Shown here: one piece after another, positions 1 through 36,357 of the stretch
Layout: the number at the start of each line of letters is the position of its first letter
How positions within the stretch are numbered: position 1 is the stretch's first letter
Origin: a virus
Reading direction: 5' to 3' (one strand)
Virus genome (UHGV): UHGV-1353415
DNA: 36,357 nucleotides
The notes under the pieces: generated by a model
The model's database searches: none
What the model was told of the DNA's origin: nothing
What the model saw: only the letters and a program-made list of their open reading frames with translations
Made by a program: the position numbers and the translations under genes

Positions 1-1
1 G

Positions 2-544
2 CCGCAGGGCGTTAATCTCAACATCAACCTGTCCCCGCAGCAACCACTACCGGACAAAGCACCAGAGATGGGTGGAGGTCCAACCGGCGACAGTGATGAT
101 GACCTCAAAACATTACTGAAAGCCCTGCTGGCTAAGCTGGAAGGAAATGCGACGGGCGATAACGACAATAAGCCTGACGATAATCCGACCGGTGACGGCG
201 AGGACGATGAAGAGGAAACCACGATTACTGGTGACTCAGCCTGGCGTGCCGAAGTTATCGTTCCGGGTATCGATCTGAGCCGTAAGATGAAACCGACCGC
301 GTTCAAACGCGAGGTTCTGGCTTCCGCAGATAAAACGCTGGTTCGCCAGATAGTCGGTGATGCGGATATCCGCAAATTGCCGAAACAATCGGTCGACATG
401 GCGTTTAATGCCGTGTCTGAGATTGCCAAAGGGCGAAACACCCGCGCCACCACCGGCGATGCACAGCGCCCAAACATGGGCATGACCAGTATCGCTTCCC
501 TGAACAAACAAAACGCTGAATTCTGGGCAAACCGTAAAGGGTAA
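2..544 (+). CDS. head scaffolding / prohead-protease-like protein, 5'-truncated by window edge
   Basis: Frame of the 68..544 ORF stays open to position 2; very acidic segment (DDDLK..GEDDEEE); lies directly upstream of head genes. Confidence 0.4.
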   Translation, partial: PQGVNLNINLSPQQPLPDKAPEMGGGPTGDSDDDLKTLLKALLAKLEGNATGDNDNKPDDNPTGDGEDDEEETTITGDSAWRAEVIVPGIDLSRKMKPTAFKREVLASADKTLVRQIVGDADIRKLPKQSVDMAFNAVSEIAKGRNTRATTGDAQRPNMGMTSIASLNKQNAEFWANRKG

Positions 545-547
545 AAA

Positions 548-1054
548 ATGAATAATGTATTTCTGTACCGGATGCCTGTTGGCATTGCCGGGGCTGTCTC
601 TCGCCCGCAGGACTTAACCGTCGAACCGGTGGTCCTTAAATCCGATAACGCCTTCGCTGCCTATGGGCTGGCTGGTAAATACGATGATGACGGTTTTTTC
701 GTGCCGCTGGCAGATGGTGATACCGCAGACAAGGTGAAGGGGATCTATGTGCGCCCTTATCCGACCACATCGCAGCCGGACATGGTTCGCCAGGTGGGGA
801 GTGGCAAGAACTTCCCGGGCGACGCAATGAAGCGTGGCTACGTGACCGTTAATCTCGGTTCTGATTTTGATGCCAGCACCATCAAAAAAGGCGACCCGGT
901 ATACGTTGTCGTCTCCACTGATGGATCCATCAAAGTGCCGCTGGGTGGATTCATGGCCACGTCAGTCAGTGGCAAAAACGTGGTGCTGACCAACGCTGAA
1001 TTCACAGGTGCCGGTGATGCTAACGGCAATGCAGAAATTTCCTGGAAGATTTAA
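548..1054 (+). CDS. head protein (DUF2190-like, possible decoration/scaffold)
   Basis: 168-aa ORF between the scaffold-like gene and the major capsid gene; tight spacing; family assignment from recalled sequence pattern. Confidence 0.45.
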   Translation: MNNVFLYRMPVGIAGAVSRPQDLTVEPVVLKSDNAFAAYGLAGKYDDDGFFVPLADGDTADKVKGIYVRPYPTTSQPDMVRQVGSGKNFPGDAMKRGYVTVNLGSDFDASTIKKGDPVYVVVSTDGSIKVPLGGFMATSVSGKNVVLTNAEFTGAGDANGNAEISWKI

Positions 1055-1065
1055 GGAACAGACGA

Positions 1066-2007
1066 ATGATTACTTTTGATCAGGCAACCGTTGACAGCTC
1101 TGGTGCCTTTCTCATCGGAGAGCTGGAGCGACTCGACCAGACTCTGAACCTGCCACTGGTGGGGTACACATGGACCCGCGATATTCAGTTGCGTGAAGAT
1201 GTCTCTATCGCAGATGACATTTCCAGCTGGACGAATACCAGCTTCGCCGCTGCGGGTACTGGCGCAAATCCGAATGGCAAAAACTGGGTAGGCAAAGACT
1301 CAACCGCTATTGCTGGCGTAAACGTGGATATCGGCAAATCCGGTAACCCGCTGAACCTGTGGGGGATGGAACTTGGCTGGACGGTCATAGAATTGCAGGC
1401 TGCTCAGCAGGTCGGACGCCCGATTGATACGCAGAAGTATGACGGGATGCAACTGAAATGGCAGATGGATAACGATGAACAGGTGTATGTTGGCGATTCC
1501 GCATTAAACCTGAAAGGCCTTGTTACCCTGGACGGCGTGCCTGTCAACAACGCTGCCAAAACGTGGGCAACCTCAACACCGGACGAAATCCGCGCAAGCA
1601 TTAACCAGGTGCTGTCTGATGCGTGGGCCGCTTCCGGTTACTCTGTGGTTCCGCGTGATTTGCTGATCCCGCCTGAGCAGTTTGCTCTGTTGTCCAGCAT
1701 CATCGTTTCATCTGCGGGTAACCAGTCCCTGTTGACGTACCTTCAGACCAACACCATCAGCTATCACCAGAACGGTGTTCCGCTGAATATCCGCGCGGTT
1801 AAATGGCTGAAAGGCCGTGGTGTGGGGAATAAGGATCGCATGGTTGCGTACACCAACGATAAAAAATACGTCCGCTACCCGCTGGTTCCGCTTCAGAGCG
1901 TGCCGGTGCAGTATCGCGGTCTGTATCAGATCGTCACTTACTACGGCAAGCTGGGTGCAGTCGAGCCAGTGTATAAAGAAACTCTGTCCTATGTGGACGG
2001 TATCTGA
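1066..2007 (+). CDS. major capsid protein
   Basis: 313-aa ORF with RBS (AAGGAACAGACGA ATG), in the conserved position downstream of scaffold/decoration-like genes. Confidence 0.6.
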   Translation: MITFDQATVDSSGAFLIGELERLDQTLNLPLVGYTWTRDIQLREDVSIADDISSWTNTSFAAAGTGANPNGKNWVGKDSTAIAGVNVDIGKSGNPLNLWGMELGWTVIELQAAQQVGRPIDTQKYDGMQLKWQMDNDEQVYVGDSALNLKGLVTLDGVPVNNAAKTWATSTPDEIRASINQVLSDAWAASGYSVVPRDLLIPPEQFALLSSIIVSSAGNQSLLTYLQTNTISYHQNGVPLNIRAVKWLKGRGVGNKDRMVAYTNDKKYVRYPLVPLQSVPVQYRGLYQIVTYYGKLGAVEPVYKETLSYVDGI

Positions 2008-2047
2008 TAACCAGAATGGCCCCGAAAGGGGCCTGAAGGAAACTGAA

Positions 2048-2416
2048 ATGGCGAAAGAAAAGCTGGTTACCATCCATGTTCACACCCCGTTTACGCTGAC
2101 GCTCGGCGATCAGTCAAAACAGGAGTTTGGCCGGGGACGGCATAACGTACCGGAAGAGGTCGCGTCGCACTGGTTCACCCAGGCGCACTCTGAGCTTTCC
2201 GAAAGCGTGATTAGCGACACCGATGATCTGCAACCCATTATCGACGGCCTGCAAGCGCAGATTGCCGACAAAGATAAGCTGATTGCCGATCTGAAAGATG
2301 CATTGCTCAAACTGCAGGAGCAGAACGACAGCCTGCAGGCGCAGATTACTGCCGCCCGGACTGGCGGTAATGGGGCTAAAGATGCCAAAGAATCAAAGTC
2401 TGCCAGCGGTAAGTGA
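2048..2416 (+). CDS. hypothetical head-associated protein, coiled-coil C-terminus
   Basis: ATG at 2048 preceded by AAGGAAACTGAA; the track's longer 1817 start would overlap the capsid gene. Heptad-like [33 protein letters not shown]. Confidence 0.45.
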
Positions 2417-2789
2417 TTTTCGCCGCGACTTCCCGCAGTTTGCTGACCCGGCAAAATATCCCGACGCCCAAATCGGGTTCCGTCTGAATCTGGCCGATGA
2501 ACTGCTGAGTGAAAACGTCACCGGCAAAAAGTTGTTTCCGTACTTTGCCGGATTGTTCGTTGCGCACTACATGACGCTCTGGGCGGCAGACAGCAGAGCG
2601 ATGCTGGCTGGTGGTCCGGGCGGTTCAACCAATGGTGTTCAGTCCTCAAAGTCCGTGGATAAGGTAAGCGTCAGCTATGACACCAGCGCGACGCTGAATC
2701 CTGATGCAGGTTTCTGGAATAACACCCGATATGGCGCTGAATTTTATCAGTTGATCACGATGTTCGGTGCAGGCGGTCGCCAGCTATGA
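2382..2789 (+). CDS. head-tail connector/adaptor-like protein (start uncertain)
   Basis: ORF in the head-to-tail joining region; internal ATG at 2382 chosen to limit overlap with the upstream gene. Confidence 0.4.
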
Positions 2790-3340
2790 GTTTCAAAAGC
2801 GGTGTAACAACGAGGGTGGATAACGCTAAGGCCATTCTGGATGCGCTCAGGTCGTTAACCAAAAAAGATGTGCTGGTCGGCATCCCTTCGGAAGACAGCG
2901 GGCGGGATGATGTTCCGTTTGGTAATGCGGGCATCGGTTACCTCAACGAATACGGCTCACCAGAGCAGAACATCCCGCCACGACCTCACCTGGTCCCCGG
3001 CGTTAAATCGGTAGAAGAACAGACGTTGCCGCAGCTCAAAACAGCGGCGCAGGCTGCGCTTGATGGAAATGCGGCGGGGGCGGAAAGAGCACTCAACCGC
3101 GCCGGAACGCTGGCCGCTAATGGCGTCAGGCGTTACATGACTATTACCGGCTTTACGCCGCTTGCTGACAGCACTGTTGAAGCCCGCGCACGTCGAGGGC
3201 GCAAAGGGGCGAAAGCTGAGCTTGCCCGACGCGCTGCTGGCGAGTCACCCGGAACCGATCTGGTGAAACCGCTAATTGACACCGGACAGTACCGCAGAGC
3301 TATTACCCATGTAGTGAGGGATAAAGATGCCGACTCTTGA
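2786..3340 (+). CDS. neck/head-completion protein (hypothetical)
   Basis: 184-aa ORF, 4-nt overlap with upstream gene (translational coupling), structural operon context. Confidence 0.4.
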
Positions 3341-3716
3341 TGTAACAGACGTGCTTTTTGACCCCGATTTTTGCGACTTCAACCTGTGGGTAACGCGTCG
3401 CGTGCAAACGGTGGACGATGACGGGATCGGCAGTGACAGCGAAGTTAAAACGCAGTTTGCCGGAGTCGTAACTGTTGATCGCTCTCTGGAAAACCGCCGT
3501 ATGCAGGCAGGGCAGGTAATCAGCGGTGCAATTCTGATTGTGACGACTGAGCGACTGACGCAGGGACAGACTGGGCGTGATGCCGATATCGTGACGTATC
3601 AGGGCCGTGATTATCGTGTGACCTTCGTCGACCCGTATACAGCTTATGGGGCCGGATTCGTTCAGGCGCATTGTGAGTTGATGCCGTTTGATGGGGGAAC
3701 TCCGGTTGAGCAATAA
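3327..3716 (+). CDS. neck/tail-completion protein (hypothetical)
   Basis: 129-aa ORF overlapping neighbours within the structural operon. Confidence 0.4.
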   Translation: MPTLDVTDVLFDPDFCDFNLWVTRRVQTVDDDGIGSDSEVKTQFAGVVTVDRSLENRRMQAGQVISGAILIVTTERLTQGQTGRDADIVTYQGRDYRVTFVDPYTAYGAGFVQAHCELMPFDGGTPVEQ

Positions 3717-4254
3717 CACCAGTACAGAGCGCGGATGGTTAATACCAACCAGTGGCGATCCGGATTATGACGAAGCGCTCGACAGGCTGTTAAGCCAGTG
3801 GATGCGTAACGTTTCCGGTCTGTCTGCCGGGATGGTTCGTCCGCGCTGGCAGAAAGAGCAACCGCCACTGCTACCGGCTGAAACGAACTGGTGTGCGTTT
3901 GGGGTTATCGGATGGTCAGGTGATGACAGTCCGGCATTCACCAGACAGACCGATGATGGCTCTCAGCTCTGGCGGCATGAAACGATTGAGTGTATGGCTT
4001 CGTTTTATGGTCCGGCGGGGATGGTGTATGCGTCCCGGTTTCGTGACGGTATATCTGTACCGCAGAACAATGCAGCACTGAATGCGCTGGGGCTGTCTCT
4101 TGGCGATTACACAGGTCTGACTCCCTTCCCTGAACTTATTAATCAGCAATGGGTCCGCCGCTACGATATGACGGTGCGTCTGCGCCGGAAGGTTGTGCGC
4201 GAGTACGGTATTAAATCGCTGGTGGAAGCACCAGTCATCTTTTTCGGAGATTAA
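3688..4254 (+). CDS. tail completion / sheath-terminator-like protein (start uncertain)
   Basis: 188-aa ORF immediately upstream of the sheath gene. Confidence 0.35.
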   Translation: MMGELRLSNNTSTERGWLIPTSGDPDYDEALDRLLSQWMRNVSGLSAGMVRPRWQKEQPPLLPAETNWCAFGVIGWSGDDSPAFTRQTDDGSQLWRHETIECMASFYGPAGMVYASRFRDGISVPQNNAALNALGLSLGDYTGLTPFPELINQQWVRRYDMTVRLRRKVVREYGIKSLVEAPVIFFGD

Positions 4255-4257
4255 GCT

Positions 4258-5403
4258 ATGGCACAGGGCTTGCCTGTATCAAACGTTGTTAATGTTGATG
4301 TGATCATGTCGCCGCGTGCAGCATCAGGGCGAAATTTTGGTGCATTACTCATTCTCGGCCCGTCCACAATCATTCCGGTAAGTGAGCGCATTCGCCGTTA
4401 TTCTGCCGCGGAAGATATTGGAAAAGATTTTGGCGTGGAATCACCAGAATATAAAGCTGCGCAGGTGTTTTTCTCACAATCACCGAAACCTCAGGAGGTT
4501 TTTGTTGGTCGTTGGGTGAAAACGAAGGGAGACAGCGAACAGGCCACGCCTGAGACGCTGGAGCAGGCTGTGAATGCCATGCTTGATTATACTTCATGGT
4601 ATGGGCTGGGGATTGCAGACGATGCAGATATTCCGGATGCAGACTGGCTGAAAGTGGCTGCGGCGATCGAATCCTCTTCTGTAAGCCGTATTCTGGCGAT
4701 TACGACAAGCGATGAGAAATGCCTGCAGACTGCATCCAGCGATGATTTGGCATCAAAACTGAAAACCGCCGGATATTCACGCAGTTTTATTCAATATTCA
4801 TCGGGTAATAAATACGCTGCGTTATCTGCATTTGGCCGGGCATTCACGGTTAATTTCAATGGCAGTAATACCGCGATTACGCTCAAGTTTAAGCAGGAGC
4901 CGGGTGTCGGGTATGAAACACTGACAGTCAGCCAGGCATCGGCACTTGATGCAAAAAACTGCAATGTGTTCGTGTACTACCAGAATGATACAGCTATCCT
5001 CCAGCAGGGAGTGATGGCTAACGGCGATTTCTTTGATGAACGCCACGGCCTGGACTGGTTACAGAATTATGTGCAGACCAACCTCTATAACCTGCTTTAT
5101 ACCAGCACCACGAAAGTTCCCCAGACTGAAGCCGGTATTACCCGACTGTTATCAAATGTTGAAAAATCACTGGATCAGGCCGTTCAGAATGGACTGATTG
5201 CTCCGGGCGTATGGAACGGGGGCGACCTTGGCCAGTTGTCATCAGGTGACACGCTGCCCAAAGGTTATTACGTATACGCCCAGCCGCTGGATGAACAGGC
5301 ACAATCAGAACGTGAAGCCCGTAAGGCTCCGGTGATTCAGGCTGCAATAAAACTTGCAGGCGCGGTTCATTACGCTGACGTACAGATTAACGTTGTTCGC
5401 TAA
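4258..5403 (+). CDS. tail sheath protein (DUF3383-like)
   Basis: 381-aa ORF followed by tube-size ORF, chaperone with frameshift and tape measure: the contractile-tail gene order. Confidence 0.55.
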
Positions 5404-5413
5404 GGGGAAGTGA

Positions 5414-5854
5414 ATGTCTACCTATTCTTTTATGGATGTCACTGCGACGCTGACCGGGCCGACCGGTTCGATTGACCTCGGGTACGGTTCTGCAAGTTCT
5501 GAAGAGGGGATTGTGGTTGCGATGGGCGGTCCTAAAAACACCATGACCATCGGTTCTGATGGCGAAGTGATGCACAGTCTCCATGCAGATAAAAGCGGGA
5601 CGATTACCGTTAACCTTCTGAAGACATCACCGACAAATAAAAAATTGTCGCTGGCGTATAACGCACAGAGCCAGTCTTCTGCCACATGGGGGAATAACGT
5701 TATTGTGATCCGAAACAAGGTCAGCGGCGACATCATCACGGCACGTAGTGTTGCGTTCCAGAAACAACCGGATAATGCCAACGCTAAAACCGGTAATACG
5801 ATGCCGTGGGTGTTTGACTGCGGCAAGATTGACCAGGTTCTCGGGGAATTTTAA
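5414..5854 (+). CDS. tail tube protein
   Basis: 146-aa ORF directly after the sheath gene, RBS GGGGAAGTGA before ATG. Confidence 0.55.
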   Translation: MSTYSFMDVTATLTGPTGSIDLGYGSASSEEGIVVAMGGPKNTMTIGSDGEVMHSLHADKSGTITVNLLKTSPTNKKLSLAYNAQSQSSATWGNNVIVIRNKVSGDIITARSVAFQKQPDNANAKTGNTMPWVFDCGKIDQVLGEF

Positions 5855-5857
5855 TAC

Positions 5858-6310
5858 ATGGAATTCGAAATCAAAGGCGTGAAATATCGCGCGGCAAAAC
5901 TCAGCGTTTTTGATCAGCTGAAAGTGACCCGCAAACTTCTGCCGGTGCTGGCAGGAATGATGTCAGATTTCGGGAGCATTCGCTCCCGTTTGCCTGCTGA
6001 TGGCAAAATCGACACCGTGAAATTCGAGCAGTTAAAACCGGTGTTTGAAACCATGCTCCCGCGTATCGCTGAGGAACTGTCTTCCCTGACCGAAGATGAC
6101 ACCAGTGCGATTATTCATCCCTGTCTTGCGGTGGTATCGCGGCGTCATATGGACGGATGGGTTCCGGTATTTACCCAGGGCGAACTGATGTTTGATGATA
6201 TTGACTTGCTGGTCATGCTGCATCTGGTGGCGCGGGTGGTCGCCGATTCGCTGGGAAATTTTTTGCCTACACCCCTTACCAGCACGACGCAGAGCCTGCA
6301 ACAGGGCTGA
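5858..6310 (+). CDS. tail assembly chaperone (G-like)
   Basis: 150-aa ORF immediately before the tape measure gene; an overlapping -1 frame ORF continues downstream. Confidence 0.55.
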   Translation: MEFEIKGVKYRAAKLSVFDQLKVTRKLLPVLAGMMSDFGSIRSRLPADGKIDTVKFEQLKPVFETMLPRIAEELSSLTEDDTSAIIHPCLAVVSRRHMDGWVPVFTQGELMFDDIDLLVMLHLVARVVADSLGNFLPTPLTSTTQSLQQG

Positions 6311-6498
6311 CGTTTAACAGCCTGCCGGACGGGCTGTCCTACCTTCTCAATCCGGTTGACGCCGGGTTAATTCCTTATACAGCACTTAAAGATGGCTCTG
6401 TCGATTTGTACGACATTGCTCTCTTGAATGACCACCTGGCGGTAAAAGCGGATAACCAGCGGCGCATTGAGAAATGGAGAGAGGATAATGAACGCTGA
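6205..6498 (+). CDS. -1 frame extension of tail assembly chaperone (GT-like frameshift product, C-terminal part)
   Basis: -1 frame is open from 6205 to a TGA at 6496..6498; slippery heptamer A AAT TTT at 6256..6262 lies in the chaperone frame; extension ends inside the tape measure start region. Confidence 0.45.
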   Translation, partial: LAGHAASGGAGGRRFAGKFFAYTPYQHDAEPATGLTFNSLPDGLSYLLNPVDAGLIPYTALKDGSVDLYDIALLNDHLAVKADNQRRIEKWREDNER

Positions 6499-8476
6499 AA
6501 CTATTAAAGATTTCCTCGTCTCGCTTGGCTTCAGTGTGGATGATGCAGGAGCGAAAAAGTTCGGTTCTGTCCTCGCCGGTACAACTGCAAATGTCATCAA
6601 AATGGGGCTGGCTGTTGAAGGATCTGCGCTGTCCGTGGTGGCCTTCACGGCTAAGATCGCCTCCGGCCTGGATAATCTTTACTGGGCGTCACAGCGCACC
6701 GGCGCGACAGTCCAGGGAATTCAGTCTATTGGCTATGCGGTTTCGCAGGTTGGCGGCAGCGTGGACGCGGCGCGAACCTCTCTGGAAAGCCTCTCCCGGT
6801 TTGTTCGTAACAATCCCGGCGCGGAAGGCTTCCTGAATCGCCTGGGCGTACAGACCCGTGATGCCAGCGGCAACATGCGCGACATGGCCGCTATCTTTAC
6901 GGGTGTCGGACAGAAGCTCAGCAGCATGCCGTATTACCGGGCTAACCAGTATGCGCAGATGCTTGGCATTGACGAAAATACCCTCATGGCGATGCGCCGG
7001 GGTGTGGGTGATTTCTCCGGGCAGTACAGCGCAATGGCGAAAGCTATCGGCTTCAATGCTGACGAGGCGGCCAGAAGCTCCAACAAATTTATGACCTCCC
7101 TGCGTGAGTTTGGCGCGATGGCAGGCATGGCCCGTGACAAAATCGGCTCTAATCTTGCGGGTGGGCTTGCGGGTTCGCTGGACACTCTGCGCCGCCATAT
7201 CCTGGACAACTTCCCGCGCATCGAGCAGACCCTGACGAAAGCCATAAAAGGCATTCTGGCGCTCGGGGATATTATCGGGCGGCTGTTCTTCAGACTGATT
7301 GAAGGAACATCAGGCCTCATCACCTGGTGGCAATCGCTGGATAAGCAAACGCGGGAGCTCATCTCGCTGTTTGGCGCGCTGACGATTGCGCTGCGCATTC
7401 TGAACAGTACGTTCTGGATGTCGCCGATTGGCCTCATTACCGCGCTGGCGGCGGGGATTGCCCTTCTGTGGGAGGACTATCAGACCTGGAAGGAAGGCGG
7501 CGACAGCCTGATTGACTGGGGCAAGTGGAAGCCGGAGGTCGATGCCGCGCTGAAGATGGTTCGTGACCTGAAAGGGTCTGTTAATGAACTGGCGAAAGCG
7601 CTGGCGAAACTGCTCAATATTGACCCCAAATCATGGTCCCTGAAGTGGGATTTCAGCAACTTCATCGACCAGATGGGCGAATTCAGCAAAATGCTGAACA
7701 TGATCGCCGACCTGCTCAACGCTATCAAAGATGGCCGCTGGGCTGATGCCGTCAGCATCGGCAAACAGATACTTAATCAGGGCAGCGAAAATCCGTCAGC
7801 GATGCCGATGGTTACAGACAGCGCTAACAGTACTGCCGACTGGATTAAAGAGCACTGGGGATTCGATCCCCGCAGTGTGGGCCGGACGGTACGCGGCTGG
7901 TTTGGTGATGATGAGCCGGAACAATATGCACAGGCTACGAAACGAGGAGAACGGAATAACAATCCGGGAAACCTTAATTTTGCTGGTCAGGCAGGGGCTT
8001 CTCTTGAACGCCCGGGCGGGCGATTTGCCAGATTTGAAACTGCTTTTGATGGATTACGGGCTCTTGCTCGTCAGTTAATGCTGTACGCCGGACGGGGAAT
8101 AAACAGTGTGGAGAAAATTATCTCTACCTGGGCACCTGCGTCTGATAATAACAACACAACTGCGTATATCAGGGCTGTATCGCAACGACTGGGAGTGGAT
8201 CCCCGGGCTGCCCTGAATATGAGCGATCCGCAAACCATGTCAGCATTGATGAGCAGCATTATCCAGCATGAAAATGGAAGAAATATCTATTCTCGAGAGC
8301 TGATTAATAAGGCTGCCGTGGCGGGAATTAGTGGCAAAATGACAGAGGTTAACCAGCAAAATACTTACCACATTTACGGTGGCGGAGATCCGCACGCTGT
8401 CGGTAATGAGGTTGCACGTCGGCAACAGTCTGCAAATGCTCAGGTCATGCGAAGTAATCAGGTGAGGGTGGGTTAG
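6488..8476 (+). CDS. tail tape measure protein
   Basis: Long ORF after the chaperone pair; ATG at 6488 preceded by GGAGAGAGGATA (track start 6467 also possible); hydrophobic central segment; Ala/Gly-rich helical N-terminal part. Confidence 0.65.
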   Translation: MNAETIKDFLVSLGFSVDDAGAKKFGSVLAGTTANVIKMGLAVEGSALSVVAFTAKIASGLDNLYWASQRTGATVQGIQSIGYAVSQVGGSVDAARTSLESLSRFVRNNPGAEGFLNRLGVQTRDASGNMRDMAAIFTGVGQKLSSMPYYRANQYAQMLGIDENTLMAMRRGVGDFSGQYSAMAKAIGFNADEAARSSNKFMTSLREFGAMAGMARDKIGSNLAGGLAGSLDTLRRHILDNFPRIEQTLTKAIKGILALGDIIGRLFFRLIEGTSGLITWWQSLDKQTRELISLFGALTIALRILNSTFWMSPIGLITALAAGIALLWEDYQTWKEGGDSLIDWGKWKPEVDAALKMVRDLKGSVNELAKALAKLLNIDPKSWSLKWDFSNFIDQMGEFSKMLNMIADLLNAIKDGRWADAVSIGKQILNQGSENPSAMPMVTDSANSTADWIKEHWGFDPRSVGRTVRGWFGDDEPEQYAQATKRGERNNNPGNLNFAGQAGASLERPGGRFARFETAFDGLRALARQLMLYAGRGINSVEKIISTWAPASDNNNTTAYIRAVSQRLGVDPRAALNMSDPQTMSALMSSIIQHENGRNIYSRELINKAAVAGISGKMTEVNQQNTYHIYGGGDPHAVGNEVARRQQSANAQVMRSNQVRVG

Positions 8477-9063
8477 TGGATATTCTCTCTACACTTTTTC
8501 ATCAGCAGAGCAGAAAAATAGGAATGATTGTTCCCAGTGTTGTTATTTCAGAGAAGCATACAGATATGCTTGAAATAACAGAGCATCCGGTAGAGGTTGG
8601 GGCCGCTGTCGCTGATCATGCCTATAAAAAACCGTCAGAAGTGGTGATGGAGGTTGGTTTCGCCGGTGGCGGCGCATTGCTGGATTTTGCCAGTAATCTG
8701 ACGGCTACCAGCCTGCTCGGCCTGAGTCCTCAGCAGACGTATCAGGAGCTACTGGATCTGCAGGAAAGCCGTATCCCCTTCGATGTGGTAACCGGTAAAC
8801 GACTGTACAGCAACATGTTGATCCGGGCGCTGGAAGTGACGACGGACAAGACAACCGAAAACGTCCTGTCCGCCGTCCTCACCCTGAGGGAGGTCCTTAT
8901 CTCCCGGACACAGCAGATCACCGTCGCGGATAAAACCAACATGAAGGAAGGGGCCAGCACGTCGGCGCTACAGAACAGCGGCAACAAAACCACAAAGCCT
9001 CCAGATACTTCACTGCTGAAAAGCATCACTGGTAACGTGGCGTCATTACTGGGAGGCGGCTAA
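8476..9063 (+). CDS. tail/baseplate protein (hypothetical)
   Basis: 195-aa ORF, GTG start overlapping the tape measure stop. Confidence 0.4.
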   Translation: MDILSTLFHQQSRKIGMIVPSVVISEKHTDMLEITEHPVEVGAAVADHAYKKPSEVVMEVGFAGGGALLDFASNLTATSLLGLSPQQTYQELLDLQESRIPFDVVTGKRLYSNMLIRALEVTTDKTTENVLSAVLTLREVLISRTQQITVADKTNMKEGASTSALQNSGNKTTKPPDTSLLKSITGNVASLLGGG

Positions 9064-9365
9064 TGACTATTCAGGAAATTCCGCTGACAGCGGACAACCA
9101 GCAGTTCAGCATCGTCCTGGGTGGTGTCACTTGGCAGATTAGCATCATATGGCGCGATCCTTACTGGATTATGGACCTGCAGAACGACAGAGGGGAGCCG
9201 GTAATCTCCGGTATTCCTCTCGTCACTGGCGCTGATCTGCTGGCGCAGTACGCCTGTATGGGGCTTGGTTTTAAGCTGGTGGTGGTCTGCGATGACAACA
9301 CACAGGATTATCCCTCGAAAACTGATCTGGGTGGCCGCAGTCATTTACTGGTATCAACGGAGTAA
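9063..9365 (+). CDS. tail/baseplate protein (hypothetical)
   Basis: 100-aa ORF overlapping the upstream stop (ATGA). Confidence 0.4.
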   Translation: MTIQEIPLTADNQQFSIVLGGVTWQISIIWRDPYWIMDLQNDRGEPVISGIPLVTGADLLAQYACMGLGFKLVVVCDDNTQDYPSKTDLGGRSHLLVSTE

Positions 9366-9367
9366 GC

Positions 9368-10432
9368 ATGTCACAGAACTGGATGAGACATTTCGAGCTG
9401 CAGCTTGTGGACGGGAACGGTCAGGGAATTGAGCTAAGTGATTTCAAAGTCACCTTTACGATCGACTGGTTCAACATCAGCAGCGCGTCCCGGGTAGGGA
9501 CTATCAAAATTTATAACCTCTTGGCAGATACTGTGAACCGAATCACCGGGAAGGAATTTTCGAAAGTGCGGCTGATTGCCGGTTACGACGGTATCGCGCC
9601 GGAGGTGGCGGCAAGCGACGTCGGGACCGTGCGCGAAGTCGACGCGGCAGATGTGGGCCAGAGTGATGGCCGCAACTACGGGCTGATTTTCAGCGGAGAA
9701 ATTCGCTACTCGGTCACAGGAAAAGACAGCCCTATTGATTCCTATGTCCTGATTCAGGCAGCAGATACGGATCTGGCATTTGCCACCAGTATAACCTCAC
9801 AGACGCTGGCTGCCGGTTACACGGTCGCTGATGTGAACCGTGCGCTGATGAAAGACTTCGAAGCCAAAGGCGCGACCGAAGGCCTGACGCCTGAAATGCC
9901 TGCTACTGTATTCCCCCGGGGGCGGGTGCTCTTTGGCATGACGCGGCATCTTATGGATAACGTAGCCGGGCAATGTGGCGCAACATGGCAATTCGTGGAC
10001 GGTCAACGCCAGATGGTGGCGAATAACGAATATGTTCATGAAGCGATTGTGCTCAACAGCGCCACCGGGCTTATCGGCATGCCGCAGCAGACTATCGGCA
10101 ACGGCGTAAACGTCCGCGCGCTTATTAATCCGAACATCCGGGTTAATGGGCTCATTCAACTGGATCAGGCTTCCGTATATCGCACCGCGTTGTCGAACAA
10201 CGATATTGCGATGGCTGGTGGGCAGATCACCGACCAGAACACGGACGGAAATATCACGCTAAGCGGCACCACAGCACAACCTGCCAGCATCGCAACGGAT
10301 GGCGTTTATATTGTGCGCGGGATTATGTACACTGGCGATACAAGGGGCCAGGCGTGGTACATGGATATGATGTGCGAAGCGCGTGGCGCGGCGGATCTTG
10401 TTTCCTCATCAGCGAGGGAAAGAGGGCTTTAA
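9368..10432 (+). CDS. baseplate hub-like protein
   Basis: 354-aa ORF between tape measure and spike-like gene; size and position fit a hub protein. Confidence 0.45.
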   Translation: MSQNWMRHFELQLVDGNGQGIELSDFKVTFTIDWFNISSASRVGTIKIYNLLADTVNRITGKEFSKVRLIAGYDGIAPEVAASDVGTVREVDAADVGQSDGRNYGLIFSGEIRYSVTGKDSPIDSYVLIQAADTDLAFATSITSQTLAAGYTVADVNRALMKDFEAKGATEGLTPEMPATVFPRGRVLFGMTRHLMDNVAGQCGATWQFVDGQRQMVANNEYVHEAIVLNSATGLIGMPQQTIGNGVNVRALINPNIRVNGLIQLDQASVYRTALSNNDIAMAGGQITDQNTDGNITLSGTTAQPASIATDGVYIVRGIMYTGDTRGQAWYMDMMCEARGAADLVSSSARERGL

Positions 10433-10764
10433 TGAAACGGTTATGTTTGGCGTTAGTTATGATGGTTACTGCTCCGGCGATGGCTGCAATTCAGTGCGGC
10501 AACTACACGATGACCGGTGACGGAATGACTGTTATTAACGGTGAAACTGTCACATCACAGAAGATAAAATTTCTGGGAAAAGATGGTGACTATTCAAACA
10601 TAAAAATGGACATGGGCCTGATGCCTTCCCGTGATGGTAACAATTACGGCTTTGAGTTTGTGAAACGTAACGGAAAAGCTTTCCTGAATGTCCAACTGCT
10701 GCAGAACAGCATGGATGCGCCGAAAATCATCGGCTCCTTCCCGTGTAAAAAGGTTGATGGTTAA
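10432..10764 (+). CDS. small secreted protein with N-terminal signal peptide (accessory)
   Basis: ATG overlaps the hub stop (TAATG); MKRLCLALVMMVTAPAMA then AIQC looks like a Sec signal peptide with AXA site; about 110 aa. Confidence 0.5.
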   Translation: MKRLCLALVMMVTAPAMAAIQCGNYTMTGDGMTVINGETVTSQKIKFLGKDGDYSNIKMDMGLMPSRDGNNYGFEFVKRNGKAFLNVQLLQNSMDAPKIIGSFPCKKVDG

Positions 10765-10932
10765 CCAAAAGTTACATTTCTGCATAGTGTTGAGTTTGTT
10801 CACATTCACTAAATAATGATTTTTTATCGCTTGCTAGGTGGTTGCATGATCACTAAACTTTGCGAACTTTTAGCGCTCAGCTAACTTTGAATAAGTGGTG
10901 TATAGTCGTTTAAAACGACAGAGGGATTGGGT
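10765..10932 (+). promoter_or_regulatory. AT-rich intergenic region with TATAGT -10-like element (10901..10906) and 15-bp perfect palindrome GTCGTTTAAAACGAC (10905..10919); putative autoregulated promoter/operator
   Basis: Palindrome and -10-like hexamer read directly; only non-coding gap over 100 bp inside the tail gene block; -35 element not confidently placed. Confidence 0.35.
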
Positions 10933-11505
10933 ATGGCGATTAGCTACGCATTTGCGCTGGCAACAATTACACAACAAATGAATCAGGTTCAGGAAGCTGT
11001 TAACGGTGCTTTCAAACCCCTGATCTCTAATGCTTGTGAACTGCCACAACGATTAGATGCTGAAGAGGTATTTCGTCGTTGTACCGCGATTGCTGCACGC
11101 GCTCAAGAAATCGAAAATACCGCGAAGGAAGGCATGTCTCATCTCGAAGCTTTTCGAAATGGGAGAATCATTGTTGATGAGCTTCCGGAAGAGTTTTTAT
11201 CCCATCTCGAAGGTCTTGCCAAGGCATGCCGAAATGCTAAAGGACATTTAGTGGATATGTTCTCTGAAGCGGAAAGGTCCCCTATGTGGCAAGGCCATCT
11301 GCAAATGTTGCGCCCATTAAAACGCAAATATGTTCGTGCGTTGACCGCCGTCGAGAACACTGCAACTCAGTTGGCCGCTGAAGTTAGGCAATCGCAGCCT
11401 TTCCAGGCTGAACTCTTGTCAGATAATGTTACCCGTGAAGAGGCTATTGAACTGATCTCAACATCGCATAAGATGCTGGGAGCCAACGCCCCTAAATGGA
11501 TGTGA
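10933..11505 (+). CDS. hypothetical protein, putative antitoxin/partner of the downstream YafO-like gene
   Basis: ATG at 10933 with SD GAGGGA 6 nt upstream (track start 10927 is TTG); about 190 aa, no recognised motif; stop 1 nt before the next gene's ATG. Confidence 0.55.
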   Translation: MAISYAFALATITQQMNQVQEAVNGAFKPLISNACELPQRLDAEEVFRRCTAIAARAQEIENTAKEGMSHLEAFRNGRIIVDELPEEFLSHLEGLAKACRNAKGHLVDMFSEAERSPMWQGHLQMLRPLKRKYVRALTAVENTATQLAAEVRQSQPFQAELLSDNVTREEAIELISTSHKMLGANAPKWM

Positions 11506-11506
11506 C

Positions 11507-11923
11507 ATGGCAAAAGTCAGTATCACGGGAGAATTGCGTCATTTAGCTGCAGCACATAAGTATGCTCAAATGCTTGCCGATTATATTTCAAAGGGTTCCC
11601 AGTTCTGGTGTTTTGGTTCGTTAGGCGGTTTTGAACGTAACTATGATGCGATGGCTGCCAACATCAGGAAAATTCACTTAAAGCTACCTGGCGATAAACC
11701 CTGGCCTCCAGAAGCATCTCTGAGTGAACGGACATGTGATAATTTTTTGGTATATGCTCAGCATCTTTATATCGATGAACACTATCAGATATTGGCAATC
11801 ATCAGCCCAAACGCTCATCAGCAAGCTGATTCGATGCTTCCCCGGCTGATAAAATTAGCAGAGGAAACCTTCATAGAACTTCCTCCTGATGAACTCGAAA
11901 AATTGAAAACCTACGATTCATAA
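11507..11923 (+). CDS. YafO-family toxin-like protein (putative ribosome-dependent mRNA interferase)
   Basis: 138 aa; blocks IHLKLPGDKPWPPE, SERTCDNFLVYAQ, QILAIISPNAH and LAEETF match the pattern I recall for E. coli YafO (IHLANENNPFPPQ, SRTNDEAHLVYCQ, LLIAILKPEPH, MAEAF). Confidence 0.5.
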   Translation: MAKVSITGELRHLAAAHKYAQMLADYISKGSQFWCFGSLGGFERNYDAMAANIRKIHLKLPGDKPWPPEASLSERTCDNFLVYAQHLYIDEHYQILAIISPNAHQQADSMLPRLIKLAEETFIELPPDELEKLKTYDS

Positions 11924-11924
11924 A

Positions 11925-11948
11925 CCCGCCACCCGGCGGGTTTTTTGC
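11925..11948 (+). terminator. Rho-independent terminator after the two-gene cassette
   Basis: CCCGCC-ACCC-GGCGGG hairpin followed by TTTTTT. Confidence 0.6.
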
Positions 11949-11965
11949 TTTCTGGAGCCTACTAA

Positions 11966-12721
11966 ATGGCAGTATCTGACCAGACCCGCAGCGGCGACCT
12001 TGCCGAAACATTCAAATCTGAACGGGAAACAACAAAGAACCAGATCCGTGTCGCCTTGCCTGGCATTGTTCAGTCATTCGATCCCGACGCGGTGACGGCG
12101 GTTGTGCAGCCAGCTATCCGTTCGGTTGAAAAGGATAACGACGGTAACCGCATTACCAAAAATTACCCGTTGCTGGTGGATGTGCCAGTGGTATTTCCGC
12201 GCGGTGGAGGCTGTACGTTGACTTTTCCGGTTAAAGCCGGGGATGAATGCCTGGTGATTTTCGCCGACCGCTGCATCGATTTCTGGTGGCAGAACGGCGG
12301 GGTGCAGGAGCCTGTCGACGACCGGGTGCATGATTTATCGGATGCTTTCTGTATCGTCGGGCCGCAGTCTCAGGCGCAGAAAATAAGCGGAATAAGCACC
12401 AGTGGCGCGCAGCTGCGTACTGATGATGGCGCTGCGTTTGTGGAAGTGGCCGCAGGCCATAATATCACGGTTAAAACTCCCGGCGCGTTGACGGCGACAG
12501 CAGAAGGAGGAACCACGATCACATCACCCACCATCACGCTAAACGGCAACGTGACAATAAACGGGAATCTCTCTCAGGGGATGGGCGAAAGCGGCGGCAC
12601 CGCGACGATGCTTGGCCCTGTCACGGTGACTAACGATGTAAAAGCTGGTGGTAAGAGCCTGATGACGCACACGCACGGCGGAGTACAGACCGGCGGCGGT
12701 AACACAGGAGCGCCTAACTGA
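11966..12721 (+). CDS. baseplate central spike protein (gpV/gp45-like)
   Basis: 251 aa with Gly/Thr-rich C-terminus and HTHGGVQTGGGNT-type motif; RBS CTGGAGCC..AAATGG. Confidence 0.5.
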   Translation: MAVSDQTRSGDLAETFKSERETTKNQIRVALPGIVQSFDPDAVTAVVQPAIRSVEKDNDGNRITKNYPLLVDVPVVFPRGGGCTLTFPVKAGDECLVIFADRCIDFWWQNGGVQEPVDDRVHDLSDAFCIVGPQSQAQKISGISTSGAQLRTDDGAAFVEVAAGHNITVKTPGALTATAEGGTTITSPTITLNGNVTINGNLSQGMGESGGTATMLGPVTVTNDVKAGGKSLMTHTHGGVQTGGGNTGAPN

Positions 12722-13074
12722 TGCGATACAGACGTGAAGACGCCGATGGCGATTATACCTTTGGCAGCGGTGATGACACCTGGCTGATTAACTCACCGGA
12801 GGCCGTGGCGCAGGCGGTAAAAACGCGATTCGAATTGTGGTATGGGCAATGGTTTCTCGATACCACCGAAGGGACTCCGTGGATCCAGTCCGTACTCGGT
12901 AAGCAGAAGCCGGAAACCTACAACCTGGCGATCCGTAAGCGCATCCTCGAAACGCGGGGCGTTAAATCAATCCTCTCTTTCAATACGACGGTGGATACCA
13001 CGACCCGACGTGTCATGTTTTCCGCTGAAATCGACACTCTTTATGGAATAACGACTGTTACATCGGAGGCGTAA
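12721..13074 (+). CDS. baseplate protein (gp25/W-like position)
   Basis: 117-aa ORF with ATGA overlap, between spike and J-like genes. Confidence 0.4.
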   Translation: MRYRREDADGDYTFGSGDDTWLINSPEAVAQAVKTRFELWYGQWFLDTTEGTPWIQSVLGKQKPETYNLAIRKRILETRGVKSILSFNTTVDTTTRRVMFSAEIDTLYGITTVTSEA

Positions 13075-14273
13075 TGGCTCTGAACCTTGATTCTCTTGGT
13101 TTATCTGCAAAGGTAACCGCAGAGGGGATCAGTGCGCCTGATTATCAGACGATACTCAGCACCCTGATTAGCTATTTTCAGCAGATTTATGGCAGTGATG
13201 CCTACCTCGAACCGGACAGCAAAGACGGCCAGATGGTGGCTTTGATGGCGCTGGCGATTCATGATGCCAATAATATGGCGATAACTGTCTACAACTGTTT
13301 TTCACCGGCAACCGGCTATGGGGCTGCACTGACCAGCAACGTGAAAATAAATGGTATTTCACGTAAAGGCGCGACGAACTCTACGGTTGATTTGCTTCTT
13401 ACAGGAACTGCCGGAACAACCATCATTAATGGCAGCGTGAAAGACAGTAATAATGTGATATGGCGTTTGCCTGCTTCAGTGGTGGTCGGCGTGGATGGTA
13501 CAGTGATGGCGACCGCAAAATGTTCCGTCAGTGGTGCAGTGGCGGCGCTGGCTGGAACTATCACTGAAATTAATACGCCAACCCGTGGCTGGGTTTCGGT
13601 AACTAATCCTGCTGCGGCTACTGTTGGCTCTCCGGCAGAAACTGATGCTGAGTTACGTATCCGCCAGTCGCAAAGTGTTGCGTTGCCATCAATAACCCCA
13701 TTTGAAGCACTGGATGGTGCTGTTTCTAATGTTACCGGTGTAACCCGCCACAAACTCTATGAAAACGATACTGGTTCGGAGGACGGTAACGGGTTACCGC
13801 CACACTCTGTTGCTGTAATTGTGGATGGCGGTGATGTGACGGATATTGCTCAGGCTATCAGAGGGAATAAAGGCCAGGGGACAGCCACTCACGGTACAAC
13901 ATCCGTTACGGTTCCGGATAAATACGGCAATCCCCATGTAATCAAATTCTCGCGTTCCAGTGATGTACCTGTTTATGCCCGGATTAAATTAAAAGTTTTT
14001 ACGGGTTATACCTCACAGATAGGGCAGCAGATCCAGCAGGCTATTTCCGACTATATCAATAGTCTGACGATTGGTGATTCGGTCCTTTTGAGTCGCATTT
14101 ACTCACCGGCGAATCTTGGCGTGGTGAGTGGCGGGAATGCACGCTATTACGATATTCAGGAACTGACGATTGGGAAATCCCCGGGGGCTTTGTCGTCATC
14201 AAACATTGATATCAGATACAACGAATCTGCGTCCTGTACCCCGGAAAATATCGTTATAACGGTGGAGTCATGA
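13074..14273 (+). CDS. baseplate J-like protein
   Basis: 399-aa ORF in conserved position after the spike and small baseplate protein. Confidence 0.5.
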   Translation: MALNLDSLGLSAKVTAEGISAPDYQTILSTLISYFQQIYGSDAYLEPDSKDGQMVALMALAIHDANNMAITVYNCFSPATGYGAALTSNVKINGISRKGATNSTVDLLLTGTAGTTIINGSVKDSNNVIWRLPASVVVGVDGTVMATAKCSVSGAVAALAGTITEINTPTRGWVSVTNPAAATVGSPAETDAELRIRQSQSVALPSITPFEALDGAVSNVTGVTRHKLYENDTGSEDGNGLPPHSVAVIVDGGDVTDIAQAIRGNKGQGTATHGTTSVTVPDKYGNPHVIKFSRSSDVPVYARIKLKVFTGYTSQIGQQIQQAISDYINSLTIGDSVLLSRIYSPANLGVVSGGNARYYDIQELTIGKSPGALSSSNIDIRYNESASCTPENIVITVES

Positions 14274-14950
14274 GCAAATACACCGAACTAATCACGAACT
14301 ACCACGCCACCAAACCTAAATTTCTTGCGCATGTTGATCTGATGACCCGGCCGCTTATTGATGTTGCGGCTGCCACCAGAGGGCTGATTACTGCATTTGA
14401 TATTGACTCTGCGGTTGGTGTGCAACTTGACATTCTTGGATTGTGGATCGGACGTAGCCGTGTTGTCAGCCAGCCTATCTCAGGTGTCTATTTCAGCTGG
14501 GATACCGACGGGCTTGGATATGATCAGGGTGTATGGCAGGGGCCATACGATCCTGATTCCGGATACATGTACCTCAGCGATGAAACTTATCGTGTCATCC
14601 TTAAAGCGAAGATTGCGATTAATAACTGGGATGGACGGAATGATTCGCTTCCGGCAATTCTTGACGCGGCGACAGCAGGATCCGGACTGCGAATGCAGAT
14701 AGTCGATAACCAGGACATGACGATATCGGTCTGGGTCTTTCCTGATACTGATATTTCAGATGTATCGCGTGAGTTAATTGCTGCAATTAAACAGGGATAT
14801 CTCACAGTAAAAGCCGCCGGTGTGTGGGCGGGTGGCATTGAAACACCTTCGGTGGAAACCCCATCGGAAGGTTCAAAATTTTTTGGTTTTGATATGGATA
14901 ACGAATTCATCAGTGGTTTTGATGTAGGGGCATGGGGAGTATTACTCTGA
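14270..14950 (+). CDS. baseplate/tail protein (gpI / Mu gp48-like position)
   Basis: 226-aa ORF, 4-nt overlap with the J-like gene. Confidence 0.45.
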
Positions 14951-15645
14951 TGGCGAAAAATGACTTTAAAGCGTTTGCAACGGATCGAAATGCCAATGTT
15001 ATGTCGCAGGAGGAATGGGAAGCGTTGCCTGCGCTTTTATCCGGATTTACAGCAGGGAAAGCCTCCAGTGCGCAAGTCAATAAGGTTATTCGGCAGGCCA
15101 GCTTTATTGCTGCAGCTCTGGCCCAGTTTGTAAGTGATAAAACGCAACGGGATGTGCTTGATAATGGTGATCTGCCCGGTTTTGTTGAATTGCTGGGATC
15201 GGGGTTTGCTGTTGAATACCTGAGTCGCAAAAATCCATTTGGCGATATCAAATCGGATGGCACTGTGCAAACGGCTCTCGAAAACCTTGGTTTGGGAGAA
15301 GCGGCTAAAAGAAATGTAGGGACCGGCACCAATCAAATTCCTGACATGTCTAGCTTTACAAGTGGAAATGGCTGGTGTCGTTACCCTGATGGAACTATCT
15401 TTCAACGTGGTGTTTCAGTGGCAGGAGCGATTGGATCTCCCACTTTTATAAATTTCCCCATTGCATTTACCGACTACTCAACCGTGCAAATTGTTGTGTC
15501 GTATGATAATGCGGGATCTGCAGTAAATTCAATTCCTTCTTTTGCGGCTACACCCGTTAGTACCGGTCTTGGTTTTAGCTTAATGGGTTCCCAGCCATCA
15601 GGTAGCAATACAACTTATTGTCGATGGATAGCTATAGGTAAATAA
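14950..15645 (+). CDS. tail fibre protein
   Basis: ATG at 14950 overlapping the upstream stop; N-terminal region typical of enterobacterial phage tail fibres (..[16 protein letters not shown]..), followed by an assembly chaperone gene. Confidence 0.5.
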
Positions 15646-15646
15646 A

Positions 15647-16078
15647 ATGAAAAAATATGTGTACAGTGCAATAAATAACGCTTTCTATCCAACATCAATG
15701 AAAGAAGATTATATTTCTGGAAATTGCTGGCCTACTGATGGTGTTGAATGTGACGAAGATATATTTACAGAATATACAAAGGAACCGCCAACTGGGAAGG
15801 TCCGCATCGCTGGAAAAGATGGTTATCCGGAATGGGGTGAACTACCAGCACTAACTCATGATGAGCAGGTAGCAGCAGCAGAACGCAAGAGGCAGATTCT
15901 TATTGAACAGGCCAACTCTAACATGAACAGCAAGCAATGGCCTGGAAAAGCGGCTATGGGTCGGCTCCGTAATGATGAAAAATATCAGTATGGTGCATGG
16001 CTGGATTATCTTGATGAATTGGAAGCTATTAATGTTACCAAGGCTCCCGACATAGAATGGCCTATTAAGCCAGCTTAA
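15647..16078 (+). CDS. tail fibre assembly protein (Tfa)
   Basis: 143 aa starting MKKYVYSAINNAFYP.., the characteristic Tfa N-terminus; directly after the fibre gene. Confidence 0.6.
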   Translation: MKKYVYSAINNAFYPTSMKEDYISGNCWPTDGVECDEDIFTEYTKEPPTGKVRIAGKDGYPEWGELPALTHDEQVAAAERKRQILIEQANSNMNSKQWPGKAAMGRLRNDEKYQYGAWLDYLDELEAINVTKAPDIEWPIKPA

Positions 16079-16082
16079 CTTC

Positions 16083-16114
16083 ATTGGTCACTCAGCATTT
16101 GCTGAGTGACCAAT
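16083..16114 (+). terminator. 15-bp perfect inverted repeat hairpin terminating the tail operon
   Basis: ATTGGTCACTCAGCA tt TGCTGAGTGACCAAT followed by ATTTTA; lies between the convergent Tfa and acyltransferase genes. Confidence 0.55.
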
Positions 16115-16474
16115 ATTTTAACTAATTGTTTTTAAACTGTTTTTTTCATTGCGGGTTTTTCAATGTATAAGTAAGTTAAGCAACTTATCATTGCACAAAT
16201 TGATAAAGATATTGCTGCAAACGCAGTATAGTTTAATGAGCTTGAAATGAAATTAAAGGTCATTACCATGCTTAAGCCATGCATCAAATAAATGCTGTAA
16301 CTTACAGAACCCGCCACCTTGAAGAACTTGGTGTTTATAATTTGAAAAGCTTTGGAGCCAGTACACGCACTTAAAAAAAACAAAAATAGCGGAATCACTA
16401 TGTAAACATTGTAAATGTTAAAGTCCTGCCAGTATGCAACAGCAATAAGCGATAAAAGGGGTAATGACTCCAAC

Positions 16475-16978
16475 TTACTGATAGTGTTTTATGTTCAGAT
16501 AATGCCCGATGACCTTGTCATGCAGCTCCACCGATTTTGAGAACGACAGTGACTTCCGTCCCAGCCTTGCCAGATGTTGTCTCAGATTCAGGTTATGCCG
16601 CTCAATTCGCTGAGTGTAACGCTTGCTGATTACGTGCAGCTTTCCCTTCAGGCGGGATTCATACAGCGGCCAGCCATCCGTCATCCATACCACGACCTCA
16701 AAGGCCGACAGCAGGCTTAGAAGACGCTCCAGTGTGGCCAGAGTGCGTTCACCGAATACGTGCGCAACAACCGTCTTCCGGAGCCTGTCATACGCGTAAA
16801 ACAGCCAGCGCTGGCGCGATTTAGCCCCGACGTATCCCCACTGTTCGTCCATTTCCGCGCAGACGATGACGTCACTGCCCGGCTGTATGCGCGAGGTTAC
16901 CGACTGCGGCCTGAGTTTTTTAAATGGCGGAAAATCGTGTTGAGGCCAACGCCCATAATGCGGGCGGTTGCCCGGCAT
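16475..16978 (-). CDS. insB: IS1 InsB (transposase frame, expressed as InsAB' by frameshift)
   Basis: 167-aa product ..[44 protein letters not shown].. matches IS1 InsB. Confidence 0.85.
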
Positions 16979-17172
16979 CCAACGCCATTCATGGCCATAT
17001 CAATGATTTTCTGGTGCGTACCGGGTTGAGAAGCGGTGTAAGTGAACTGCAGTTGCCATGTTTTACGGCAGTGAGAGCAGAGATAGCGCTGATGTCCGGC
17101 GGTGCTTTTGCCGTTACGCACCACCCCGTCAGTAGCTGAACAGGAGGGACAGCTGATAGAAACAGAAGCCAC
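16897..17172 (-). CDS. insA: IS1 InsA
   Basis: 91-aa product [43 protein letters not shown].. matches IS1 InsA. Confidence 0.9.
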
Positions 17173-18327
17173 TGGAGCACCTCAAAAACACCATCATACA
17201 CTAAATCAGTAAGTTGGCAGCATCACCATAAAAGGTACACAATTGTCATCATTACGCTATTGGCTTGTTTGATAGCGTTGTTCTTTAGGTAACCAGAAGC
17301 TAGCGCTGCAACAAAGCCACCAATAAAGCAAAAGAGAAGAGTGGCAAACATTTCACTGATAAGCCCTTGGCGGTAAGCAATTAATACCGAGAAAAGCATA
17401 ATTATTACCGAAAAACATGCATCTCTTATTGATTTTACGAACATAGAGATATATGGTAAAATTATATAAAAACCCCACTCATATGCAAGAGTCCAGATAA
17501 CCCCGCCAACGATTAAAGATCCATGAATAGAAGGTGTAAGGCCATTAGGGTCAATTATACCAAACGTAAAATATCGGCCAACTTCAACAATAATGTTGTG
17601 AATCCCAATGCTATCGTTGGGTCGAATTAATTCAGAAACACAAACAACGCAAAGCACCATGAATGCATACATTGGAATTAGTCTCTTAACTCGCGCCGAC
17701 AAAAATATTGCAGCATTGTTTATTGGTTTATTTATTATTTTTCTAAAGAAGAGAAACCCTGTAATCATAAAGAATATCATGACTGGAATGGAGCCAAAAT
17801 ATGCAATAGCCAATAAACTATTGTTGCTTGACTTCGCCGTAAATCCATCATTCAAAAATATACTCCATTTATCATGATAAAGATAATTGAACATATATAC
17901 TGAATGGTGAAGGGCGACCATGACAGCCGCCAACCCCCTGAGGCAAGATAAATTGTCATCACCTCGCAACCCAAAAGAAGAGTCTGCAACTAATTCATTC
18001 TTAAACCTTCCGGCAATCCAAAAAACAAAAAATACAGGGATGGAAGATAAAATAAAGATAATAAACGTCAAGTCAAACATAAAAACGCTCACGACCATTA
18101 GGGATTATATAATATCCTGATGTTAAATCATTTAAAGCTATACTTCATTACATTTATATAAAAACGGTAATGGAAAAGATGGTATGAAAATTTCCGCTTT
18201 AAAAACAATTGGATATAATTCTTTCTGTTCTCGTGTTAATCCTATCAAAAAAATGGGATGGGTGCATCATCAACGATGCGCGTGCAGGTTAGTTTGATGA
18301 CTACCCGCTGAAGTGAAAATTGTGTTG

Positions 18328-18621
18328 TGTACCAAATTGCGTACCAAACTAAAATCACAAATCATGAAACCCTTGTTCATGGCGGTTCTCAGGGGTGTTG
18401 CGCGTAATCGTGAAAGAGGAAGGTAGGTTGTTTATCTGTGCCTGTCATTGTCTAGCATTGTCCACTGTAGTTAATTAACTGTCTGTTATAACTCGAAAAA
18501 CAACCCTTTTTTAACCTGAGTATGTCTACGAACGTCAAATATAGTTGTTTACTGTGCGCTGTTGTCCATGTGATATTGTGTACCAGATGTGTACCAAACC
18601 ATTATTTTTGAGCGTACCAAA
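18328..18621 (+). repeat. attP-like region with five GTACCA(A/G)A direct repeats (putative integrase arm-type sites)
   Basis: Copies at about 18329, 18341, 18580, 18591 and 18614, flanking roughly 220 bp of non-coding AT-rich DNA immediately upstream of int. Confidence 0.4.
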
Positions 18622-18629
18622 TATTATTT

Positions 18630-19808
18630 ATGGCTATAAGCGACACAAAACTGCGTACTATTTATGGTAAACCATATTCGGGCCCACAAGAAGTGGCTGA
18701 TGCCGATGGCCTCAGCGTACGAATTTCACCGAAGGGGGTCATCCAGTTCCAGTACCGCTATCGCTGGCATGGCAAGCCTAATCGACTTGGGCTTGGTCGA
18801 TACCCATCCCTGTCTTTGAAGGATGCCAGACAGATCACTGCTGACTTGCGAAAGCTCTATTTCTCAGGAACGGATCCACGCACTTATTTTGAAGAGAAGG
18901 TGGAGAACTCCATGACGGTCGCCCAGTGTCTCGACTACTGGTTCGACAACTACGTCTCTACAACTCTCAGAGAAAAGACCCAGGCACTTTACCGATCAAC
19001 GGTTATGAAGCGCATGTATGACGCCTTCCCTAATCGTCCGGCATCTTCTATCACGGTTAAGCAATGGGTTGACCTGCTTACCGAAGAAGAAAGAGATAAT
19101 CCACGCCGAGCAAGGCAGGTGCTAAGTCAACTAAGATCAGCAATAAGTTGGTGCATGCGGCGTCAGTTGATAGATAGTTGCGCAATTATGAGCATCCAAC
19201 CAAGGGACTTCGGCTCCCGCGCTGAGGTAGGGGAGCGGGTACTGTCGTATCACGAACTGGCTAAGATTTGGCTTGCTATTGAAAGAAGCCGTGCGTCTAC
19301 GTCAAATAAGCTCCTTCATCAGATGCTTATGCTGTGGGGGTCGAGGCTCTCAGAGCTTAGGCTGGCAACAAAGACAGAATTTGACCTGCTGGACAACGTA
19401 TGGACCGTACCGAAAGAGCATAGCAAGATGGGTAATGTTATCCGCCGTCCAATCTTCGAACAAATTAAGCCTTTTCTCGAAAAGGCCATGACAACGTACA
19501 ATGATGTTCTTTTCCCTGGAGAAGACATAAACAAACCGATCAGCATCGCTGCAGCCAACCGATTCGTAAATAGAATAAGGGGAGGGATGGACATAGGTTA
19601 CTGGCGAACACATGATTTCAGAAGAACGCTTGTTACACGGCTGTCCGAGATGAATGTCGAGCCCCATGTTACTGAGCGAATGCTCGGTCATGAACTTGGC
19701 GGGATAATGTCCGTGTACAATAAACACGACTGGATAGAGGCTCAGCGCAAAGCGTATGAGCTTCACGCTGATAAATTGTTCTGGCACATCAGGAACATTT
19801 CTGGTTAA
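18630..19808 (+). CDS. int: tyrosine integrase (P4-type, with N-terminal arm-binding domain)
   Basis: 392 aa; catalytic-type motifs ..HDFRRT.. and ..LGHELGGIMSVYNKHD.. near the C-terminus; N-terminal ..LSVRISPKGVIQFQYRYRW.. arm-binding fold signature. Confidence 0.85.
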   Translation: MAISDTKLRTIYGKPYSGPQEVADADGLSVRISPKGVIQFQYRYRWHGKPNRLGLGRYPSLSLKDARQITADLRKLYFSGTDPRTYFEEKVENSMTVAQCLDYWFDNYVSTTLREKTQALYRSTVMKRMYDAFPNRPASSITVKQWVDLLTEEERDNPRRARQVLSQLRSAISWCMRRQLIDSCAIMSIQPRDFGSRAEVGERVLSYHELAKIWLAIERSRASTSNKLLHQMLMLWGSRLSELRLATKTEFDLLDNVWTVPKEHSKMGNVIRRPIFEQIKPFLEKAMTTYNDVLFPGEDINKPISIAAANRFVNRIRGGMDIGYWRTHDFRRTLVTRLSEMNVEPHVTERMLGHELGGIMSVYNKHDWIEAQRKAYELHADKLFWHIRNISG

Positions 19809-19980
19809 CGCCACCGTTAAGAATCCACCCTTCAACAGCTTCACGAAGGTATGATTTGGGGTGGGTTCTGACTGGCTTCGGAAATCCGTGCCGTTTGGTA
19901 TAGTTCCAGATTGTCTGACGTGATGAAACACCGAGCTTGTTCATCACTTCTTTCTCAGGAATCAGGCTGGTATCGGTCAT
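19789..19980 (-). CDS. AlpA-family excisionase / transcriptional regulator
   Basis: 63 aa; ..LGVSSRQTIWNYTKRHGFPKPVR.. winged-HTH pattern; convergent with int, 3' ends overlap by 20 nt. Confidence 0.6.
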   Translation of the reverse strand: MTDTSLIPEKEVMNKLGVSSRQTIWNYTKRHGFPKPVRTHPKSYLREAVEGWILNGGVNQKCS

Positions 19981-20057
19981 CTTAATTCTCCAGGCAAAAA
20001 GAAACCGCCATATAGCGGCTCTATCAGATATGTACAGGCCTCATCGAGTGTGAGGCG

Positions 20058-20402
20058 TTAGTCCTTGCGTAGCTCGCTGATTCTTCTGTAAGTCTCTGGT
20101 GCTTTGTTTCCGTGTATCTTCATTTCAGACTTCAACAGAGCAACGAGAGAATCCCATTCGTTGAGGATGCCTTTGAATGCCGGAACGCGCTTTGCAACCT
20201 TGTCGAATGAATCTCTGATTTCTGGAATCTGCTCAACAAGTGCAACGCATCGTCTGAAATCGGCTGCGTCATGTGGAGCACCGAAGCCATGACCATAGAT
20301 ATTCTTTTTCAGTCCACATGCGATTGAGGCAAGAGTTGCGCTACTGATGCCAACATCGCCAGTCGATTGCCATTTCAAAACTTTCATAGCCAAATCTGAC
20401 AT
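20058..20402 (-). CDS. hypothetical protein
   Basis: 114-aa ORF with SD GGAG 8 nt upstream; directly downstream of two hairpin terminators. Confidence 0.5.
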   Translation of the reverse strand: MSDLAMKVLKWQSTGDVGISSATLASIACGLKKNIYGHGFGAPHDAADFRRCVALVEQIPEIRDSFDKVAKRVPAFKGILNEWDSLVALLKSEMKIHGNKAPETYRRISELRKD

Positions 20403-20410
20403 TTCTTGTC

Positions 20411-20470
20411 TCCATAAAACAAAACTCGCCGTAGCGAGTTCAGATAAAAGAAAACCCGCACTCGGCGGGT
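20411..20470 (-). terminator. two tandem Rho-independent terminators (minus strand)
   Basis: Minus-strand hairpins ACCCGCCGAGTGCGGGT + TTTTCTTTT and ACTCGCTACGGCGAGT + TTTTGTTTT. Confidence 0.5.
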
Positions 20471-20750
20471 TCGCATTCGTTCAAATTGCGTTTACTTCTT
20501 GGCGTTCTGTTCATCCATATCGATATACCATGGGTTGCTTCCCTTGGGCATGTTTAACGACTGCTCGCGATAGTATCTGATGCGCTCCATGAAATACTCG
20601 CGTGAGTGCTCAGGTTGCTCTCATGATACCTGCTCAGTGATAACAGGCATGTTAAGGCGCTCTCTGTACTCCATGCCTGATGCTGCAAGGTCAACGTTTA
20701 CCTTGTTCTGTTTTTCTTTCGATTTCTCGGCGATGTTATGCCTGACATTG

Positions 20751-20993
20751 TCAACCCGCCTCCTTCTGAACATAACGGTTATAAATCAGTCCCTGAGGGC
20801 CATAAGGAAGCGGGATGTGCAACTCCTCTGGTTCAGAAACTATCCATTCCCCGGCCATCTCCGCTGGAGAGGTAATGATAAGTTGTTTGCTAATAAAAGG
20901 ACCACTCCTCTCAACAACAAGCTTACCATCTTCATTAATAAAAGCTTGGATGTCAGGTGTGCTTCCACACTTGGTGATGCAGCGTTTGAACAT
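20751..20993 (-). CDS. hypothetical 80-aa protein (accessory gene with own promoter)
   Basis: ORF MFKRCITKCG..; extended -10 promoter upstream and terminators downstream on the same strand. Confidence 0.5.
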   Translation of the reverse strand: MFKRCITKCGSTPDIQAFINEDGKLVVERSGPFISKQLIITSPAEMAGEWIVSEPEELHIPLPYGPQGLIYNRYVQKEAG

Positions 20994-21000
20994 TTTGTGT

Positions 21001-21008
21001 CCCCCCCC
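21001..21008 (-). repeat. G8 homopolymer (C8 on + strand) in the 5' leader / SD region
   Basis: Minus-strand ATGGGGGGGGACACAAA ATG; tract sits where the ribosome-binding site should be. Confidence 0.7.
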
Positions 21009-21025
21009 ATTTTATGTACGGGGTA

Positions 21026-21060
21026 ATTATAACACATTGAAATATAGTAATATTTGACGT
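21026..21060 (-). promoter_or_regulatory. extended -10 promoter (TGTTATAAT on minus strand) for the 80-aa gene
   Basis: Minus-strand TGnTATAAT at 21026..21034, about 33 nt upstream of the ATG; -35 weak. Confidence 0.4.
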
Positions 21061-21121
21061 AGATTTCTTTTGATCTATAAGCGGTTTTTTAATGCTTTTA
21101 AGTTATAAATACTTGTTTTCA

Positions 21122-21793
21122 TCACCCATCTTGCTGCGGTGCTACTATTGAAAAGTACTCACACCCTTTAGCCCAAATAGTTTTGATAGTTGTCCAACTG
21201 ACTGGAACCTTGATTTCGATTCTCCCGCTGCCGTCACAAGTTTCGCAATCATCATCACCAAAGCATTCCGGGCAGCTTATAAACGTAGTTTCTGAAAATT
21301 CACCGGATAGCACACCCTTAGCGCCGTTCTCAGCGGTTAGTTTCTTCGGCACTATAACCCAACCATCCGGAGTTACCGGAGAGTTGCCGGGTTCTTTAAT
21401 GTGCAAACGAGGCTCACCATCTTTTGGTTCAGGCCACTGACGTTCCATGTTGATCTTCAATTTATTTTCCATAGCAGCGGTAATTTCAGCATCACTGATA
21501 CCGGCACGGCGCTGTGCATCCCACAACAGGAACTGCATATCAGCCCACTCGCTGAGATCGTCAGGTTCGGCTGCGGCTTCCAGAGCCTCTTTTGAGAGGT
21601 GTTTCAGTGGACCAATGGGGCCAACGCAGCCAAATGTGGAGTCAGACCATTTGGCATGCTCGTGGCGAATCTGTTCGCGTTCCAGTGATGCCAGTGCAAT
21701 TCGTGCCAGTTCCATTTGTTCGCCACGAGTAAGCCCGTTTTCAAGCGGATTTTTAATGAATAATTCGATACGTTCTTTGGTAATAGTGGTCAT
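21122..21793 (-). CDS. MazG-like nucleotide pyrophosphohydrolase-domain protein with C-terminal Cys-rich (zinc-ribbon-like) region
   Basis: 223 aa; N-terminal ..EWADMQFLLWDAQRRAGISDAEITAAMENKL.. MazG-like pattern; C-terminal CPECFGDDDCETCDGSG. Confidence 0.45.
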   Translation of the reverse strand: MTTITKERIELFIKNPLENGLTRGEQMELARIALASLEREQIRHEHAKWSDSTFGCVGPIGPLKHLSKEALEAAAEPDDLSEWADMQFLLWDAQRRAGISDAEITAAMENKLKINMERQWPEPKDGEPRLHIKEPGNSPVTPDGWVIVPKKLTAENGAKGVLSGEFSETTFISCPECFGDDDCETCDGSGRIEIKVPVSWTTIKTIWAKGCEYFSIVAPQQDG

Positions 21794-21795
21794 AG

Positions 21796-21987
21796 CTATT
21801 TCACCTTAATCTCAACATTTCGCAGCTTTAGCTCTACTGGCAGGTCTGACTTTCCTGTTAATGCTAATGCGAGATTTTCTGGGGTAATGAGAGCAGTTAT
21901 TGCTTTCCCCATTGCCAGACGAATAATTATTCGTATTTCGCGATCGTCACATGCTCCTGGTCGAACGATTGATATTTGTCCGTCCAT
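21796..21987 (-). CDS. hypothetical protein
   Basis: 63-aa ORF tightly packed between neighbours. Confidence 0.35.
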   Translation of the reverse strand: MDGQISIVRPGACDDREIRIIIRLAMGKAITALITPENLALALTGKSDLPVELKLRNVEIKVK

Positions 21988-21988
21988 C

Positions 21989-22549
21989 TCACTCTCCTTT
22001 GATGCGAATGCCAGCGGAGCGGATTGCAGCGATGACTTCAGAAACTTTGTATGCCATTACCGTTTGGTAATCCTCGTGGAAATCTGTTCGATGAAGCATG
22101 CTGCTACGTTCCGGGAGCAGTATTTCCCGCGCTTCCAGTTCTGCAATGCGCTTCTCTGCGGCTTCCAGCTCAACACGCAGCTTCCCTACCGTTAGCGCAA
22201 TATCCTCGTTCTCCTGGTCGCGGCGTTTGATGTATTGCTGGTTTCTTTCCCGTTCATCCAGAAGCGCCAGCACGGTAGCTGGACTGGCTGCGGCGATGAA
22301 TTCAGCGTTGGCCTGCTGTTCCATTTGGAAATCTTCATCGAAACCGCTTTCTGGATGCGCTCCTTCAATTCTGCAAATGGGAAGATATCCAACAACTTCA
22401 CGATGAATTAGTGCATCACCAGCATCAAATCTCTCCTCTCCATATTCGAGCGACCACACACCACACGTTGCTTTTTCTGCCTTAGCACGCAGTGCCTGAT
22501 AGTCAATCTTGCTCACTGGTTGCCTCCTTTGCGAAGCTGCTCCGCACAA
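21989..22549 (-). CDS. Ea22/Ead-like protein (start uncertain)
   Basis: Coiled-coil-rich ORF; one of three adjacent paralogue-like genes. Confidence 0.45.
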   Translation of the reverse strand: MCGAASQRRQPVSKIDYQALRAKAEKATCGVWSLEYGEERFDAGDALIHREVVGYLPICRIEGAHPESGFDEDFQMEQQANAEFIAAASPATVLALLDERERNQQYIKRRDQENEDIALTVGKLRVELEAAEKRIAELEAREILLPERSSMLHRTDFHEDYQTVMAYKVSEVIAAIRSAGIRIKGE

Positions 22550-23157
22550 TGCAGCAGGGCGTCCGTCGCTTCTTTCACCGTAACGATGTCGCCATCGTCC
22601 AGCCCGGCAACCGTCGCGTCCTTAACGAACACCGAGCAAAGGTCATTAAACGCCTGCGCACGTACTTCAGCCAGGAGAGCGTCGGTGACCGGAGTTTCAG
22701 GAATCCGTCTCCTCATCCGTTCTATTGCATGATTGAACCCGAAATCTTCAGCAAGAGATACGTCATCCATATTGTCATTGTCGTCCTCAATATCCAGTGG
22801 TTCTGGAATTGCAGACTTTATTACCGCATTCTCCGCTGCCAGCGCCGCACACTTGGCCTCAAGAGCGGCAACCACTTCCTGATGGTCTTTGTACTTAACG
22901 TATGAGCCGGAGATGTCATCACCTTCGGTGTTTAGCCATGCGTCATTGCAATTCACTGCGTAGGTTCTGATGCTCATGCTGATGCTCTCCCGCCCCTGAC
23001 AGACGCCAGGCCAGTCAATAAAGTATCCGCAATGCCTACCCTCAGACGTGCGCGCAGGATAAATGCCGTTATGACCCGGCAAAATATATGCTACCCATTC
23101 ATCTTGCGTTGCCTGTTTCGCCGCCTCGCGCAGTTCTTTATAGTTAATTTCGCTCAC
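22513..23157 (-). CDS. Ea22/Ead-like protein
   Basis: 214 aa; C-terminus ..[25 protein letters not shown] shared with the next paralogue. Confidence 0.5.
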   Translation of the reverse strand: MSEINYKELREAAKQATQDEWVAYILPGHNGIYPARTSEGRHCGYFIDWPGVCQGRESISMSIRTYAVNCNDAWLNTEGDDISGSYVKYKDHQEVVAALEAKCAALAAENAVIKSAIPEPLDIEDDNDNMDDVSLAEDFGFNHAIERMRRRIPETPVTDALLAEVRAQAFNDLCSVFVKDATVAGLDDGDIVTVKEATDALLHCAEQLRKGGNQ

Positions 23158-23648
23158 TGGTTGCCTCCTTTACGAAGCTGGGCAGCAATACTTACGCATA
23201 TCTCTGCGCCTCTAATCAGCCCCGGAACGTTCTTGTTTGGCCCAACTTCACCATCAAAAAAATCAATCATCGCGTTGCGAGCCATATCCACGCCCTGCGC
23301 TCGAACTTCAGCTAGGAAAGCGTCGGTGGCTGGGGTTTCAGTAACATCATCTTCCCATTCGCTAAACTCCTCACGACAAAAGTCATTAAATTCCTTCTCA
23401 GATTGCTTAAGTGAGGTATTTTCAGCAGCCATCTTCGCGCATTTAGCCTCAAGGTTATCAATCGTGATTCCAGCAGAACGACACTCCCGCAACGCCGTTT
23501 CCAGTTTTGATTCAAGTTCACCGAACTTACGGACAAGATATTCAGCGTTTGTTTCGTTAACCTTTAAATCACTTGGGATGCATTTACCTTTCAGAAATCC
23601 ATCCATCTCAATTAGTGTCATTTGTTTCATTTCTTCCCACTCCGCCAC
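23154..23648 (-). CDS. Ea22/Ead-like protein
   Basis: 164 aa; C-terminus ..[25 protein letters not shown]. Confidence 0.5.
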
Positions 23649-23807
23649 ATTGCATTCAGATATTTGTTTTGATTTACTGATGGAAAAGAATTTCTCTTAA
23701 GCAATTCCTCTCTTGATGGCATTGGCTTTACGCGTTGGCGAATAATCATTTCTGCCGGAAGAATGCCGGGATTGTATGCAAGTCCTCTCATGGTAAATTC
23801 CTCTTTG

Positions 23808-24134
23808 TTAATTTATTCGTATGCCTGCTCTTTCTTCATCGAGTTTTTTTAGCTTGTATCGCATAGCTCTTACTGAATAAATTGAGCGGCAGGTTGCAAT
23901 TGCTATTTCTTCTGCGGAGAACTTACCGAAAAGTGATACTTCGGCTCTTGTCCATCGTCTTCCACGAAGTCGGCTAACAATGTCAGCGCCAATCCTTGTT
24001 GCTTTCGCCATTACTGCTTTTTCAGTCCTTTCCAGTTTTTCAGCGATAACTTCAACTGGCATTGTCGCCGCTACTTCGCGCAAGAAATCGACTTCCCATT
24101 TCTCCCATGGAGTCTTTTTCATAGGCGATACCAT
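23808..24134 (-). CDS. hypothetical protein
   Basis: 108-aa ORF in the early-left operon. Confidence 0.4.
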
Positions 24135-24622
24135 TATTTGATAAGAAGTGAAGGTTTCCCAACTTTGAGTTGAGCGCCGGGGATATTTATTCCTGCTTTT
24201 AGTTGGTGTTTGATTGCCAGTTTGTCGGCTTTAATTGTCGTTTCAAACTCAACGTATTCAGGAGGAAGGGCGCTTGAGTCGATGATTTCTACAGTTTCTG
24301 ATGGTTTGCGGATTGTTACCTGGTGAATACCTGCTCGAATCTTTTTCTTGCCAACCATTTCAAGCGATGACGCTATATACGCCATAATGCTGTCAATCTT
24401 ATTTTGAATTACTGCGGCTCGCTCATTCAGTGACTTTGCCTCGTCCTTGAGGCGTTCAGCATAACCAGATTCATTTTTAATAATGGCAAGAAGTTGCTCT
24501 ATTTTATCGGTAAATTCTCCTTCCATGCCTTCTATTGTGTCAGCAATCATCTCTGGCTCTAAATCTGAATCCATCAATTTTGCGTATTCATTGGCAATTT
24601 CATACAGTTTGCTCACTGGCAA
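24134..24622 (-). CDS. Gp157-family protein (Sipho_Gp157-like)
   Basis: 162 aa, helical, immediately downstream of the recombinase as in Gp157/recombinase pairs. Confidence 0.5.
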   Translation of the reverse strand: MPVSKLYEIANEYAKLMDSDLEPEMIADTIEGMEGEFTDKIEQLLAIIKNESGYAERLKDEAKSLNERAAVIQNKIDSIMAYIASSLEMVGKKKIRAGIHQVTIRKPSETVEIIDSSALPPEYVEFETTIKADKLAIKHQLKAGINIPGAQLKVGKPSLLIK

Positions 24623-25502
24623 CCTCCAGTTTCGCTTTGCATTCTGCGTAAATGGCTTGTACGTTCTGCTGCAATTTCATTCCAGCTGTCAGGCGATATG
24701 CTTCTGCAAAATATCGCTTCAAATCATCCATGTTTTCTGCCTGAGCCATTTCATCGCAAAGAAGTTGTGCTTTATCCATTATTTCCTGCTGGCGTTTCCG
24801 TTCATCTTCGCGGATATCTTCCTCTGATTTGTGCGGCATAACTGGTTCCTGATGCATACCTTCATCTTCGTTAAGCAGGTGAATGGCATTATCCAGTCGC
24901 TGGGCTTTAGGCCAGTATTTGCTGGCGCGTTTAACTATTGTTTTACGCGCCATCTCTTCCCAGAATGTTTTCCACGGTCCATTCTTTGCCTTGCTCGTTG
25001 CTTCCACAGCTTTAATTTCTGCCAGACTCATTTCTTCAGTCAGGTAGTCACCATCTGCTGTTTTAACCGTGCAATAACCTCCAACAATAGAGCCTCGCTC
25101 ACCAAATGCGTTGTATTTGTGGGTTGGTGCTGAATCAAGGCCATTTGATTCATAGGTGTCGTTTGAGTACACCAGTTTGCATTGCCCCCACTTAATTGAT
25201 CCTGTCGATTGCGCAAGATGAAGTAATCCCATGTAACTGATATCAAGGCACACCATGCCGTCGCGAGGAACCAGATAAGCCAGTTTGCTGGCCGGGTTTA
25301 AGGTGATGCCGATCGCCGCAACATTGATGATGGCGTTCTGTGCGCTGGTTGGATTTGCCAGTGCTGTTTTAGCCAGGTAATCGTTTTTCTGGAAATACTG
25401 AATTGCAAACTGGCTTTCCTTAGCCCATGTCACCGTCTGTTCAGTCAATGCTCCGCAGAATAACTGCTCCTGCTGTTTAACGAATTCAACGATATTGCTC
25501 AT
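24600..25502 (-). CDS. recT: RecT-family single-strand annealing recombinase
   Basis: 300 aa; ..NGPWKTFWEEMARKTIVKRASKYWP.. matches the RecT signature (GPWVTHWEEMAKKTAIRRLFKYLP in E. coli RecT). Confidence 0.75.
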   Translation of the reverse strand: MSNIVEFVKQQEQLFCGALTEQTVTWAKESQFAIQYFQKNDYLAKTALANPTSAQNAIINVAAIGITLNPASKLAYLVPRDGMVCLDISYMGLLHLAQSTGSIKWGQCKLVYSNDTYESNGLDSAPTHKYNAFGERGSIVGGYCTVKTADGDYLTEEMSLAEIKAVEATSKAKNGPWKTFWEEMARKTIVKRASKYWPKAQRLDNAIHLLNEDEGMHQEPVMPHKSEEDIREDERKRQQEIMDKAQLLCDEMAQAENMDDLKRYFAEAYRLTAGMKLQQNVQAIYAECKAKLEVASEQTV

Positions 25503-25810
25503 GCAGCTTCTCCAAAAATGTGTCTGCGTTTGAATATTGCGAAGGCATATTCAGCCTTAACTCTTTCGGTTATTGCATCCCAGAACCATTCAGCGGCTTT
25601 TTCCTGATAGTTACAGTCATCATCTTCCAGCCAGTCGATAGCGTCCTTAGTGTGTTCATCTGGTTTATATGAGCGAAGCATTTCGCTTATTGGGTCGCAA
25701 CGTTTGCAGAGGCGATCAACTTCACTGTTGATTCGCTCGTAATCTTCATCAGTAAAACTTGCGATTATTTGCGATATTTCACGCTTATCATTCAGAGTCA
25801 GAATCATCAT
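25499..25810 (-). CDS. hypothetical early protein
   Basis: 103-aa ORF overlapping the recT start (ATGA). Confidence 0.45.
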   Translation of the reverse strand: MMILTLNDKREISQIIASFTDEDYERINSEVDRLCKRCDPISEMLRSYKPDEHTKDAIDWLEDDDCNYQEKAAEWFWDAITERVKAEYAFAIFKRRHIFGEAA

Positions 25811-25891
25811 CTTTCTCCTGTTCTTTGTGCTGATTGAGCATTTTGTTCATCTGACGAATGAATTCTTCGTCTGACCAGTTATCTGTAAAAC

Positions 25892-26062
25892 TCATGGACG
25901 GCCTTGTTGTTTCAAAATATCCCAAAGCTTTTCGAGCAAACTTTTCATTCTTGGTTGTTTAAAGTCTGCTCCGGTTAAAATGTTTTTTCGTGAATGCTGT
26001 ACCGATAAAATCGGGTTGAAAGGGCGAACCGATGCCGCCCCTGCAATAGCGAACTGTTGCAT
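25892..26062 (-). CDS. cIII: CIII-like FtsH-inhibitor protein
   Basis: 56 aa from ATG at 26062 with SD GAAGGAG; MQQFAIAG.. and ..SLLEKLWDILKQQG resemble lambda CIII (MQYAIAGWP.. ..WKRLIDILNQPG). The track's 91-aa version has an implausible upstream extension. Confidence 0.55.
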   Translation of the reverse strand: MQQFAIAGAASVRPFNPILSVQHSRKNILTGADFKQPRMKSLLEKLWDILKQQGRP

Positions 26063-26127
26063 AGGATGCTCCTTCTGTTTGATTGCATAACGAAAACGCC
26101 TCGAGTGAAGCGTTATTGGTATGCATA

Positions 26128-26151
26128 TAAAAAAGCCCTCACATTGGAGGG
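26128..26151 (-). terminator. Rho-independent terminator (tL-like) upstream of cIII
   Basis: Minus-strand CCCTC-CAATGT-GAGGG followed by CTTTTTTAT. Confidence 0.5.
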
Positions 26152-26247
26152 CAAAGAAGATTTCCAATAATCAGAACAAGTCGGCTCCTGTTTAGTTACG
26201 AGCGACATTGCTCCGTGTATTCACTCGTTGGAATGAATACACAGTGC

Positions 26248-26451
26248 TTATTCGCGAGCTTTGAGCATTGCGTCTGCAAACTTATATGCAGCGCTTGCTG
26301 CATAATTAACAGCTCCATCAGAATCATTATCGATAATCGATGGATTGCTAATCATTGCTTGCATAGCCTTTGCCGCGAAGTAATCACGTAATGTCGCATC
26401 ACTTGCCATTTCTGGGCGTTTGATATCTGCTTCATAAAACTCGCACATCAC
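26248..26451 (-). CDS. hypothetical protein
   Basis: 67-aa ORF, ATGA overlap with the upstream gene. Confidence 0.4.
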   Translation of the reverse strand: MMCEFYEADIKRPEMASDATLRDYFAAKAMQAMISNPSIIDNDSDGAVNYAASAAYKFADAMLKARE

Positions 26452-26744
26452 TCACCTACCAGAGCCTTGCTGATTGCTGCAAGACCTTTATTAACAGCTC
26501 CATACCATTCTGGATATGTTGTCGTTGTTCTATTTTTGGATTGCTTAAGTAATAACTGAAGTGCTTCGAGAAGGTCAGGTGCTGCCGCTATTAGATTGGC
26601 ATCTTCAATGCATTGAACTTCCTCACAGATTGCAATATACGAACGCCAGCCTGCGCCATTTTCAAGAGAGTCTGCCTGGATGATTTTAATATCATCGCCA
26701 TCCATCATTATTTCCCACTTACCTTCAGTACCTTTAAATCCCAT
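26448..26744 (-). CDS. hypothetical protein
   Basis: 98-aa ORF in the early-left operon. Confidence 0.4.
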   Translation of the reverse strand: MGFKGTEGKWEIMMDGDDIKIIQADSLENGAGWRSYIAICEEVQCIEDANLIAAAPDLLEALQLLLKQSKNRTTTTYPEWYGAVNKGLAAISKALVGE

Positions 26745-26783
26745 GTTAGCCTCTGTTGTTTATGCCAAAAATAAAGGCCACCA

Positions 26784-26984
26784 TCAGGCAGCCTTGTTGT
26801 TCTGTTTACCAATTTCTCTGGCAATCATTGCCGTCGTTCGTATTGCCCATTTATCGACATATTTCCCATCTTCCATCACAGGAAACATTTCTTCAGGCTT
26901 AACCATGCATTCCGATTGCAGCTTGCATCCATTGCATCGTTTGAATTGTCCACACCATTGATTCTTATCAATAGTCGTAGTCAT
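26784..26984 (-). CDS. ral: Ral-like restriction-alleviation protein
   Basis: 66 aa, MTTTIDKNQWCGQFKRCNGCKLQSECMV.. closely matches my recollection of lambda Ral; first gene downstream of N. Confidence 0.5.
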   Translation of the reverse strand: MTTTIDKNQWCGQFKRCNGCKLQSECMVKPEEMFPVMEDGKYVDKWAIRTTAMIAREIGKQNNKAA

Positions 26985-27062
26985 ACGGATAGTCCTGGTA
27001 TTGTTCCATCACATCCTGCGGATGCTCTTCGAACTCTTCAAATTCTTCTTCCATATATCACC

Positions 27063-27362
27063 TCAAATAAGTGGTTTGCTGCCTAATTTCATTTTCTGGC
27101 GACCAACACAAGTCACACCCATTTCACTGCGTGGCTTGCGGTAGTAAATACGATTCTGTTTACTCTCGACTTCTTCTGCCTTCTTGCAGCGAAGGCTTCC
27201 GAGTGATGCCGCTTTGTCTGCTCTGACGCAACCAGAGAGCTTTAGCGCAATTTTTCGCGCCAGTGCTTCATTACTGCGTCGCTCGGCAATAAGTTCTGCT
27301 CTGCGAGCTTTGTAGCGGCTTTTTGCCGTACCTTTGGATTCTTTCCAGACAATGGTTACCAT
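27063..27362 (-). CDS. N: N-like transcription antiterminator
   Basis: ATG at 27362; Arg-rich N-terminal motif (AKSRYKARRAELIAERR); C-terminus ..NRIYYRKPRSEMGVTCVGRQKMKLGSKPLI aligns with lambda N ..QRTWYSKPGERGITCSGRQKIKGKSIPLI. Confidence 0.7.
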   Translation of the reverse strand: MVTIVWKESKGTAKSRYKARRAELIAERRSNEALARKIALKLSGCVRADKAASLGSLRCKKAEEVESKQNRIYYRKPRSEMGVTCVGRQKMKLGSKPLI

Positions 27363-27555
27363 GATGGTCTCCTTTAAGTGGCTTTGGCGCATGACGCGTC
27401 GAGGTGCTTATCTTCTCGATCGCTGTCTTGCAGCTGCAATTCGCGCCATCCCCAAAACCACTCAAGTTCTGGCCTCAACGGTTAGGTTGAGAGTCCGTCG
27501 ATGTTAAAGAGCCTGCCAATCTGTTCCGTTTGGCTTCCAGCGTCCTGCTGGTGGC

Positions 27556-27586
27556 TTAAATTTAAGACTTCTTAATTTATTGGTCA
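27556..27586 (-). promoter_or_regulatory. pL-like promoter with overlapping repressor operator(s)
   Basis: Minus strand TTGACC, 17 nt, TAAATT; overlapping AATTTAAGACTTCTTAATT operator-like imperfect palindrome. Confidence 0.5.
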
Positions 27587-27652
27587 AGTGCATTTTTGAA
27601 GAAAACTTAATTTTATGGGCGTGAATTTAGTTTGTCTTTGATTTTTAACGGG

Positions 27653-27678
27653 AAATAAAAAAGGGGCGAAAGCCCCTT
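27653..27678 (-). terminator. terminator at the end of the repressor gene
   Basis: GGGGC-GAAA-GCCCC hairpin with T-run on the minus strand, overlapping the c2 stop. Confidence 0.5.
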
Positions 27679-28327
27679 AAGGAAGGTTTGCTAGCTTGGC
27701 ATCAACGACAACGCCAATGATTTTACAGTTCCCATTGATTTCAATCATTGGGTATTGTGGATTGAGTGGTTTCAGGAATTTTCTACCGGCATCAATAACT
27801 AACTTTTTGAATGTCGCCTCGTTTTCCCCTTCAAGTTTGGCGACTACCAGCTTTCCATTACGTGGTTCGACTTCTGGGTCGACGAGAATAATCATCCCCT
27901 CAGGAATACTCAGTCCTGCCGGGGCAGTCATTGAATCGCCTTTAACGTCGAGCCAAAAAGAGTCTTCAGAACAATCTACCGTTGTGTCGTACCAGTTATC
28001 TATTGCACGCCTATGATATGGCTCTACAGCTTCCATCCAACATCCTGCGCTTACCCAACTAATTAGAGGATACGAACCTCTTGGATCATGCCTGCTGTGA
28101 TAGGCAATGTTTGAAAGACTATCCTCTCCTTTCAACAGGTAATCAGGGGAGCACTGCAAAGCCTTGGCTAAGGCCAATAGGTTTTCGCCATTGGGCTCAG
28201 TTTCAGATCGCTCCCATTGGGAAATAGCAACATTAGACACGCCAACCATCTTGCCAAGGGCAGCCTGCCTAATCTTGAGTTCTTTTCTGCGAGCGCGAAT
28301 ACGCTCACCCATCAGTTGTGTATTCAT
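27677..28327 (-). CDS. c2: phage repressor, P22 C2-type (HTH plus LexA-like S24 autocleavage domain)
   Basis: 216 aa, MNTQLMGERIRARRKELKIRQAALGKMVGVSNVAISQWERSE.. closely matches my recollection of P22 c2; C-terminal ..GDSMTAPAGLSIPEGMIILVDPE.. S24 motif. Confidence 0.9.
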   Translation of the reverse strand: MNTQLMGERIRARRKELKIRQAALGKMVGVSNVAISQWERSETEPNGENLLALAKALQCSPDYLLKGEDSLSNIAYHSRHDPRGSYPLISWVSAGCWMEAVEPYHRRAIDNWYDTTVDCSEDSFWLDVKGDSMTAPAGLSIPEGMIILVDPEVEPRNGKLVVAKLEGENEATFKKLVIDAGRKFLKPLNPQYPMIEINGNCKIIGVVVDAKLANLP

Positions 28328-28328
28328 A

Positions 28329-28393
28329 GTTAAGACATCTTAAATAAACTTGACTTAAGATTCCTTTGGTGGATAATTTAAGTATTCTTTAAT
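28329..28393 (+). promoter_or_regulatory. oR/pR region: three operator-like imperfect palindromes overlapping the pR and divergent pRM promoters
   Basis: AGTTAAGACATCTTAAAT, ACTTAAGATTC.. and ATTTAAGTATTCTTTAAT; pR reads TTGACT (28350..28355), 17 nt, ATAATT. Confidence 0.6.
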
Positions 28394-28407
28394 TTCGGAG
28401 CGAGTCT

Positions 28408-28593
28408 ATGTACAAAAAAGATGTTATTGACCACTTCGGAACCCAGCGTGCTGTTGCTAAAGCACTAGGCATTAGCGATGCAGCAGTCTCTCAGTGGAAA
28501 GAAGTTATCCCAGAGAAAGACGCCTATCGATTGGAAATCGTTACAGCTGGCGCCCTGAAGTATCAAGAAAGTGCTTACCGCCAAGCGGCATAA
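28408..28593 (+). CDS. cro: Cro repressor (P22-type)
   Basis: 61 aa, MYKKDVIDHFGTQRAVAKALGISDAAVSQW..; divergent from c2 across the operators. Confidence 0.8.
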   Translation: MYKKDVIDHFGTQRAVAKALGISDAAVSQWKEVIPEKDAYRLEIVTAGALKYQESAYRQAA

Positions 28594-28599
28594 GCAAAT

Positions 28600-28690
28600 T
28601 GCTCTTTAACAGTTCTGGCCTTTCACCTCTAACCGGGTGAGCAAACATCAGCGGCAAATCCATTGGGTGTGCCGCTATAACTCAATATCA
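28600..28690 (+). promoter_or_regulatory. nutR-like region (boxA-like GCTCTTTAAC plus downstream hairpins)
   Basis: GCTCTTTAAC at about 28606..28615; stem AGCGGCA...TGCCGCT downstream; position between cro and the cII-like gene. Confidence 0.3.
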
Positions 28691-28708
28691 ATATAGGAAA
28701 ATTAACAA

Positions 28709-29005
28709 ATGGCACAAGCAAGCTACAGCAAGCCAACACAGCGAGAAATTGATCGCGCTGAAACTGATTTACTCATCAACCTGTCAACGCTTACCCAGCG
28801 CGGTCTGGCAAAGATGATTGGCTGTCATGAATCGAAGATAAGCAGAACGGACTGGAGATTTATTGCTTCGGTCTTGTGTGCTTTCGGAATGGCATCAGAC
28901 ATCAGTCCGATTAGCAGGGCTTTTAAGTATGCGCTTGATGAAATCACAAAGAAAAAATCCCCGGCCGCCACCGAGGATTTTAAGCAAATTGATATGCAAT
29001 TCTGA
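28709..29005 (+). CDS. c1: CII-like transcriptional activator (P22 C1 analogue)
   Basis: 98-aa HTH protein in the cII position after cro. Confidence 0.6.
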   Translation: MAQASYSKPTQREIDRAETDLLINLSTLTQRGLAKMIGCHESKISRTDWRFIASVLCAFGMASDISPISRAFKYALDEITKKKSPAATEDFKQIDMQF

Positions 29006-29037
29006 GGGAATTACTGGATCAATCCACGGGAGTAATT

Positions 29038-29199
29038 ATGACAAAACGTCGTAAGAAATACCAGGAAAAAGAAGAGATTCGACACCCTGATTCACCTGAG
29101 GGATTAGTGGTAGCCGCAGCAAATAACAGGGCGTTCGCAGAGCGCCTTGTTGGTGTTTACAGACTAGCCAAAGCAGGAGTGAAACATGGGCGTCGTTAA
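29038..29199 (+). CDS. small basic ORF (53 aa), hypothetical
   Basis: ATG with SD GGGAG upstream; MTKRRKKYQEKEEIRHPDSPEG..; overlaps the replication gene start; below the track's length cut-off. Confidence 0.25.
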   Translation: MTKRRKKYQEKEEIRHPDSPEGLVVAAANNRAFAERLVGVYRLAKAGVKHGRR

Positions 29200-30007
29200 G
29201 TTAGCTGATTACAGGCCTCAACTGGAGGTCGTGGAGCATCGCGTGGCAGATACCGAAGATGGTTTCATGCGCGTTGCTAACGAGATTACCGACAGTCTGC
29301 TGATGGCTGATTTAACCGTCCGGCAGATGAAGGTGATGCTCGCTATCATGCGCAAGACATACGGATTCAATAAGCCGATGGATCGACTCACAAACACGCA
29401 GATAGCAGCCATGACAGGTATTCATCACACTCATGTTTGCGCTGCCAAGCGCCAGCTTATCGAGCGTAAATTCCTCATTGCTGATGGCGTGAAAATCGGA
29501 GTGAACAAGGTGGTTTCTCAGTGGATTAGCCAGGACAGCTTAACATTAGCTAAAACAGCTAATAAAACATTAGCCAAGTCGGCTAATGGGTATAAGCCAA
29601 GTCAGCTAAACACAAAAGACAATATACAAAAGACAATAAATACAAATACCCCCTTACCCCCTAACGGGGGCGGCGATGGGCAGGTTAAACCTGAACGTCG
29701 CAAGGCAGAACGAATCGACTACGAATCCTTCCTGAACGCCTACAACACCGAAGTCGGTGACAGACTTCCACATGCTGTTGCGGTCAACGAGAAACGCAAA
29801 CGCCGCCTGAAGAAAATCATCCCGCAACTGAAAACGCCAAACGTGGACGGTTTCAGAGCGTATGTCAGGGCGTTTGTGCATCAGGCCAAGCCGTTTTACT
29901 TCGGAGACAACGACACGGGCTGGACGGCAGATTTTGATTACCTGCTGAGGGAAGACTCGTTAACGGGAGTTCGGGAAGGGAAGTTTGCAGACAGGGGGAT
30001 TGCATGA
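29186..30007 (+). CDS. replication initiation protein (O-like)
   Basis: 273 aa; N-terminal HTH-like region; central direct repeats at DNA level (TTAGCTAAAACAGCTAATAAAACATTAGCCAAGTCGGCTAATGGGTATAAGCCAAGTCAGCTAAA) look like iteron-type origin repeats inside the gene. Confidence 0.65.
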
Positions 30008-31380
30008 GACAGGATATCGAAGCGAGCGTTATCGGTGGCCTGCTGATTGGTGGATTAACTCCAACCGCCAGTGACGTTCTGGCAACGCTTGAGCCGGAAG
30101 CGTTTTCAATTCCGCTCTACAGGAAAGCCTTCGAAGTTATCCGTAAGCAGGCGAGAAACAGAAACCTAATCGACGCGCTGATGGTTGCCGAGGCGTGCGG
30201 AGAGGAGCATTTCACCTCAATCCTGATGACCAGCAAAAACTGCCCGAGCGCCGCAAACCTGAAGGGATATGCCGGAATGGTCGCGGATAACTATCACCGC
30301 CGTCTGGTGCTGGAAATCATGGATGAAATGCGTGAACCAATTCAGAGCGGAACCATCGACGCATCGAGTCAGGCGATGGATGAACTTGTAAAGCGTCTTT
30401 CAGCCATCAGAAAGCCCCGTGACGAGGTTAAACCTGTACGGTTAGGGGAAATCATCACTGACTACACCGACACGCTTGACAGGCGTCTGAGGAACGGAGA
30501 AGAGTCAGATACCCTGAAGACCGGAATCGAAGAACTTGACGCCATCACCGGAGGGATGAACGCAGAAGACCTTGTGATAATCGCTGCTCGTCCTGGTATG
30601 GGGAAAACCGAACTGGCGCTGAAGATTGCCGAAGGCGTTGCAAGCCGCGTTATTCCTGGTTCTGACGTCAGGCGCGGGGTATTGATTTTCTCAATGGAAA
30701 TGAGCGCATTGCAGATTGCAGAGCGAAGCATTGCCAACGCCGGGAGGATGTCGGTTAGCGTGCTGCGAAATCCTGCATCGATGGATGACGAAGGCTGGGC
30801 GCGCGTTGCTAACGGCATGAGTCAGCTTGCAGATTTGGATGTATGGGTAGTCGATGCCTCGCGGTTATCGGTCGAAGAAATACGCTCAATCGCAGAACGG
30901 CACAAACAGGAAAATCCAAACCTGTCACTCATCATGGCGGATTATCTTGGCCTGATTGAGAAGCCGAAAGCAGACCGCAACGACCTCGCAATTGCTCACA
31001 TCTCCGGAAGCCTGAAGGCGATGGCGAAAGGCCTGAAAACACCGGTTATTTCCCTGAGTCAGCTTTCACGCGATGTTGAGAAGCGACCAAACAAACGCCC
31101 GACAAACGCAGATTTGCGTGATTCAGGAAGCATTGAACAGGACGCAGACTCAATCATCATGCTCTATCGGGAAGCGGTATATGACGAGAGCAGTAGCGCC
31201 GCGCCATTTGCTGAAATCATCGTGACGAAAAACCGTTTTGGCTCGCTTGGTACGGTTTACCAGCGGTTCTGTAACGGACACTTTGTTGCATGTGACCAGG
31301 ATGAAGCCAGACAGATTTGCACAGCATCAAATGCACCTGCTGCGCGTGGCAGACGATATGCACAAGGGGCTGACGTATGA
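30004..31380 (+). CDS. DnaB-family replicative DNA helicase
   Basis: 458 aa with Walker A ARPGMGKT and DnaB-like C-terminal motifs; ATGA overlap with the O-like gene. Confidence 0.85.
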
Positions 31381-31405
31381 CCATCTACATCACTGAGCTA
31401 ATAAC

Positions 31406-31436
31406 AGGCCTGCTGGTAATCGCAGGCCTTTTTATT
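31406..31436 (+). terminator. Rho-independent terminator after the replication genes (tR2-like)
   Basis: AGGCCTG-(loop)-CAGGCCT followed by TTTTTATTT. Confidence 0.5.
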
Positions 31437-31453
31437 TGGGGGAGAGGGAAGTC

Positions 31454-31636
31454 ATGAATCTGGACGAGCAAGATGCACAAACTATTAGCTCATACATAAG
31501 GGCATCAAGACCAGATTACAAAGGTCCGGTGTTCGTAGATTTATCTCGCCTTGAAGAGATTTACATGTGGGAAGCAAGGCTACTTACGCATCTTTTTATT
31601 CGCAAGATGACTAGCAACATTACAAAACCAATGTAA
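31454..31636 (+). CDS. hypothetical small protein (nin region)
   Basis: ATG at 31454 with SD GGGAGAGGGAAG (track start 31436 is TTG); 60 aa. Confidence 0.4.
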   Translation: MNLDEQDAQTISSYIRASRPDYKGPVFVDLSRLEEIYMWEARLLTHLFIRKMTSNITKPM

Positions 31637-31650
31637 CTGGAGAGGTGAAT

Positions 31651-31866
31651 GTGAGCACACTCGCAGACCTTATTCATGCCGATATGGCGGAAGATGGAGC
31701 AAGGCGTAATAGGTACTGGAAATCATCAAGCCTTCCAGTTTGTGAAAGATTCAACCACAGGCCAAAACCAAAACGTAGCCGACGAGACAAGGTGTTGAAA
31801 AAACTCATGCAAATAAACATGGCTGGTTTTGTCAGATTCGTGAGTGAAACGATTAACGGTGATTGA
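31651..31866 (+). CDS. hypothetical small basic protein (start uncertain)
   Basis: ORF with GTG starts at 31645/31651 after GGAGAGG; Lys/Arg-rich. Confidence 0.3.
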   Translation: MSTLADLIHADMAEDGARRNRYWKSSSLPVCERFNHRPKPKRSRRDKVLKKLMQINMAGFVRFVSETINGD

Positions 31867-31867
31867 T

Positions 31868-32056
31868 ATGGACGATAACTTAGAGAGATTTGAAGATTGG
31901 TGCGCTGATGAACTTGGTGTCTCCGCTTGCTTCATTCGACAAATGAGAAGCAAGAATATTTTGGGCGTGATTGTGTATAAACGAGTTGAAATAAACAAGA
32001 GATACAGGGCTTGGATGGCCGCAGTTCGCACCGCCGGAGTCAAAGTGAAGGAGTAA
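31868..32056 (+). CDS. hypothetical small protein (start uncertain)
   Basis: ATG at 31868 (track GTG start 31844); ends just before ninB. Confidence 0.3.
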   Translation: MDDNLERFEDWCADELGVSACFIRQMRSKNILGVIVYKRVEINKRYRAWMAAVRTAGVKVKE

Positions 32057-32058
32057 CG

Positions 32059-32469
32059 ATGAAGCAAACAATCTTCCTCCGAACTAAGCAACAACAGCAA
32101 GCCGCAATCAACGCCATCCTCGCAACACCACTCGATAAAGACAAGCCAGTCACCATCCGCATTACTGACTACAAGCGCAACCTTGACCAGAACGCAAAAT
32201 TTCACGCGATGCTGGCGGATATCGCTAGGCAAGTTCAGTGGCGCGATAAATGGTTAAAACCAGAACAATGGAAGGTTTTGTTGATCAGCGGTCATGCAGT
32301 GGCAACAAAGCAGGAAGCTGATGTTTTGCCCGGGCTTGAAGGCGAATACGTCAACATTCGCGAAAGCAGCGCGCAGATGAGTGTGAAGCGTATGGCAAGT
32401 CTGATTGAGTACACAACAGCCTGGGCTATTGGTCAGGGTGTCAGATTTACCGACAGGAGGTACGAATGA
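32059..32469 (+). CDS. ninB: NinB recombination protein
   Basis: MKQTIFLRT.. with ..[33 protein letters not shown].. resembling lambda NinB (..RSLDQNRKLWACLGDVSRQVEWHGRWLDAESWK..). Confidence 0.7.
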
Positions 32470-32642
32470 GGCGACAGCGACGAAGTTTCACCGACATCAT
32501 CTGCGAAAACTGCAAATACCTTCCAACGAAACGCTCCAGAAATAAACGCAAGCCAATCCCAAAAGAATCTGACGTAAAAACCTTCAACTACACGGCTCAC
32601 CTGTGGGATATCCGGTGGCTAAGACATCGTGCGAGGAAATGA
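32466..32642 (+). CDS. ninD: NinD-like small protein
   Basis: 58-aa [30 protein letters not shown].. with ATGA overlaps on both sides; not in the ORF track (below length cut-off). Confidence 0.45.
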
Positions 32643-33028
32643 CAATGGATTATTCACAGTTAAGTGATTTTGAAATTAACGTGGCGGTATTCGAAGCCAT
32701 TCATAACGGATCACCGGATTACAAAGAAGGTGAGAATGGCGCGATGGTGTTTATCTCATTTGAGGGAGACATTGTAAACGGAGACGCAGTTGAAGTAGAG
32801 GTTGAGCGCGGATCCTTTAACCCATGCGCAAACCCAGCAGACGCATGGCCGATTATCACTGAAAACAACATCAGCATAATTTTAGACAATCCCTCAATGC
32901 CGTGCGCTACAGACAACGCAAGGGACTTATTTGATGATGCCGGACCGAATGTTGGTGTCGCATATGACAATCCACTCCGTGCCGCCATGATTGTCTTTCT
33001 CATGATGCAGGACGCCAATAATGCTTAG
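32639..33028 (+). CDS. hypothetical nin-region protein
   Basis: ATG overlapping the upstream stop (track start 32603); acidic 129-aa product. Confidence 0.45.
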
Positions 33029-33197
33029 CCCATCCCAATCCCTTCAATACCAGAAAGAAAGCGTCGAGCGGGCTTTAACGTGCGCTAACTGCGGTCAGAA
33101 GCTGCATGTGCTGGAAGTTCACATGTGTGAGCACTGCTGCGCAGAACTGATGAGCGATCCGAATAGCTCGATGCACGAGGAAGAAGACGATGGCTAA
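33021..33197 (+). CDS. ninF: NinF-like protein
   Basis: 58 aa [40 protein letters not shown].. matches my recollection of lambda NinF; not in the ORF track. Confidence 0.6.
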
Positions 33198-33801
33198 ACC
33201 AGCGCGAAGACGATGTAAAAACGATGAATGTCGGGAATGGTTTCACCCTGCATTCGCTAATCAGTGGTGGTGCTCTCCAGAGTGTGGAACCAAGATAGCA
33301 CTCGAACGACGAAGCAAAGAACGCGAAAAAGCGGAAAAGGCAGCAGAGAAGAAACGACGACGAGAGGAGCAGAAACAGAAAGATAAACTTAAGATTCGAA
33401 AACTCGCCTTAAAGCCCCGCAGTTACTGGATTAAACAAGCCCAACAAGCCGTAAACGCCTTCATCAGAGAAAGAGACCGCGACTTACCATGTATCTCGTG
33501 CGGAACGCTCACGTCTGCTCAGTGGGATGCCGGGCATTACCGGACAACTGCTGCGGCACCTCAACTCCGATTTGATGAACGCAATATTCACAAGCAATGC
33601 GTGGTGTGCAACCAGCACAAAAGCGGAAATCTCGTTCCGTATCGCGTCGAACTGATTAGCCGCATCGGGCAGGAAGCAGTAGACGAAATCGAATCAAACC
33701 ATAACCGCCATCGCTGGACTATCGAAGAGTGCAAGGCGATCAAGGCAGAGTACCAACAGAAACTCAAAGACCTACGAAATAGCAGAAGTGAGGCCGCATG
33801 A
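33190..33801 (+). CDS. ninG: NinG / Rap recombination endonuclease
   Basis: 203 aa with Cys clusters ([24 protein letters not shown]) as in lambda NinG. Confidence 0.8.
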
Positions 33802-34004
33802 CGTTCTCAGTAAAAACCATTCCAGACATGCTCGTTGAAGCATACGGAAACCAGACAGAAGTAGCACGCAGACTGAAATGTAGTCGCGGTACGGTCAGAA
33901 AATACGTTGATGATAAAGACGGGAAAATGCACGCCATCGTCAACGACGTTCTCATGGTTCATCGCGGATGGAGTGAAAGAGATGCGCTATTACGAAAAAA
34001 TTGA
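33798..34004 (+). CDS. ninH: NinH
   Basis: 68 aa [37 protein letters not shown].. HTH protein, lambda NinH-like. Confidence 0.7.
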
Positions 34005-34647
34005 TGGCAGCAAATACCGAAATATTTTGGTAGTTGGCGATCTGCACGGATGCTACACGAACCTGATGAAAAAACTGGAGACGATAGGATTCGACACCAA
34101 AAAAGACCTGCTTATCTCAGTGGGCGATTTGGTTGATCGCGGTACAGAGAACGTCGAATGCCTGGAATTAATCACATTCCCCTGGTTCAGAGCTGTACGT
34201 GGAAACCATGAGCAAATGATGATTGATGGCTTATCAGAGCGTGGAAACGTTAATCACTGGCTGCTTAATGGCGGTGGCTGGTTCTTTAATCTCGATTACG
34301 ACAAAGAAATTCTGGCTAAAGCTCTTGCCCATAAAGCAGATGAACTTCCGTTAATCATCGAACTGGTGAGCAAAGATAAAAAATATGTCATTTGCCACGC
34401 CGATTATCCTTGTGACGAATACGAGTTTGGAAAGCCAGTTGATCATCAGCAGGCAATCTGGAACCGCGAACGAATCAGCAACTCACAAGACGGGATCGTG
34501 AAAGAAATCAAAGGCGCGGACACGTTCATCTTTGGTCATACGCCAGCAGTGAAACCACTCAAGTTTGCCAACCAGATGTATATCGATACCGGCGCAGTGT
34601 TCTGCGGAAACCTCACATTGATTCAGGTACAGGGAGAAGGCGCATGA
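33982..34647 (+). CDS. serine/threonine protein phosphatase (lambda PPase-like, NinI)
   Basis: [23 protein letters not shown]...GDLVDRG...GNHE calcineurin-like metallophosphatase motifs; start at internal ATG 33982. Confidence 0.85.
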
Positions 34648-35267
34648 GACTCGAAAGCGTAGCTAAATTTCATTCGCCAAAAAGCCCGATGATGAGCGAC
34701 TCACCACGGGCCACGGCTTCTGACTCTCTTTCCGGTACTGATGTGATGGCTGCTATGGGGATGGCGCAATCACAAGCCGGATTCGGTATGACTGCATTCT
34801 GCGGTAAGCACGAACTCAGCCAGAACGACAAACAAAAGGCTATCAACTATCTGATGCAATTTGCACACAAGGTATCGGGGAAATACCGTGGCGTTGCAAA
34901 GCTTGAAGGAAATACTAAGGCAAAGGTATTGCAAGTGCTCGCAACATTCGCTTATGCGGATTATTGCCGTAGTGCCGCGACGCCGGGCGCAAGATGCAGA
35001 GATTGCCACGGTACAGGTCGTGCGGTTGATATAGCAAAAACAGAGCAGTGGGGGAGAGTTGTTGAGAAAGAGTGCGGAAGATGCAAAGGCGTCGGCTATT
35101 CAAGAATGCCAGCAAGCGCCGCATATCGCGCTGTAACGATGCTAATCCCAAACCTTACCCAACCCACCTGGTCACGCACTGTTAAGCCGCTGTATGACGC
35201 TCTGGTGGTGCAATGCCACAAGGAAGAGTCAATCGCAGACAATATTTTGAATGCGGTCACACGTTAG
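34644..35267 (+). CDS. Q: late-gene antiterminator Q
   Basis: 207 aa [27 protein letters not shown].. with [14 protein letters not shown] zinc motif; closely matches my recollection of lambda Q. Confidence 0.85.
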
Positions 35268-35309
35268 CAGCATGATTGCCACGGATGGCAACATATTAAC
35301 GGCATGATA

Positions 35310-35338
35310 TTGACTTTTTGAATAAAGTTGGGTAAATT
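35310..35338 (+). promoter_or_regulatory. pR' late promoter (with qut region downstream)
   Basis: TTGACT, 17 nt, TAAATT; context TTGACTTTTTGAATAAAGTTGGGTAAATTTGACCCAACGATGGG matches the lambda pR' region as I recall it. Confidence 0.6.
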
Positions 35339-35478
35339 TGACCCAACGATGGGTTAATTCGCTCGTTGTGGTAGTGAGATAAAAAGAGGCGGCGCTTACT
35401 ACCGATTCCGCCTAGTTGGTCACTTCGACGTATCGTCTGGAACTCCAACCATCGCAGGCTGAGAGGTCTGCAAATGCA

Positions 35479-35537
35479 ATCCCGAAACAGTTCGCAGGTA
35501 ATAGTTAGAGCCTGCATAACGGTTTCGGGATTTTTTA
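35479..35537 (+). terminator. tR' terminator (end of the short 6S-type late leader transcript)
   Basis: Long hairpin ATCCCGAAAC...GTTTCGGGAT followed by TTTTTTAT. Confidence 0.6.
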
Positions 35538-35540
35538 TTT

Positions 35541-35615
35541 GGGTCAGTCGTATAAAGGTCATTACGGAAGGCTGTTAACCTTCTTATCGTGGTTCGAGTC
35601 CACGCTGTCCCGCCA
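35541..35615 (+). tRNA. tRNA-like gene, anticodon GUU (Asn-like), imperfect acceptor and D stems
   Basis: Hand-folded cloverleaf: anticodon arm GAAGG-CTGTTAA-CCTTC, T arm CGTGG-TTCGAGT-CCACG, 3' CCA present; one acceptor mismatch. Confidence 0.45.
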
Positions 35616-35620
35616 AACAT

Positions 35621-35696
35621 GCTGGTTTAGCTCTAATGGTAGAGCAGTCGCCTTGTAAGCGAATGGGTAGCGGTTCAAGTCCGTTAACCAGCACCA
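35621..35696 (+). tRNA. tRNA, anticodon UGU (Thr-like)
   Basis: Hand-folded: acceptor GCTGGTT/AACCAGC, D arm GCTC-TAATGGTA-GAGC, anticodon loop CTTGTAA, T arm AGCGG-TTCAAGT-CCGTT, discriminator A, CCA. Confidence 0.6.
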
Positions 35697-35940
35697 TAAC
35701 TGAGCCGTAGCCACTGGCTATATCCTGAATTCATCAGTGATAGTTACGCTGCGGCCTTCTACACATGATCTTCGTGAAAGCGGGTGGCAGGAGGTCGCGC
35801 TAACAACCTCCTGCTGTTTTGCCCGTGCATATCGGTCACGAACAAATCTGATTACTAAACACAGTAGCCTGGATTTGTTCTATCAGTAATCGACCTTATT
35901 CCTAATTAAATAGAGCAAATCCCCTTATTGGGGGTAAGAC

Positions 35941-36264
35941 ATGAAGATGCCAGAAAAACATGACCTGTTAGCCGCCATTCTCGCGGCAAAGGAACAAGGC
36001 ATCGGGGCAATCCTTGCGTTTGCAATGGCGTACCTTCGCGGAAGATATAATGGCGGTGCGTTTACAAAAACAGTAATCGACGCAACGATGTGCGCCATTA
36101 TCGCCTGGTTCATTCGTGACCTTCTCGACTTCGCCGGATTAAGTAGCAATCTCGCTTATATAACGAGCGTGTTCATCGGCTACATCGGTACTGACTCGAT
36201 TGGTTCGCTTATCAAACGCTTCGCTACTAAAAAAGCCGGAGTAGAAGATGGTGGAAATCAATAA
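35941..36264 (+). CDS. S: holin S (class I, dual-start)
   Basis: 107 aa [20 protein letters not shown].. closely matches my recollection of lambda S; Met1-Lys2-Met3 dual start. Confidence 0.85.
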
Positions 36265-36357
36265 TCAACGTAAGGCGTTCCTCGATATGCTGGCGTGGTC
36301 AGAGGGAACTGATAACGGACGTCAGAAAACCAGAAATCATGGTTATGACGTCATTGT
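36248..36357 (+). CDS. R: endolysin R (lytic transglycosylase), 3'-truncated by window edge
   Basis: [36 protein letters not shown].. matches the lambda R N-terminus; start overlaps the end of S. Confidence 0.8.

Follow-up and report, generated by a model that had tools for sequence, protein, structure and literature searches.

A predicted exported, non-structural protein encoded between the baseplate hub and spike genes of a temperate Escherichia coli phage

The tail operon of a temperate E. coli phage carries, immediately after the baseplate hub gene, a gene for a small protein (here X) whose export to the periplasm is almost certain, judging from its N-terminus and from the way this region has evolved in its relatives. 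Comparison of homologous loci indicates that X is an accessory gene, one that a single temperate lineage of enterobacterial phages has come to carry as a fixed element. Both its localisation and its non-structural status are considered highly probable. The best overall account of its role, an exported non-virion protein with a conserved envelope target and a protective function, is put forward tentatively, at somewhat less than an even chance.

Genomic setting

The window, meaning the whole stretch of 36,357 nucleotides that was analysed (UHGV virus genome UHGV-1353415), comes from a temperate E. coli phage whose genome is circularly permuted. Its early, replication and lysis genes are lambdoid and its contractile-tail module is SEN34-like (Brunovirus-like). 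Pfam matches in the window are to an integrase, an S24 repressor, replication protein O, a DnaB-like helicase and a lambda-type holin. Blastn aligned the window with a copy of the phage integrated in E. coli, and the annotation of the prophage copy lists genes for a holin, a GH24 endolysin and an Rz1-like spanin. Positions 9300-12100 are 100% identical to an E. coli prophage, in which PGAP calls exactly the X coding sequence (WP_095186740.1). The GC content of X is 44.4%, versus 54.7% for the hub gene and 56.5% for the spike gene. The features of the region are as follows.

6467-8476: tape measure
8476-9063: Dit-like tube initiator
9063-9365: Pam3-gp18-like plug
9368-10432, + strand: baseplate hub, 354 aa (phrog_196, E=2e-87; NF047561; weak match to PF22759 E217_GP41, E=1e-4)
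10421-10426, + strand: Shine-Dalgarno-like AGAGGG, inside the hub coding sequence and 5 nt upstream of the X ATG
10430-10432, + strand: hub stop codon TAA, overlapping the start of X
10432-10764, + strand: X, 110-aa precursor of a predicted exported protein (phrog_3443, E=2.9e-53)
10432-10434 and 10762-10764: start codon ATG and stop codon TAA of X, 110 codons
10432-10485, + strand: predicted signal peptide of X, residues 1-18, MKRLCLALVMMVTAPAMA, with a predicted signal peptidase I cut after AMA
10486-10761, + strand: mature domain of X, 92 aa, predicted eight-stranded up-and-down beta-barrel
10495-10497 and 10744-10746: codons of Cys22 and Cys105, in the first and last strands of the predicted barrel
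10765-11965, + strand: variable cargo slot between X and the spike gene
10790-10817: promoter-like site in the cargo slot
10927-11505: 192-aa ORF in the cargo slot
11507-11923: YafO-family toxin-like ORF in the cargo slot
11922-11943: strong terminator hairpin in the cargo slot
11966-12721, + strand: central spike, N-terminal spike domain and GpV apex motif (PF18352, E=1.4e-43; PF18946)
12721-13074: sheath initiator
13074-14273: baseplate J

The hub stop codon and the X start codon share one nucleotide in the pentamer TAATG, as read directly from the sequence, and a GGGAAAGAGGG motif recurs at the junction in related loci. In nearly all loci the two genes either overlap, by 1 or 4 nt, or stand a few nucleotides apart; among 79 IMG/VR loci the overlap is 1 nt in 48 and 4 nt in 18, making 66 in all. 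The first-pass annotation of this DNA had described X as translationally coupled to the hub gene, and the TAATG overlap, the gene's own Shine-Dalgarno sequence and the recurrence of the overlap across loci bear this out. A promoter-like site on the + strand was sought upstream of X and none was found within 9300-10432. Promoter scans of the window, of an array of X genes in Serratia and of one chromosomal copy gave matches that did not exceed shuffled expectation. X lies deep in the Q-dependent late operon and has no promoter-like site of its own, so that its product is expected only late in lytic growth. In a lysogen the gene would be expected to be silent, barring undetected transcription.

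Export signal

X begins with MKRLCLALVMMVTAPAMA followed by AIQC. The n-region contains K2 and R3 and has a net charge of +2, and the h-region is a 12-residue hydrophobic core (LCLALVMMVTAP) with a 10-residue Kyte-Doolittle mean of 2.72, the family median being 2.62. An AXA-type cleavage site follows, placing the cut between AMA and AIQ after residue 18, and across the family the equivalent site lies 3-9 residues ahead of an invariant cysteine. The hydrophobic stretch is too short to provide a stable transmembrane anchor. The lipobox pattern [LVI][ASTVI][GAS]C is absent from X, where A-I-Q precedes Cys22, and occurs in 2 of 147 full-length relatives.

The signal-peptide call is based on such rule-defined features together with family conservation. 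A three-part N-terminus (net charge at least +1, h-region and cleavage site) is present in 142 of the 147 full-length relatives. Mean identity within the family is 28% in the signal, 59% in the first mature half and 83% in the second, and the pooled dN/dS is 0.32 in the signal region, compared with 0.06 and 0.02 in the two mature halves. Drift of the sequence within a retained architecture is typical of a cleaved signal. At the corresponding genomic position, a 292-aa relative (P0144) carries a lipoprotein signal (LSGC) and an extra domain instead, a variant that places the family in the envelope. No match was found for the N-terminal domain of this lipoprotein fusion; the fusion itself, like distant relatives of X, matches phrog_3443. 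The earlier reading of the N-terminus as a Sec-type cleavable signal thus agrees with the K2/R3 pair, the h-region, the AMA|A site and the conserved architecture, and may be retained as a prediction from sequence.

Family, conservation and fold

The match to phrog_3443 covers residues 3-109 of X on profile positions 6-114 of 115. The family is therefore already catalogued, yet it is uncharacterised. Homologous protein clusters number 412-530 and are from Enterobacterales wherever the source organism is named, and X is present on 370 IMG/VR contigs, so that the reading frame and its features are far from being a chance occurrence. A profile search of a 5.8-billion-protein set returned close relatives only among the matches listed, and a search of 50% representatives was more informative. 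The X region was found in 317 of 5,426 complete E. coli genomes, as well as in prophages of Salmonella (including Typhi), Klebsiella, Yersinia, Photorhabdus, Serratia and Pantoea. PGAP names a 113-aa homolog in the X slot 'STY1065/STY2022 family phage-derived protein'; this homolog differs from X in the N-terminal half, and the protein of the window itself is called 'hypothetical'. X has no match in NCBIfam release 20 and no family in Pfam or PADLOC; a Pfam search with 82 members of the family, at E up to 5, also gave none. A family profile run against PDB sequences gave nothing below E=0.2. A literature search by locus tags, accessions, SEN34 and related terms found no functional data on the family.

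Both Cys22 and Cys105 are conserved without exception, down to relatives sharing 23-30% identity. An invariant pair with one cysteine just past the cleavage site and the other near the C-terminus fits a periplasmic disulfide. The overall dN/dS of 0.06 indicates strong purifying selection, and within one sequence type, at this same value, no diversifying selection was seen. In the mature protein, the N-terminal half is mosaic between phages, with several types, and the C-terminal half hardly varies: that of the E. coli phage is 87% identical to that of Photorhabdus prophages. The Dit, plug, hub, spike and J proteins of E. coli and Photorhabdus phages are 42-70% identical, and the C-terminal half of X is better conserved than any tail protein. 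A protein that is more conserved than the virion it accompanies most simply points to a conserved host partner.

Structure modelling of full-length X gave a poor model. The mature protein, modelled from an alignment with distant relatives, gave an all-beta fold of seven to eight strands with a pLDDT of 90.5 and a pTM of 0.79. In this model a Cys22-Cys105 disulfide probably staples the barrel. The fold matches are generic: avidins outscore every inhibitor, and the resemblance to PliC, PhiA and BtaiB is weak. A Foldseek comparison with BFVD gave nothing significant, sequence comparison did not place X in the avidin family, and the MliC/PliC model in Pfam matched neither X nor the 82 family members at E up to 5.

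Accessory status and the cargo slot

Gene order was compared in 45 loci from phage records and GTDB genomes and in 80 loci from IMG/VR, about 125 in total. The 45 loci are all from Enterobacterales, bar one record labelled Chryseobacterium. Across the whole set the order is hub, X, 0-4 kb of variable cargo, and spike, with few exceptions, which among the 45 loci are contig edges, a few hub/X insertions and tail genes too diverged for matching. The hub gene lies directly upstream of X in 79 of the 80 IMG/VR loci, and the spike gene is downstream in all 74 that have enough flank. In one lineage X is placed ahead of the hub gene instead.

Homologous baseplates are complete without X, which argues that it is not structural. 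The solved baseplate of Pam3 consists of six proteins (PMC11633184) and that of phiTE of nine (PMC11972413), none of them X-like, and all of these proteins have counterparts among genes of the window other than X. In more distant versions of the module, from Acinetobacter A785.1, Salmonella BP63 and Edwardsiella ZHS, the hub and spike genes are adjacent and X is absent. Hub homologs occur in 136 phage records versus 20 for X. Absence from homologous modules, the smaller number of records and the lower GC content together mark X as accessory. A literature search found no virion proteome of SEN34-like phages. X could instead be a structural or assembly protein of the baseplate whose hydrophobic N-terminus is not a signal peptide, and its position between hub and spike, its coupling to the hub gene and its strong conservation would suit such a role. 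That reading is most improbable: it is at odds with the cleavable-signal architecture and its drifting sequence, the invariant cysteine pair, the lipoprotein-anchored variant and the stand-alone chromosomal copies of X, as well as with the complete baseplates lacking it. The lack of a counterpart in Pam3, phiTE, BP63, A785.1 and ZHS makes X very unlikely to be a baseplate part. The initial remark that such a protein is not expected among baseplate components needs qualifying, since in this lineage X is a fixed and strongly conserved member of the baseplate operon.

Directly downstream of X the comparison maps a hotspot for cargo with defence-like and toxin-antitoxin genes. X and the spike gene are separated by about 20 nt to about 4 kb, and across the loci this interval holds 82 ORFs in 35 unrelated clusters, so that at least 35 types of cargo are exchanged here. 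These include a membrane-anchored Mrr-type nuclease, a T5orf172 protein, a Phd/Doc pair, exported proteins and the pair of a 192-aa protein and a YafO-like protein seen in the window; in several phages X abuts the spike gene and there is no cargo. The 192-aa/YafO-like cassette has its own promoter-like site and terminator and occurs in only about 8 loci, X being constant. X is thus the fixed gene and the cassette is exchangeable. The suggestion that X is a periplasmic partner of the adjacent cassette, for which adjacency in the window speaks, is hardly conceivable, being contradicted by the 35 cargo clusters, the cargo-free loci and the cassette's own expression signals.

Possible roles

The preferred account runs as follows. 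X is very probably translated by coupling to the hub gene, exported through the Sec pathway and cut by signal peptidase I after Ala18. The mature protein is then very probably released as a soluble periplasmic beta-barrel, of about 10 kDa and with eight predicted strands. There it may bind a conserved component of the cell envelope that is not part of its own virion, and so shield the envelope of the phage-carrying or phage-producing cell against penetration from outside. If the effect is exclusion, X might block peptidoglycan digestion, passage of the tail tube or DNA entry in the periplasm, and would do so without masking a surface receptor.

Evidence that X may serve the cell comes from its occurrence apart from intact tails. 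In a degraded Phytobacter prophage the hub and sheath initiator genes are truncated and X is intact. Divergent stand-alone relatives of X are found on chromosomes with no tail genes within 5-6 kb, at sites between yciY and yciI-tonB, after fliE and near tsx; another stand-alone copy adjoins a lipoprotein gene and lies 1.4 kb from an Hcp gene. Tandem arrays of X stand between the hub and spike genes in Serratia aquatilis (seven paralogs) and Pseudescherichia vulneris (four), the latter with a duplicated 3′ fragment of the hub gene. Retention in a decayed prophage, stand-alone copies and arrays together suggest a benefit to the cell that is independent of virion production.

Superinfection exclusion, one of the candidates of the first-pass annotation, is the most plausible class of function, yet a protective or superinfection-exclusion function, taken by itself, is possible though rather doubtful. 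Searches of Pfam, NCBIfam, PADLOC, PDB sequences and BFVD gave no homology that links X to a function. It is expected late in lytic growth, which is late for an exclusion factor, T4 Spackle being the product of an early gene (PMC7677548). Within one X type no diversifying selection is seen, in contrast to many proteins engaged in arms races. Arrays are rare, being present at 3 of about 125 loci; their neighbours are an IS element or duplicated pieces of the hub gene, and they might be leftovers of recombination. The main rivals of exclusion are a late helper in lysis or release and an inhibitor of lysozymes or effectors.

As a late release helper, X would bind a conserved component of the host envelope, such as peptidoglycan, a tether of the outer membrane, or a protease or other enzyme of the periplasm, and would tune lysis or limit the loss of progeny on debris. 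Its place in the late operon, its coupling to the hub gene and its lack of a promoter fit this role, and the very small variation of the C-terminal half between genera points to a target in the host that is itself conserved. The role is nevertheless unlikely, as lysis genes are already present in the prophage copy (for a holin, a GH24 endolysin and an Rz1-like spanin), and virulent or distant relatives with the same baseplate manage without X. That X persists in decayed prophages and at chromosomal sites devoid of tail genes is also hard to explain in this way.

A second rival, to which a similarly low likelihood is assigned, makes X a host-fitness (conversion) factor that inhibits foreign cell-wall hydrolases in the periplasm, for instance animal lysozyme or T6SS effectors. 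A small periplasmic beta-barrel with weak modelled similarity to PliC, PhiA and BtaiB would be compatible with this, as would the stand-alone chromosomal copies, one of them near an Hcp gene; the tandem arrays recall, by analogy, arrays of immunity genes.

A broader and speculative proposal, likewise improbable, is that X represents a new class of phage periplasmic 'immunity-like' proteins hard-wired to the hub of temperate myophages. It would parallel the linkage of VgrG, effector and immunity genes in type VI secretion systems. X would bind a conserved periplasmic or inner-membrane entry factor and block passage of the tail tube, the tape measure or DNA, with its N-terminal half setting specificity. 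Bacteria might then have domesticated X as an anti-phage envelope defence, as stand-alone genes, in arrays and in dead prophages.

Self-exclusion by a Spackle-like inhibitor of the phage's own tail lysin is quite improbable. Spackle offers a precedent (PMC7677548), and the C-terminus of the tape measure is muramidase-like, being homologous to the chain of endolysin 7q47 (E=1e-13) and to the N-terminus of 9vvp_L (Gp29; E=1.6e-20). The 7q47 entry is presumably the phage endolysin Pae87. This lysin domain is, however, swapped among relatives, with strong matches in some loci and weak or no matches in others and an SLT domain in locus L048, and X is unchanged throughout. Conversely, one prophage (L046) has the same lysin domain and cargo as the window and a different X type. 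As a specific tail-lysin inhibitor, X was not supported by co-occurrence across relatives.

The first-pass annotation had also offered receptor masking among its candidates. X would then act on a receptor from the periplasmic side, like T5 Llp or Cor, which would suit a small exported phage protein with a disulfide and a gene in the tail module (PMC9586334). The same X type, however, occurs with different fibres, spike tips, tape-measure C-domains and host genera, and X type did not co-vary with the hub, spike tip, fibre, tape-measure lysin domain or cargo. Independence from fibre, spike tip and lysin argues against receptor masking. There is no lipobox in X or in all but 2 of its 147 full-length relatives, and the fibre gene is not adjacent. 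Receptor masking is consequently disfavoured and very unlikely.

Comparison with known systems and significance

To our knowledge few phage tools acting in the periplasm have been described, among them the small exported proteins Spackle, Llp, Cor and Sim, and the families characterised so far are very few. The X family is common and strongly constrained, and it can now be placed in the periplasm on the sequence evidence given above, with a confident fold model. The host step by which contractile-tail phages cross the periplasm is, as far as we know, poorly understood. Should X act on a conserved host factor to block entry, such a step would come to light. X would also add a portable exclusion determinant, of relevance to host-range failures in phage therapy.

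T4 Spackle (gp61.3) is a small protein that has one disulfide, loses a periplasmic localisation signal by cleavage and acts in the periplasm against incoming tails (PMC7677548). X resembles it as a small phage protein with a predicted cleaved signal and a probable disulfide. Spackle, however, is an alpha-helical bundle encoded by an early gene and inhibits the gp5 lysozyme (PMC7677548), whereas X is a predicted beta-barrel from a late operon. The two have no sequence similarity, and X does not co-vary with the tail lysin. T5 Llp and Cor are small exported lipoproteins with a terminal disulfide, encoded in tail regions, that exclude superinfecting phages (PMC9586334). They are lipid-anchored and receptor-specific, and their genes adjoin that of the receptor-binding protein (PMC9586334). 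X, in contrast, has no lipobox, adjoins the hub gene and is independent of fibre type. Between X and Spackle, Llp or Cor there is no sequence match, shared fold or shared anchor.

By sequence X is a member of the phrog_3443 or STY1065/STY2022 family, which has no assigned function, structure or localisation. In its genomic habit X is like the morons of tail operons, being an accessory gene of lower GC content inserted between structural genes. Unlike them, it has no promoter or terminator of its own, is coupled to the hub gene and is fixed in its lineage, and the true moron slot lies immediately downstream.

Genome organization and tail-region modules

The window (1-36357) is a circularly permuted phage genome rather than a prophage with flanking host DNA. 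The end of the tail region joins the integrase gene (18630-19808) and the early region. The final 4 kb (32388-36357) match a nin-Q-tRNA-holin segment; in the copy of the phage integrated in an E. coli genome, this segment is found upstream of the head genes. The same enterobacterial tail module is also present in two records with other labels: CACSKA010000001.1, labelled Chryseobacterium sp. 18061, carries it with 86-94% protein identity, and OM284015.1, labelled Elizabethkingia phage EKP1, with 47% protein identity. Both labels may reflect contamination or mislabelling.

Two further features lie in the tail region.

~7940-8335: muramidase-like domain at the tape-measure C-terminus, assigned by homology to solved chains
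16118-18098 (- strand): Acyl_transf_3 gene at the end of the tail region
16460-17227: IS1 element (768 bp) inside the Acyl_transf_3 gene, with InsA at 16897-17172 and InsB at 16475-16978

Homology links the tape-measure C-terminus to a solved endolysin chain, 7q47 (E=1e-13), and also to chain 9vvp_L (Gp29), where the match falls in the N-terminus (E=1.6e-20); a Pfam search did not detect the muramidase-like domain. This domain is exchanged between phages that are alike in other respects, and in one relative (L048) an SLT domain takes its place. The Acyl_transf_3 product is probably a surface-polysaccharide acyltransferase. Its gene is broken by IS1 in the window, whereas it is intact in the integrated E. 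coli copy.

Tandem copies, a longer form and another position of X

The gene X, which encodes the predicted exported protein directly after the hub gene, takes several other forms in related loci.

L029, 5440-10328: tandem X paralogs between hub and spike, Serratia aquatilis
L039, 629-2849: tandem X paralogs between hub and spike, Pseudescherichia vulneris
L048, 8001-8879 (also L049 and L050): 292-aa version of X in the same hub-adjacent slot
L137, 5001-5330: X-like gene between plug and hub

The Serratia array comprises seven copies, one of them frameshifted, with an IS-type transposase gene lodged among them. Four copies make up the Pseudescherichia array; ahead of the third, the 3′ end of the hub gene is present again as a duplicated fragment (1596-1889). 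In the 292-aa version, found in the same relative that carries the SLT domain, a lipoprotein signal (LSGC) is followed by a domain of ~170 aa of unknown nature and then by the predicted beta-barrel of X. One lineage (L137) has its X-like gene upstream of the hub rather than after it, and the hub there abuts the spike gene.

Members of the X family also occur outside functional phages.

L141, 6001-6327; L138, 6001-6402; L143, 6001-6339; L135, 5001-5342: stand-alone divergent members in bacterial chromosomes
L146, 4111-7033: decayed prophage keeping X, Phytobacter diazotrophicus

None of the four stand-alone members has tail genes within 5-6 kb. One is situated between yciY and yciI-tonB, another follows fliE and a third is near tsx; the fourth has a lipoprotein gene as its neighbour, and an Hcp (T6SS) gene lies 1.4 kb downstream of this fourth member. 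The Phytobacter prophage is heavily decayed, its hub and sheath initiator being reduced to fragments of 295 and 46 aa, and it keeps an intact 114-aa X together with two cargo genes.

A cargo slot between X and the spike gene

10765-11965: cargo interval from X to the spike gene
10790-10817: promoter-like site of the cargo pair
10927-11923: two-gene cargo, a 192-aa ORF followed after 1 nt by a YafO-family toxin-like ORF
11922-11943: strong terminator of the cargo pair

Comparison of this interval with loci L001-L049 and L051-L130 yielded 82 ORFs (~38 loci) that fall into 35 unrelated clusters, and its length ranges from ~20 nt to 4.1 kb. The cargo includes a membrane-anchored Mrr_cat nuclease, a T5orf172 protein, a Phd/Doc pair and exported proteins. 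In SEN34-like prophages the interval looks like a hotspot, so far undescribed, for genes of defence-like and toxin-antitoxin type.

In the window the slot holds a pair that is found again in Shimwellia, Rosenbergiella and Photorhabdus loci. The 192-aa protein matches phrog_35514 and gave no family in a Pfam search; the second protein matches PF13957, the YafO-family toxin-like entry (E=4e-17). The usual YafN antitoxin is far smaller than the 192-aa partner encoded upstream of this YafO-like protein.

Follow-up and report, generated by a model that had tools for sequence, protein, structure and literature searches.

What is the role of two small genes of deviant composition that lie, in an E. 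coli prophage, between the gene for the baseplate hub and that for the spike? We addressed this question in a window of 36,357 nucleotides, the full length of UHGV virus genome UHGV-1353415, in which a ~1.1-kb unit at 10831–11952 (the cassette) comprises a predicted promoter, a leader, gene A, gene B and a terminator, with tail genes on both sides. All features described below lie on the + strand. We consider it probable that the cassette is a phage moron whose cargo is a type II-like toxin–antitoxin pair with a new antitoxin family, and that it benefits the lysogen.

Gene A extends from ATG 10933 to TGA 11505 (190 aa) and gene B from ATG 11507 to TAA 11923 (138 aa), which are the two open reading frames of the original prediction. 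The overlapping stop and start described there does not exist, and the junction TGA-c-ATG has a one-base spacer. The AT-rich gap upstream of gene A is real (10765–10932, 168 bp, GC 0.369), and the lower GC and different codon usage, first judged by eye, hold on computation. The GC content of the cassette is 0.444, compared to 0.54 in the upstream and 0.51 in the downstream flank, and GC3 is 0.42 in A and 0.37 in B, compared to 0.62 in the hub and 0.61 in the spike gene. The RSCU distance of A and B together to the tail genes is 1.17, beyond that of 1000 out of 1000 tail segments of the same length (maximum 1.02). A search for flanking direct or inverted repeats as a sign of transposition gave nothing beyond short chance-level matches. 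An Rfam scan of 10400–12100 had a sub-threshold match on the terminator as its sole result, and the unit contains no further conserved ORF or Rfam RNA.

The assignment of gene B (11507–11923) to the YafO toxins is supported by both profile and fold. B matches PF13957 with 62.6 bits (gathering threshold 25, E 4e-17) over 87 of 101 profile positions and has the RelE/ParE-superfamily (BECR) fold, so the outcome that would have spoken against a toxin, the lack of any toxin-family match, did not arise. B scores 31.4 bits against the NCBIfam equivalog PRK09885, below its cut-off of 153, and is 25% identical to E. coli K-12 YafO by BLASTP, which together make it a member of the YafO family and not an ortholog. 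Residues H57, R75 and H104 are conserved, and the partner genes of A in related loci all belong to PF13957. Sequence searches revealed no relatives of B among solved PDB structures, and there were 0 matches in PADLOC-DB v2.0.0. As a member of this family, B would be an endoribonuclease that is toxic to growth through mRNA cleavage and translation arrest.

Gene A (10933–11505) encodes a protein that belongs to phrog_35514, whose function is not annotated, and is labelled "hypothetical protein" in RefSeq. HMM, BLAST and fold searches agree with the earlier view that it shows neither an HTH nor a Phd/YefM pattern, and it is not related to YafN. An HMM scan gave no Pfam or NCBIfam match and a sequence profile search no PDB match; alignment to YafN, a 97-aa protein of Phd/YefM type, is not significant (best E 0.45); neither HMM nor fold comparison reveals a DNA-binding domain of the HTH, RHH, AbrB or Phd kind; and PADLOC-DB v2.0.0 yields just a chance-level match to Cas7_IIId (E 0.018). 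The AF2 model (pLDDT 78.7) is all-helical, with helices at 3–31, 43–75, 88–115, 123–154 and 168–181 that form a four-helix bundle plus a C-terminal helix. Foldseek found no significant match for this model in the PDB (best E 0.09, TM ≤0.5), and the candidates MukF, HepT, talin and designed bundles were dropped as generic helical bundles. An apparent match to effector-associated domain 5 (EAD5; Pfam E 0.0032, 17.7 bits against a cut-off of 27) was judged to be chance because it is confined to 1 of 27 family members. The family consists of 54 clusters, and those with a named source all come from Enterobacterales. Four residues, W119, S178, H179 and W189, are invariant and form a motif in the conserved C-terminal half, AExSxxW119 ... 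S178-H179 ... W189. The N-terminal helices diverge beyond recognition between subfamilies (16% vs 24% identity). A probably represents a novel type of antitoxin.

The two genes form an obligate pair. At all 60 A-carrying loci first tested B follows one base after the stop codon of A, and a stop-N-ATG junction is found in 45 of 47 distinct cassettes. One of the two exceptions has the ATG directly after the stop (L018), and the other has a broken A frame (L064). The latter was considered as a case of frameshifted A beside intact B, in which A would be dispensable. It contains two single-base indels, in G5 and A6 homopolymers, and otherwise differs from L056 at 1 of 992 positions; the indels are taken as sequencing error. 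The pairing persists where A identity has fallen to 17–23%, in phage CUS-3 and at a Pectobacterium locus that stands alone. Purifying selection acts on both genes (dN/dS of A 0.06–0.13), and A diverges faster than B. Linkage of adjacent genes would by itself predict the co-divergence of the two. The locus thus has the generic layout of a type II system, with two small co-oriented genes, the presumed antitoxin first, a tight junction and joint inheritance. A is neither the Phd/YefM-type protein found upstream of the toxin in yafNO-type systems nor an antitoxin with a DNA-binding domain. Both proteins are mildly acidic (pI 6.0 for A, 5.8 for B), unlike the frequent pattern of acidic antitoxin and basic toxin.

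Comparison with relatives defines the insertion site. The hub gene (9368–10432, weak Pfam match to E217_GP41) corresponds to genes that carry the baseplate hub annotation in SEN34 and YP3 and is 96% identical to that of 689R2, with an alignment up to 10754. Homology to 689R2 and SEN34 resumes at 11922/11923, ahead of the gene for the membrane-puncturing spike (11966–12721; PF18352, E 1.4e-43, and an Apex motif), and the breakpoints lie at 10754–10765 and 11922. The cassette is absent from 689R2, SEN34 and YP3, and a hub-to-spike query hit 332 E. coli genomes, 37 of them with A–B; this bears out the proposed insertion between hub and spike. The cassette is therefore no conserved structural component: related phages and E. 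coli prophages carry other cargo at this junction, which is a cargo hotspot in SEN34-like myoviruses. The secreted-protein gene said to be coupled to the hub gene is present at 10432–10764 (GC 0.444; a 110-aa signal-peptide protein, phrog_3443, RefSeq "STY1065/STY2022 family") but varies among relatives: SEN34 lacks it and L044 and L050 have other genes in its place, so the hotspot begins directly after the hub gene. SEN34_21, which encodes 138 aa at the same site and was considered as a counterpart of B, matches neither YafO nor any other toxin and is unrelated cargo. The alternative cargo at the junction gave no PADLOC match apart from HEPN_IX at chance level (E 0.009). Among the cargo swapped at tail-module sites are small membrane proteins of a kind typical for exclusion.

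The cassette occurs in at least six phage tail-module contexts, with the promoter conserved. All 60 of 60 loci of the core family sit in phage tail modules, including those of unrelated siphoviruses, and many copies lie between the tail chaperone and tape-measure genes. More distant relatives are found in P22-type immunity regions, beside a CI-type repressor or outside phage modules. In Pectobacterium, A–B stands alone on the chromosome as an island of two genes, flanked by an ABC-transporter operon and gcvP, and at L065 it adjoins a transposase gene. Such an island and such a neighbor are typical of selfish toxin–antitoxin behavior, and together with the lack of a PADLOC match they raise the alternative of a pure addiction or stabilisation module, whose loss would kill or arrest the cell and which would give no protection from other phages. 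The core family, however, resides in tail modules where other cargo is exchanged, and addiction alone leaves repeated capture at these sites unexplained. We regard an exclusively selfish role as unlikely, while granting it some weight. Roles in addiction and in defence are mutually compatible.

The cassette has a predicted sigma-70-type promoter of its own at 10831–10859, consisting of a –35 element TTGCTA (10831–10836), a 17-nt spacer and a –10 element TAAACT (10854–10859). The pattern TTGnnn-N17-TA[A/C]ACT recurs at a constant distance from gene A in 24 of 24 distinct leaders from unrelated phage contexts; the two Pantoea-type leaders, read by eye, show it with an 18-nt spacer. It agrees with the consensus at 8 of 12 positions and was consequently missed by a consensus scan with a threshold of 9 of 12. 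Two inverted repeats follow in the leader. The first, HP1 (TTAGC-gctca-GCTAA, 10870–10884), covers about +4 to +18 of the inferred transcription start and is retained across an alignment of 15 leaders; of the five pairs, two are maintained with both sides changed (GC to UA in three sequences, UA to CG in one). HP1 may function in the RNA, as a hairpin, or in the DNA, as an operator. The second, HP2 (GTCGTT-taa-AACGAC, 10905–10919), abuts the Shine–Dalgarno sequence AGAGGGA (10920–10926), and in the Pantoea, L008 and Serratia variants a GC-rich stem with a T-run occupies its position. The leader RNA of the window as a whole is no more stable than its shuffles (z +0.38), and covariation was detected only in the short HP1.

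At the other end, an intrinsic terminator spans 11922–11952, with a hairpin at 11922–11943 followed by TTTTTTGCTTTC. The strong terminator ascribed to the cassette is thus present, but 689R2 and SEN34, with other cargo, have it too, and so it is no proof of cassette autonomy at this locus. A near-identical tail, GGTTTTTTGCTTTCT, lies 3' of A–B in the siphovirus contexts, and this shared element may be a common recombination boundary for cargo swaps between tail-module hotspots. At the sequence level the locus shows the marks of a moron, namely presence or absence among relatives, a promoter and terminator, and deviant composition.

In the moron reading that we favor, the cassette would be an independently transcribed, horizontally mobile unit within the late tail operon, and with a promoter and terminator of its own it could be expressed in the lysogen while that operon is silent. 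The cassette runs in the same direction as the late operon, and transcription during lytic growth is expected too. A would be translated just upstream of B and coupled to it through TGA-c-ATG, and would bind and neutralise B, most likely by its conserved C-terminal half. B, a putative YafO-family endoribonuclease with BECR fold, would otherwise cut mRNA and arrest translation. Classical type II autoregulation is unsupported, since A has no recognisable DNA-binding domain. The likeliest benefit would be abortive-infection-type defence of the lysogen, stabilisation of the prophage, or both, with the toxin freed when an invading phage disturbs A or host gene expression. A more speculative version, which we think doubtful, makes A a two-part sensor–antitoxin whose C-terminal half inhibits the RNase and whose N-terminal helices sense the invading phage and free the toxin; with B, it would be a two-gene analogue of the fused sensor–toxin CapRel. 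Alternatively, the invariant Ser-His pair of A may mark an enzymatic, type VII-like antitoxin.

The leader hairpins also bear on whether A is an antitoxin at all. B could instead be under other control, such as leader RNA, attenuation or low expression, or serve to shut off host mRNA in lytic growth, with A as a cofactor, sensor, chaperone or specificity subunit. None of the known antitoxin hallmarks is present in A, the leader hairpins are conserved and in some variants include a terminator-like element between promoter and A, the orientation is that of the late operon, and the ribosome dependence of YafO is unsettled (PMC8546651), all of which would suit such an arrangement. Against it, the upstream position of A, its coupling to B (45/47 stop-N-ATG), the strict co-occurrence and the faster divergence of A form the classic antitoxin pattern; the unit holds no other conserved ORF or Rfam RNA; and stand-alone chromosomal copies argue against a role in the phage lytic cycle. 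We judge this explanation to be quite improbable. The idea that A and B are structural or assembly parts of the baseplate draws on nothing more than their position and orientation in the tail operon and is refuted by the presence–absence pattern (present in only 37 of the 332 query-matching E. coli genomes and in none of 689R2, SEN34 and YP3), besides which A–B occurs in unrelated siphovirus tails, immunity regions and a non-phage locus, and B is a RelE-superfamily toxin.

No description of the A–B pair turned up in literature searches by RefSeq accession, by PHROG id and by YafO together with anti-phage terms. The pairing is indeed non-canonical, as the original prediction had it, A being unlike YafN, but its novelty is more modest than claimed. 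Swaps between antitoxin families are already known, and large surveys have recorded that YafO_toxin genes mostly have unrecognised partners (13 partner clusters, 8% known; PMC10790755). YafO is among the least understood RelE-superfamily toxins, with its ribosome dependence disputed, and the cassette offers a compact partner family with four invariant residues and a testable model of YafO neutralisation without a Phd-type antitoxin. It also represents a phage-borne toxin–antitoxin unit, predicted to be self-transcribed, with a history of movement among six or more tail-module sites. The hub–spike hotspot of SEN34-like myoviruses could be mined for more lysogen-expressed functions. If the defence phenotype is true, the cassette would extend, by a YafO-based system, what prophages encode in clinical E. 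coli, Salmonella and Klebsiella.

Among known systems, yafN–yafO of E. coli K-12 shares with A–B the toxin family PF13957, the order antitoxin then toxin, a tight junction and presumed mRNA cleavage. It differs in the toxin, to which B is 25% identical, in the partner, which is a 97-aa Phd/YefM-type protein compared to the 190-aa helical bundle of A, and in its setting, the SOS-regulated dinB operon as opposed to a phage moron. Binding protein antitoxins without a DNA-binding domain are represented by PaaA2 of ParE2 and epsilon of epsilon–zeta, whose operons carry a separate regulator, PaaR2 and omega, respectively. The likeness to A would lie in the missing domain; the cassette has two genes only, and A has no sequence or detectable fold similarity to either protein. 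The gene 15 moron of HK97 is likewise a promoter–gene–terminator unit of deviant GC inside a tail operon, at the tail chaperone/tape-measure junction that is also used by many A–B copies. Its product is described as a lone small inner-membrane superinfection-exclusion protein (Juhala 2000; Cumby 2012; PMC3594210), in contrast to the toxin–antitoxin pair A–B. In the HigB-type TAC module, a RelE/ParE-superfamily toxin is described as acting in phage defence together with a SecB-like chaperone (PMC11980606). This module resembles A–B in the toxin fold superfamily and in the proposed release of an RNase upon infection, and it has a known antitoxin type and a demonstrated phenotype, whereas the partner in A–B is new and the pair has no PADLOC match. 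A parallel in gene content is ECRS218_0007/0008 in the immI region of the P22-like phage CUS-3, a distant A and YafO pair in which both genes are annotated as hypothetical. This pair lies beside mnt and ant, its genes overlap by 16 nt, and identity is 17% for A and 39% for B. Its YafO_toxin gene scores 43.6 bits, and the gene upstream encodes a 199-aa protein that can be aligned to A and retains W119, S178, H179 and W189.

The cassette between the baseplate hub and spike genes is best supported as a phage moron encoding a type II-like toxin–antitoxin pair. Gene A extends from the ATG at 10933 to the TGA at 11505 (190 aa), and its start is backed by the Shine–Dalgarno sequence AGAGGGA at 10920-10926 and confirmed by its homologues, all of which begin with MAIS or MSIG. 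Gene B extends from the ATG at 11507 to the TAA at 11923 (138 aa). When checked on the sequence, the reading frames, the upstream gap and the terminator lie where the original prediction put them; the overlapping stop and start codons that it described do not exist, as one base separates the two genes (TGA-c-ATG). The gap at 10765-10932 comprises 168 bp with a GC fraction of 0.369. The suspicion that the cassette deviates in GC and codon usage is substantiated: GC is 0.444 compared to 0.54 and 0.51 in the flanking tail genes, GC3 is 0.42 in A and 0.37 in B compared to 0.62 in the hub gene and 0.61 in the spike gene, and the RSCU distance of A+B to the tail genes is 1.17, with a maximum of 1.02 among 1000 same-length tail-gene stretches. 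The cassette is thereby confirmed and is not a chance feature. It occurs with at least 95% identity in 37 of 5426 complete E. coli genomes, chromosomal every time, and RefSeq labels A "hypothetical protein" and B "type II toxin-antitoxin system YafO family toxin".

The window comprises a complete temperate E. coli phage, whose head and contractile-tail genes are of the SEN34/Brunovirus type. Past the tail fibres come genes for an integrase, RecT, a CI-like repressor, and replication proteins of the O and DnaB type. The stretch that separates the integrase from the tail-fibre assembly gene (16132-18098) contains an IS1 transposase gene (16475-16978) and a 113-aa ORF (16132-16473), both on the minus strand, adjoined by an Acyl_transf_3 acyltransferase gene (17223-18098, minus strand) of 291 aa, compared to 395 aa in strain 2016C04-116. 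This is probably a lysogenic-conversion (O-antigen acylation) gene disrupted by IS1.

B matches Pfam YafO_toxin (PF13957) with an E value of 4e-17 and 62.6 bits (gathering score 25), which bears out its earlier identification as a YafO-family toxin. Because it reaches 31 bits against the NCBIfam equivalog model of K-12 YafO, which has a cut-off of 153, and is 25% identical to K-12 YafO in BLASTP, B is a family member and not an ortholog. No relative of B is detectable by sequence among solved structures; an AlphaFold2 model from 24 homologues is very confident (pLDDT 94.5, pTM 0.89). PF_YafO is one of 13 BECR-fold RelE/ParE toxin families, with antitoxin–toxin gene order and mRNA degradation (PMC11980606), and our results for B are consistent with this placing. 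The ribosome dependence of K-12 YafO is currently debated (PMC8546651). Residues H57, W66, R75, N79, H86, H104, and E119 of B are invariant in all 39 distinct sequences, remote ones included. Identical residues in K-12 YafO align with H57, R75, and H104, which are candidate catalytic residues.

The partner protein A gives nothing above noise in Pfam, NCBIfam, or PADLOC and has no similarity to YafN, in line with the earlier remark that it shows no recognisable HTH or Phd/YefM pattern; PHROGs assigns it to phrog_35514, of unknown function. A weak similarity to EAD5 was rejected, since it is seen in only one of 27 family members. In the AlphaFold2 model of A (pLDDT 78.7, pTM 0.66), helices 3-31, 43-75, 88-115, and 123-154 form a four-helix bundle; behind it come a low-confidence linker (157-163), a C-terminal helix (168-181), and a tail with an invariant final tryptophan. 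Foldseek comparison of the model with the PDB yields generic helical bundles only (best E 0.09), and a PDB sequence profile search is empty. The family is tiny, with 15 members found in a profile search of 1.84 billion representative proteins and 54 in a broader search of 5.8 billion clusters, all named "hypothetical" and, where a source is named, all from Enterobacterales. The named genera are Escherichia, Salmonella, Citrobacter, Klebsiella, Leclercia, Cronobacter, Serratia, Pantoea, and Pectobacterium. Among 50,697 deposited phage genomes, A turns up in just one (tblastn, E ≤ 1e-3), a count that excludes a distant relative in phage CUS-3 visible by profile comparison only. Between subfamilies, A is 24% identical in the C-terminal half and 16% in the N-terminal half.

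The pairing of A and B is obligate and old. A YafO_toxin gene directly follows the A homologue in 60 of the 60 loci first tested, which represent 47 distinct cassettes, and the junction is stop-N-ATG in 45 of these. In one exception, locus L018, the ATG directly follows the stop codon with no spacer base. In the other, an IMG/VR Klebsiella-type copy (L064), two indels break the A frame and B is intact. Loss of the presumed antitoxin is the less likely reading here: the indels are compensating single-base changes at 4228 and 4391 in G5 and A6 homopolymers, the copy is otherwise identical to locus L056, and a sequencing or assembly error is most likely. The three weakest deep-search hits (21-23% identity to A, E about 1e-4) are all followed by a YafO_toxin gene. 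CUS-3 has a YafO_toxin gene (43.6 bits) preceded by one for a 199-aa protein (L068 1860-2863, equal to CP000711 7577-8580), both annotated as hypothetical. The 199-aa protein matches the A profile in the C-terminal half (hhalign E 7.7e-5) and aligns with A over the full length, with W119, S178, H179, and W189 kept. A further distant pair is found at L075 1455-2457. Both pairs belong to P22-like phages and are located in the immI region, adjoining mnt/arc and ant/Bro-N; in L075 the downstream 130-aa gene has no Pfam hit on record. In Pectobacterium species, a distant A (199 aa) and a YafO protein (139 aa), with a 16-nt overlap of their genes (L073/L074 4001-5004), form a stand-alone chromosomal island between an ABC-transporter/phosphoesterase operon and gcvP. 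No phage genes lie near this pair, which shows that outside phages the module stands on its own. The pairwise identities of A and B, compared over 39 distinct pairs, correlate with r = 0.98, and A is more diverged than B in 89% of comparisons. Both genes are under strong purifying selection, with dN/dS of 0.06-0.13 for A and 0.015-0.05 for B.

The cassette is mobile and, on sequence evidence, transcribed on its own. It is found in at least six contexts: the hub/spike junction of SEN34-like myoviruses, where there are two cassette lineages with just 62-65% identity between their A proteins; the junction of tail chaperone and tape-measure genes in several siphovirus lineages; a position immediately behind a tape-measure gene; and three other arrangements. 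More distant pairs occupy immI regions of the P22 type or neighbour a CI-type repressor. HK97 gene 15, the founding moron, lies between the tail chaperone and tape-measure genes (PMC3594210), exactly the site that A-B copies occupy. The cassette has all sequence-level hallmarks of a moron. Each of the 24 distinct leaders has a sigma-70-type motif, TTGnnn-N17-TA[A/C]ACT, always equally far upstream of A, and DNA farther upstream is unrelated among them; in the window the predicted promoter is TTGCTA (10831-10836) and TAAACT (10854-10859). An intrinsic terminator follows B. The leader contains two short hairpins. HP1 (10870-10884, TTAGC-N5-GCTAA), in which two of five pairs keep their symmetry through changes on both sides, may be either an operator or an RNA element, and HP2 (10905-10919) abuts the Shine–Dalgarno sequence. 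The Pantoea, L008, and Serratia variants have in place of HP2, immediately before the Shine–Dalgarno sequence, a GC-rich stem with a T-run (leaders of L005, L060, L008, and L014-L018, about 70-100 nt upstream of gene A), which looks like an intrinsic terminator and may be an attenuator. Folding of the L008 leader gives a z-score of -3.6; the whole window leader is not unusually stable (z +0.38) and has no match in Rfam.

The hub-spike junction is a cargo hotspot. Only 37 of 332 E. coli genomes matching a hub-to-spike query carry A-B, and relatives hold other cargo there, so the proposed insertion stands. In other E. coli prophages the cargo is a DUF4282 protein (79 aa), a DUF2335 membrane protein (190 aa), an HMG-box-annotated protein (241 aa), or an unrelated, coupled 243+142-aa pair of unknown function (L072 1857-3016); among related phages, 689R2 encodes a 170-aa protein, YP3 a 266-aa TPR-like protein, and SEN34 proteins of 77 and 138 aa. 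None of these alternative cargo proteins has a PADLOC match; those at loci L069-L072, L001, and L003 are candidates for lysogen-expressed functions. Homology to cassette-less relatives breaks at 10754-10765 and resumes at 11922/11923, and the terminator is therefore common to other cargo at this site. It stands behind different cargo in 689R2 and SEN34, and in unrelated siphovirus contexts A-B is followed by a near-identical tail, GGTTTTTTGCTTTCT. These terminator copies lie at window 11922-11952, at L001 3427-3460, at L002 3349-3385, and just 3' of gene B in L009, L014, and L017. No flanking repeats pointing to transposition were found around the cassette. More probably, cargo is exchanged through recombination between boundary sequences in common, of which the shared terminator may be one. 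Between hub and cassette, the gene at 10432-10764 (GC 0.444) overlaps the hub stop codon and encodes a 110-aa signal-peptide protein (RefSeq "STY1065/STY2022 family", phrog_3443). This gene is itself variable, being missing in SEN34 and replaced by other genes in L044 and L050, and the hotspot thus has two cargo slots.

A and B are a co-inherited, selected pair that includes a RelE-superfamily YafO toxin, carried at a cargo hotspot by a mobile unit that, on sequence evidence, is transcribed on its own. We propose that B would act as an mRNA endonuclease, and that A, made first and coupled with B, would bind B directly via its conserved C-terminal half and neutralise it. The cassette's own promoter would keep both genes expressed in the lysogen, and the pay-off would most plausibly be abortive-infection-type defence and/or prophage stabilisation. 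Some points count against this account or leave it open: A lacks a DNA-binding domain, leaving classical autoregulation unsupported; A and B are both mildly acidic; neither matches a known defence system in PADLOC; and the cassette is co-oriented with the late operon, which also allows lytic expression.

Surveys have already recorded that the partners of YafO_toxin genes are mostly unknown (13 partner clusters, 8% known; PMC10790755). We found no description of the A family, its accessions, or its PHROGs in the literature, and A is not YafN, in keeping with the suggestion of a non-canonical, possibly undescribed pairing. We rate the toxin family and the moron logic as known, and the presumed antitoxin family and the documented hotspot as new; partner swapping among toxin–antitoxin systems is expected by specialists. 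The A-B module is readily testable and useful for understanding YafO. In the proposed account it would work in the same way as yafNO and other RelE-family type II modules, but unlike yafNO it combines a toxin without ortholog-level similarity with a partner that is not a Phd-type antitoxin.

What the first reader, a model, noticed from the sequence alone, without database searches (positions are those of the whole stretch)
16132..18098. Serotype-conversion-type acyltransferase gene inactivated by IS1
A polytopic acyltransferase-3 gene sits in the accessory position between tail fibre/Tfa and the integrase, where lambdoid phages carry O-antigen modification genes. It is split by a complete IS1 (16461..17227) with flanking direct repeat ATAAAAGG. 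The conversion function is therefore probably lost, and IS1 marks the element as having resided in an IS1-rich host. With an 8-bp duplication my frame bookkeeping does not restore a single frame, so a 9-bp duplication or an additional lesion is possible.
Basis: partly seen in the sequence, partly recalled or inferred. Interest (0 to 1): 0.55.

Follow-up and report, generated by a model that had tools for sequence, protein, structure and literature searches.

The report
IS1-disrupted phage acyltransferase gene
A temperate E. coli phage carries a membrane acyltransferase gene of the kind phages use to modify the host's surface sugars, and a complete IS1 jumping gene has recently cut it in two; this is a clean but ordinary case of insertional inactivation.

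Summary
A complete 768-bp IS1 lies at 16460..17227, not 16461. It is flanked by an 8-bp target duplication, ATAAAAGG, at 16452-16459 and 17228-17235. It splits a minus-strand AT3 (PF01757) acyltransferase gene spanning 18098 to 16132.

The restored DNA matches an uninterrupted gene in two E. coli chromosomes (WP_181664913.1). Their empty sites carry one copy of ATAAAAGG. Apart from the IS1, the window is the sbcB-site prophage of E. coli 2016C04-116: no substitutions and one homopolymer indel in about 35.6 kb, joined at attP instead of attL/attR. The insertion is therefore very recent.

The gene sits between Tfa and attP-int, where phage Sf101 carries oacB. It keeps the OacB-type motifs but is only 25% identical to OacB. 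The cut falls inside a transmembrane helix and removes 106 residues, including the YSxYLxHG motif, so loss of function is very likely. O-antigen as the substrate is inferred, not shown. The "IS1-rich host" inference carries no information, because IS1 is in 4971 of 5426 E. coli genomes. This is a new member of a known kind, of low interest.

The parts
16132..16459 (-). 3' fragment of the acyltransferase gene: native residues 291-396 plus the stop, with the left copy of the target duplication at 16452-16459. It holds the YSIYLMHG motif (aa 342-349) and the invariant residues G338, Y342, S343, Y345 and E388.
16460..17227 (-). Complete IS1, 768 bp, transcribed in the same direction as the acyltransferase. 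IRL is at the 17227 end and IRR at the 16460 end. insA is at 16897..17172, the insB' frame at 16475..16978 and the A6C frameshift site at 16915..16924. It is 96.4% identical to K-12 IS1A.
   Evidence: PMC12428005
16452..16459 (.). Target-site duplication, left copy (ATAAAAGG)
17228..17235 (.). Target-site duplication, right copy (ATAAAAGG)
17228..18098 (-). 5' fragment of the acyltransferase gene: native residues 1-290. It carries R54-X10-H65, FFMITGFLFFRK (109-120), R136xxR139 and WTLAYEWGFY (202-211). As it stands, the ORF runs 5 nt into IS1 and ends ...LLW* at 17223.
16140..16146 (-). Homopolymer, A7 on the sense strand at codon 393. It is one base shorter than in the closest intact allele and shifts only the C-terminal tail.
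16083..16114 (.). Perfect 14-bp-stem hairpin between the convergent Tfa and acyltransferase genes. It is a likely bidirectional terminator.
   Evidence: consensus scan only
15647..16078 (+). Tail fibre assembly gene (Caudo_TAP), the upstream neighbour, convergent with the acyltransferase
18403..18415 (+). attP core CGTAATCGTGAAA (phage 2851 / Sf101 / HK544 type, sbcB site). Homology to the integrated prophage's dacD-side junction ends here.
   Evidence: PMC4159516
18630..19808 (+). Tyrosine integrase (2851 type)

Best explanation
A temperate lambdoid myovirus of E. coli integrates at sbcB. It carries a low-GC accessory gene for an AT3-only membrane acyltransferase between its tail-fibre assembly gene and attP-int. 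By analogy with Oac and OacB, the intact enzyme most likely moves an acetyl group from cytoplasmic acetyl-CoA across the inner membrane onto a surface polysaccharide of the lysogen. The O-antigen is the most probable target. That would alter the receptor or serotype seen by phages and antibodies.

In this copy an IS1 transposed into codon 290/291 and made the usual 8-bp target duplication. The insertion lies inside a transmembrane helix. The gene now encodes a 290-residue N-terminal stub plus one foreign residue. The last 106 residues, about 3.5 helices with conserved motifs, are detached, so the modifying activity is lost.

The event is very recent. It does not touch phage structural or lysogeny genes.

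**Shown:** the IS1 anatomy, the duplication, frame restoration, identity to intact alleles, family membership and gene position.

**Inferred:** the substrate (O-antigen), acetyl as the acyl group, and loss of activity.

**Confidence:** the 0.6 given is for the whole statement, O-antigen target included. That an IS1 insertion has split and inactivated an AT3 acyltransferase gene, taken alone, I put at about 0.95.
For: **IS1 and the duplication.** The element is 768 bp with canonical ends. It has insA and insB' and a 232-aa InsAB' after a -1 shift at A6C. The flanks are 8-bp repeats. IS1 is 768 bp and makes 8- or 9-bp duplications (PMC12428005).

**One gene, restored on excision.**
- In-silico excision of 776 bp gives one 396-aa ORF.
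- The restored DNA is 99.9% and 99.6% identical to an uninterrupted annotated gene in NZ_CP131685.1 and NZ_CP063515.1.
- The window's two flanks overlap by exactly the 8 bp on four empty-site loci.

**Recent event.** Outside the IS1, the window matches the NZ_CP131685.1 prophage with 0 mismatches and 1 homopolymer gap over about 35.6 kb.

**Family.**
- PF01757: E = 7.8e-23, 81.5 bits against a cut-off of 31, covering model positions 3-324 of 326.
- PHROG 3333 "O-acetyltransferase": E = 1.8e-44.

**Motifs.**
- R54-X10-H65, the FFxITG motif, R136xxR139, WxLxYEWxFY and YSxYLxHG are present. They match the AT3/OacB motifs described in PMC7448272 and PMC4159516.
- Six of the seven residues found critical in OacB (PMC8952252) are conserved.

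**Position.**
- Sf101 has the same layout around its proven O-antigen acetylase OacB: tail gene, opposite-strand acyltransferase, attP, 2851-type int (PMC4159516).
- Two of the three distant homologues examined (32% and 28% identity) also sit in prophages. One lies next to a large unannotated ORF and lysis genes, the other directly after Tfa.

**Foreign origin.** GC is about 34-37%, against about 47-50% in the flanks.

**Damage.**
- The AF2 model of the intact homologue has pLDDT 90.4. The cut falls inside helix 276-292 and removes four or five later helices.
- 5 of 18 invariant and 5 of 23 near-invariant family columns lie in the detached part.
Against: - No biochemical or serological data exist for this protein or any member of its cluster.
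- It is only 25% identical to OacB, and at most 35% identical to anything outside its own 91-member cluster. Substrate and acyl group are therefore open.
- No NCBIfam model names it.
- AT3 proteins acylate many glycans besides O-antigen (PMC9558356).
- One OacB-critical position (S146) aligns to Gly here, although the alignment is loose in that region.
- Loss of function is inferred from the truncation, not measured.
Confidence: 0.6

Rival explanations
1. The gene is inactivated as described, but the intact enzyme does not convert serotype. It acylates another envelope glycan (LPS core, ECA, colanic acid or capsule, peptidoglycan), or serves mainly in superinfection exclusion through a non-O-antigen receptor.
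For: AT3 proteins have many substrates (PMC9558356). Identity to the characterised OacB is only 25%, and no NCBIfam equivalog hits. One distant homologue, in Erwinia, sits outside any recognisable prophage.
Against: - It occupies the same slot and the same att/int module as Sf101 oacB (PMC4159516).
- All four OacB-type motifs are present, and 6 of 7 critical residues are conserved.
- Its close linkage to the tail-fibre and Tfa genes recurs in its own cluster and in one distant homologue that lies directly after Tfa. This is typical of receptor-modifying accessory genes.
- It is AT3-only, like Oac, OacB, OacC and OacD.
Confidence: 0.25
2. The IS1 insertion did not happen in nature. It arose during laboratory propagation, induction or cloning of the phage, or it is an assembly chimera.
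For: Apart from the IS1, the window is nucleotide-identical to a sequenced prophage. This particular junction was not found in the viral, genome or metagenome contig collections, and the truncated product is not in the 15-billion-protein collection. The window is joined at attP, so it may derive from induced or propagated phage.
Against: The exact 8-bp duplication with a full-length IS1 is the signature of real transposition, not misassembly. This IS1 copy is only 96.4% identical to K-12 IS1A, while 100% identical copies are common in natural isolates. That argues against a hop from the main IS1 copies of a K-12 laboratory host. Whether the event was natural or in culture cannot be decided from sequence.
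Confidence: 0.1
3. The gene still works despite the insertion. Either the 290-residue N-terminal part, which holds the R-X10-H, FFxITG and RxxR motifs, is sufficient, or the two fragments are both expressed and reassemble in the membrane.
For: Most residues shown to be critical by mutagenesis in OacB and OafA lie in the N-terminal half (PMC8952252, PMC7448272). A mechanical ORF with a TTG start inside the IS1 end covers the C-terminal fragment.
Against: The cut lies inside a transmembrane helix of a compact, confidently modelled helical bundle. The detached part holds 5 invariant family residues and the conserved YSxYLxHG motif. In OafA, a conserved Glu just after TMH10 is needed for more than 95% of activity (PMC7448272), and the invariant E388 here may be its counterpart (inference). 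No ribosome-binding or promoter evidence supports expression of the 3' fragment.
Confidence: 0.03

Closest known systems
OacB of Shigella flexneri phage Sf101 (O-antigen 3/4-O- and 6-O-acetyltransferase)
   Same: It is an AT3-only polytopic protein of similar size (390 against 396 aa). It lies on the strand opposite the tail genes, immediately before attP and a 2851-type integrase that targets sbcB. It shares the motifs DGxRGxLAxxVxxHH (approximately), FFxITG(Y/F)LFxxK, WxLxYEWxFY and YSxYLxHG. Six of the seven experimentally critical residues are conserved (PMC4159516, PMC8952252).
   Different: Identity is only 25%, so it is not an orthologue. The host phage is a myovirus with an SEN34 / vB_EcoM-606R2-like tail, not a P22/Sf6-like podovirus. 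The substrate is unknown, and here the gene is broken by IS1.
Oac of phage Sf6 and other AT3-only phage O-antigen acetylases (PHROG 3333)
   Same: It belongs to the same Pfam family and matches the same PHROG profile (E = 1.8e-44). It has the same role as a lysogenic-conversion accessory gene next to att/int.
   Different: tblastn against the phage collection (E <= 1e-5) did not return Sf6. Specificity is uncharacterised.
IS1 insertions in temperate phage genomes (P1, SfIV, RCS47 and others)
   Same: A full-length IS1 is carried inside a phage genome (P1, SfIV, RCS47, phi456, GER2). It has the standard 768-bp element and an 8-bp duplication.
   Different: Here the IS1 sits inside the conversion gene itself. 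This particular insertion was not found in any collection searched.
AT3-SGNH fused acetyltransferases OafA, OafB/GtrC (Salmonella)
   Same: The AT3 domain shares R/K-X10-H in TMH1, an FFxISG-like motif and RxxR (PMC7448272).
   Different: There is no SGNH domain and no 11th helix or linker. The protein is AT3-only.

Membership tests
IS1 (IS1 family insertion sequence) | Length about 768 bp with imperfect terminal inverted repeats of about 23 bp starting GGT(G/A)ATG | tested here: met
   16460..17227 is 768 bp. The ends are GGTAATGACTCCAACTTACTGAT and GGTGATGCTGCCAACTTACTGAT (reverse complement). It is 96.4% identical to K-12 IS1A over 768 bp with no gaps.
IS1 (IS1 family insertion sequence) | insA plus insB' joined by a -1 frameshift at an A6C motif, giving a 232-aa InsAB' transposase | tested here: met
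   Pfam Zn_ribbon_InsA and HTH_Tnp_IS1 hit the 91-aa ORF, and DDE_Tnp_IS1 hits the 167-aa ORF. TTTAAAAAAC is at 16915-16924, and a simulated -1 shift gives 232 aa. The reference description is in PMC12428005.
IS1 (IS1 family insertion sequence) | 8- or 9-bp direct target duplication | tested here: met
   ATAAAAGG flanks the element on both sides. A single copy is present at the empty site in L001, L002, L005 and L006.
Acyltransferase-3 (AT3, PF01757) | Full-length match to the Pfam model above the gathering score | tested here: met
   The restored protein scores E = 7.8e-23 and 81.5 bits against a cut-off of 31. Residues 49-379 align to model positions 3-324 of 326.
Acyltransferase-3 (AT3, PF01757) | R/K-X10-H in TMH1, an FFxI(S/T)G motif and RxxR | tested here: met
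   R54 and H65, F109-F110-M-I-T-G, and R136 and R139 are all invariant or nearly invariant in a 49-sequence alignment. The motifs are as defined in PMC7448272.
Acyltransferase-3 (AT3, PF01757) | Polytopic bundle of about 10 transmembrane helices | tested here: met
   The AF2 model of the 99%-identical intact homologue P0001 has pLDDT 90.4 and pTM 0.91 and is all-helical, with about 10-11 long helices. No solved AT3 structure was recovered for comparison.
Phage serotype-converting O-antigen O-acetyltransferases (Oac/OacB type) | AT3-only protein encoded by a temperate phage next to attP/int | tested here: met
   PF01757 is the only domain. The gene lies 305 bp from the attP core at 18403-18415 and 532 bp from int. 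Sf101 has the same layout.
Phage serotype-converting O-antigen O-acetyltransferases (Oac/OacB type) | OacB motif set and critical residues | tested here: met
   Three of the four motifs match exactly by pattern, and the first matches approximately. Six of the seven critical residues are conserved (R54, H65, W78, F117, R136, R139). S146 aligns to G165.
Phage serotype-converting O-antigen O-acetyltransferases (Oac/OacB type) | Close sequence relationship (orthology) to a characterised member | tested here: not met
   The best characterised relative is Sf101 OacB, at 25% identity and E = 1e-13. The nearest protein outside its own cluster is 35% identical and unnamed.
Phage serotype-converting O-antigen O-acetyltransferases (Oac/OacB type) | Demonstrated acetylation of an O-antigen sugar and a change of serotype | not testable with these tools
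   This needs NMR or MS of LPS, or serology, on lysogens or on strains expressing the intact allele.

The most novel reading that the evidence does not exclude
The intact allele (WP_181664913.1 cluster) encodes a so far uncharacterised E. coli O-antigen-modifying acyltransferase with a new specificity. It is rare, found in 2 of 5426 complete genomes. Lysogens recurrently switch it off by different routes: IS1 here, a T8-to-T7 slip that gives a 316-aa allele elsewhere, and a variable A6-A9 tract at the 3' end. In that reading the gene behaves as a contingency locus whose loss is selected in some hosts.
Probability: 0.12. Interest if true: 0.4.

Novelty: new member of a known kind. Interest (0 to 1): 0.2.

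Why it matters
The biological weight is modest. The window documents a very recent IS1 hop that knocks out a lysogenic-conversion gene. Intact and disrupted alleles sit on otherwise identical phage backbones, a ready-made isogenic pair for testing what this uncharacterised acyltransferase does to the E. coli surface. It also shows a phage carrying a complete, apparently functional IS1. Neither IS inactivation of O-antigen modification genes nor IS1 in phage genomes is new.

Tried and rejected
- **Source of the window.** I looked for the same IS1 junction or truncated product elsewhere:
  - An exact-product look-up of the 291-aa fragment found nothing.
  - A cluster look-up of the 113-aa ORF found nothing.
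  - A 33-nt junction pattern found no matches in viral, genome or metagenome contigs.
  - The empty-site pattern was also absent from viral contigs.
- **DNA search of the phage collection.** It returned only the IS1 and the att/int segment, never the acyltransferase.
- **Structure comparison.** No PDB sequence relative was found. Foldseek against the PDB gave only meaningless transporter matches (E >= 0.06, TM about 0.2). BFVD gave one unnamed 637-aa viral protein. Neither says anything about function.
- **Recurrent IS hits in other strains.** I considered reading the "partial" cluster members (237, 240, 154, 160 and 247 aa) this way. I rejected it as unproven. They lie at contig ends of fragmented drafts, so the breaks may be assembly breaks.
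- **A 9-bp duplication or a second frameshift.** Rejected. The base after the right repeat copy is T, while the base after the left copy is the first G of IS1. Removing 776 bp restores the frame, while removing 775, 777 or 768 bp does not.

Full report
**1. What is in the sequence**

Reading 15800-18500 and listing ORFs shows two adjacent minus-strand ORFs with membrane-protein composition, at 17223..18098 (291 aa) and 16132..16473 (113 aa). Between them lie the two classic IS1 reading frames: a 91-aa ORF at 16897..17172 and a 167-aa ORF at 16475..16978, both on the minus strand.

Pfam assigns the IS1 frames without ambiguity. The 91-aa ORF hits Zn_ribbon_InsA and HTH_Tnp_IS1, and the 167-aa ORF hits DDE_Tnp_IS1 at E = 3e-75.

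The element's ends are GGTAATGACTCCAACTTACTGAT at 16460 and the complement of GGTGATGCTGCCAACTTACTGAT ending at 17227. IS1 is therefore 16460..17227, exactly 768 bp.

The slippery TTTAAAAAAC lies at 16915-16924. A simulated -1 shift there yields a 232-aa InsAB', the canonical size (PMC12428005). The copy is 96.4% identical to K-12 IS1A, with 28 differences and no gaps. Copies 100% identical to it are common on E. coli chromosomes and plasmids.

The 8-bp repeat ATAAAAGG flanks the element at 16452-16459 and 17228-17235. IS1 makes duplications of 8 or 9 bp (PMC12428005).

**2. The frame question**

Removing 16460..17235 (IS1 plus one repeat copy, 776 bp) and translating from 18098 gives one open frame of 396 aa, ending at the stop at 16132-16134. 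Removing 775, 777 or 768 bp does not.

As it stands, the 5' fragment encodes native residues 1-290, then Trp and a stop read from the IS1 end. The native 3' part is residues 291-396.

**3. Are the two fragments one gene?**

Yes. The restored DNA (gene plus flanks, 1388 nt) matches an uninterrupted, annotated "acyltransferase family protein" (WP_181664913.1) in two of 5426 complete E. coli genomes. Identity is 99.9% to NZ_CP131685.1 and 99.6% to NZ_CP063515.1.

In a direct BLAST, the window's left and right flanks abut on those loci, and on two further loci from draft data, with an overlap of exactly 8 bp. That overlap is the single ATAAAAGG of the empty site. This is the textbook signature of a real transposition event.

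**4. The only other difference**

Against NZ_CP131685.1 the restored region differs by one base in a homopolymer at 16140-16146: T7 against T8 on the plus strand, A7 against A8 in the gene's sense, at codon 393. This changes the tail from ...PAMKKNSLKTIS* to ...PAMKKTV*.

It lies after the last conserved residue (E388) and after the end of the Pfam match (residue 379). Members of the gene's own 90% cluster carry tails that correspond to A6, A8 and A9. The tail is evidently free to vary, or prone to sequencing error, and this is not a second disabling lesion.

**5. What the surrounding element is**

- **Left part (1-16078):** myovirus head, tail and baseplate genes. They are 96.8% identical over 70% of the query to the vB_EcoM-606R2 group and about 81% identical to Salmonella phage SEN34. 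The block ends with Baseplate_J, DUF2612, a gp53-like fibre protein and a Caudo_TAP tail fibre assembly protein.
- **Right part (18630 onward):** a lambdoid early region that is HK544-, Kapi1- and Stx-phage-like. It starts with a tyrosine integrase and an AlpA-like gene.
- **attP:** the 13-bp core CGTAATCGTGAAA of phage 2851 and Sf101 (PMC4159516) is at 18403-18415. Homology to the dacD-side junction of the E. coli prophages ends exactly there.

The whole window, minus the IS1, is the sbcB-site prophage of E. coli 2016C04-116:

| Window segment | Result against the prophage |
|---|---|
| 18403-36357 | 100% identical over 17,955 bases, no mismatches |
| 1-16459 | a single homopolymer gap, no mismatches |
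| 17228-18415 | no mismatches |

The two prophage ends are joined here in the attP (excised or vegetative) order. About 6.7 kb (lysis genes, terminase, portal) lies outside the window.

So the IS1 insertion happened after essentially no other divergence. Whether that was in nature or during propagation cannot be decided. The junction was not found in any collection searched.

**6. What the gene encodes**

The restored protein is a full-length AT3 domain: PF01757, E = 7.8e-23, residues 49-379 on model positions 3-324 of 326. There is no SGNH domain. It matches PHROG 3333 "O-acetyltransferase" at E = 1.8e-44. No NCBIfam model hits it.

In the 5.8-billion-protein search, its own cluster (91 members, all E. 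coli where named) is 99% identical. The next relatives drop to 35%.

An alignment of 49 relatives gives these invariant residues: R54, H65, V106, F109, F110, L116, F117, R136, R139, P142, W202, E207, Y211, G338, Y342, S343, Y345 and E388. They cover the R/K-X10-H, FFxI(S/T)G and RxxR features of AT3 enzymes (PMC7448272). They also cover the four motifs listed for Sf101 OacB (PMC4159516).

Six of the seven residues shown to be critical in OacB (PMC8952252) are conserved. Identity to OacB is nevertheless only 25%.

**7. Position as evidence of function**

In Sf101 the order is tail gene, then oacB on the opposite strand, then attP, then a 2851-type int. The attP-int segment there is 95.6% identical to the window's. 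Sf101 OacB was shown by NMR to acetylate the O-antigen (PMC4159516).

The contexts of relatives point the same way:

- The gene's own cluster keeps it next to the gp53-like fibre and Tfa genes, even in a decayed prophage remnant at dacD.
- A 32% homologue lies in another E. coli prophage beside an 826-aa unannotated ORF and lysis genes.
- A 28% homologue lies directly after Tfa in a P2-like prophage.
- One Erwinia homologue shows no phage context.

GC content of 34-37%, against 47-50% in the flanks, marks the gene as a foreign accessory gene. A strong hairpin at 16083-16114 separates it from the convergent Tfa gene.

Together these make O-antigen, or at least surface-glycan, acylation the best reading. 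It is an inference from family and position, not a demonstrated activity.

**8. Consequence of the insertion**

An AlphaFold model of the intact homologue P0001 is confident (pLDDT 90.4, pTM 0.91) and all-helical. P0001 is 99% identical, and its numbering is ours minus 6.

The insertion point, after residue 290 (284 in P0001), falls inside helix 276-292. Everything after it is detached, including helices 300-314, 318-333, 335-353 and 359-387. That part holds 5 of the 18 invariant and 5 of the 23 near-invariant columns, including YSIYLMHG.

In OafA, a conserved Glu just after TMH10 is needed for more than 95% of activity (PMC7448272). The invariant E388 here may be its counterpart, which is my inference.

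Loss of activity is therefore very likely, but it has not been measured. IS1 is oriented like the gene, and downstream lie only the 3' fragment and the hairpin. No effect on tail or integration genes is expected.

**9. The "IS1-rich host" remark**

IS1 was found in 4971 of 5426 complete E. coli genomes, with a median of 11 places per genome. Its presence says only that the phage has lived in E. coli or Shigella, which the rest of the sequence already shows.

IS1 inside phage genomes is also well documented, for example in P1, SfIV, RCS47 and others.

**10. Verdict**

The finding is a clean, very recent IS1 knockout of an uncharacterised OacB-like, phage-borne AT3 acyltransferase.

Both the mechanism of inactivation and the class of gene are well known. 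What is new is only the particular protein family member and the availability of intact and disrupted alleles on identical phage backbones. Interest is low (0.2). It is a new member of a known kind.

Noticed in passing
window 1-36357 (att join at 18403-18415): Apart from the IS1, its duplication and one homopolymer base, the whole window is nucleotide-identical to the sbcB/dacD-site prophage of E. coli 2016C04-116 (NZ_CP131685.1). The two prophage ends are joined in the attP (excised or vegetative) order, not the integrated order. About 6.7 kb (lysis genes, terminase, portal) lies outside the window.
   Followed up: yes
window 16373-16380 and 16140-16146: The acyltransferase has two homopolymer tracts whose length varies among natural alleles. 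A sense-strand T8 at codon 315 becomes an immediate stop at T7, which reproduces the 316-aa cluster member P0125. The sense-strand A-tract at codon 393 occurs as A6, A7, A8 and A9, giving four different C-terminal tails. This may be slipped-strand variation or sequencing error.
   Followed up: partly
window 18327-18621: Five GTGTACCAAA-like repeats (at most 1 mismatch), all on the + strand, are the only matches in the window. They flank the attP core, two on the left arm and three on the right. They are probably arm-type integrase binding sites. About 1.7 matches are expected by chance anywhere in the window.
   Followed up: partly
window 10927-11923: Two accessory ORFs sit inside the baseplate module. 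One is a 138-aa YafO-family toxin-like protein (weak NCBIfam hit, PHROG 1651). The other is an upstream 192-aa partner of unknown function (PHROG 35514). In the otherwise near-identical prophage of E. coli EH01-18-04-A this slot holds a DUF4282 gene instead, so it is a variable cargo position.
   Followed up: partly
window 35541-35696: tRNA-Asn (GTT) and tRNA-Thr (TGT) genes lie just downstream of the Q-like antiterminator gene (34644..35267) and ahead of the lysis genes, as in many lambdoid and Stx-type phages.
   Followed up: no
window about 20490-20775 and about 22140-22545 (from the annotation of identical DNA in L012): RefSeq annotates a DNA polymerase III theta-like gene with an internal stop and a partial ead/Ea22-like gene in the identical prophage. 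The early-left region therefore already carries other decayed genes.
   Followed up: no
L005 5238-9255 and L006 215-4232: In another E. coli lineage the same acyltransferase (99% identical) survives intact at the dacD junction in a heavily deleted prophage remnant. There the fibre and Tfa genes abut Nin-region genes. This suggests the accessory gene is kept while the phage decays.
   Followed up: partly

What the first reader, a model, noticed from the sequence alone, without database searches (positions are those of the whole stretch)
20751..21060. Autonomous 80-aa accessory gene with its own extended -10 promoter
The gene 20751..20993 (-) has a perfect extended -10 (TGTTATAAT) about 33 nt upstream and the tandem terminators downstream, so it is an independent transcription unit inside the early-left region. 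That is the signature of a lysogen-expressed moron (exclusion, defence or host-modulating factor). The product has no family I recognise.
Basis: partly seen in the sequence, partly recalled or inferred. Interest (0 to 1): 0.5.

Follow-up and report, generated by a model that had tools for sequence, protein, structure and literature searches.

The report
Portable promoter-gene cassette in a prophage
This is a real, uncharacterised 80-residue phage accessory gene that carries its own conserved promoter from prophage to prophage (a "moron"); here it is fused to a dead copy of a DNA-polymerase subunit gene, and what its protein does is unknown.

Summary
The ORF 20751..20993(-) and the perfect extended -10 (TGTTATAAT, 21034..21026) are real. 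The terminators are not directly downstream. A decayed DNA polymerase III theta (HolE/Hot-like) gene (20773..20492) overlaps the ORF end, and the two terminators follow it, 279 nt after the ORF stop.

The ORF encodes a genuine but rare protein family (PHROG 9613, function unknown). About six sequence clusters exist among 1.84 billion representatives. The only named sources are E. coli and Pectobacterium; four divergent clusters come from unassigned read-archive assemblies.

The key result is comparative. Homologues only 45-70% identical sit in different prophages, either at the early-left end or in the nin region. All keep the same extended -10 and an invariant CTACGTC box about 40 nt upstream of the predicted transcript start. 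Three lineages have an intrinsic terminator directly after the ORF. Closely related phages (HK140, Sf101, HK544) lack the cassette.

This fits the classical moron architecture. Expression in lysogens remains untested.

The predicted fold is a small six-stranded beta-barrel with only weak, generic structural matches, so function is unassigned.

Verdict: an ordinary but well-delimited new member of a known kind. The unexplained upstream box is a modest curiosity.

The parts
21053..21064 (-). Conserved upstream box ATCTACGTCAAA, about -45 to -34 from the predicted start. Its core CTACGTC (21062..21056) is invariant in all lineages. TAGAT at 21077..21073 forms an inverted repeat with the ATCTA of the box.
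   Evidence: It is the only exact copy in the window. It is invariant in the 7-sequence alignment A4, where the remaining intergenic DNA has diverged. The Pectobacterium-type loci carry two direct copies 21 nt apart.
21026..21034 (-). Extended -10 promoter element TGTTATAAT (TG at -15/-14, TATAAT at -12 to -7). There is no -35 hexamer. The predicted transcript start near 21019 is an inference.
   Evidence: Present in 46 of 47 E. coli-type loci. Retained as TGTTATGCT, TGTTATGAT, TGGTATGAT and TGATATATT in homologues 45-70% identical.
21001..21008 (-). G8 run that serves as the Shine-Dalgarno-like element, 7 nt before the ATG. Its length varies between loci.
   Evidence: Among 47 loci: GGGGAG in 7, G6 in 34, G7 in 4, G8 in 1 (plus this window), and G7 followed by C in 1. 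Divergent lineages have GAGGAG, AGAGGG or AAGGA at the same place. With G6, the ATG at 21037 comes into frame, which explains the database entries called at 94 aa.
20751..20993 (-). orf80, an 80-aa protein (WP_000476264.1; PHROG 9613). Predicted to be a small six-stranded beta-barrel, with no signal peptide or membrane segment.
   Evidence: Intact in 46 of 47 loci. Among close alleles there are 7 synonymous and 11 non-synonymous variant sites, a ratio of about 0.43.
20492..20773 (-). DNA polymerase III theta (HolE / P1 Hot-like) pseudogene. It has an in-frame TGA at 20623..20621. Its original SD (AAGGAGG, 20766..20760) and ATG (20747) are now out of frame after loss of one base.
   Evidence: Pfam PF06440 and PHROG 1105. 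PGAP notes an internal stop. Disrupted in 45 of 46 loci long enough to score. Alignment with L070 shows the one-base loss and a deletion of about 59 nt that fused it to orf80.
20452..20472 (-). Terminator T1. Its stem (ACCCGCC..GCGGGT plus a U run) is similar to the terminator that directly follows the ORF in Pectobacterium.
   Evidence: Its stem is not part of the segment shared with the roughly 1200 cassette-free genomes.
20422..20441 (-). Terminator T2, a backbone terminator that precedes the 114-aa gene.
   Evidence: Present in 1267 E. coli genomes, including cassette-free O157 prophages.

Best explanation
The region is a portable accessory cassette (a moron) inserted near the xis/int end of the early-left (pL) operon of an HK97-like temperate phage.

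Anatomy on the minus strand:
- an AT-rich regulatory stretch of about 110 nt with an invariant CTACGTC box at about -40;
- a sigma-70 extended -10 promoter with no -35;
- a leader of about 26 nt with a G-rich ribosome-binding site;
- orf80;
- a degenerate theta gene, fused to orf80 by a deletion;
- the terminators.

Shown: the gene is real and codes for a protein. The promoter and box co-travel with it across lineages and genome positions. Terminators close the unit. Related phages lack the cassette.

Inferred: the promoter fires independently of pL, so orf80 is made from the repressed prophage as well as by read-through during lytic growth. The box is a binding site for an unidentified regulator. 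The product, a small soluble beta-barrel with no catalytic signature, acts by binding a host or incoming-phage protein. On this reading it would be a prophage-borne host-modulating or protective factor.

The confidence of 0.65 refers to the cassette architecture (a real gene with its own functional promoter). The functional guess alone rates about 0.3.
For: - Coding. The family is recovered at 45-70% identity with invariant residues (C5, A17, F18, D22, R29, P43, G48, W50, P55, Y64, G65, Q67, G68) and in-frame indels. Differences from L033 are enriched at third codon positions (19/20/35). orf80 is intact in 46 of 47 loci, while the adjacent theta gene carries at least four different lesions.
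- Promoter. The extended -10 and the CTACGTC box keep fixed spacing in E. coli-type, L033/L070-type, Pectobacterium-type (L035, L042, L043) and L039-type loci. The surrounding intergenic sequence, the neighbouring genes and the genomic position all differ.
- Upstream gap. The gaps upstream of the gene are 128-418 nt, whereas neighbouring genes of the operon abut or overlap.
- Terminators. A hairpin plus U run directly follows the ORF in L035, L042 and L043 (-12.5, -19.7 and -17.7 kcal/mol). T1 in the window has a similar stem.
- Presence or absence. The cassette is in 88 of 5426 complete E. coli genomes. It occurs in prophages with different integrases, at sbcB and at ybhC. It is absent from all 50,697 phage records, including the closest phages HK140, Sf101 and HK544.
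- These features match the definition of a moron in PMC3594210.
Against: - No expression data exist, so promoter activity is inferred from sequence only.
- The motif count in the window is not above chance.
- GC content of orf80 (about 45%) does not stand out from its neighbours.
- Every known location is co-oriented inside an early operon, so an internal promoter is not required for expression.
- The E. coli-type copies are 94-100% identical, so their conservation largely reflects recent common descent.
Confidence: 0.65

Rival explanations
1. orf80 is an ordinary delayed-early gene of the pL operon (an 'ea' gene). It is expressed only by N-antiterminated read-through during lytic growth. The promoter-like sequence is inactive or marginal.
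For: All homologues lie co-oriented within early-left or nin-region operons. The window encodes an N-like antiterminator and a cI repressor upstream. The -35 is absent, and the motif frequency is at chance level.
Against: It does not explain why the -10 and the CTACGTC box stay invariant, at fixed spacing, in intergenic DNA that has otherwise diverged across lineages. It also does not explain why a terminator follows the ORF directly in three lineages.
Confidence: 0.2
2. orf80 and the theta homologue form a functional pair aimed at the host replisome (Pol III epsilon-theta), with orf80 as a partner or modulator of the Hot-like protein.
For: orf80 homologues are immediately followed by a theta homologue in two lineages that are about 70% identical: the window type and L070.
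Against: Theta is disrupted in 45 of 46 loci long enough to score, while orf80 stays intact. In L070 theta has its own TATAAT and also looks truncated. The Pectobacterium-type and L039-type lineages have no theta nearby.
Confidence: 0.07
3. The conserved upstream stretch is not a promoter. It would be another functional element that happens to adjoin the ORF, such as a small RNA, an antisense promoter or a recombination joint.
For: On the plus strand, the scanner finds a TTGAAA-17-TAGATT promoter-like site that overlaps the box (21037..21065). The upstream stretch is more conserved than the coding sequence between the window and L033 (about 85% by eye over the core of alignment A1 against 68%).
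Against: No Rfam family matches. The leader has no significant structure (z 0.67). The plus-strand -10 candidates are not conserved in the Pectobacterium-type loci (read directly). The box-plus-promoter pattern was found only in front of members of this gene family.
Confidence: 0.05
4. orf80 is a spurious ORF.
For: It has no family annotation and is short. Overlapping ORFs of similar length exist on the other strand.
Against: The protein family is conserved at 45-70% identity with in-frame indels. A ribosome-binding site lies at the same position in every lineage. The structure prediction is confident (pLDDT 80, pTM 0.69).
Confidence: 0.02

Closest known systems
Morons of lambdoid / HK97-like phages (e.g. 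HK97 gene 15; definition in Cumby, Davidson & Maxwell 2012, PMC3594210)
   Same: A single small gene with its own promoter and terminator. It is present in some phages and absent from close relatives, and it moves horizontally between genome positions.
   Different: It lies inside early operons rather than the late operon. Its GC content is not distinctive. In this window it is fused to a pseudogene. Prophage expression and host benefit have not been shown. The product is unrelated to gp15 and to any named moron product.
PHROG 9613 (function unknown)
   Same: Full-length match, E 2.6e-50, covering residues 1-80.
   Different: The family carries no functional information.
PilZ-type and split-barrel small beta-barrels; head-tail adaptor-like SF1141 (PDB 2kz4)
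   Different: Sequence identity is 10% or less. Foldseek finds nothing with E below 1. The PilZ c-di-GMP motifs are not conserved in the family alignment. The genomic context is not structural.
Bacteriophage P1 Hot / E. coli HolE (Pol III theta); applies to the downstream ORF only
   Same: The N-terminal half matches PF06440 above its cutoff (59.6 against 34.6 bits). The C-terminal part matches PHROG 1105.
   Different: Here the gene is interrupted by an in-frame TGA and has lost the frame of its original start. It is a pseudogene in nearly all copies.

Membership tests
Moron (independent accessory transcription unit in a phage genome) | Own promoter upstream of the gene | tested here: met
   Met at sequence level only. 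A perfect extended -10 lies at 21034..21026. The TG, A-11 and T-7 are conserved in six of the seven aligned upstream sequences (the divergent E. coli copy L031 has CG in place of TG). Activity was not measured.
Moron (independent accessory transcription unit in a phage genome) | Own transcription terminator | tested here: met
   A hairpin plus U run directly follows the ORF in L035, L042 and L043. In the window the similar terminator T1 (20472..20452) follows, but only after the fused theta pseudogene.
Moron (independent accessory transcription unit in a phage genome) | Present as extra DNA relative to closely related phages | tested here: met
   No match in 50,697 phage records. HK140, Sf101, HK544 and the O157 prophage share the int-xis backbone but lack the cassette. 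It is present in 88 of 5426 E. coli genomes.
Moron (independent accessory transcription unit in a phage genome) | Base composition different from surrounding genes | tested here: not met
   orf80 has about 45-46% GC against 41-57% in its neighbours. Only the intergenic promoter region dips, to 34%.
Moron (independent accessory transcription unit in a phage genome) | Expressed from the repressed prophage | not testable with these tools
   This needs 5'-end mapping or RNA-seq in a lysogen. No paper in the library mentions WP_000476264.
PHROG 9613 | Full-length profile match | tested here: met
   E 2.6e-50, 169 bits, residues 1-80 on profile positions 3-82 of 82.
PilZ domain (c-di-GMP receptor) | RxxxR and (D/N)xSxxG binding motifs on a six-stranded barrel | tested here: not met
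DNA polymerase III theta subunit (PF06440); downstream ORF | Profile match above the gathering score, with an intact reading frame of about 76 aa | tested here: not met
   The profile match is met for positions 2-39 of 70 (59.6 bits). The frame is broken by TGA at 20623..20621 and by a one-base loss after the original ATG.
Known anti-phage defence systems (PADLOC-DB) | Match to any defence-protein model | tested here: not met
   No families match at E up to 1 for orf80 or its homologues P0012 and P0013.

The most novel reading that the evidence does not exclude
The invariant CTACGTC half-sites, together with the -35-less extended -10, would form a portable, factor-dependent switch. It would place orf80 under the control of a specific host or phage regulator. 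The small barrel protein would be a new type of prophage effector. One untested example, prompted by its repeated linkage to theta genes and its conserved C-terminal YGPQGLIY segment, is a binder of a replisome component.
Probability: 0.1. Interest if true: 0.6.

Novelty: new member of a known kind. Interest (0 to 1): 0.3.

Why it matters
If the promoter is active in lysogens, orf80 is one more prophage gene expressed in about 1.6% of complete E. coli genomes and in some Pectobacterium strains, with an unknown effect on the host. The cassette has sharply defined boundaries. It also has a conserved cis-element that could be used to fish out its regulator, which makes it a compact test case for how morons are regulated and moved. 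It also corrects database annotation. The 94-aa and 85-aa versions are start-site miscalls caused by a variable G run, and the neighbouring theta gene is a pseudogene.

Tried and rejected
- Protein family libraries for orf80. Pfam, NCBIfam and PADLOC gave no match, and PHROGs gave only an unknown-function family.
- Phage records. A tblastn search of GenBank phages found no match.
- Species-representative genomes. The protein-pattern scan and the DNA-pattern scan gave only chance matches.
- Metagenome scan. It returned only E. coli-type copies and no new lineages.
- Leader RNA structure. Not significant (z 0.67).
- Rfam. Only a sub-threshold chance hit on the terminators.
- A regulon of the box within this phage. 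No other good copy exists in the window.
- The box-plus-promoter in front of other genes. Only family members and three chance hits were found.
- A link between the window's 114-aa downstream gene and the 158-aa gene downstream in Pectobacterium. No similarity.
- Known transcription-factor and alternative sigma-factor motifs. From memory only, I compared the box with motifs for CRP, FNR, MetJ, ArcA, NarL, DnaA, IHF, lambda CII, RpoE and RpoS. None fitted. This was not tested with a tool.

Full report
**1. What is in the sequence**

On the minus strand, an 80-codon ORF runs from ATG 20993 to TGA 20751. RefSeq annotates the identical protein as WP_000476264.1, "hypothetical protein". It is preceded by a 128-nt AT-rich gap (34% GC) after the upstream DUF550-family gene (dATP/dGTP pyrophosphohydrolase family; 21122..21793).

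In that gap, TGTTATAAT lies at 21034..21026. This is a perfect extended -10, with 32 nt between it and the ATG. No -35 hexamer is present, so the consensus scanner does not report this promoter. An eight-G run (21008..21001) sits 7 nt before the ATG and is the only candidate ribosome-binding site.

TGNTATAAT occurs twice in the window against 0.95 expected. That count is unremarkable on its own, since 25 of 100 shuffles reach it.

**2. What lies downstream**

The terminators do not follow the ORF directly. A homologue of the theta subunit of DNA polymerase III (HolE; phage P1 Hot) occupies 20773..20492, overlapping orf80 by 23 nt. Its N-terminal half matches Pfam PF06440 at 59.6 bits against a cutoff of 34.6. 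Its C-terminal piece matches PHROG 1105.

An in-frame TGA at 20623..20621 breaks the gene, and PGAP marks it as a pseudogene with an internal stop.

Comparison with a better preserved relative (L070) adds two points. The strong SD AAGGAGG (20766..20760) and the ATG at 20747 were theta's own start signals. That start is now out of frame after loss of one base. A deletion of about 59 nt removed the native C-terminal tail of orf80 and theta's own TATAAT promoter, fusing the two genes. This fits the family alignment, where conservation ends at "GLIY" and the tails vary.

Two intrinsic terminators then follow at 20472..20452 and 20441..20422.

**3. Genomic context**

The window is an HK97-like (Hendrixvirinae) temperate phage in vegetative order. 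Its closest records are HK140, Sf101 and HK544. The landmarks are:
- tail genes on the plus strand;
- an O-antigen-type acyltransferase interrupted by IS1 (16132..18098);
- integrase (18630..19808, plus strand);
- on the minus strand, an AlpA/Xis-like gene, a 114-aa gene, the cassette, DUF550-family and Ead/Ea22 genes, RecT, an N-like antiterminator (27063..27392) and a cI-type repressor (27677..28327).

The cassette therefore sits near the distal end of the pL operon. In E. coli chromosomes the prophage lies next to sbcB.

**4. The gene is real**

An exhaustive HMMER scan of 1.84 billion representative proteins finds only a handful of clusters. A profile search confirms them. They are:
- the E. 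coli type (seen on at least 1000 contigs, all named hypothetical);
- P0005 (70% identical);
- P0011, P0012 (Pectobacterium), P0013 and P0015 (45-52% identical).

The members are 74-80 aa long. They share an MFxxC start, AFxNEDGxLVVER, AGEW and PYGPQGLIY, with in-frame indels.

Three further lines support coding:
- Differences from L033 are enriched at third codon positions (19/20/35).
- Among the near-identical E. coli alleles there are 7 synonymous and 11 non-synonymous variant sites over 52 and 188 sites, a ratio of about 0.43.
- In 47 loci orf80 is intact in 46. The adjacent theta gene is disrupted in 45 of the 46 long enough to score, by at least four different lesions: TGA, an additional TAA, and two different frameshifts.

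**5. The promoter travels with the gene**

This is the main result. The divergent homologues occupy different places:
- L033/L070: the nin-like region of a Rac-type prophage, after DnaT/DnaC-like, PerC-like and DUF977 genes.
- L039-L041: a nin region between a DNA methylase and HNH/DUF1367/NinG/Q genes.
- L035-L038, L042, L043: just upstream of a 158-aa gene, excisionase and integrase in Pectobacterium-type prophages.

Each has a large upstream gap (170-418 nt). In each, the same elements are kept at the same spacing. These are an extended -10 (TGTTATGCT, TGTTATGAT, TGGTATGAT or TGATATATT, always keeping TG, A-11 and T-7) and an invariant CTACGTC heptamer at about -43 to -37 (window 21062..21056). 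The rest of the intergenic DNA has diverged.

Other observations on the box and promoter:
- Pectobacterium-type loci carry two direct copies of AATCTACGTC, 21 nt apart.
- In the window the box is paired with an inverted TAGAT at 21077..21073.
- Within the E. coli type, TGTTATAAT is present in 46 of 47 loci and the box in 47 of 47.
- A scan of IMG/VR for box-spacer-promoter found only members of this gene family plus three chance hits.

The conserved position at about -40 suggests a factor-binding site. I could not identify the factor.

**6. Terminators and cassette boundaries**

In L035, L042 and L043 a GC-rich hairpin followed by a U run comes directly after the stop codon (-12.5, -19.7 and -17.7 kcal/mol). 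The L035 terminator (ACCCGCCCTGTGCGGGTTTTTT) closely resembles the window's T1 (ACCCGCCGAGTGCGGGTTTTCT). The ancestral unit was therefore probably box, promoter, ORF and T1.

T2 and the following 114-aa gene belong to the backbone. They occur in 1267 E. coli genomes, including cassette-free O157 prophages that also carry tandem terminators.

orf80 with its promoter occurs in 88 of 5426 complete genomes, always together with this theta allele. It occurs in prophages with different integrases and attachment sites: sbcB and ybhC in IAI1.

Most copies share about 403 nt upstream, reaching into the zinc-finger-coding 3' end of the upstream gene. They share about 335 nt downstream.

No record among 50,697 deposited phage genomes encodes the protein.

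**7. Comparison with the moron definition**

Morons are described as having their own promoter and terminator, as being additions relative to related phages, as having atypical GC content, and as being expressed from repressed prophages (PMC3594210). Measured against this:
- The first three features are met at the sequence level.
- The GC criterion is not met.
- Expression could not be tested.
- All known locations are co-oriented within N-antiterminated early operons. The gene would therefore also be transcribed early in lytic growth, so an internal promoter is not strictly required for expression.

**8. The protein**

AlphaFold2, run on the 7-sequence alignment, gives a six-stranded small beta-barrel (pLDDT 80.3, pTM 0.69).

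The sequence has no long hydrophobic stretch, so the protein is probably soluble and cytoplasmic.

My best guess is that it acts as a stoichiometric binder of a host or phage protein, giving a host-modulating or protective effect. This is inference only, and I give it roughly 0.3.

**9. Other readings considered**

- A functional pairing with theta is suggested by adjacency in two lineages. It is contradicted by theta's decay and by its absence from the other lineages.
- A non-coding RNA or an antisense promoter in the conserved stretch finds no support. The plus-strand -10 candidates are not conserved.

**10. Verdict**

The independent-unit interpretation is well supported by comparative data. 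Lysogenic expression and function remain open.

This is a new, uncharacterised member of a known kind of element. The one unexplained feature is the conserved CTACGTC box.

Noticed in passing
window 20492..20773 (-): A DNA polymerase III theta (HolE / P1 Hot-like) homologue is fused behind orf80. It is a pseudogene, with an in-frame TGA at 20623..20621 and its original ATG at 20747 out of frame. It is disrupted in 45 of the 46 related loci long enough to score. A related locus (L070) keeps a separate copy with its own TATAAT.
   Followed up: yes
window 21001..21008 (-): The homopolymeric G run in the leader varies among loci: GGGGAG, G6, G7 or G8. With G6, the upstream ATGs at 21010 and 21037 come into frame with orf80. 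This explains database entries of 85 and 94 aa for the same gene. The ATG at 21037 lies just upstream of the -10 element.
   Followed up: yes
window 21053..21064 (-) and 21073..21077 (-): The invariant box ATCTACGTC at about -40 is paired with an inverted TAGAT. It is duplicated as direct repeats 21 nt apart in the Pectobacterium-type loci. The binding factor is unknown.
   Followed up: partly
window 16132..18098 (-): An Acyl_transf_3 (O-antigen acetylase-like, lysogenic-conversion type) gene is split by an IS1 transposase (16475..16978). The second TGNTATAAT of the window (17554..17562, minus strand) lies inside its N-terminal part.
   Followed up: partly
window 21122..21396 (-): The 3' end of the upstream DUF550 gene encodes a DnaJ-type CxxC...CxxCxGxG zinc-finger tail. 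It usually travels with the cassette: about 403 nt upstream are shared in most loci. In other prophages this tail is attached to DUF551, Ead/Ea22-like or stand-alone 'DnaJ' proteins.
   Followed up: partly
window 20058..20402 (-): A 114-aa gene (PHROG 1229, function unknown) is bracketed by terminators: T2 at 20441..20422 upstream and another at 20021..20002 downstream. It is present in about 1267 E. coli genomes. It has no obvious promoter of its own.
   Followed up: no
window 19789..19808: The integrase (plus strand) and the AlpA/Xis-like gene (minus strand) are convergent, and their 3' ends overlap by 20 nt.
   Followed up: no

Follow-up and report, generated by a model that had tools for sequence, protein, structure and literature searches.

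Analysis of a 36,357 bp stretch of DNA (the window) revealed a homopolymer of eight G residues that occupies the position at which diverged homologous loci carry a Shine-Dalgarno (SD) sequence, and whose length differs from strain to strain. We consider it probable that this tract represents an ordinary SD that has turned into a homopolymer and is now slipping, and that it is a tolerated mutational hot spot rather than an on/off switch.

The G-run and the gene that follows it

The plus strand of the window reads tCCCCCCCCa at 21000–21009, which places a C8 tract, or G8 on the minus strand, exactly at 21001–21008. On the gene (minus) strand the run and leader read ...AAAATGGGGGGGGACACAAAATG, and the sequence across the tract is TGTGTTATAATTACCCCGTACATAAAATGGGGGGGGACACAAAATG. 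Between the run and the start codon of an 80-aa gene is a 7-nt spacer, ACACAAA (20994–21000, minus strand), which is constant in alleles of six to ten G (G6–G10), with the rare variant CACAAA arising through an A deletion or an A to G change. These positions confirmed the initial annotation, which had placed a G8 run 7 nt ahead of the start codon of the 80-aa gene. Its view that the run is the only plausible SD was also upheld, as no second purine-rich motif was found within 25 nt upstream of the start of the 80-aa ORF.

No G/C run in the 36,357 bp other than the C8 tract reaches six residues, with 443 runs of three, 103 of four, 19 of five, none of six or seven and one of eight. In a first-order Markov simulation about 31–34% of windows had at least one G/C run of eight or more, and the presence of one such run is by itself not significant. 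The window is depleted of G/C runs of six or more (1 observed versus 7.9 expected) and the tract is atypical of the local distribution of run lengths, presumably because it arose by expansion of a G6 allele. There is one other homopolymer of eight in the window, an A8 at 16373–16380. On the gene strand, a short C-run that precedes the G-run (21020–21023, GGGG on the plus strand) also varies in relatives, in which it is CCC, CCCC, CCCCC, CCAC or CCCA.

The 80-aa gene (20751–20993, minus strand; ATG at 20991–20993) encodes WP_000476264.1, a member of PHROG 9613 (E = 2.6e-50). Compared with a 70%-identical homologue in locus L012 it has a dN/dS of 0.12 (dS 1.6, dN 0.20). Based on the PHROG membership, this dN/dS ratio and the annotation of the gene as a CDS by PGAP in all relatives, we regard the ORF as a real gene under purifying selection. 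Its start codon could also be fixed at 20991–20993, since the N-terminus MF..C is kept in homologues of 45–70% identity (always as MF..C or ML..C in those of 45–52% identity) and several relatives have in-frame stops upstream of it. The protein is very common in E. coli, being present in 5961 blocks of the contig index. Searches with it against Pfam, PADLOC and PDB sequences gave no match. The family is narrow, as a HMMER scan of 1.84 billion representatives found just 11 relatives, and a profile search of genome contigs with the family alignment found no relative. An AlphaFold2 model based on a five-sequence alignment was unusable (pLDDT 42, pTM 0.28). The C-terminal half of the protein (…EELHIPLPYGPQGLIYNRYVQKEAG) was observed fused to unrelated N-termini in other prophages (L013 3001–3138; P0007, P0009 and P0006), which points to mosaic recombination inside the gene.

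To the slot occupied by the run we compared six lineages of relatives, which extended down to 45% identity and included Pectobacterium. The aligned columns of the slot contain, besides GGGGGG, the sequence GGGGAG in the closest of the diverged E. coli lineages (94–98% identity), GAGGAG in L012 and L105 (70% identity), and AGAGGG, AAGGG, GAGGAA or AGGATA in prophages of Pectobacterium carotovorum and in three lineages from metagenomes (45–52% identity). In L012 and L105, whose leader reads ...GTCTAAAAGAGGAGCCACCCAATG, the canonical GAGGAG within AAGAGGAG lies 7 nt before the ATG, and an in-frame TAA is found just upstream. RNAduplex predicted pairing of the run with the 16S rRNA 3' end, GAUCACCUCCUUA, at -9.3 kcal/mol for G6 and -11.5 for G8, compared with -8.6 for GGGGAGA. 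The run is thus complementary to the 16S 3' end, lies 7 nt from the start codon, inside the 5–10 nt range, and is conserved in position. The proposal in the initial annotation that the 80-aa gene has the G-run as its SD is therefore supported by sequence comparison, because SD-like motifs hold the same slot before the conserved start in every diverged homologue.

The predicted promoter and the prophage cassette

A predicted extended -10 element, TGTGTTATAAT (21026–21036, minus strand), was read from the sequence upstream of the run and has the form T..G.TAT..T in all homologous loci, including those of Pectobacterium. A generic -35/-10 scan did not call the site at 21026–21036, as it lacks a -35 match. 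A CTACGTC box (21056–21062, minus strand), which is invariant in 8 of 8 aligned lineages, lies 24 nt upstream of the -10 hexamer and is probably the binding site of a regulator. This architecture of box, 24 nt and extended -10 is kept from E. coli to Pectobacterium prophages, and the stretch from the -10 to the SD showed no conservation in the alignment of homologous loci. In three loci (L106, L111 and L112) the box is doubled 21 nt further upstream; a 10-mer, AATCTACGTC, occurs twice, 21 nt apart, in the same three loci, with one mismatch in some copies, and these repeats may be sites at which a regulator binds. Transcription would be predicted to start near 21017–21020, which would place the run within a 5' UTR of about 25 nt. 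An inverted-repeat finder identified nothing in the intergenic region, and a near-palindrome read by eye, TCAAATAT-TACT-ATATTTCA, was rejected as a repeated operator, being present in a single copy in the window and found nowhere else.

The window is an E. coli lambdoid prophage integrated beside sbcB. The 801 bp that were tested are identical to NZ_CP063515 and NZ_CP131685, and a search of the phages collection did not find a close relative of the tract region. First in gene order is a gene with a DUF550/dATP-dGTP pyrophosphohydrolase domain (21122–21793, minus strand), which is separated from the 80-aa gene by the 128-nt intergenic region that holds the run. Downstream of the 80-aa gene on the minus strand come a theta gene, which is broken by an in-frame stop, and two hairpins that resemble terminators; a 114-aa gene, an AlpA-like gene and finally the integrase follow. 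The 80-aa and theta genes are thus flanked by the predicted extended -10 and CTACGTC box on one side and by the twin hairpins on the other. Together, the CTACGTC box, the extended -10, the 80-aa gene, the theta homologue, which has decayed, and the paired terminators would make up an accessory-gene cassette located close to int, in the early-left region of the prophage.

The theta (HolE/P1 HOT-like) gene (20492–20773, minus strand; Pfam PF06440, E = 2.5e-16) has an in-frame TGA at 20621–20623, at what we take to be the position of an Arg in HolE. The lesion is old and widespread, since PGAP gave this "internal stop" label to the gene in all the relatives that were fetched, and the 50-aa truncated form is exactly what PHROG 10131 comprises. 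The stop could reflect a truncation that has been conserved, or be a site of read-through. At the 3' end of the 80-aa gene (20746–20765, minus strand) lies a strong SD, AAGGAGG, preceding an ATG at 20746–20748 that does not share the theta frame and begins an ORF of just 16 codons (MSGITSPRNRKKNRTR); the theta start assigned by PGAP, the ATG at 20771–20773, has no SD. This mismatch of the AAGGAGG and its ATG with the theta frame may represent a second, 1-nt lesion in theta or a recoding site.

The cassette is closed by the two tandem intrinsic-terminator-like hairpins identified in a terminator scan (20422–20472, minus strand), and the same pair precedes the chimeric relative in L013. The sole match of an Rfam scan of 20300–21300 was a sub-threshold rsmX located on these hairpins. 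A 148-aa antisense ORF (20580–21026, plus strand), which covers the start of theta together with the 80-aa gene and whose end passes through the C8 tract (…SPPILCTG), is unannotated in every relative and is probably spurious.

Length variation of the tract

The length of the tract was surveyed in 88 complete E. coli genomes with the 120-bp region, where it was taken from match lengths and from sequences that were fetched, and in 31 IMG/VR loci and 16 metagenome loci. Four of the 88 complete genomes carry G8 (CP063515, CP131685, VE-T2 and VE-T10, of which the last two are sister isolates), two have G9 (CM188746 and CP200347), one has G10 (CP073929) and two have G7. Nearly all the others have a tract of G6 length, which includes some GGGGAG sequences and rare spacer variants. 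The IMG/VR loci comprised 22 with G6, three with G7 and six with GGGGAG, and the metagenome contigs 13 with G6, two with G7 (one of them via an A to G substitution) and one with GGGGAG. In a collection of 15 billion proteins, the in-frame 94-aa form produced by G6 was present on at least 1000 contigs and the 95-aa form produced by G9 on eight; the G3 and G12 protein forms were absent from this collection. NCBI records with the PGAP-annotated 80-aa protein were nearly all G6, with no enrichment of long alleles, and none of the loci examined had an allele of fewer than six purines. Length heterogeneity among related genomes, which the initial annotation had put forward as a check on its proposal, is therefore real: G6, G7, G8, G9, G10 and GGGGAG all occur and the tract is not invariant.

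The length variants are homoplastic. The flanks of the G9 locus L002 are identical to those of four G6 sequences, G7 is found on at least four flanking haplotypes, and G8 is found on two, the window type and, in VE-T2, the majority haplotype. Length variants are about ten times commoner per site than substitutions in the flanks, and no site of the 613-bp region varies more than the tract. As the variants are scattered over flanking haplotypes, we attribute them to recurrent slippage; in this respect, a length that differs among strains (G6–G10) through recurrent events on multiple haplotypes, the tract resembles a contingency locus. It does not resemble one in having a hypermutable length in most of its carriers, as G6 is modal, only 7 of the 88 complete genomes have G8 or longer and the interrupted GGGGAG is common. 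The tract length was the same within each of three clonal pairs (VE-T2/VE-T10, NT1N25/NT1W25 and ETEC4089/ETEC1702).

Based on the GAGGAG and AGAGGG of distant relatives and the GGGGAG of the nearest diverged lineages, the ancestral SD would have been of the GGAG type. The most economical history would then be one A to G transition, from GGGGAG to GGGGGG, in the commonest E. coli lineage, after which the G6 homopolymer would slip during replication and G7, G8, G9 and G10 would arise repeatedly. The tract in the window would have arisen from the common G6 allele by slippage that added two residues (+2). The anti-SD is expected to pair with any five consecutive G residues, such that a register at the optimal distance would always be on offer, and expansions would be tolerated because a working SD stays at that distance from the AUG. 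The need to keep an SD would also set a floor to the length of the tract, consistent with all the changes being expansions and contractions below six purines being absent.

Effect of tract length, alternative readings and known systems

The initial annotation had proposed that changes in length alter the SD spacing. This did not hold, since in the G6–G10 alleles a constant 7 nt separate the last G from the AUG: the run has a fixed 3' edge, and extra G residues add pairing registers upstream. We modelled the consequences for translation with a rough duplex and accessibility calculation that assumes transcription starts 7 nt after the -10. The anti-SD duplex and the cost of opening the SD-AUG region were -9.3 and 4.9 kcal/mol for G6, -10.6 and 5.6 for G7, -11.5 and 7.2 for G8, and -11.3 and 8.0 for G10, respectively. 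The modelled net change was about 1 kcal/mol among G5–G8 and about 0 for G6 versus G8. In the fold model the extra G residues of longer runs pair with codons 1–6, so a longer run would gain a stronger anti-SD duplex that is offset by more self-pairing. As the gain and the cost largely cancel, the model suggests that the effect of length on translation is modest and graded, about two-fold or less, although a sizeable effect could still exist. A CCCC...GGGG hairpin was also considered; it was weak and was not predicted to dominate in the short transcript.

These considerations bear on whether the tract is a switch, as the initial annotation had suggested in calling it a candidate for translational phase variation. 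All switch-like readings taken together appear to us unlikely. One of them, in which slippage acts as a rheostat or switch for a lysogen-expressed gene through the frame of an upstream AUG and/or self-pairing with the first codons, we regard as quite unlikely. Another holds that slippage shifts the spacing from SD to AUG, switching expression of the 80-aa gene between on and off. In its favour, the tract has a length at which slippage can occur, is located in the ribosome-binding site and has from six to ten G residues on several haplotypes, and a selected contingency locus would also give the approximately ten-fold excess of length variants over flank substitutions. However, the nearest pairing register is always 7 nt from the AUG, and neither a functional spacing nor a functional frame is altered by length, as the 3' edge is fixed, the run is downstream of the -10 and the 80-aa frame is untouched. 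In addition, the modal G6 is below the lengths usual for contingency loci, GGGGAG, which is not slippage-prone, is common, the three clonal pairs showed no length difference and the modelled effect is about two-fold or less. We therefore find a spacing switch very doubtful, and the claim of phase variation was not sustained.

A third switch-like reading concerns an upstream ATG (21008–21010, minus strand), whose G is shared with the first G of the run. In the G6 allele the sequence reads ATG GGG GGA CAC AAA ATG (MGGHK-MFKR...), and this ATG is in frame with the 80-aa gene in G6 and G9 and out of frame in G7, G8 and G10; in the window, with its G8, it is the start of an overlapping ORF of 56 aa. 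In G6 and G9 a second ATG, 14 codons further upstream, shares the frame as well, and many pipelines therefore report proteins of 94 or 95 aa; gene callers give forms of 84–95 aa for these alleles. The length of the tract thus decides whether one and the same gene is called as 80, 84, 94 or 95 aa, which should be borne in mind when annotations are compared. The G8 allele also creates a 65-aa out-of-frame ORF in the ORF list (20840–21037, minus strand), which runs from the ATG overlapping the -10 box through the run. This ORF is probably not expressed, and its exact product is absent from the 15-billion-protein collection.

If the AUG at 21008–21010 were used, the tract could act as a toggle, giving an in-frame extension at G6 and G9 and, at G7, G8 and G10, an out-of-frame ORF that would occlude the authentic start 15 nt downstream. 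The frame relations are evident in the sequence, the extended 94- and 95-aa forms are favoured by gene callers (on at least 1000 and on eight contigs, respectively), and, given the size of the ribosome footprint, the AUGs at 21008–21010 and 20991–20993 are too close to be occupied simultaneously. Against this, no SD was found before the ATG at 21008–21010, the relatives of 45–70% identity have no in-frame upstream AUG, with several having an in-frame stop there, and the ATG further upstream shares bases with the conserved -10 box, which puts it outside the predicted transcript. Lengths that differ by multiples of three are not enriched either, as G7, G8 and G10 together outnumber G9. With the conserved start lying 7 nt 3' of the tract and in-frame stops upstream of it in relatives, the locus does not have the form of an intragenic frameshift switch, and we consider such a toggle to be improbable. 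That the overlapping AUG is in frame in the common allele may have a function and not be a coincidence.

Homopolymer errors are well known in long-read sequencing, and some of the G8–G10 lengths, all of which come from complete assemblies, could be miscalls. That G8, G9 and G10 are in general a true G6 miscalled in long-read assemblies is highly improbable in our view. Alleles of G8 or longer are indeed confined to complete genomes, with IMG/VR and metagenome contigs reaching G7 at most, but an identical G8 is present in four assemblies from three sources (Laos, Vietnam for two of them, and Taiwan) on two haplotypes and in different prophage mosaics. Moreover, the 95-aa product of G9 has several independent NCBI accessions as well as Logan contigs, and an error of +2 to +4 at a 6-mer would be unusual. 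The G8 length is accordingly regarded as real. That the G-repeat is the target of a C/U-rich regulatory RNA or an RNA-binding protein, with its length setting the outcome, is suggested by analogy with a variable G-repeat in another mRNA leader (PMC8322730) and is extremely improbable, as the Rfam scan of 20300–21300 found no relevant RNA, with the sub-threshold rsmX on the terminators alone, and relatives carry ordinary SDs in place of the repeat.

We return to the reading of the tract as an ordinary SD that has become a slipping homopolymer. If it is correct, a single A to G change suffices to turn a GGAG-type SD into a homopolymer, and the expansions that follow are tolerated since the 3' edge keeps its register with the AUG. 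If, on the other hand, the length of the tract does tune expression, the 80-aa gene would be a rare E. coli gene under the control of a simple sequence repeat, and on a very widespread prophage cassette. To our knowledge, repeat-based phase variation is almost unknown in E. coli.

Compared with a canonical enterobacterial SD, the tract is likewise purine-rich, complementary to the 16S 3' end and located 7 nt before a conserved AUG. It differs in being a pure G homopolymer with a G.U wobble at the central U of CCUCC, and in offering several pairing registers together with slippage-prone DNA. In an Escherichia survey of homopolymeric tracts, about 20% of the tracts of O157 Sakai were in prophage regions and G/C tracts were the rare class, with a ratio of A+T to G+C tracts of 11.6 (PMC8928963). 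The tract described here is similar to tracts in that survey in being intergenic, of six or more residues, beside a hypothetical gene and in prophage DNA; this locus is not singled out in the Results/Discussion or the HPT-detection methods of that survey.

Strain-variable G or C tracts that influence expression have been described in other bacteria. Homopolymers between the -35 and -10 of porA, opc and fetA of Neisseria alter promoter geometry and cause transcriptional phase variation (PMC5320596). The tract in the window is also an intergenic G/C homopolymer near a promoter and varies among strains, but it is downstream of the predicted -10 and promoter spacing is unchanged by it. Intragenic poly-G tracts act as frameshift switches, for example in gonococcal pgtA (PMC2193922; for a Neisseria survey, PMC5320596). 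Relative to the upstream AUG, the run would similarly be a 5'-proximal coding poly-G that sets the frame; unlike in those switches, the functional start is downstream of the run and the 80-aa ORF is never frameshifted.

As a leader homopolymer of variable length the tract has two parallels, of which the first is the looser. [quoted passage not shown] 2014, as described in PMC8322730). Our tract shares with it a 5' UTR G-repeat whose length varies from strain to strain, and differs in that no sRNA partner was detected by Rfam in 20300–21300 and in that relatives have normal SDs. In Mycobacterium tuberculosis, a poly-G in the 5' UTR of espR shows recurrent variation among isolates, and a +1 insertion raises translation through refolding of the UTR, which is a graded effect at the post-transcriptional level (PMC11898584). 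As in espR, a G homopolymer in an mRNA leader varies among isolates; unlike in espR, the tract is the SD itself.

Follow-up and report, generated by a model that had tools for sequence, protein, structure and literature searches.

A three-module mosaic gene in an Escherichia coli prophage links a MazZ-type DUF550 domain to an undescribed cysteine module

Results

An intact early gene in an exo-xis region

The DNA analyzed here (the window) is a 36,357-nucleotide stretch of UHGV virus genome UHGV-1353415. The locus is an exo-xis, or P22 "ea," early-left operon of a lambdoid/P22-like prophage adjoining sbcB in E. coli, with int, xis, two Ead/Ea22-like genes, recT, ral, and cI/cro as flanking genes. 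The anti-restriction gene ral lies in the same early accessory region as the gene described below. Two genes upstream of this gene match the Ead_Ea22 family (PF13935), whose profile gave no match in the 223-amino-acid open reading frame (ORF) itself in a Pfam search.

The gene, an early one, is intact in this E. coli prophage, and its product is a three-module mosaic protein of the exo-xis/"ea" region, comprising a leader, a DUF550 domain, and a cysteine module (Table 1). The feature picked out in an earlier note, made from the letters alone, is real: its boundaries coincide with exactly one minus-strand ORF, preceded by a Shine-Dalgarno sequence. The TAG stop codon of the upstream ORF, at 21796–21798, lies 2 nt short of the ATG. 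A search of the window for duplicates of the leader, the DUF550 domain, and the cysteine module found none.

Table 1. Coordinates of the gene, its modules, and its sequence motifs
Feature	Position	Strand	Basis
Complete 223-aa ORF, stop codon included	21122..21793	(-)	ORF list, ATG start
Shine-Dalgarno AAGGTGA, 7 nt 5' of ATG	21801..21807	(-)	Direct sequence reading
Residues 1–41, shuffled leader module (MTTITKERIE...ELARIALASLE)	21671..21793	(-)	Separate occurrence and annotation
Residues 42–137, PF04447 (formerly DUF550), predicted MazZ-type all-alpha NTP pyrophosphohydrolase domain	21383..21670	(-)	Profile matches
E69-x2-E72 ... E82-x2-D85, four predicted acidic metal ligands (EALEAAAEPDDLSEWAD)	21539..21589	(-)	Alignment to MazZ
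K111-x3-N115-x2-R118-x-W120 (KLKINMERQW), predicted pocket and phosphate-stabilizing residues	21434..21463	(-)	Alignment to MazZ
Residues 136–146, GNSPVTPDGWV, conserved linker and recombination joint	21356..21388	(-)	DNA comparison
Residues 147–218 (approximate), autonomous small domain (cysteine module)	21140..21355	(-)	AF2 and relatives
Residues 174–190, CPECFGDDDCETCDGSG, four-Cys knuckle pair, presumed Zn site at hairpin tip	21224..21274	(-)	Conserved Cys

The same sequence is carried at 100% identity by E. coli NZ_CP131685.1, where the PGAP annotation cuts the ORF into a 182-aa DUF550 coding sequence and an upstream "pseudogene" ("incomplete") fragment corresponding to the leader. Such an annotation would be expected of a non-functional recombination chimera or a decaying gene, in which fragments have been accidentally joined in frame. 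Some neighbors are indeed decaying, with an internal stop in the DNA polymerase III theta gene and only a partial Ead/Ea22 gene remaining, and exactly this combination is seldom seen in E. coli, where only 18 of 5,426 complete genomes have 80% or more of the ORF as one piece. Against decay stand the unbroken frame with its canonical Shine-Dalgarno sequence and ATG, and the fact that no catalytic residue or cysteine has been lost. Moreover, the 223-aa form belongs to a protein cluster (P0123; 98% identity) with 226 member sequences, and because this cluster exists we regard the full-length ORF as a recurrent, real product. In strain SCU-101, PGAP likewise splits an ORF that is plainly continuous, which points to an annotation artifact arising from mosaicism. 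We therefore consider a chimeric or decaying gene highly improbable; rather, mosaic genes of the EaA/DUF550 kind are systematically broken into "pseudogene" fragments by automatic annotation.

The leader behaves as a module in its own right. It is found by itself before other modules, even directly before the cysteine module, and some E. coli matches span only nucleotides 1–114 of the ORF, which correspond to the leader part. Matches to phrog_3323, phrog_10451, and phrog_660 cover residues 1–49.

A MazZ-type pyrophosphohydrolase domain

The central part of the protein matches PF04447 (dATP-dGTP_PPHyd) over profile positions 1–96 of 97, with 142.8 bits (E = 4.2e-42; curated cut-off 23 bits). 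A MazG-type pattern had been proposed for the N-terminal half; the pattern is borne out by this match, but its place is central, behind the leader. The domain profile also matches the solved MazZ structure 7ODY among PDB entries (E = 2.6e-6), and hhalign pairs it with the enzyme of Acinetobacter phage SH-Ab 15497, which combines PF18909 and PF04447 (probability 96.5%, E = 7.8e-10). The latter enzyme is not among the matches listed for a tblastn search from the DUF550 domain, and the link was made via its gene sequence and hhalign. By these profile comparisons, the DUF550 segment is homologous to MazZ of cyanophage S-2L and to the SH-Ab 15497 dATP/dGTP pyrophosphohydrolase, and the protein is MazG-like, as the earlier note had it.

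The four acidic residues E69, E72, E82, and D85 align with MazZ E35, E38, E50, and D53, for which roles as metal ligands have been described (PMC8342488), and with the SH-Ab 15497 enzyme. They are invariant in homologs from Mycobacterium, Burkholderia, Pseudomonas, Flavobacterium, and Klebsiella phages and are kept in at least 122 of 125 homologs. K111, N115, R118, and W120 align, with the same spacing, with MazZ K76, N80, R83, and W85, and are invariant or nearly so among the 125 homologs; H131 aligns with MazZ H95. In MazZ, this second group of residues, H95 included, comes from the partner chain and has pocket and transition-state roles (PMC8342488). In addition, D92 aligns with MazZ D60, which makes contact with the 2-amino group of guanine. 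The hhalign comparison with the SH-Ab 15497 enzyme finds the same residues identical. With all the expected catalytic residues present and conserved, the MazG-superfamily domain is predicted to be catalytically equipped, and the alignments support this prediction. The AF2 model of the full-length protein, built from a 52-sequence alignment, has helices at residues 23–54, 68–73, 81–96, and 101–117. Its mean pLDDT is 50.7, and because the model is this poor we infer the MazG fold from sequence-profile homology. In itself the enzyme domain is unremarkable and had been annotated before.

Pyrophosphohydrolase activity on dGTP and dATP has been reported for DUF550-containing and MazZ proteins (PMC12884076; PMC8342488), MazZ itself being (d)GTP specific (PMC8342488). 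For the SH-Ab 15497 enzyme, activity was measured on the two-domain protein, and DUF5664 alone was later shown to hydrolyze dATP, dGTP, and dUTP (PMC12884076); which substrates DUF550 accepts by itself is therefore judged chiefly from its similarity to MazZ. The Z-genome genes purZ and datZ are absent from the annotation of the window, nor does the annotation of the prophage region contain a gene for an adenylosuccinate-synthetase-like protein or an HD phosphohydrolase, so that the co-occurrence with purZ and datZ (and dpoZ) that marks MazZ in the functional sense, as an enzyme of 2-aminoadenine phages, is not found here. The lack of purZ and datZ in the window was counted against a physiological role for a dGTP/dATP pyrophosphatase here.

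The earlier note recorded that phage MazG-like proteins have been linked to manipulation of nucleotide pools or alarmones. On an alarmone reading, the MazG-like domain would degrade (p)ppGpp or a nucleotide second messenger and so blunt abortive infection by the host. There is a precedent in the phage MazG-like protein Atd1, reported to hydrolyze ppGpp and to protect against TIR-STING toxicity (preprint, bioRxiv 10.1101/2022.06.09.495361), and the presence of ral in the early accessory region counts in favor of this reading. However, the domain here is PF04447, the sole Pfam family found for the whole protein at E ≤ 1, a threshold at which the canonical MazG profile gives no match. Its significant structural relative is the (d)GTP-specific MazZ (PMC8342488), and D92 is equivalent to D60, with which MazZ reads the 2-amino group of guanine. 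No meaningful PADLOC or anti-defense family match was obtained, and a cyanophage MazG is reported to be incapable of hydrolyzing magic-spot nucleotides (PMC6850273). Because the closest characterized relatives act on dGTP and dATP (PMC8342488; PMC12884076), we do not favor the alarmone idea and judge it improbable.

The cysteine module

The C-terminal module has a VPxxLTAENGAKG-LSGEF motif, followed by a β strand, the cysteine loop, a second β strand, and a helix containing WTTIKxIW. When modeled by AF2 from a diverse alignment, it reaches a pLDDT of 86.2 and forms a short helix, a β-hairpin bearing the cysteine loop at its tip, and a C-terminal helix, and the linker that joins it to the enzyme is modeled with low confidence. 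The module is acidic (pI 4.6; median 4.7 among stand-alone members).

The cysteines fall within CPECFGDD-D-CETCDGSG, with CPEC at residues 174–177 and CETC at residues 183–186. Two DnaJ-type CxxCxGxG knuckles can be recognized, the second copy exact and the first degenerate (CPECFGDD). The CPEC..CETC pair, already read in the earlier note as a Cys-rich segment, is confirmed by comparison: the four cysteines are invariant in the alignment of 140 cluster representatives with the module, and 128 of these have the exact pattern C..C.G...C..C.G.G. The description of the segment as zinc-ribbon-like is loose; both CxxC pairs lie within a single 17-residue loop, and the likeness to DnaJ knuckles is at the level of the motif only. 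Among 52 more distant homologs, 45 have at least four cysteines here, and the remaining 7 have none or one together with a shorter loop. These 7 relatives were counted against reading the loop as a zinc site. From the conserved pattern, the four-Cys module is probably metal binding.

Though common among phages, this domain has no earlier description. At E ≤ 1e-3 it matches 1,314 cluster representatives, the clusters being drawn at 50% identity from enterobacterial, Serratia, Pseudomonas, and Vibrio phages. No Pfam or NCBIfam family covers it and PADLOC returned nothing meaningful, PHROGs returned only families of "unknown function," and there was no fold match in the PDB. A full-text literature search with its signature peptides gave nothing.

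Recombination at a conserved linker

DNA comparison with two E. coli strains locates the joint between enzyme and module. In PSJ-36, identity is 99.3% from 20700 to 21388 and the sequences diverge beyond this point; in SCU-101, identity is 97% from 21793 down to 21361, again with divergence beyond. The two matches have 21361–21388 in common, a 28-bp linker encoding GNSPVTPDGW, and the enzyme and the cysteine module have demonstrably been joined by recombination at this linker. Pieces of the gene occur in about 1,200 of the 5,426 complete E. coli genomes.

Both halves also occur apart. DUF550 stands by itself in mycobacteriophage Mindy gp111 (105 aa), and half of the distant module homologs (26/52) are stand-alone proteins of at most 100 aa (76–100 aa), located in phage early regions. 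Partner domains among the 140 module-bearing representatives are DUF550 in 6, Ead_Ea22 in 7, DUF551 in 7, and Lar in 2, with none in most. In one Pseudomonas phage the module takes the N-terminal position.

This distribution bears on the suggestion, made in the earlier note, that the added module is a targeting or regulatory domain of the enzyme, one that would bind a host or phage partner, or sense metal or redox state, and thereby localize or switch the pyrophosphohydrolase. The fused architecture does recur, at 74%–85% identity in Salmonella (P0151 and P0153), Citrobacter (P0165 and P0170), and Klebsiella (P0220), and also in phages ST101-KPC2phi6.3 and 118970_sal3. The module is nearly always C-terminal to something else, as a generic adaptor would be, the protein ending 30–39 residues past the exact Cys motif in 116 of the 128 representatives that have it, and the C-terminal domain repertoire of Ea22-type proteins has been speculated to act on host processes (PMC7093339). 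Nevertheless, only 6 of the 140 module carriers have DUF550, and just 2 of 512 DUF550-bearing phage records have 80% or more of the full-length protein, beside the 18 E. coli genomes noted above. Both parts are known as stand-alone proteins, Mindy gp111 on one side and 76-aa module proteins on the other, and in P0126, P0173, and P0203 further modules are inserted between the two. The joint is, moreover, a site of recent recombination, with flanks 97%–99% identical in different genes. A regulatory or targeting domain dedicated to this enzyme is thus not borne out, and we regard a targeted or regulated enzyme as unlikely; a generic adaptor or targeting role of the module is conceivable. The recurrence of the DUF550-module pair in Salmonella, Citrobacter, and Klebsiella could mean that the linkage is selected, which would run against independence of the two parts.

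Discussion

A model for the gene product

The reading that we consider probable is an intact three-module mosaic gene of an early prophage operon, which combines a MazZ-type enzyme with an independent cysteine module. The DUF550 domain would dimerize, as other MazG-fold proteins do, and with Mg2+ or Mn2+ would hydrolyze purine (d)NTPs (dGTP and dATP or damaged analogs) to the monophosphate and pyrophosphate. Taking place early after induction, this hydrolysis may adjust or clean the pool of nucleotides on which phage replication draws. The four cysteines would bind one Zn2+ and stiffen the tip of the hairpin, and the acidic module may be a protein-binding unit, carried independently of the enzyme as "beads on a string" and not as its regulator.

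On a further reading, the C-terminal ~75 residues would represent an undescribed autonomous phage domain family that serves as a host-protein-binding adaptor or inhibitor and is fused combinatorially to diverse exo-xis effector domains at conserved recombination linkers. Members have a common scaffold, MPxxLTAENGAKAALIGEF ... VxWTTIKxIYxAAV, and the tip of the hairpin usually bears the DnaJ-type four-Cys knuckle. Were this so, the DUF550 enzyme would be one of many cargoes brought to a common host target; we hold it to be a doubtful alternative. A conceivable target of such an adaptor is the DnaK/DnaJ chaperone system.

From the tie to characterized enzymes, with every catalytic residue in place, we predict that a purine (d)NTP pyrophosphatase is made by ordinary temperate phages of enterobacteria soon after their induction. 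The analysis also delimits a small, unannotated, and highly shuffled Cys-knuckle domain that could enter domain databases.

Comparison with known systems

DnaJ-type zinc knuckles are protein-interaction modules, and the cysteine-rich domain of DnaJ (PF00684) has the CxxCxGxG motif in common with the module (CETCDGSG). The best, though weak, sequence matches of the module profile in the PDB are the zinc-finger domains of DnaJA3 and E. coli DnaJ, and there are further weak matches to Anti-TRAP and BSD2_CRD. Among 68 relatives of the module, 5 match PF00684 (weakly, best E = 5e-5) and 16 weakly match Anti-TRAP; the module of the 223-aa protein itself has no PF00684 match at E ≤ 10 and lies below every Pfam threshold. 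In contrast to DnaJ, with its four motifs and two zinc centers, the module has one knuckle pair, and its cysteines are dispensable in some relatives. No J domain was found in the 223-aa protein or in the 140 module carriers. A HMMER alignment to DnaJA3 had suggested an extended homology (CTD-I strand, zinc finger, and return strand), which is not supported; hhalign of the module against E. coli DnaJ covers 15 columns, the CxxCxGxG motif only, with a probability of 16%. Some databases call members of the module family "molecular chaperone DnaJ."

Ea22/Ead proteins of the exo-xis regions of lambda and Stx phages provide another comparison. They have a variable repertoire of C-terminal domains (PMC7093339; PMC10834534), and the cysteine module is among these interchangeable domains, an identical or near-identical copy standing behind Ead/Ea22-like N termini in P0005 and PSJ-36 and being annotated "Ea22" in phages. 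The 223-aa ORF differs from them in lacking the Ead_Ea22 domain, and the solved C-terminal domain of lambda Ea22 was not found among the sequence or fold matches of the module. Atd1, in the preprint cited above, is likewise a phage-encoded all-alpha enzyme of the NTP-PPase superfamily in an accessory region, but has a canonical MazG catalytic domain where the 223-aa protein has PF04447, and nothing here points to a ppGpp substrate.

MazZ of cyanophage S-2L (7ODY) and the SH-Ab 15497 enzyme have the same four acidic ligands, the K-x3-N-x2-R-x-W motif, and the guanine-reading Asp. Whereas the DUF550 gene of SH-Ab 15497 lies between purZ and datZ, the prophage is without a Z-genome cluster (purZ, datZ, and dpoZ). 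Compared with the DUF5664-DUF550 protein of SH-Ab 15497, the 223-aa protein has another N-terminal leader and no DUF5664; compared with MazZ, K31 is replaced by His65. The 223-aa protein also has an unrelated C-terminal cysteine module.

Further counterparts are encoded in the same early-left non-essential region, namely EaA of P22 and the proteins annotated as EaA or "DUF550 domain-containing" in lambdoid prophages and in Klebsiella phages of Webervirus. EaA is 60% identical to the 223-aa protein over residues 1–155, and several Escherichia and Salmonella phage proteins are 92%–96% identical over residues 1–148 to 1–156, that is, over leader and DUF550. Most EaA-type proteins have other C-terminal modules, for example DUF551 or that of the 198-aa form P0193, and a literature search on EaA and P22 returned incidental mention only. 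Precedents exist for the enzyme family, for the mosaic exo-xis region, and for DnaJ-type knuckles, and this is not a new kind of system; the common and functionally blank EaA or "DUF550 domain-containing" prophage genes are now tied to the characterized MazZ and SH-Ab 15497 enzymes.

An Intact ORF in the Early-Left Region of a Prophage

We consider it somewhat probable that the 223-residue product is a "beads-on-a-string" early prophage protein, its modules strung together such that a central domain would act as a MazZ-like, catalytically competent purine (d)NTP pyrophosphohydrolase, and an independent C-terminal domain, probably stabilized by zinc, would bind protein. The window matches the chromosome of E. 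coli 2016C04-116 (NZ_CP131685.1) at 100% identity, and in that record a lambdoid/P22-like prophage is annotated after the host his operon and sbcB. Its genes are, in order, integrase and an excisionase-like HTH, several small ones (one a DNA polymerase III theta pseudogene), the 223-aa ORF, two Ead/Ea22-like genes, recT, ral, and the cI/cro switch, and then replication, nin, lysis, and terminase genes, which places the ORF in the early-left, non-essential region called "exo-xis" or, in P22, "ea." Its ATG follows 2 nt after the stop codon of a small preceding ORF, so the ORF is tightly packed in an operon.

Coordinates of the ORF, its fusion joint, and neighboring features
Feature	Position	Strand	Remarks
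ORF, 223 codons, ATG start	21122-21793	minus	exactly one open reading frame spans these coordinates
Shine-Dalgarno AAGGTGA	21801-21807	minus	7 nt 5' of the ATG
Fusion joint	21361-21388	minus	shared by PSJ-36 and SCU-101 matches; encodes GNSPVTPDGW
Preceding small ORF	21796-21987
Ead/Ea22-like tandem pair	21989-22549; 22513-23157	minus	directly upstream of the ORF; PF13935, E=1e-30 and 9e-24
AT-rich intergenic spacer	20994-21121		128 bp, immediately downstream of the ORF
Sigma-70-like match	21037-21065	opposite	the one match in the spacer
DNA polymerase III theta (HolE-like)	20492-20773	minus	prophage-borne pseudogene, internal stop in the identical RefSeq record
Two terminator-like hairpins	20422-20472	minus	back to back, GC rich, with T tracts; between theta pseudogene and 114-aa ORF (20058-20402)
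tRNA-Asn (GTT), tRNA-Thr (TGT) pair	35541-35696		prophage late region, 5' of lysis genes

The first upstream Ead/Ea22-like gene is flagged partial by PGAP and ends ...IRIKGE, the K/RGE terminal motif known from the Ea22 literature. The hairpins may lie at a moron boundary or where the early-left transcription unit ends.

PGAP cuts the ORF in NZ_CP131685.1 in two, a 182-aa "DUF550 domain-containing protein" starting at residue 42 and an upstream "incomplete" fragment that holds the leader part (21671-21793). The frame is unbroken, and the 223-aa cluster (P0123) comprises 226 member sequences at 98% identity. In E. coli SCU-101, a continuous ∼275-aa leader-DUF550-X-DUF551 ORF (L017:300-1140) is annotated by RefSeq/PGAP as three pseudogene pieces. 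Such splitting of continuous mosaic ORFs looks like a systematic annotation artifact of module shuffling.

The Central Domain Resembles MazZ

The sole Pfam match is PF04447 (dATP-dGTP_PPHyd, formerly DUF550; residues 42-137, 142.8 bits, E=4.2e-42), which bears out the MazG-type domain proposed in the earlier note. A single-sequence search of PDB sequences matched MazZ, the (d)GTP pyrophosphohydrolase of cyanophage S-2L (7ODY), weakly (E=0.45), but a profile of the DUF550 domain and homologs from Mycobacterium, Burkholderia, Pseudomonas, Flavobacterium, and Klebsiella phages raised this match to significance (E=2.6e-6). In the profile alignment, E69, E72, E82, and D85 align with the Mn2+ ligands E35, E38, E50, and D53 of MazZ (PMC8342488); K111, N115, R118, and W120 align with K76, N80, R83, and W85, which provide partner-chain pocket residues and an arginine beside the β-phosphate (PMC8342488); and H131 aligns with H95. 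The Acinetobacter phage SH-Ab 15497 gene between purZ and datZ encodes PF18909 and PF04447 in a protein described as a dATP/dGTP pyrophosphohydrolase (PMC12884076), which aligns with the DUF550 profile (hhalign probability 96.5%, E=7.8e-10) with the same nine residues identical. The catalytic and pocket residues, the former singled out for checking in the earlier note, are invariant in a seven-lineage alignment and kept in at least 122 of 125 collected DUF550-bearing homologs. The predicted MazG-type fold is supported by this profile homology to a solved structure; the AF2 model of the full-length protein is too poor (pLDDT 50.7) to add support.

D92 aligns with D60 of MazZ, a residue in contact with the 2-amino group of guanine (PMC8342488). 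An Atd1-like alarmone hydrolase is less likely, as both the PF04447 assignment and this conserved guanine-reading Asp point away from it. The SH-Ab 15497 activity was measured on the two-domain protein, whose other domain family is active alone (PMC12884076), and the NZ_CP131685.1 annotation contains no Z-genome genes in the prophage. The protein is therefore a PF04447 member and MazZ-like, but in pathway terms not a MazZ: it is predicted to work like MazZ, outside the Z-genome pathway. Its enzyme domain is unremarkable within the family and is annotated already.

The Cys Module Is a Common and Independent Phage Domain

The C-terminal half carries CPEC (residues 174-177) and CETC (183-186), as read in the earlier note, and the second Cys pair matches the DnaJ-type CxxCxGxG exactly. 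Searched alone (last 89 residues), the module recurs at 75-100% identity as the C terminus of 115-155-aa proteins with quite different N termini, annotated in some cases as Ead/Ea22-like and in others as "molecular chaperone DnaJ." When 1.84 billion cluster representatives were searched exhaustively with phmmer, 1314 matched at E<=1e-3, 252 of them at E<=1e-30. Partners among 140 representatives were PF04447 (6), Ead_Ea22 (7), DUF551 (7), Lar (2), and DUF3850/ASCH (1), and most had no Pfam domain. Judged by its sequence distribution, the Cys module is an independent module, an unannotated yet very common phage domain. The suggestion that it targets or regulates the enzyme is not favored by this distribution, in which PF04447 accompanies only 6 of 140 modules; it may still act as a generic adaptor, since the fused DUF550-Cys architecture is repeated in Salmonella, Citrobacter, and Klebsiella. 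The earlier observation is thus confirmed and its interpretation partly supported. Six representatives (P0260, P0296, P0300, P0321, P0359, and P0365) matched in two separate stretches, which suggests two module copies.

Distant homologs occur in Serratia, Pseudomonas, and Vibrio phages and, used as seed, recovered 55 further relatives. Half of the parsable ones (26/52) are stand-alone proteins of <=100 aa; 45/52 have at least 4 cysteines in the central loop, and 7/52 have a shorter loop with none or one. Conservation is therefore strongest in the flanking motifs MPxxLTAENGAKAALIGEF and VxWTTIKxIYxAAV rather than in the cysteines. Some relatives of residues 147-218 (P0422, P0429, and P0431-P0435) keep LTAENGAK...GEF and W..IK.IY around a shorter, cysteine-free hairpin loop, so the presumed Zn knuckle is an optional insert in the fold. 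Stand-alone members lie among small early genes, with no constant informative neighbor in the phage contigs inspected. In Vibrio phage D93 (L004:890-2002), a distant stand-alone-type relative lies two genes 3' of an annotated nucleoside triphosphate pyrophosphohydrolase; the two functions may be loosely associated in the genome, or their proximity may be chance.

With a diverse alignment, AF2 models the Cys module confidently (pLDDT 86.2) as a short helix (24-28; residue 1 is protein residue 135), a strand (33-39), the Cys loop (40-56), a second strand (57-63), and a helix (66-82). The best PDB matches of its profile are DnaJ zinc-finger domains (E=0.25 and 2.8); PF00684 is matched by 5/68 members (best E=5e-5) and Anti-TRAP, weakly, by 16/68. 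Extended DnaJ homology is not supported, since hhalign against E. coli DnaJ covers a 15-residue knuckle only, leaving a relation at the motif level. The module is acidic (pI 4.6; stand-alone members, median 4.7), which fits protein binding better than nucleic-acid binding.

A Recombination Joint Between Shuffled Modules

DNA comparison with two E. coli strains locates the fusion joint. PSJ-36 shares 99.3% identity with the window over 20700-21388, spanning the downstream flank and entire Cys module, beyond which lies an Ead/Ea22-like gene; in SCU-101 the match (97% identity) runs from 21793 down to 21361, spanning the leader and DUF550, beyond which lies another module ending in DUF551. PSJ-36 also carries the same disrupted theta copy, and its AT-rich spacer is kept at 99% along with the Cys module. 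That the ORF is a dead chimera, a non-functional join, is unlikely given its intact frame, ribosome binding site, and conserved residues.

Linkers such as GNSPVTPDGW and ELARIALASLE are found repeatedly where modules meet, throughout the family. Observed combinations include leader-DUF550-Cys, other-DUF550-Cys, leader-DUF550-other, leader-Cys, and other-Cys, some with further modules inserted between DUF550 and the Cys module. At least 80% of the 223-aa protein is covered in only 2 of 512 matching phage records, and at least 80% of the ORF is found in one piece in only 18 of 5426 complete E. coli genomes (parts in 1195). Among other endings of the leader-DUF550 protein, the most frequent, that of the 198-aa P0193 and relatives, follows the same linker, begins PDGWVMVPKELTPEMM..., and ends ...FWNVAVSAAP. 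It loosely resembles the Cys-module start (VPKKLTAEN) and end (IWAKG...VAP) and may represent a highly diverged version of the same fold that lacks the cysteines.

P22 EaA is 60% identical to the first 155 residues of the protein (tblastn). Ea22-type exo-xis proteins are described as drawing on a varied set of C-terminal domains (PMC7093339; PMC10834534), in agreement with the module combinations seen here.

Follow-up and report, generated by a model that had tools for sequence, protein, structure and literature searches.

Genes of the array and of the surrounding operon

The stretch of DNA analysed here, referred to as the window, comprises 36,357 nucleotides of the virus genome UHGV-1353415. 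All genes of the array lie on its minus strand. The DUF2737 gene (23627..23791) constitutes a conserved anchor upstream of a hypervariable array of three genes: gene A (23154..23630; 158 aa), which is of the HK97 gp37 / HK620 hkaH type (phrog_614), gene B (22513..23157; 214 aa) and gene C (21989..22516; 175 aa). The same operon contains recT (24600..25502, minus strand), encoding a RecT-family single-strand annealing protein. Two of the gene bounds were revised relative to the initial annotation, which had placed them at 23648 and 22549: the most likely start of gene A is an ATG at 23630 that overlaps the stop of DUF2737, and that of gene C is the GTG at 22516 (MSKIDYQALR..) and not the TTG at 22549. 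Despite its intact open reading frame, gene C is labelled a pseudogene by PGAP.

Both B (85 bits, E = 9e-24) and C (107.5 bits, E = 1e-30) passed the gathering threshold of Pfam Ead_Ea22 (PF13935; 27 bits) and are Ead/Ea22-like. Gene A matched the profiles phrog_614, phrog_492 and phrog_368 and no Pfam family at E ≤ 0.01, and thus falls outside Ead_Ea22; it is built of an N-terminal part of about 37 aa linked to DUF2737, a variable C-terminal domain and a tail encoded by the junction repeat described below. Gene B carries a rare N-domain and is flanked on both sides by direct copies of this repeat, and gene C ends in ..GIRIKGE. A single-sequence AlphaFold model of B had a mean pLDDT of 51.6, too low for use, with just helix 92-116 reaching about 70, and a sequence search of the PDB gave no solved-structure relatives. 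There were no PADLOC or NCBIfam matches indicating a defence or anti-defence role for A, B or C, and a literature search on Ea22-like proteins and defense returned nothing relevant.

A conserved cassette at the gene junctions

The 29-mer GCTCACTGGTTGCCTCCTTT(G/A)CGAAGCTG, hereafter the cassette, was found at the junction of genes B and C (copy 1, 22511..22539, minus strand) and again at that of genes A and B (copy 2, 23152..23180, minus strand; CAGCTTCGTAAAGGAGGCAACCAGTGAGC in gene sense). The copies were identical at 28 of 29 positions, with a longest perfect run of 20 nt, in agreement with the recurrence at about 22510 and 23150 described in the initial annotation. A chance origin was ruled out, as none of 100 dinucleotide shuffles of the window gave a match (0 expected).

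Read in gene sense, both copies consist of an upstream tail ending in ..QLRKGGNQ and a stop, the SD AAGGAGG, a spacer of 6 nt and a GTG start. The SD lies inside the upstream ORF, and the last two bases of the GTG open the upstream TGA stop (GTGA), giving a 4-nt overlap at both copies. With the SD and the GTG placed in this manner, translation of the gene downstream of the cassette is most likely coupled to that of the gene upstream. Only three GTG starts occur in the operon, at the two cassette copies and at Gp157. As judged from its sequence, the repeat is foremost a translation-initiation region, KGGNQ being that region read in frame, which the initial annotation had missed.

An 81-nt direct repeat (22466..22546 around copy 1 and 23107..23187 around copy 2, minus strand; 77% identical, offset 641 nt) has the 29-mer as its core. 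Besides the cassette, this island takes in ~10 codons at the end of the upstream gene (B and A, respectively) and ~17 codons at the start of the downstream gene (C and B). A junction cassette of a second type, ATTCGCATCAAAGGAGAGTGAGATG, is located at 21985..22009 (minus strand) and comprises the tail ..IRIKGE with its stop, the SD AAGGAG and the ATG of a 63-aa gene. Neither a promoter nor a terminator was found at the cassette junction on the coding strand, and no tandem-repeat array was found at the locus. A hairpin over the SD (GCUUC/GGAGC) is small and weak and is missing from contexts where the upstream gene reads the cassette in the +1 frame.

Relatedness of the three array genes

The description of the three genes as related Ea22-like paralogues held in part. 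A and B were related by BLASTP (33% over 123 aa, E = 5e-12) and have ..LAEVRAQ.. and ..QLRKGGNQ in common, as had been reported for their C-termini. The comparisons of B with C (E = 0.1) and of A with C (E = 1.1) were not significant, and the significant similarity among all members that would characterise tandem paralogues was not found; common to B and C were a 17-aa N-terminus and the Pfam Ead_Ea22 match. Gene B shares with A an LEAKCA..AAEN island, an ETPxTDAxLAEVRAQ island and the tail. On the DNA level, an intragenic island of 51 nt in B (ETPVTDALLAEVRAQ; 22653..22703, minus strand), which is also a mosaic joint, has its partner in A at 23294..23344 (minus strand), with 84% identity and the same 641-nt offset as the 81-nt repeat. 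A helix-encoding island in B (LEAKCAALAAEN; 22828..22863, minus strand) was 75% identical to 23418..23453 (minus strand) in A. Between the islands, the identity of the DNA was random (5-7 of 20 positions).

Distribution and reassortment of the cassette in other genomes

The ~80-nt island was present in 2429 of 5426 complete E. coli genomes (45%), in up to 11 copies per genome and about 4,900 E. coli copies altogether, and in 439 phage records; partner sequences are therefore abundant. Among 102 unique contexts of the same 20-mer in related contigs, left flanks of 24 clusters were paired with right flanks of 28 clusters in 68 combinations, with unrelated Pfam families on each side. Each module of the window had copies that were 95-100% identical in other phages, there with different partners, and the exact A-B-C arrangement occurred in a single one of the 5426 E. 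coli genomes. One-sided switches of identity at the cassette, from ~100% to random, were seen in six loci (L074, L025, L039, L117, L098 and L021), and another locus (L112) displayed an A-type/C-type junction corresponding to the window without gene B.

In 169 unique contexts, the upstream gene ended in ..RKGGNQ in 119 and read the cassette in the +1 frame, as ..KEATSEQD or ..KEATSERN, in about 40. Real genes account for the +1-frame reading, namely the 105-aa MTITKQRVEE family and one for a Lar-like zinc-ribbon protein of 77 aa, and the stop/start overlap there was 14 or 17 nt. As two upstream frames read the cassette, it is its DNA that is conserved and not the encoded peptide tail. In the downstream gene, identical codons were used for the six-fold degenerate Ser2, Leu9 and Arg10 in 96%, 85% and 92% of pairs. 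The DUF2737 protein, which ends in ..WRSGKK in the window, ends in ..MWRKGGNQ where its gene abuts the cassette in other phages. Downstream partners were Ead/Ea22 genes with at least 10 distinct N-domains, a PAPS-reductase-domain protein, DUF7739, DUF7446 and 7 genes without a Pfam match. The cassette also joins DUF2737, Lar-like, PAPS-reductase-domain, DUF7739 and DUF7446 genes, and the diversification that had been ascribed to the Ea22 family is not a matter of that family alone.

A first set of loci was picked by the exact 20-mer, and the conservation of the core in this set is by construction. An unbiased set of 79 loci was picked by DUF2737 alone. In the unbiased set, the copy-1 island was common to 34-52 of the 79 loci and its flanks to 21 and 7, and the copy-2 island was common to 15-32 loci and its flanks to 0 and 1-6. 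The cassette was used by 39 of 52 Ead/Ea22-type starts, and other initiation regions were found at the remaining 13. Among 65 loci there were 59 distinct four-gene architectures. Copy number, for which a comparison of related prophages had been proposed initially, did vary, with no cassette in 16 of these loci, one in 43 and two in 6.

Ends of homology blocks

In the unbiased set, ends of homology blocks (at least 95% identity) fell within ±30 nt of the cassette in 6.5% of cases against 1.8% expected, a 3.6-fold enrichment for which p-values are overstated, the loci being non-independent samples. The cassette accounted for ~6-10% of the block ends; most joints fell on different junctions or on islands inside genes, and these islands served as mosaic joints equally with the cassette. 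The breakpoints were spread over positions -23 to +64 (~90 nt) around the cassette and did not share one fixed bond, a spread to be expected of homologous rather than site-specific exchange. The histogram of breakpoints is partly circular, the pairs having been chosen as alike at -30 and unlike at +65, and it was used for the spread only. The function of recombination linker in module shuffling that had been proposed for the repeat is in line with the 68 flank combinations, the switches of identity, the varying copy number, the A-type/C-type junction and the enriched block ends, but most of the joints lie elsewhere.

The recT-Gp157 junction

A third copy had been placed at about 24605. A real look-alike is present there (24611..24627, minus strand; GCTCACTGGCAACCTCC; recT-Gp157 junction, GGAGGTTGCCAGTGAGC), matching at 14 of 17 positions. 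Gp157 starts within it with a GTG at 24616, the overlap being 17 nt, and recT reads the site as ..LEVASEQTV before its stop. Elsewhere, the look-alike joined the same recT-Gp157 pair in 93 of 96 unique contexts, and no homology blocks ended there; as a third reassorting linker, this stable junction was rejected. The look-alike may descend from the same cassette, since intermediate spacer variants such as GGAGGCTGCCAGTGAGC exist.

Interpretation of the cassette

Judged by sequence comparison, the cassette probably (about 0.7) combines a translational-coupling unit with a short-homology crossover site and would belong to the 'boundary sequence' type of Clark and Botstein. A short conserved sequence was found at the gene border, the 20-nt core of the ~80-nt island lying at the stop/start overlap; the flanks on both sides are alternative and non-homologous; and breakpoints at the cassette exceeded expectation, with other joints existing and the loci being non-independent. 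It would constitute a transferable junction between genes of the pL (early-left) operon in a P22/HK620-like E. coli prophage. Upstream genes enter the cassette and end within it, using one or the other of two frames. The island would serve as a patch of homology shared between heterologous phages and prophages, and the repeat may thus be a substrate for recombination. Crossover inside the island could be catalysed by a phage annealing protein, with RecT the candidate in this operon for exchange at short homologies and Erf, Red-beta or Sak4 taking that part elsewhere, or by RecA; whole genes would then be swapped, added or deleted in frame and keep their expression signals. The A-B-C array of the window, in which B is bracketed by two direct cassette copies, would be one such assembly. 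Phage Rad52-like recombinases act on short, diverged sequences, with a minimal pairing segment of 23-27 bp for Red-beta, compared with 31-34 bp for RecA (PMC3945230). Direct pop-out of B within this prophage would be inefficient, because the perfect run of 20 nt is shorter than the minimum for Red-beta. Part of the pattern could come from selection for a good initiation region and against gene-breaking recombinants. The cassette is a well-documented example of phage mosaicism, though not one that is new in principle.

It might be argued that the cassette is a mere well-adapted initiation region, inherited as a passenger with the 5′-end of Ead/Ea22 genes, and that the joints arose by random illegitimate recombination with selection retaining those at gene borders (the Hendrix model). 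The peak of conservation over codons 1-12 of the gene that follows, the spacer being less conserved, would agree with this, as would the other initiation regions at a quarter of the Ead/Ea22-type starts (13/52), the majority of block ends lying away from the cassette, the stable recT-Gp157 look-alike and the 20-nt run below the published pairing minima (PMC3945230). Yet the same 20-mer, including non-functional spacer bases, precedes at least 10 genes that are unrelated to Ead/Ea22 and diverge right after GTGAG(C/T), and upstream genes from families without relationship to each other terminate in it, in two frames. Random joining would not put an identical 20-80 nt at every new junction, and blocks of identity ending in a patch of residual homology are the signature of an 'HR trace' (PMC3945230). 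We find the passenger explanation unlikely. A wider role for the cassette appears doubtful: a 'universal adaptor', that is, a selected 20-nt SD-spacer-GTG unit acting as coupling signal and crossover site of a recombinase-general gene-cassette system, by which pL accessory genes would be plugged in and out in temperate enterobacterial phages. If true, it would amount to integron-like logic without an integrase, and the tails KGGNQ, KEATSEQD and the K/RGE of the sister cassette would have been written onto dozens of unrelated proteins as a side effect.

Local duplication would offer another origin, with A, B and C diverging in place and the junction repeat as a remnant of the duplication unit. 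The two direct repeats with the same 641-nt offset, the C-terminal module common to A and B, and the 17-aa N-terminus and Pfam match common to B and C might be taken to point that way. It is made very improbable by the BLASTP comparisons of C with A and with B; moreover, the random identity between islands, the nearly identical modules with other partners elsewhere and the arrangement found in one genome argue for imported modules and against divergence in place. A, B and C are in all probability mosaics with short islands in common rather than three diverged duplicates. Least probable of all is that the repeat is acted on by a dedicated system of site-specific recombination (of the integron attC, shufflon or invertase type) or that it is a structured RNA. 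In outline the short conserved sites between exchangeable promoter-less genes do resemble integron cassettes, but there was no signal of an inverted repeat or hairpin (fold z-scores +1.25, -0.30 and +0.37), no Rfam match at E ≤ 1, neither promoter nor terminator at the site, and no dedicated recombinase adjoining the array. The structured site, adjacent recombinase and fixed crossover of attC and shufflon systems were thus not found, the breakpoints spreading over ~90 nt instead of sharing one position.

Comparison with known systems

Boundary or linker sequences of lambdoid phages were described by Susskind & Botstein 1978 and in the phage HK620 paper (Clark et al. 2001, J Mol Biol 311:657), both as cited in PMC3029335; they resemble the cassette as short conserved border sequences with alternative non-homologous flanks and as a proposed focus of homologous recombination. 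HK620 itself carries the cassette, with one mismatch, at the hkaH-hkaG junction. Clark et al. reportedly recognised seven boundary sequences, delimiting functional modules of the 'metabolic domain'. In apparent contrast to such borders, the cassette lies between single accessory genes in the ea array and coincides with an SD/start/stop overlap, read in two frames. No paper came up when the full text of the literature was searched for the cassette.

Gene C and lambda Ea22 had 59% identity across 76 central aa (the coiled-coil region); they begin alike, with a GTGAGCGAAATTAAC-type start, and both end in ..GIRIKGE. Of the three parts of lambda Ea22 (short N-terminal segment, central coiled coil, separate C-terminal domain), the central one is where C aligns. 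Lambda differs in having a single ea22 with another SD region, and the cassette was absent from it even when 4 mismatches were allowed, whereas the window has two PF13935 members (B and C) and the related gene A, not a PF13935 member, in tandem. The Ea22 variants of Stx phages are also of mosaic build, with a common N-terminus and coiled coil and unrelated C-terminal domains (PMC7093339, PMC10834534). A pro-lysogenic effect is reported for the Ea22 of lambda and Stx phages only (PMC7093339, PMC10834534).

The 'HR traces' of PMC3945230 are similar in that recent blocks end in short residual homology and a RecT-family gene is in the same operon, but the exchanges measured there involved stretches of diverged homology that were tens to hundreds of bp in length, longer than the 20-80 nt of the island. 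With translational coupling (ATGA/GTGA) in polycistronic phage operons, the cassette shares the SD inside the upstream ORF end and the 4-nt GTGA overlap; ordinary coupling sites are specific to a gene pair, whereas one identical site here serves dozens of unrelated pairs. Integron attC cassettes are likewise promoter-less accessory genes exchanged at a short shared site in one transcription unit; the cassette lacks an attC-like structure, a dedicated integrase and a fixed crossover, and the likeness is an analogy only.

Implications for phage mosaicism and annotation

Since 1978, phage mosaicism has been debated as either homologous exchange at short linkers or random illegitimate joining followed by selection. 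The cassette is a concrete and abundant test case, being 20-80 nt long and present in close to half of the complete E. coli genomes, where several prophages of one cell often carry it; the many natural flank combinations and the RecT gene in the operon are further aids. Because the cassette can be recoded without changing a protein, the question is directly testable. The terminal motifs KGGNQ and K/RGE of Ea22-family and neighbouring proteins are probably the ribosome-binding sites of the next gene and not functional peptides. For annotation, it is of consequence that intact mosaic genes at the array are automatically labelled pseudogenes.

Genomic setting of the array

The window is 100% identical to part of the E. 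coli 2016C04-116 chromosome. Its first ~17,400 bases carry host genes (wbb, gnd, the his operon and sbcB), and the rest is a lambdoid prophage with its integration site adjoining sbcB. The genes termed A, B and C and the repeats at their junctions lie on the minus strand inside the early-left (pL) operon of this prophage, in the order recT (24600-25502), Gp157/Gam-like (24134-24616), a small regulator-like gene, DUF2737 (23627-23791), A (23154-23630), B (22513-23157), C (21989-22516, an intact 175-aa ORF), a 63-aa gene (21796-21987) and a DUF550 fusion gene (21122-21793, an intact 223-aa ORF). Neighbouring genes overlap by 1, 4 or 17 nt or are otherwise separated by 1-16 nt. The coordinates of gene B in the initial annotation were kept, whereas the starts of C and A were corrected. 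For C the most likely start is the GTG at 22516 (MSKIDYQALR..), which yields the N-terminus seen in its homologues and falls at Pfam model position 1-2. For A it is the ATG at 23630, overlapping the DUF2737 stop, and 71 related loci open alike. In the PGAP annotation, gene C is a pseudogene at 22139-22543 ('missing N-terminus and C-terminus') and the DUF550 fusion ORF is divided into a 'partial' pseudogene and a DUF550 gene. The ORF of gene C covers phrog_1667 end to end and its start resembles those of homologues; its labelling as a pseudogene appears to be an artefact that arises when a mosaic gene is set against a longer reference.

The junction repeat is an initiation region

The repeat proposed at about 22510 and 23150 is real: the 29-mers at 22511-22539 (junction of B and C) and 23152-23180 (A and B) are identical at 28 of 29 positions, and no shuffled version of the window contained a 29-mer match. 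This cassette is the best-conserved stretch of an 81-nt direct repeat (77% identical), and a second direct repeat of 51 nt (84% identical) has the same offset of 641 nt. In the gene sense it reads CAG CTT CG(C/T) AAA GGA GGC AAC CAG TGA GC, which in the frame of the upstream gene is ..QLRKGGNQ-stop. AAGGAGG is a full Shine-Dalgarno (SD) site, followed after a six-base spacer by a GTG start codon; the TG of this codon is also the beginning of the upstream TGA stop (GTGA). The repeat is thus the downstream gene's translation-initiation region, superimposed on the end of the upstream gene. Such an arrangement is the classic layout of translational coupling, and the sequence predicts that the downstream gene is coupled to the upstream gene. 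Only three GTG starts occur in this operon, all at cassette look-alikes. Nothing pointed to a further role for the cassette: no unusual RNA folding was found at the junction copies (z = +1.25, -0.30 and +0.37), no Rfam family matched, and neither a promoter or terminator on the coding strand at the junction nor a tandem array was found.

The exact 20-mer core, AAAGGAGGCAACCAGTGAGC, was present in at least 120 IMG/VR contigs. Allowing up to 3 mismatches to the 20-mer gave 169 unique contexts; the upstream frame was ..RKGGNQ-stop in 119 of these, and in ~40 it was the +1 frame, ..KEATSEQD-stop or ..KEATSERN-stop, with the stop 14 nt inside the downstream gene. The +1-frame readers are real genes (the 105-aa MTITKQRVEE.. 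family and a 77-aa Lar-like zinc-ribbon protein), and the KGGNQ frame is closed in their loci. DUF2737 itself ends ..WRSGKK-stop in the window versus ..WRKGGNQ-stop where the cassette directly abuts it. Downstream, the codons used for the six-fold degenerate Ser2, Leu9 and Arg10 agreed in 96%, 85% and 92% of sequence pairs, and the genes were unrelated a few codons further on. This comparison shows that the cassette is conserved as nucleotides, across two upstream frames, and not as peptide.

Relationship of the three proteins

That the three genes are paralogues held only as a chain. A and B were 33% identical over 123 aa (E=5e-12) and share, as had been noted, their C-terminal region (an ETPxTDAxLAEVRAQ segment and the tail) together with a helix end, LEAKCAxxAAEN. 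B and C have only their first 17 residues in common; both passed the threshold of Pfam Ead_Ea22 (E=9e-24 and E=1e-30, respectively), though BLASTP gave no significant similarity between them. BLASTP found A and C unrelated, and A had no Pfam match. Gene C is genuinely related to lambda Ea22: their central 76 residues are 59% identical (E=2e-26), and the two genes have a start of the same kind (GTG AGC GAA ATT AAC) and the same end (GGC ATT CGC ATC AAA GGA GAG TGA).

Reassortment of flanking genes

Among 102 unique contexts of ±400 nt, selected by the 20-mer itself, the left flanks formed 24 clusters and the right flanks 28, in 68 combinations, with conservation limited to about -18..+62 around the 20-mer. 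Upstream, the partners included DUF2737, an 80-aa protein and nine or more different C-terminal domains. The downstream partners were mainly genes of Ead/Ea22 type, whose N-domains were of ten or more different kinds, in line with the family proposed to be shuffled, but the cassette also joins a PAPS-reductase-domain protein, DUF7739, DUF7446 and seven genes without a Pfam family, which diverge immediately past GTGAG(C/T). Pairwise, one related locus (L074) was 100% identical to gene B right of the cassette and random to the left, and two (L025, L039) showed the reverse, matching on the gene A side only. The end of gene B was joined to other genes in L117 and L098, gene C was preceded by other genes in L021 and others, and in L112 an A-type end was joined to a C-type start, the arrangement of the window without gene B.

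As this first set had been chosen by the 20-mer, 80 loci were retrieved by the DUF2737 protein alone. In this sample 39 of 52 unique Ead/Ea22-type starts had the GTG cassette and 13 had ATG with other upstream sequences; 65 unique loci displayed 59 different four-gene architectures. Copy number varied, with 0, 1 or 2 cassettes in 16, 43 and 6 of the 65 loci. The two ~80-nt islands around the cassettes were common to 34-52 and 15-32 of 79 loci, and their flanks to 0-21. Ends of blocks of ≥95% identity fell within ±30 nt of the cassette in 6.5% of cases against 1.8% expected (3.6-fold), an enrichment whose nominal p-values overstate significance because the loci are related. The cassette is one joint among many: pile-ups of equal sharpness were seen at borders between other genes and at islands within genes (22120-22300; 22640-22700 paired with 23280-23340; 22810-22860 paired with 23420-23450), and a further sharp joint, also intragenic, lies at 23500-23519. 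Gene A's opening ~37 codons (23519-23630) accompany DUF2737 in 77 of 79 loci, and the remainder of the slot ranges from 42 to 301 aa, in 37 distinct sizes.

The 81-nt island gave 4,901 matches in 2,429 of 5,426 complete E. coli genomes (at most 11 per genome), 604 of them on plasmids, and matched 439 records of Escherichia, Stx-converting, Salmonella and Shigella phages. The cultured phages HK620 (between hkaH and hkaG), mEpX1 and HK140 carry one cassette each; lambda has none. The exact A-B-C arrangement was confined, among these 5,426 genomes, to the source genome. The island-bearing plasmids are ~90-110 kb with annotated ead/Ea22-like genes, for instance NZ_CP127257.1 (98 kb), NZ_OZ369295.1 (106 kb) and NZ_AP042501.1 (98 kb), and may be phage-plasmids.

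Proposed exchange at the cassette and its alternatives

Comparison of the loci shows that at the cassette flanks have been reassorted, identity switches and copy number varies, as expected of the proposed recombination linker. The exchange itself would be homologous and take place inside the island, carried out by RecA or by annealing proteins of the RecT type. Phage Rad52-like recombinases drive exchange at short, diverged homologies (PMC3945230), which supports its feasibility; minimal pairing segments are 23-27 bp for Red-beta and 31-34 bp for RecA (PMC3945230). Efficient pop-out of gene B in this prophage is disfavoured, as the perfect run common to the two copies is only 20 nt.

Divergence points are spread over ~90 nt, which fits homologous rather than site-specific exchange, and a dedicated site-specific system or a structured RNA, for which no support was found, is scarcely credible. 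Local duplication followed by divergence of A, B and C is very improbable given the random-level identity between the islands and the near-identical modules found in other contexts. A good ribosome site, random joining and selection alone would account for most joints lying elsewhere than the cassette, but this explanation is unlikely, leaving the identical 20-80 nt between unrelated gene pairs unexplained.

The linker idea, which the cassette would exemplify, reportedly came from Susskind and Botstein (1978), and Clark et al. (2001) are said to have described 'boundary sequences' while sequencing HK620, the phage that carries this very cassette. A full-text search of the literature other than Clark et al. 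(2001) gave no match to the cassette sequence. The mosaic build of Ea22 proteins is already published (PMC10834534); we did not find described the two upstream frames, the reach beyond the Ea22 family, or terminal peptide motifs as the probable read-through of the next gene's ribosome site.

Other junctions

The related copy proposed at about 24605, where recT meets Gp157, is a sequence look-alike but does not behave as a linker. It lies at 24611-24627 and fits the pattern GCTCACTGGNNNCCTCC, in which three differing spacer bases are left unspecified. At the Gp157 start, GGAGGTTGCCAGTGAGC has the SD-spacer-GTG-AGC layout of the cassette and is read by recT in the +1 frame as ..LEVASEQTV-stop, a 17-nt overlap. 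In other loci it joined the same gene pair in 93 of 96 unique contexts, and no homology-block ends mapped to it. Intermediate spacer variants exist, so common descent with the cassette is possible.

The tail ..GIRIKGE-stop of gene C and lambda Ea22 is encoded by ATCAAAGGAGAGTGAG (21985-22009, minus strand; 1048-1075 in the lambda locus), which in the window supplies the SD (AAGGAG) of the 63-aa gene, whose ATG is one base past the stop. This tail precedes many different genes in related loci, and it persists in lambda even though GATG is now GATC there, with no gene after it. All Ea22 proteins are reported to have a terminal 'K/RGE motif of unknown significance' (PMC7093339); the motif is probably an in-frame reading of the following gene's ribosome-binding site.

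Other recurrent junctions in related loci (L125-L203) were ..EQGGEQK-stop with an ATGA overlap before MTITKQRVEE, ..LRKGVQS-stop or ..LHKGVHS-stop, ..MLKGDKS-stop before MINRTKLEHI and ..PQEVNRG-stop before MANLQLAVKG, each with an SD within the last codons. The operon seems to be assembled from several such cassettes. In related loci, the MTTITKERIE.. segment with which the DUF550 fusion ORF opens also begins many different downstream genes (MTTITKERLL, MSAITKERIK, MNSITKERIE) and appears to be another shared 5′ island. A 161-164-aa gene (MTGHAAILDM..; L145, L154) has a DPPH motif typical of DNA methyltransferases, had no Pfam match at E≤1e-3, and in L145 ends ..FMKEGNQ-stop on the cassette variant ATGAAGGAGGGCAACCAGTGAGC. 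The prophage also bears a DNA polymerase III theta-subunit homologue at 20492-20773 (L204 15585-15866), annotated as a pseudogene with an internal stop, and, in its late region, annotated tRNA-Thr and tRNA-Asn genes at ~35541-35696 (L204 662-817) between an antiterminator Q-like gene and the holin.
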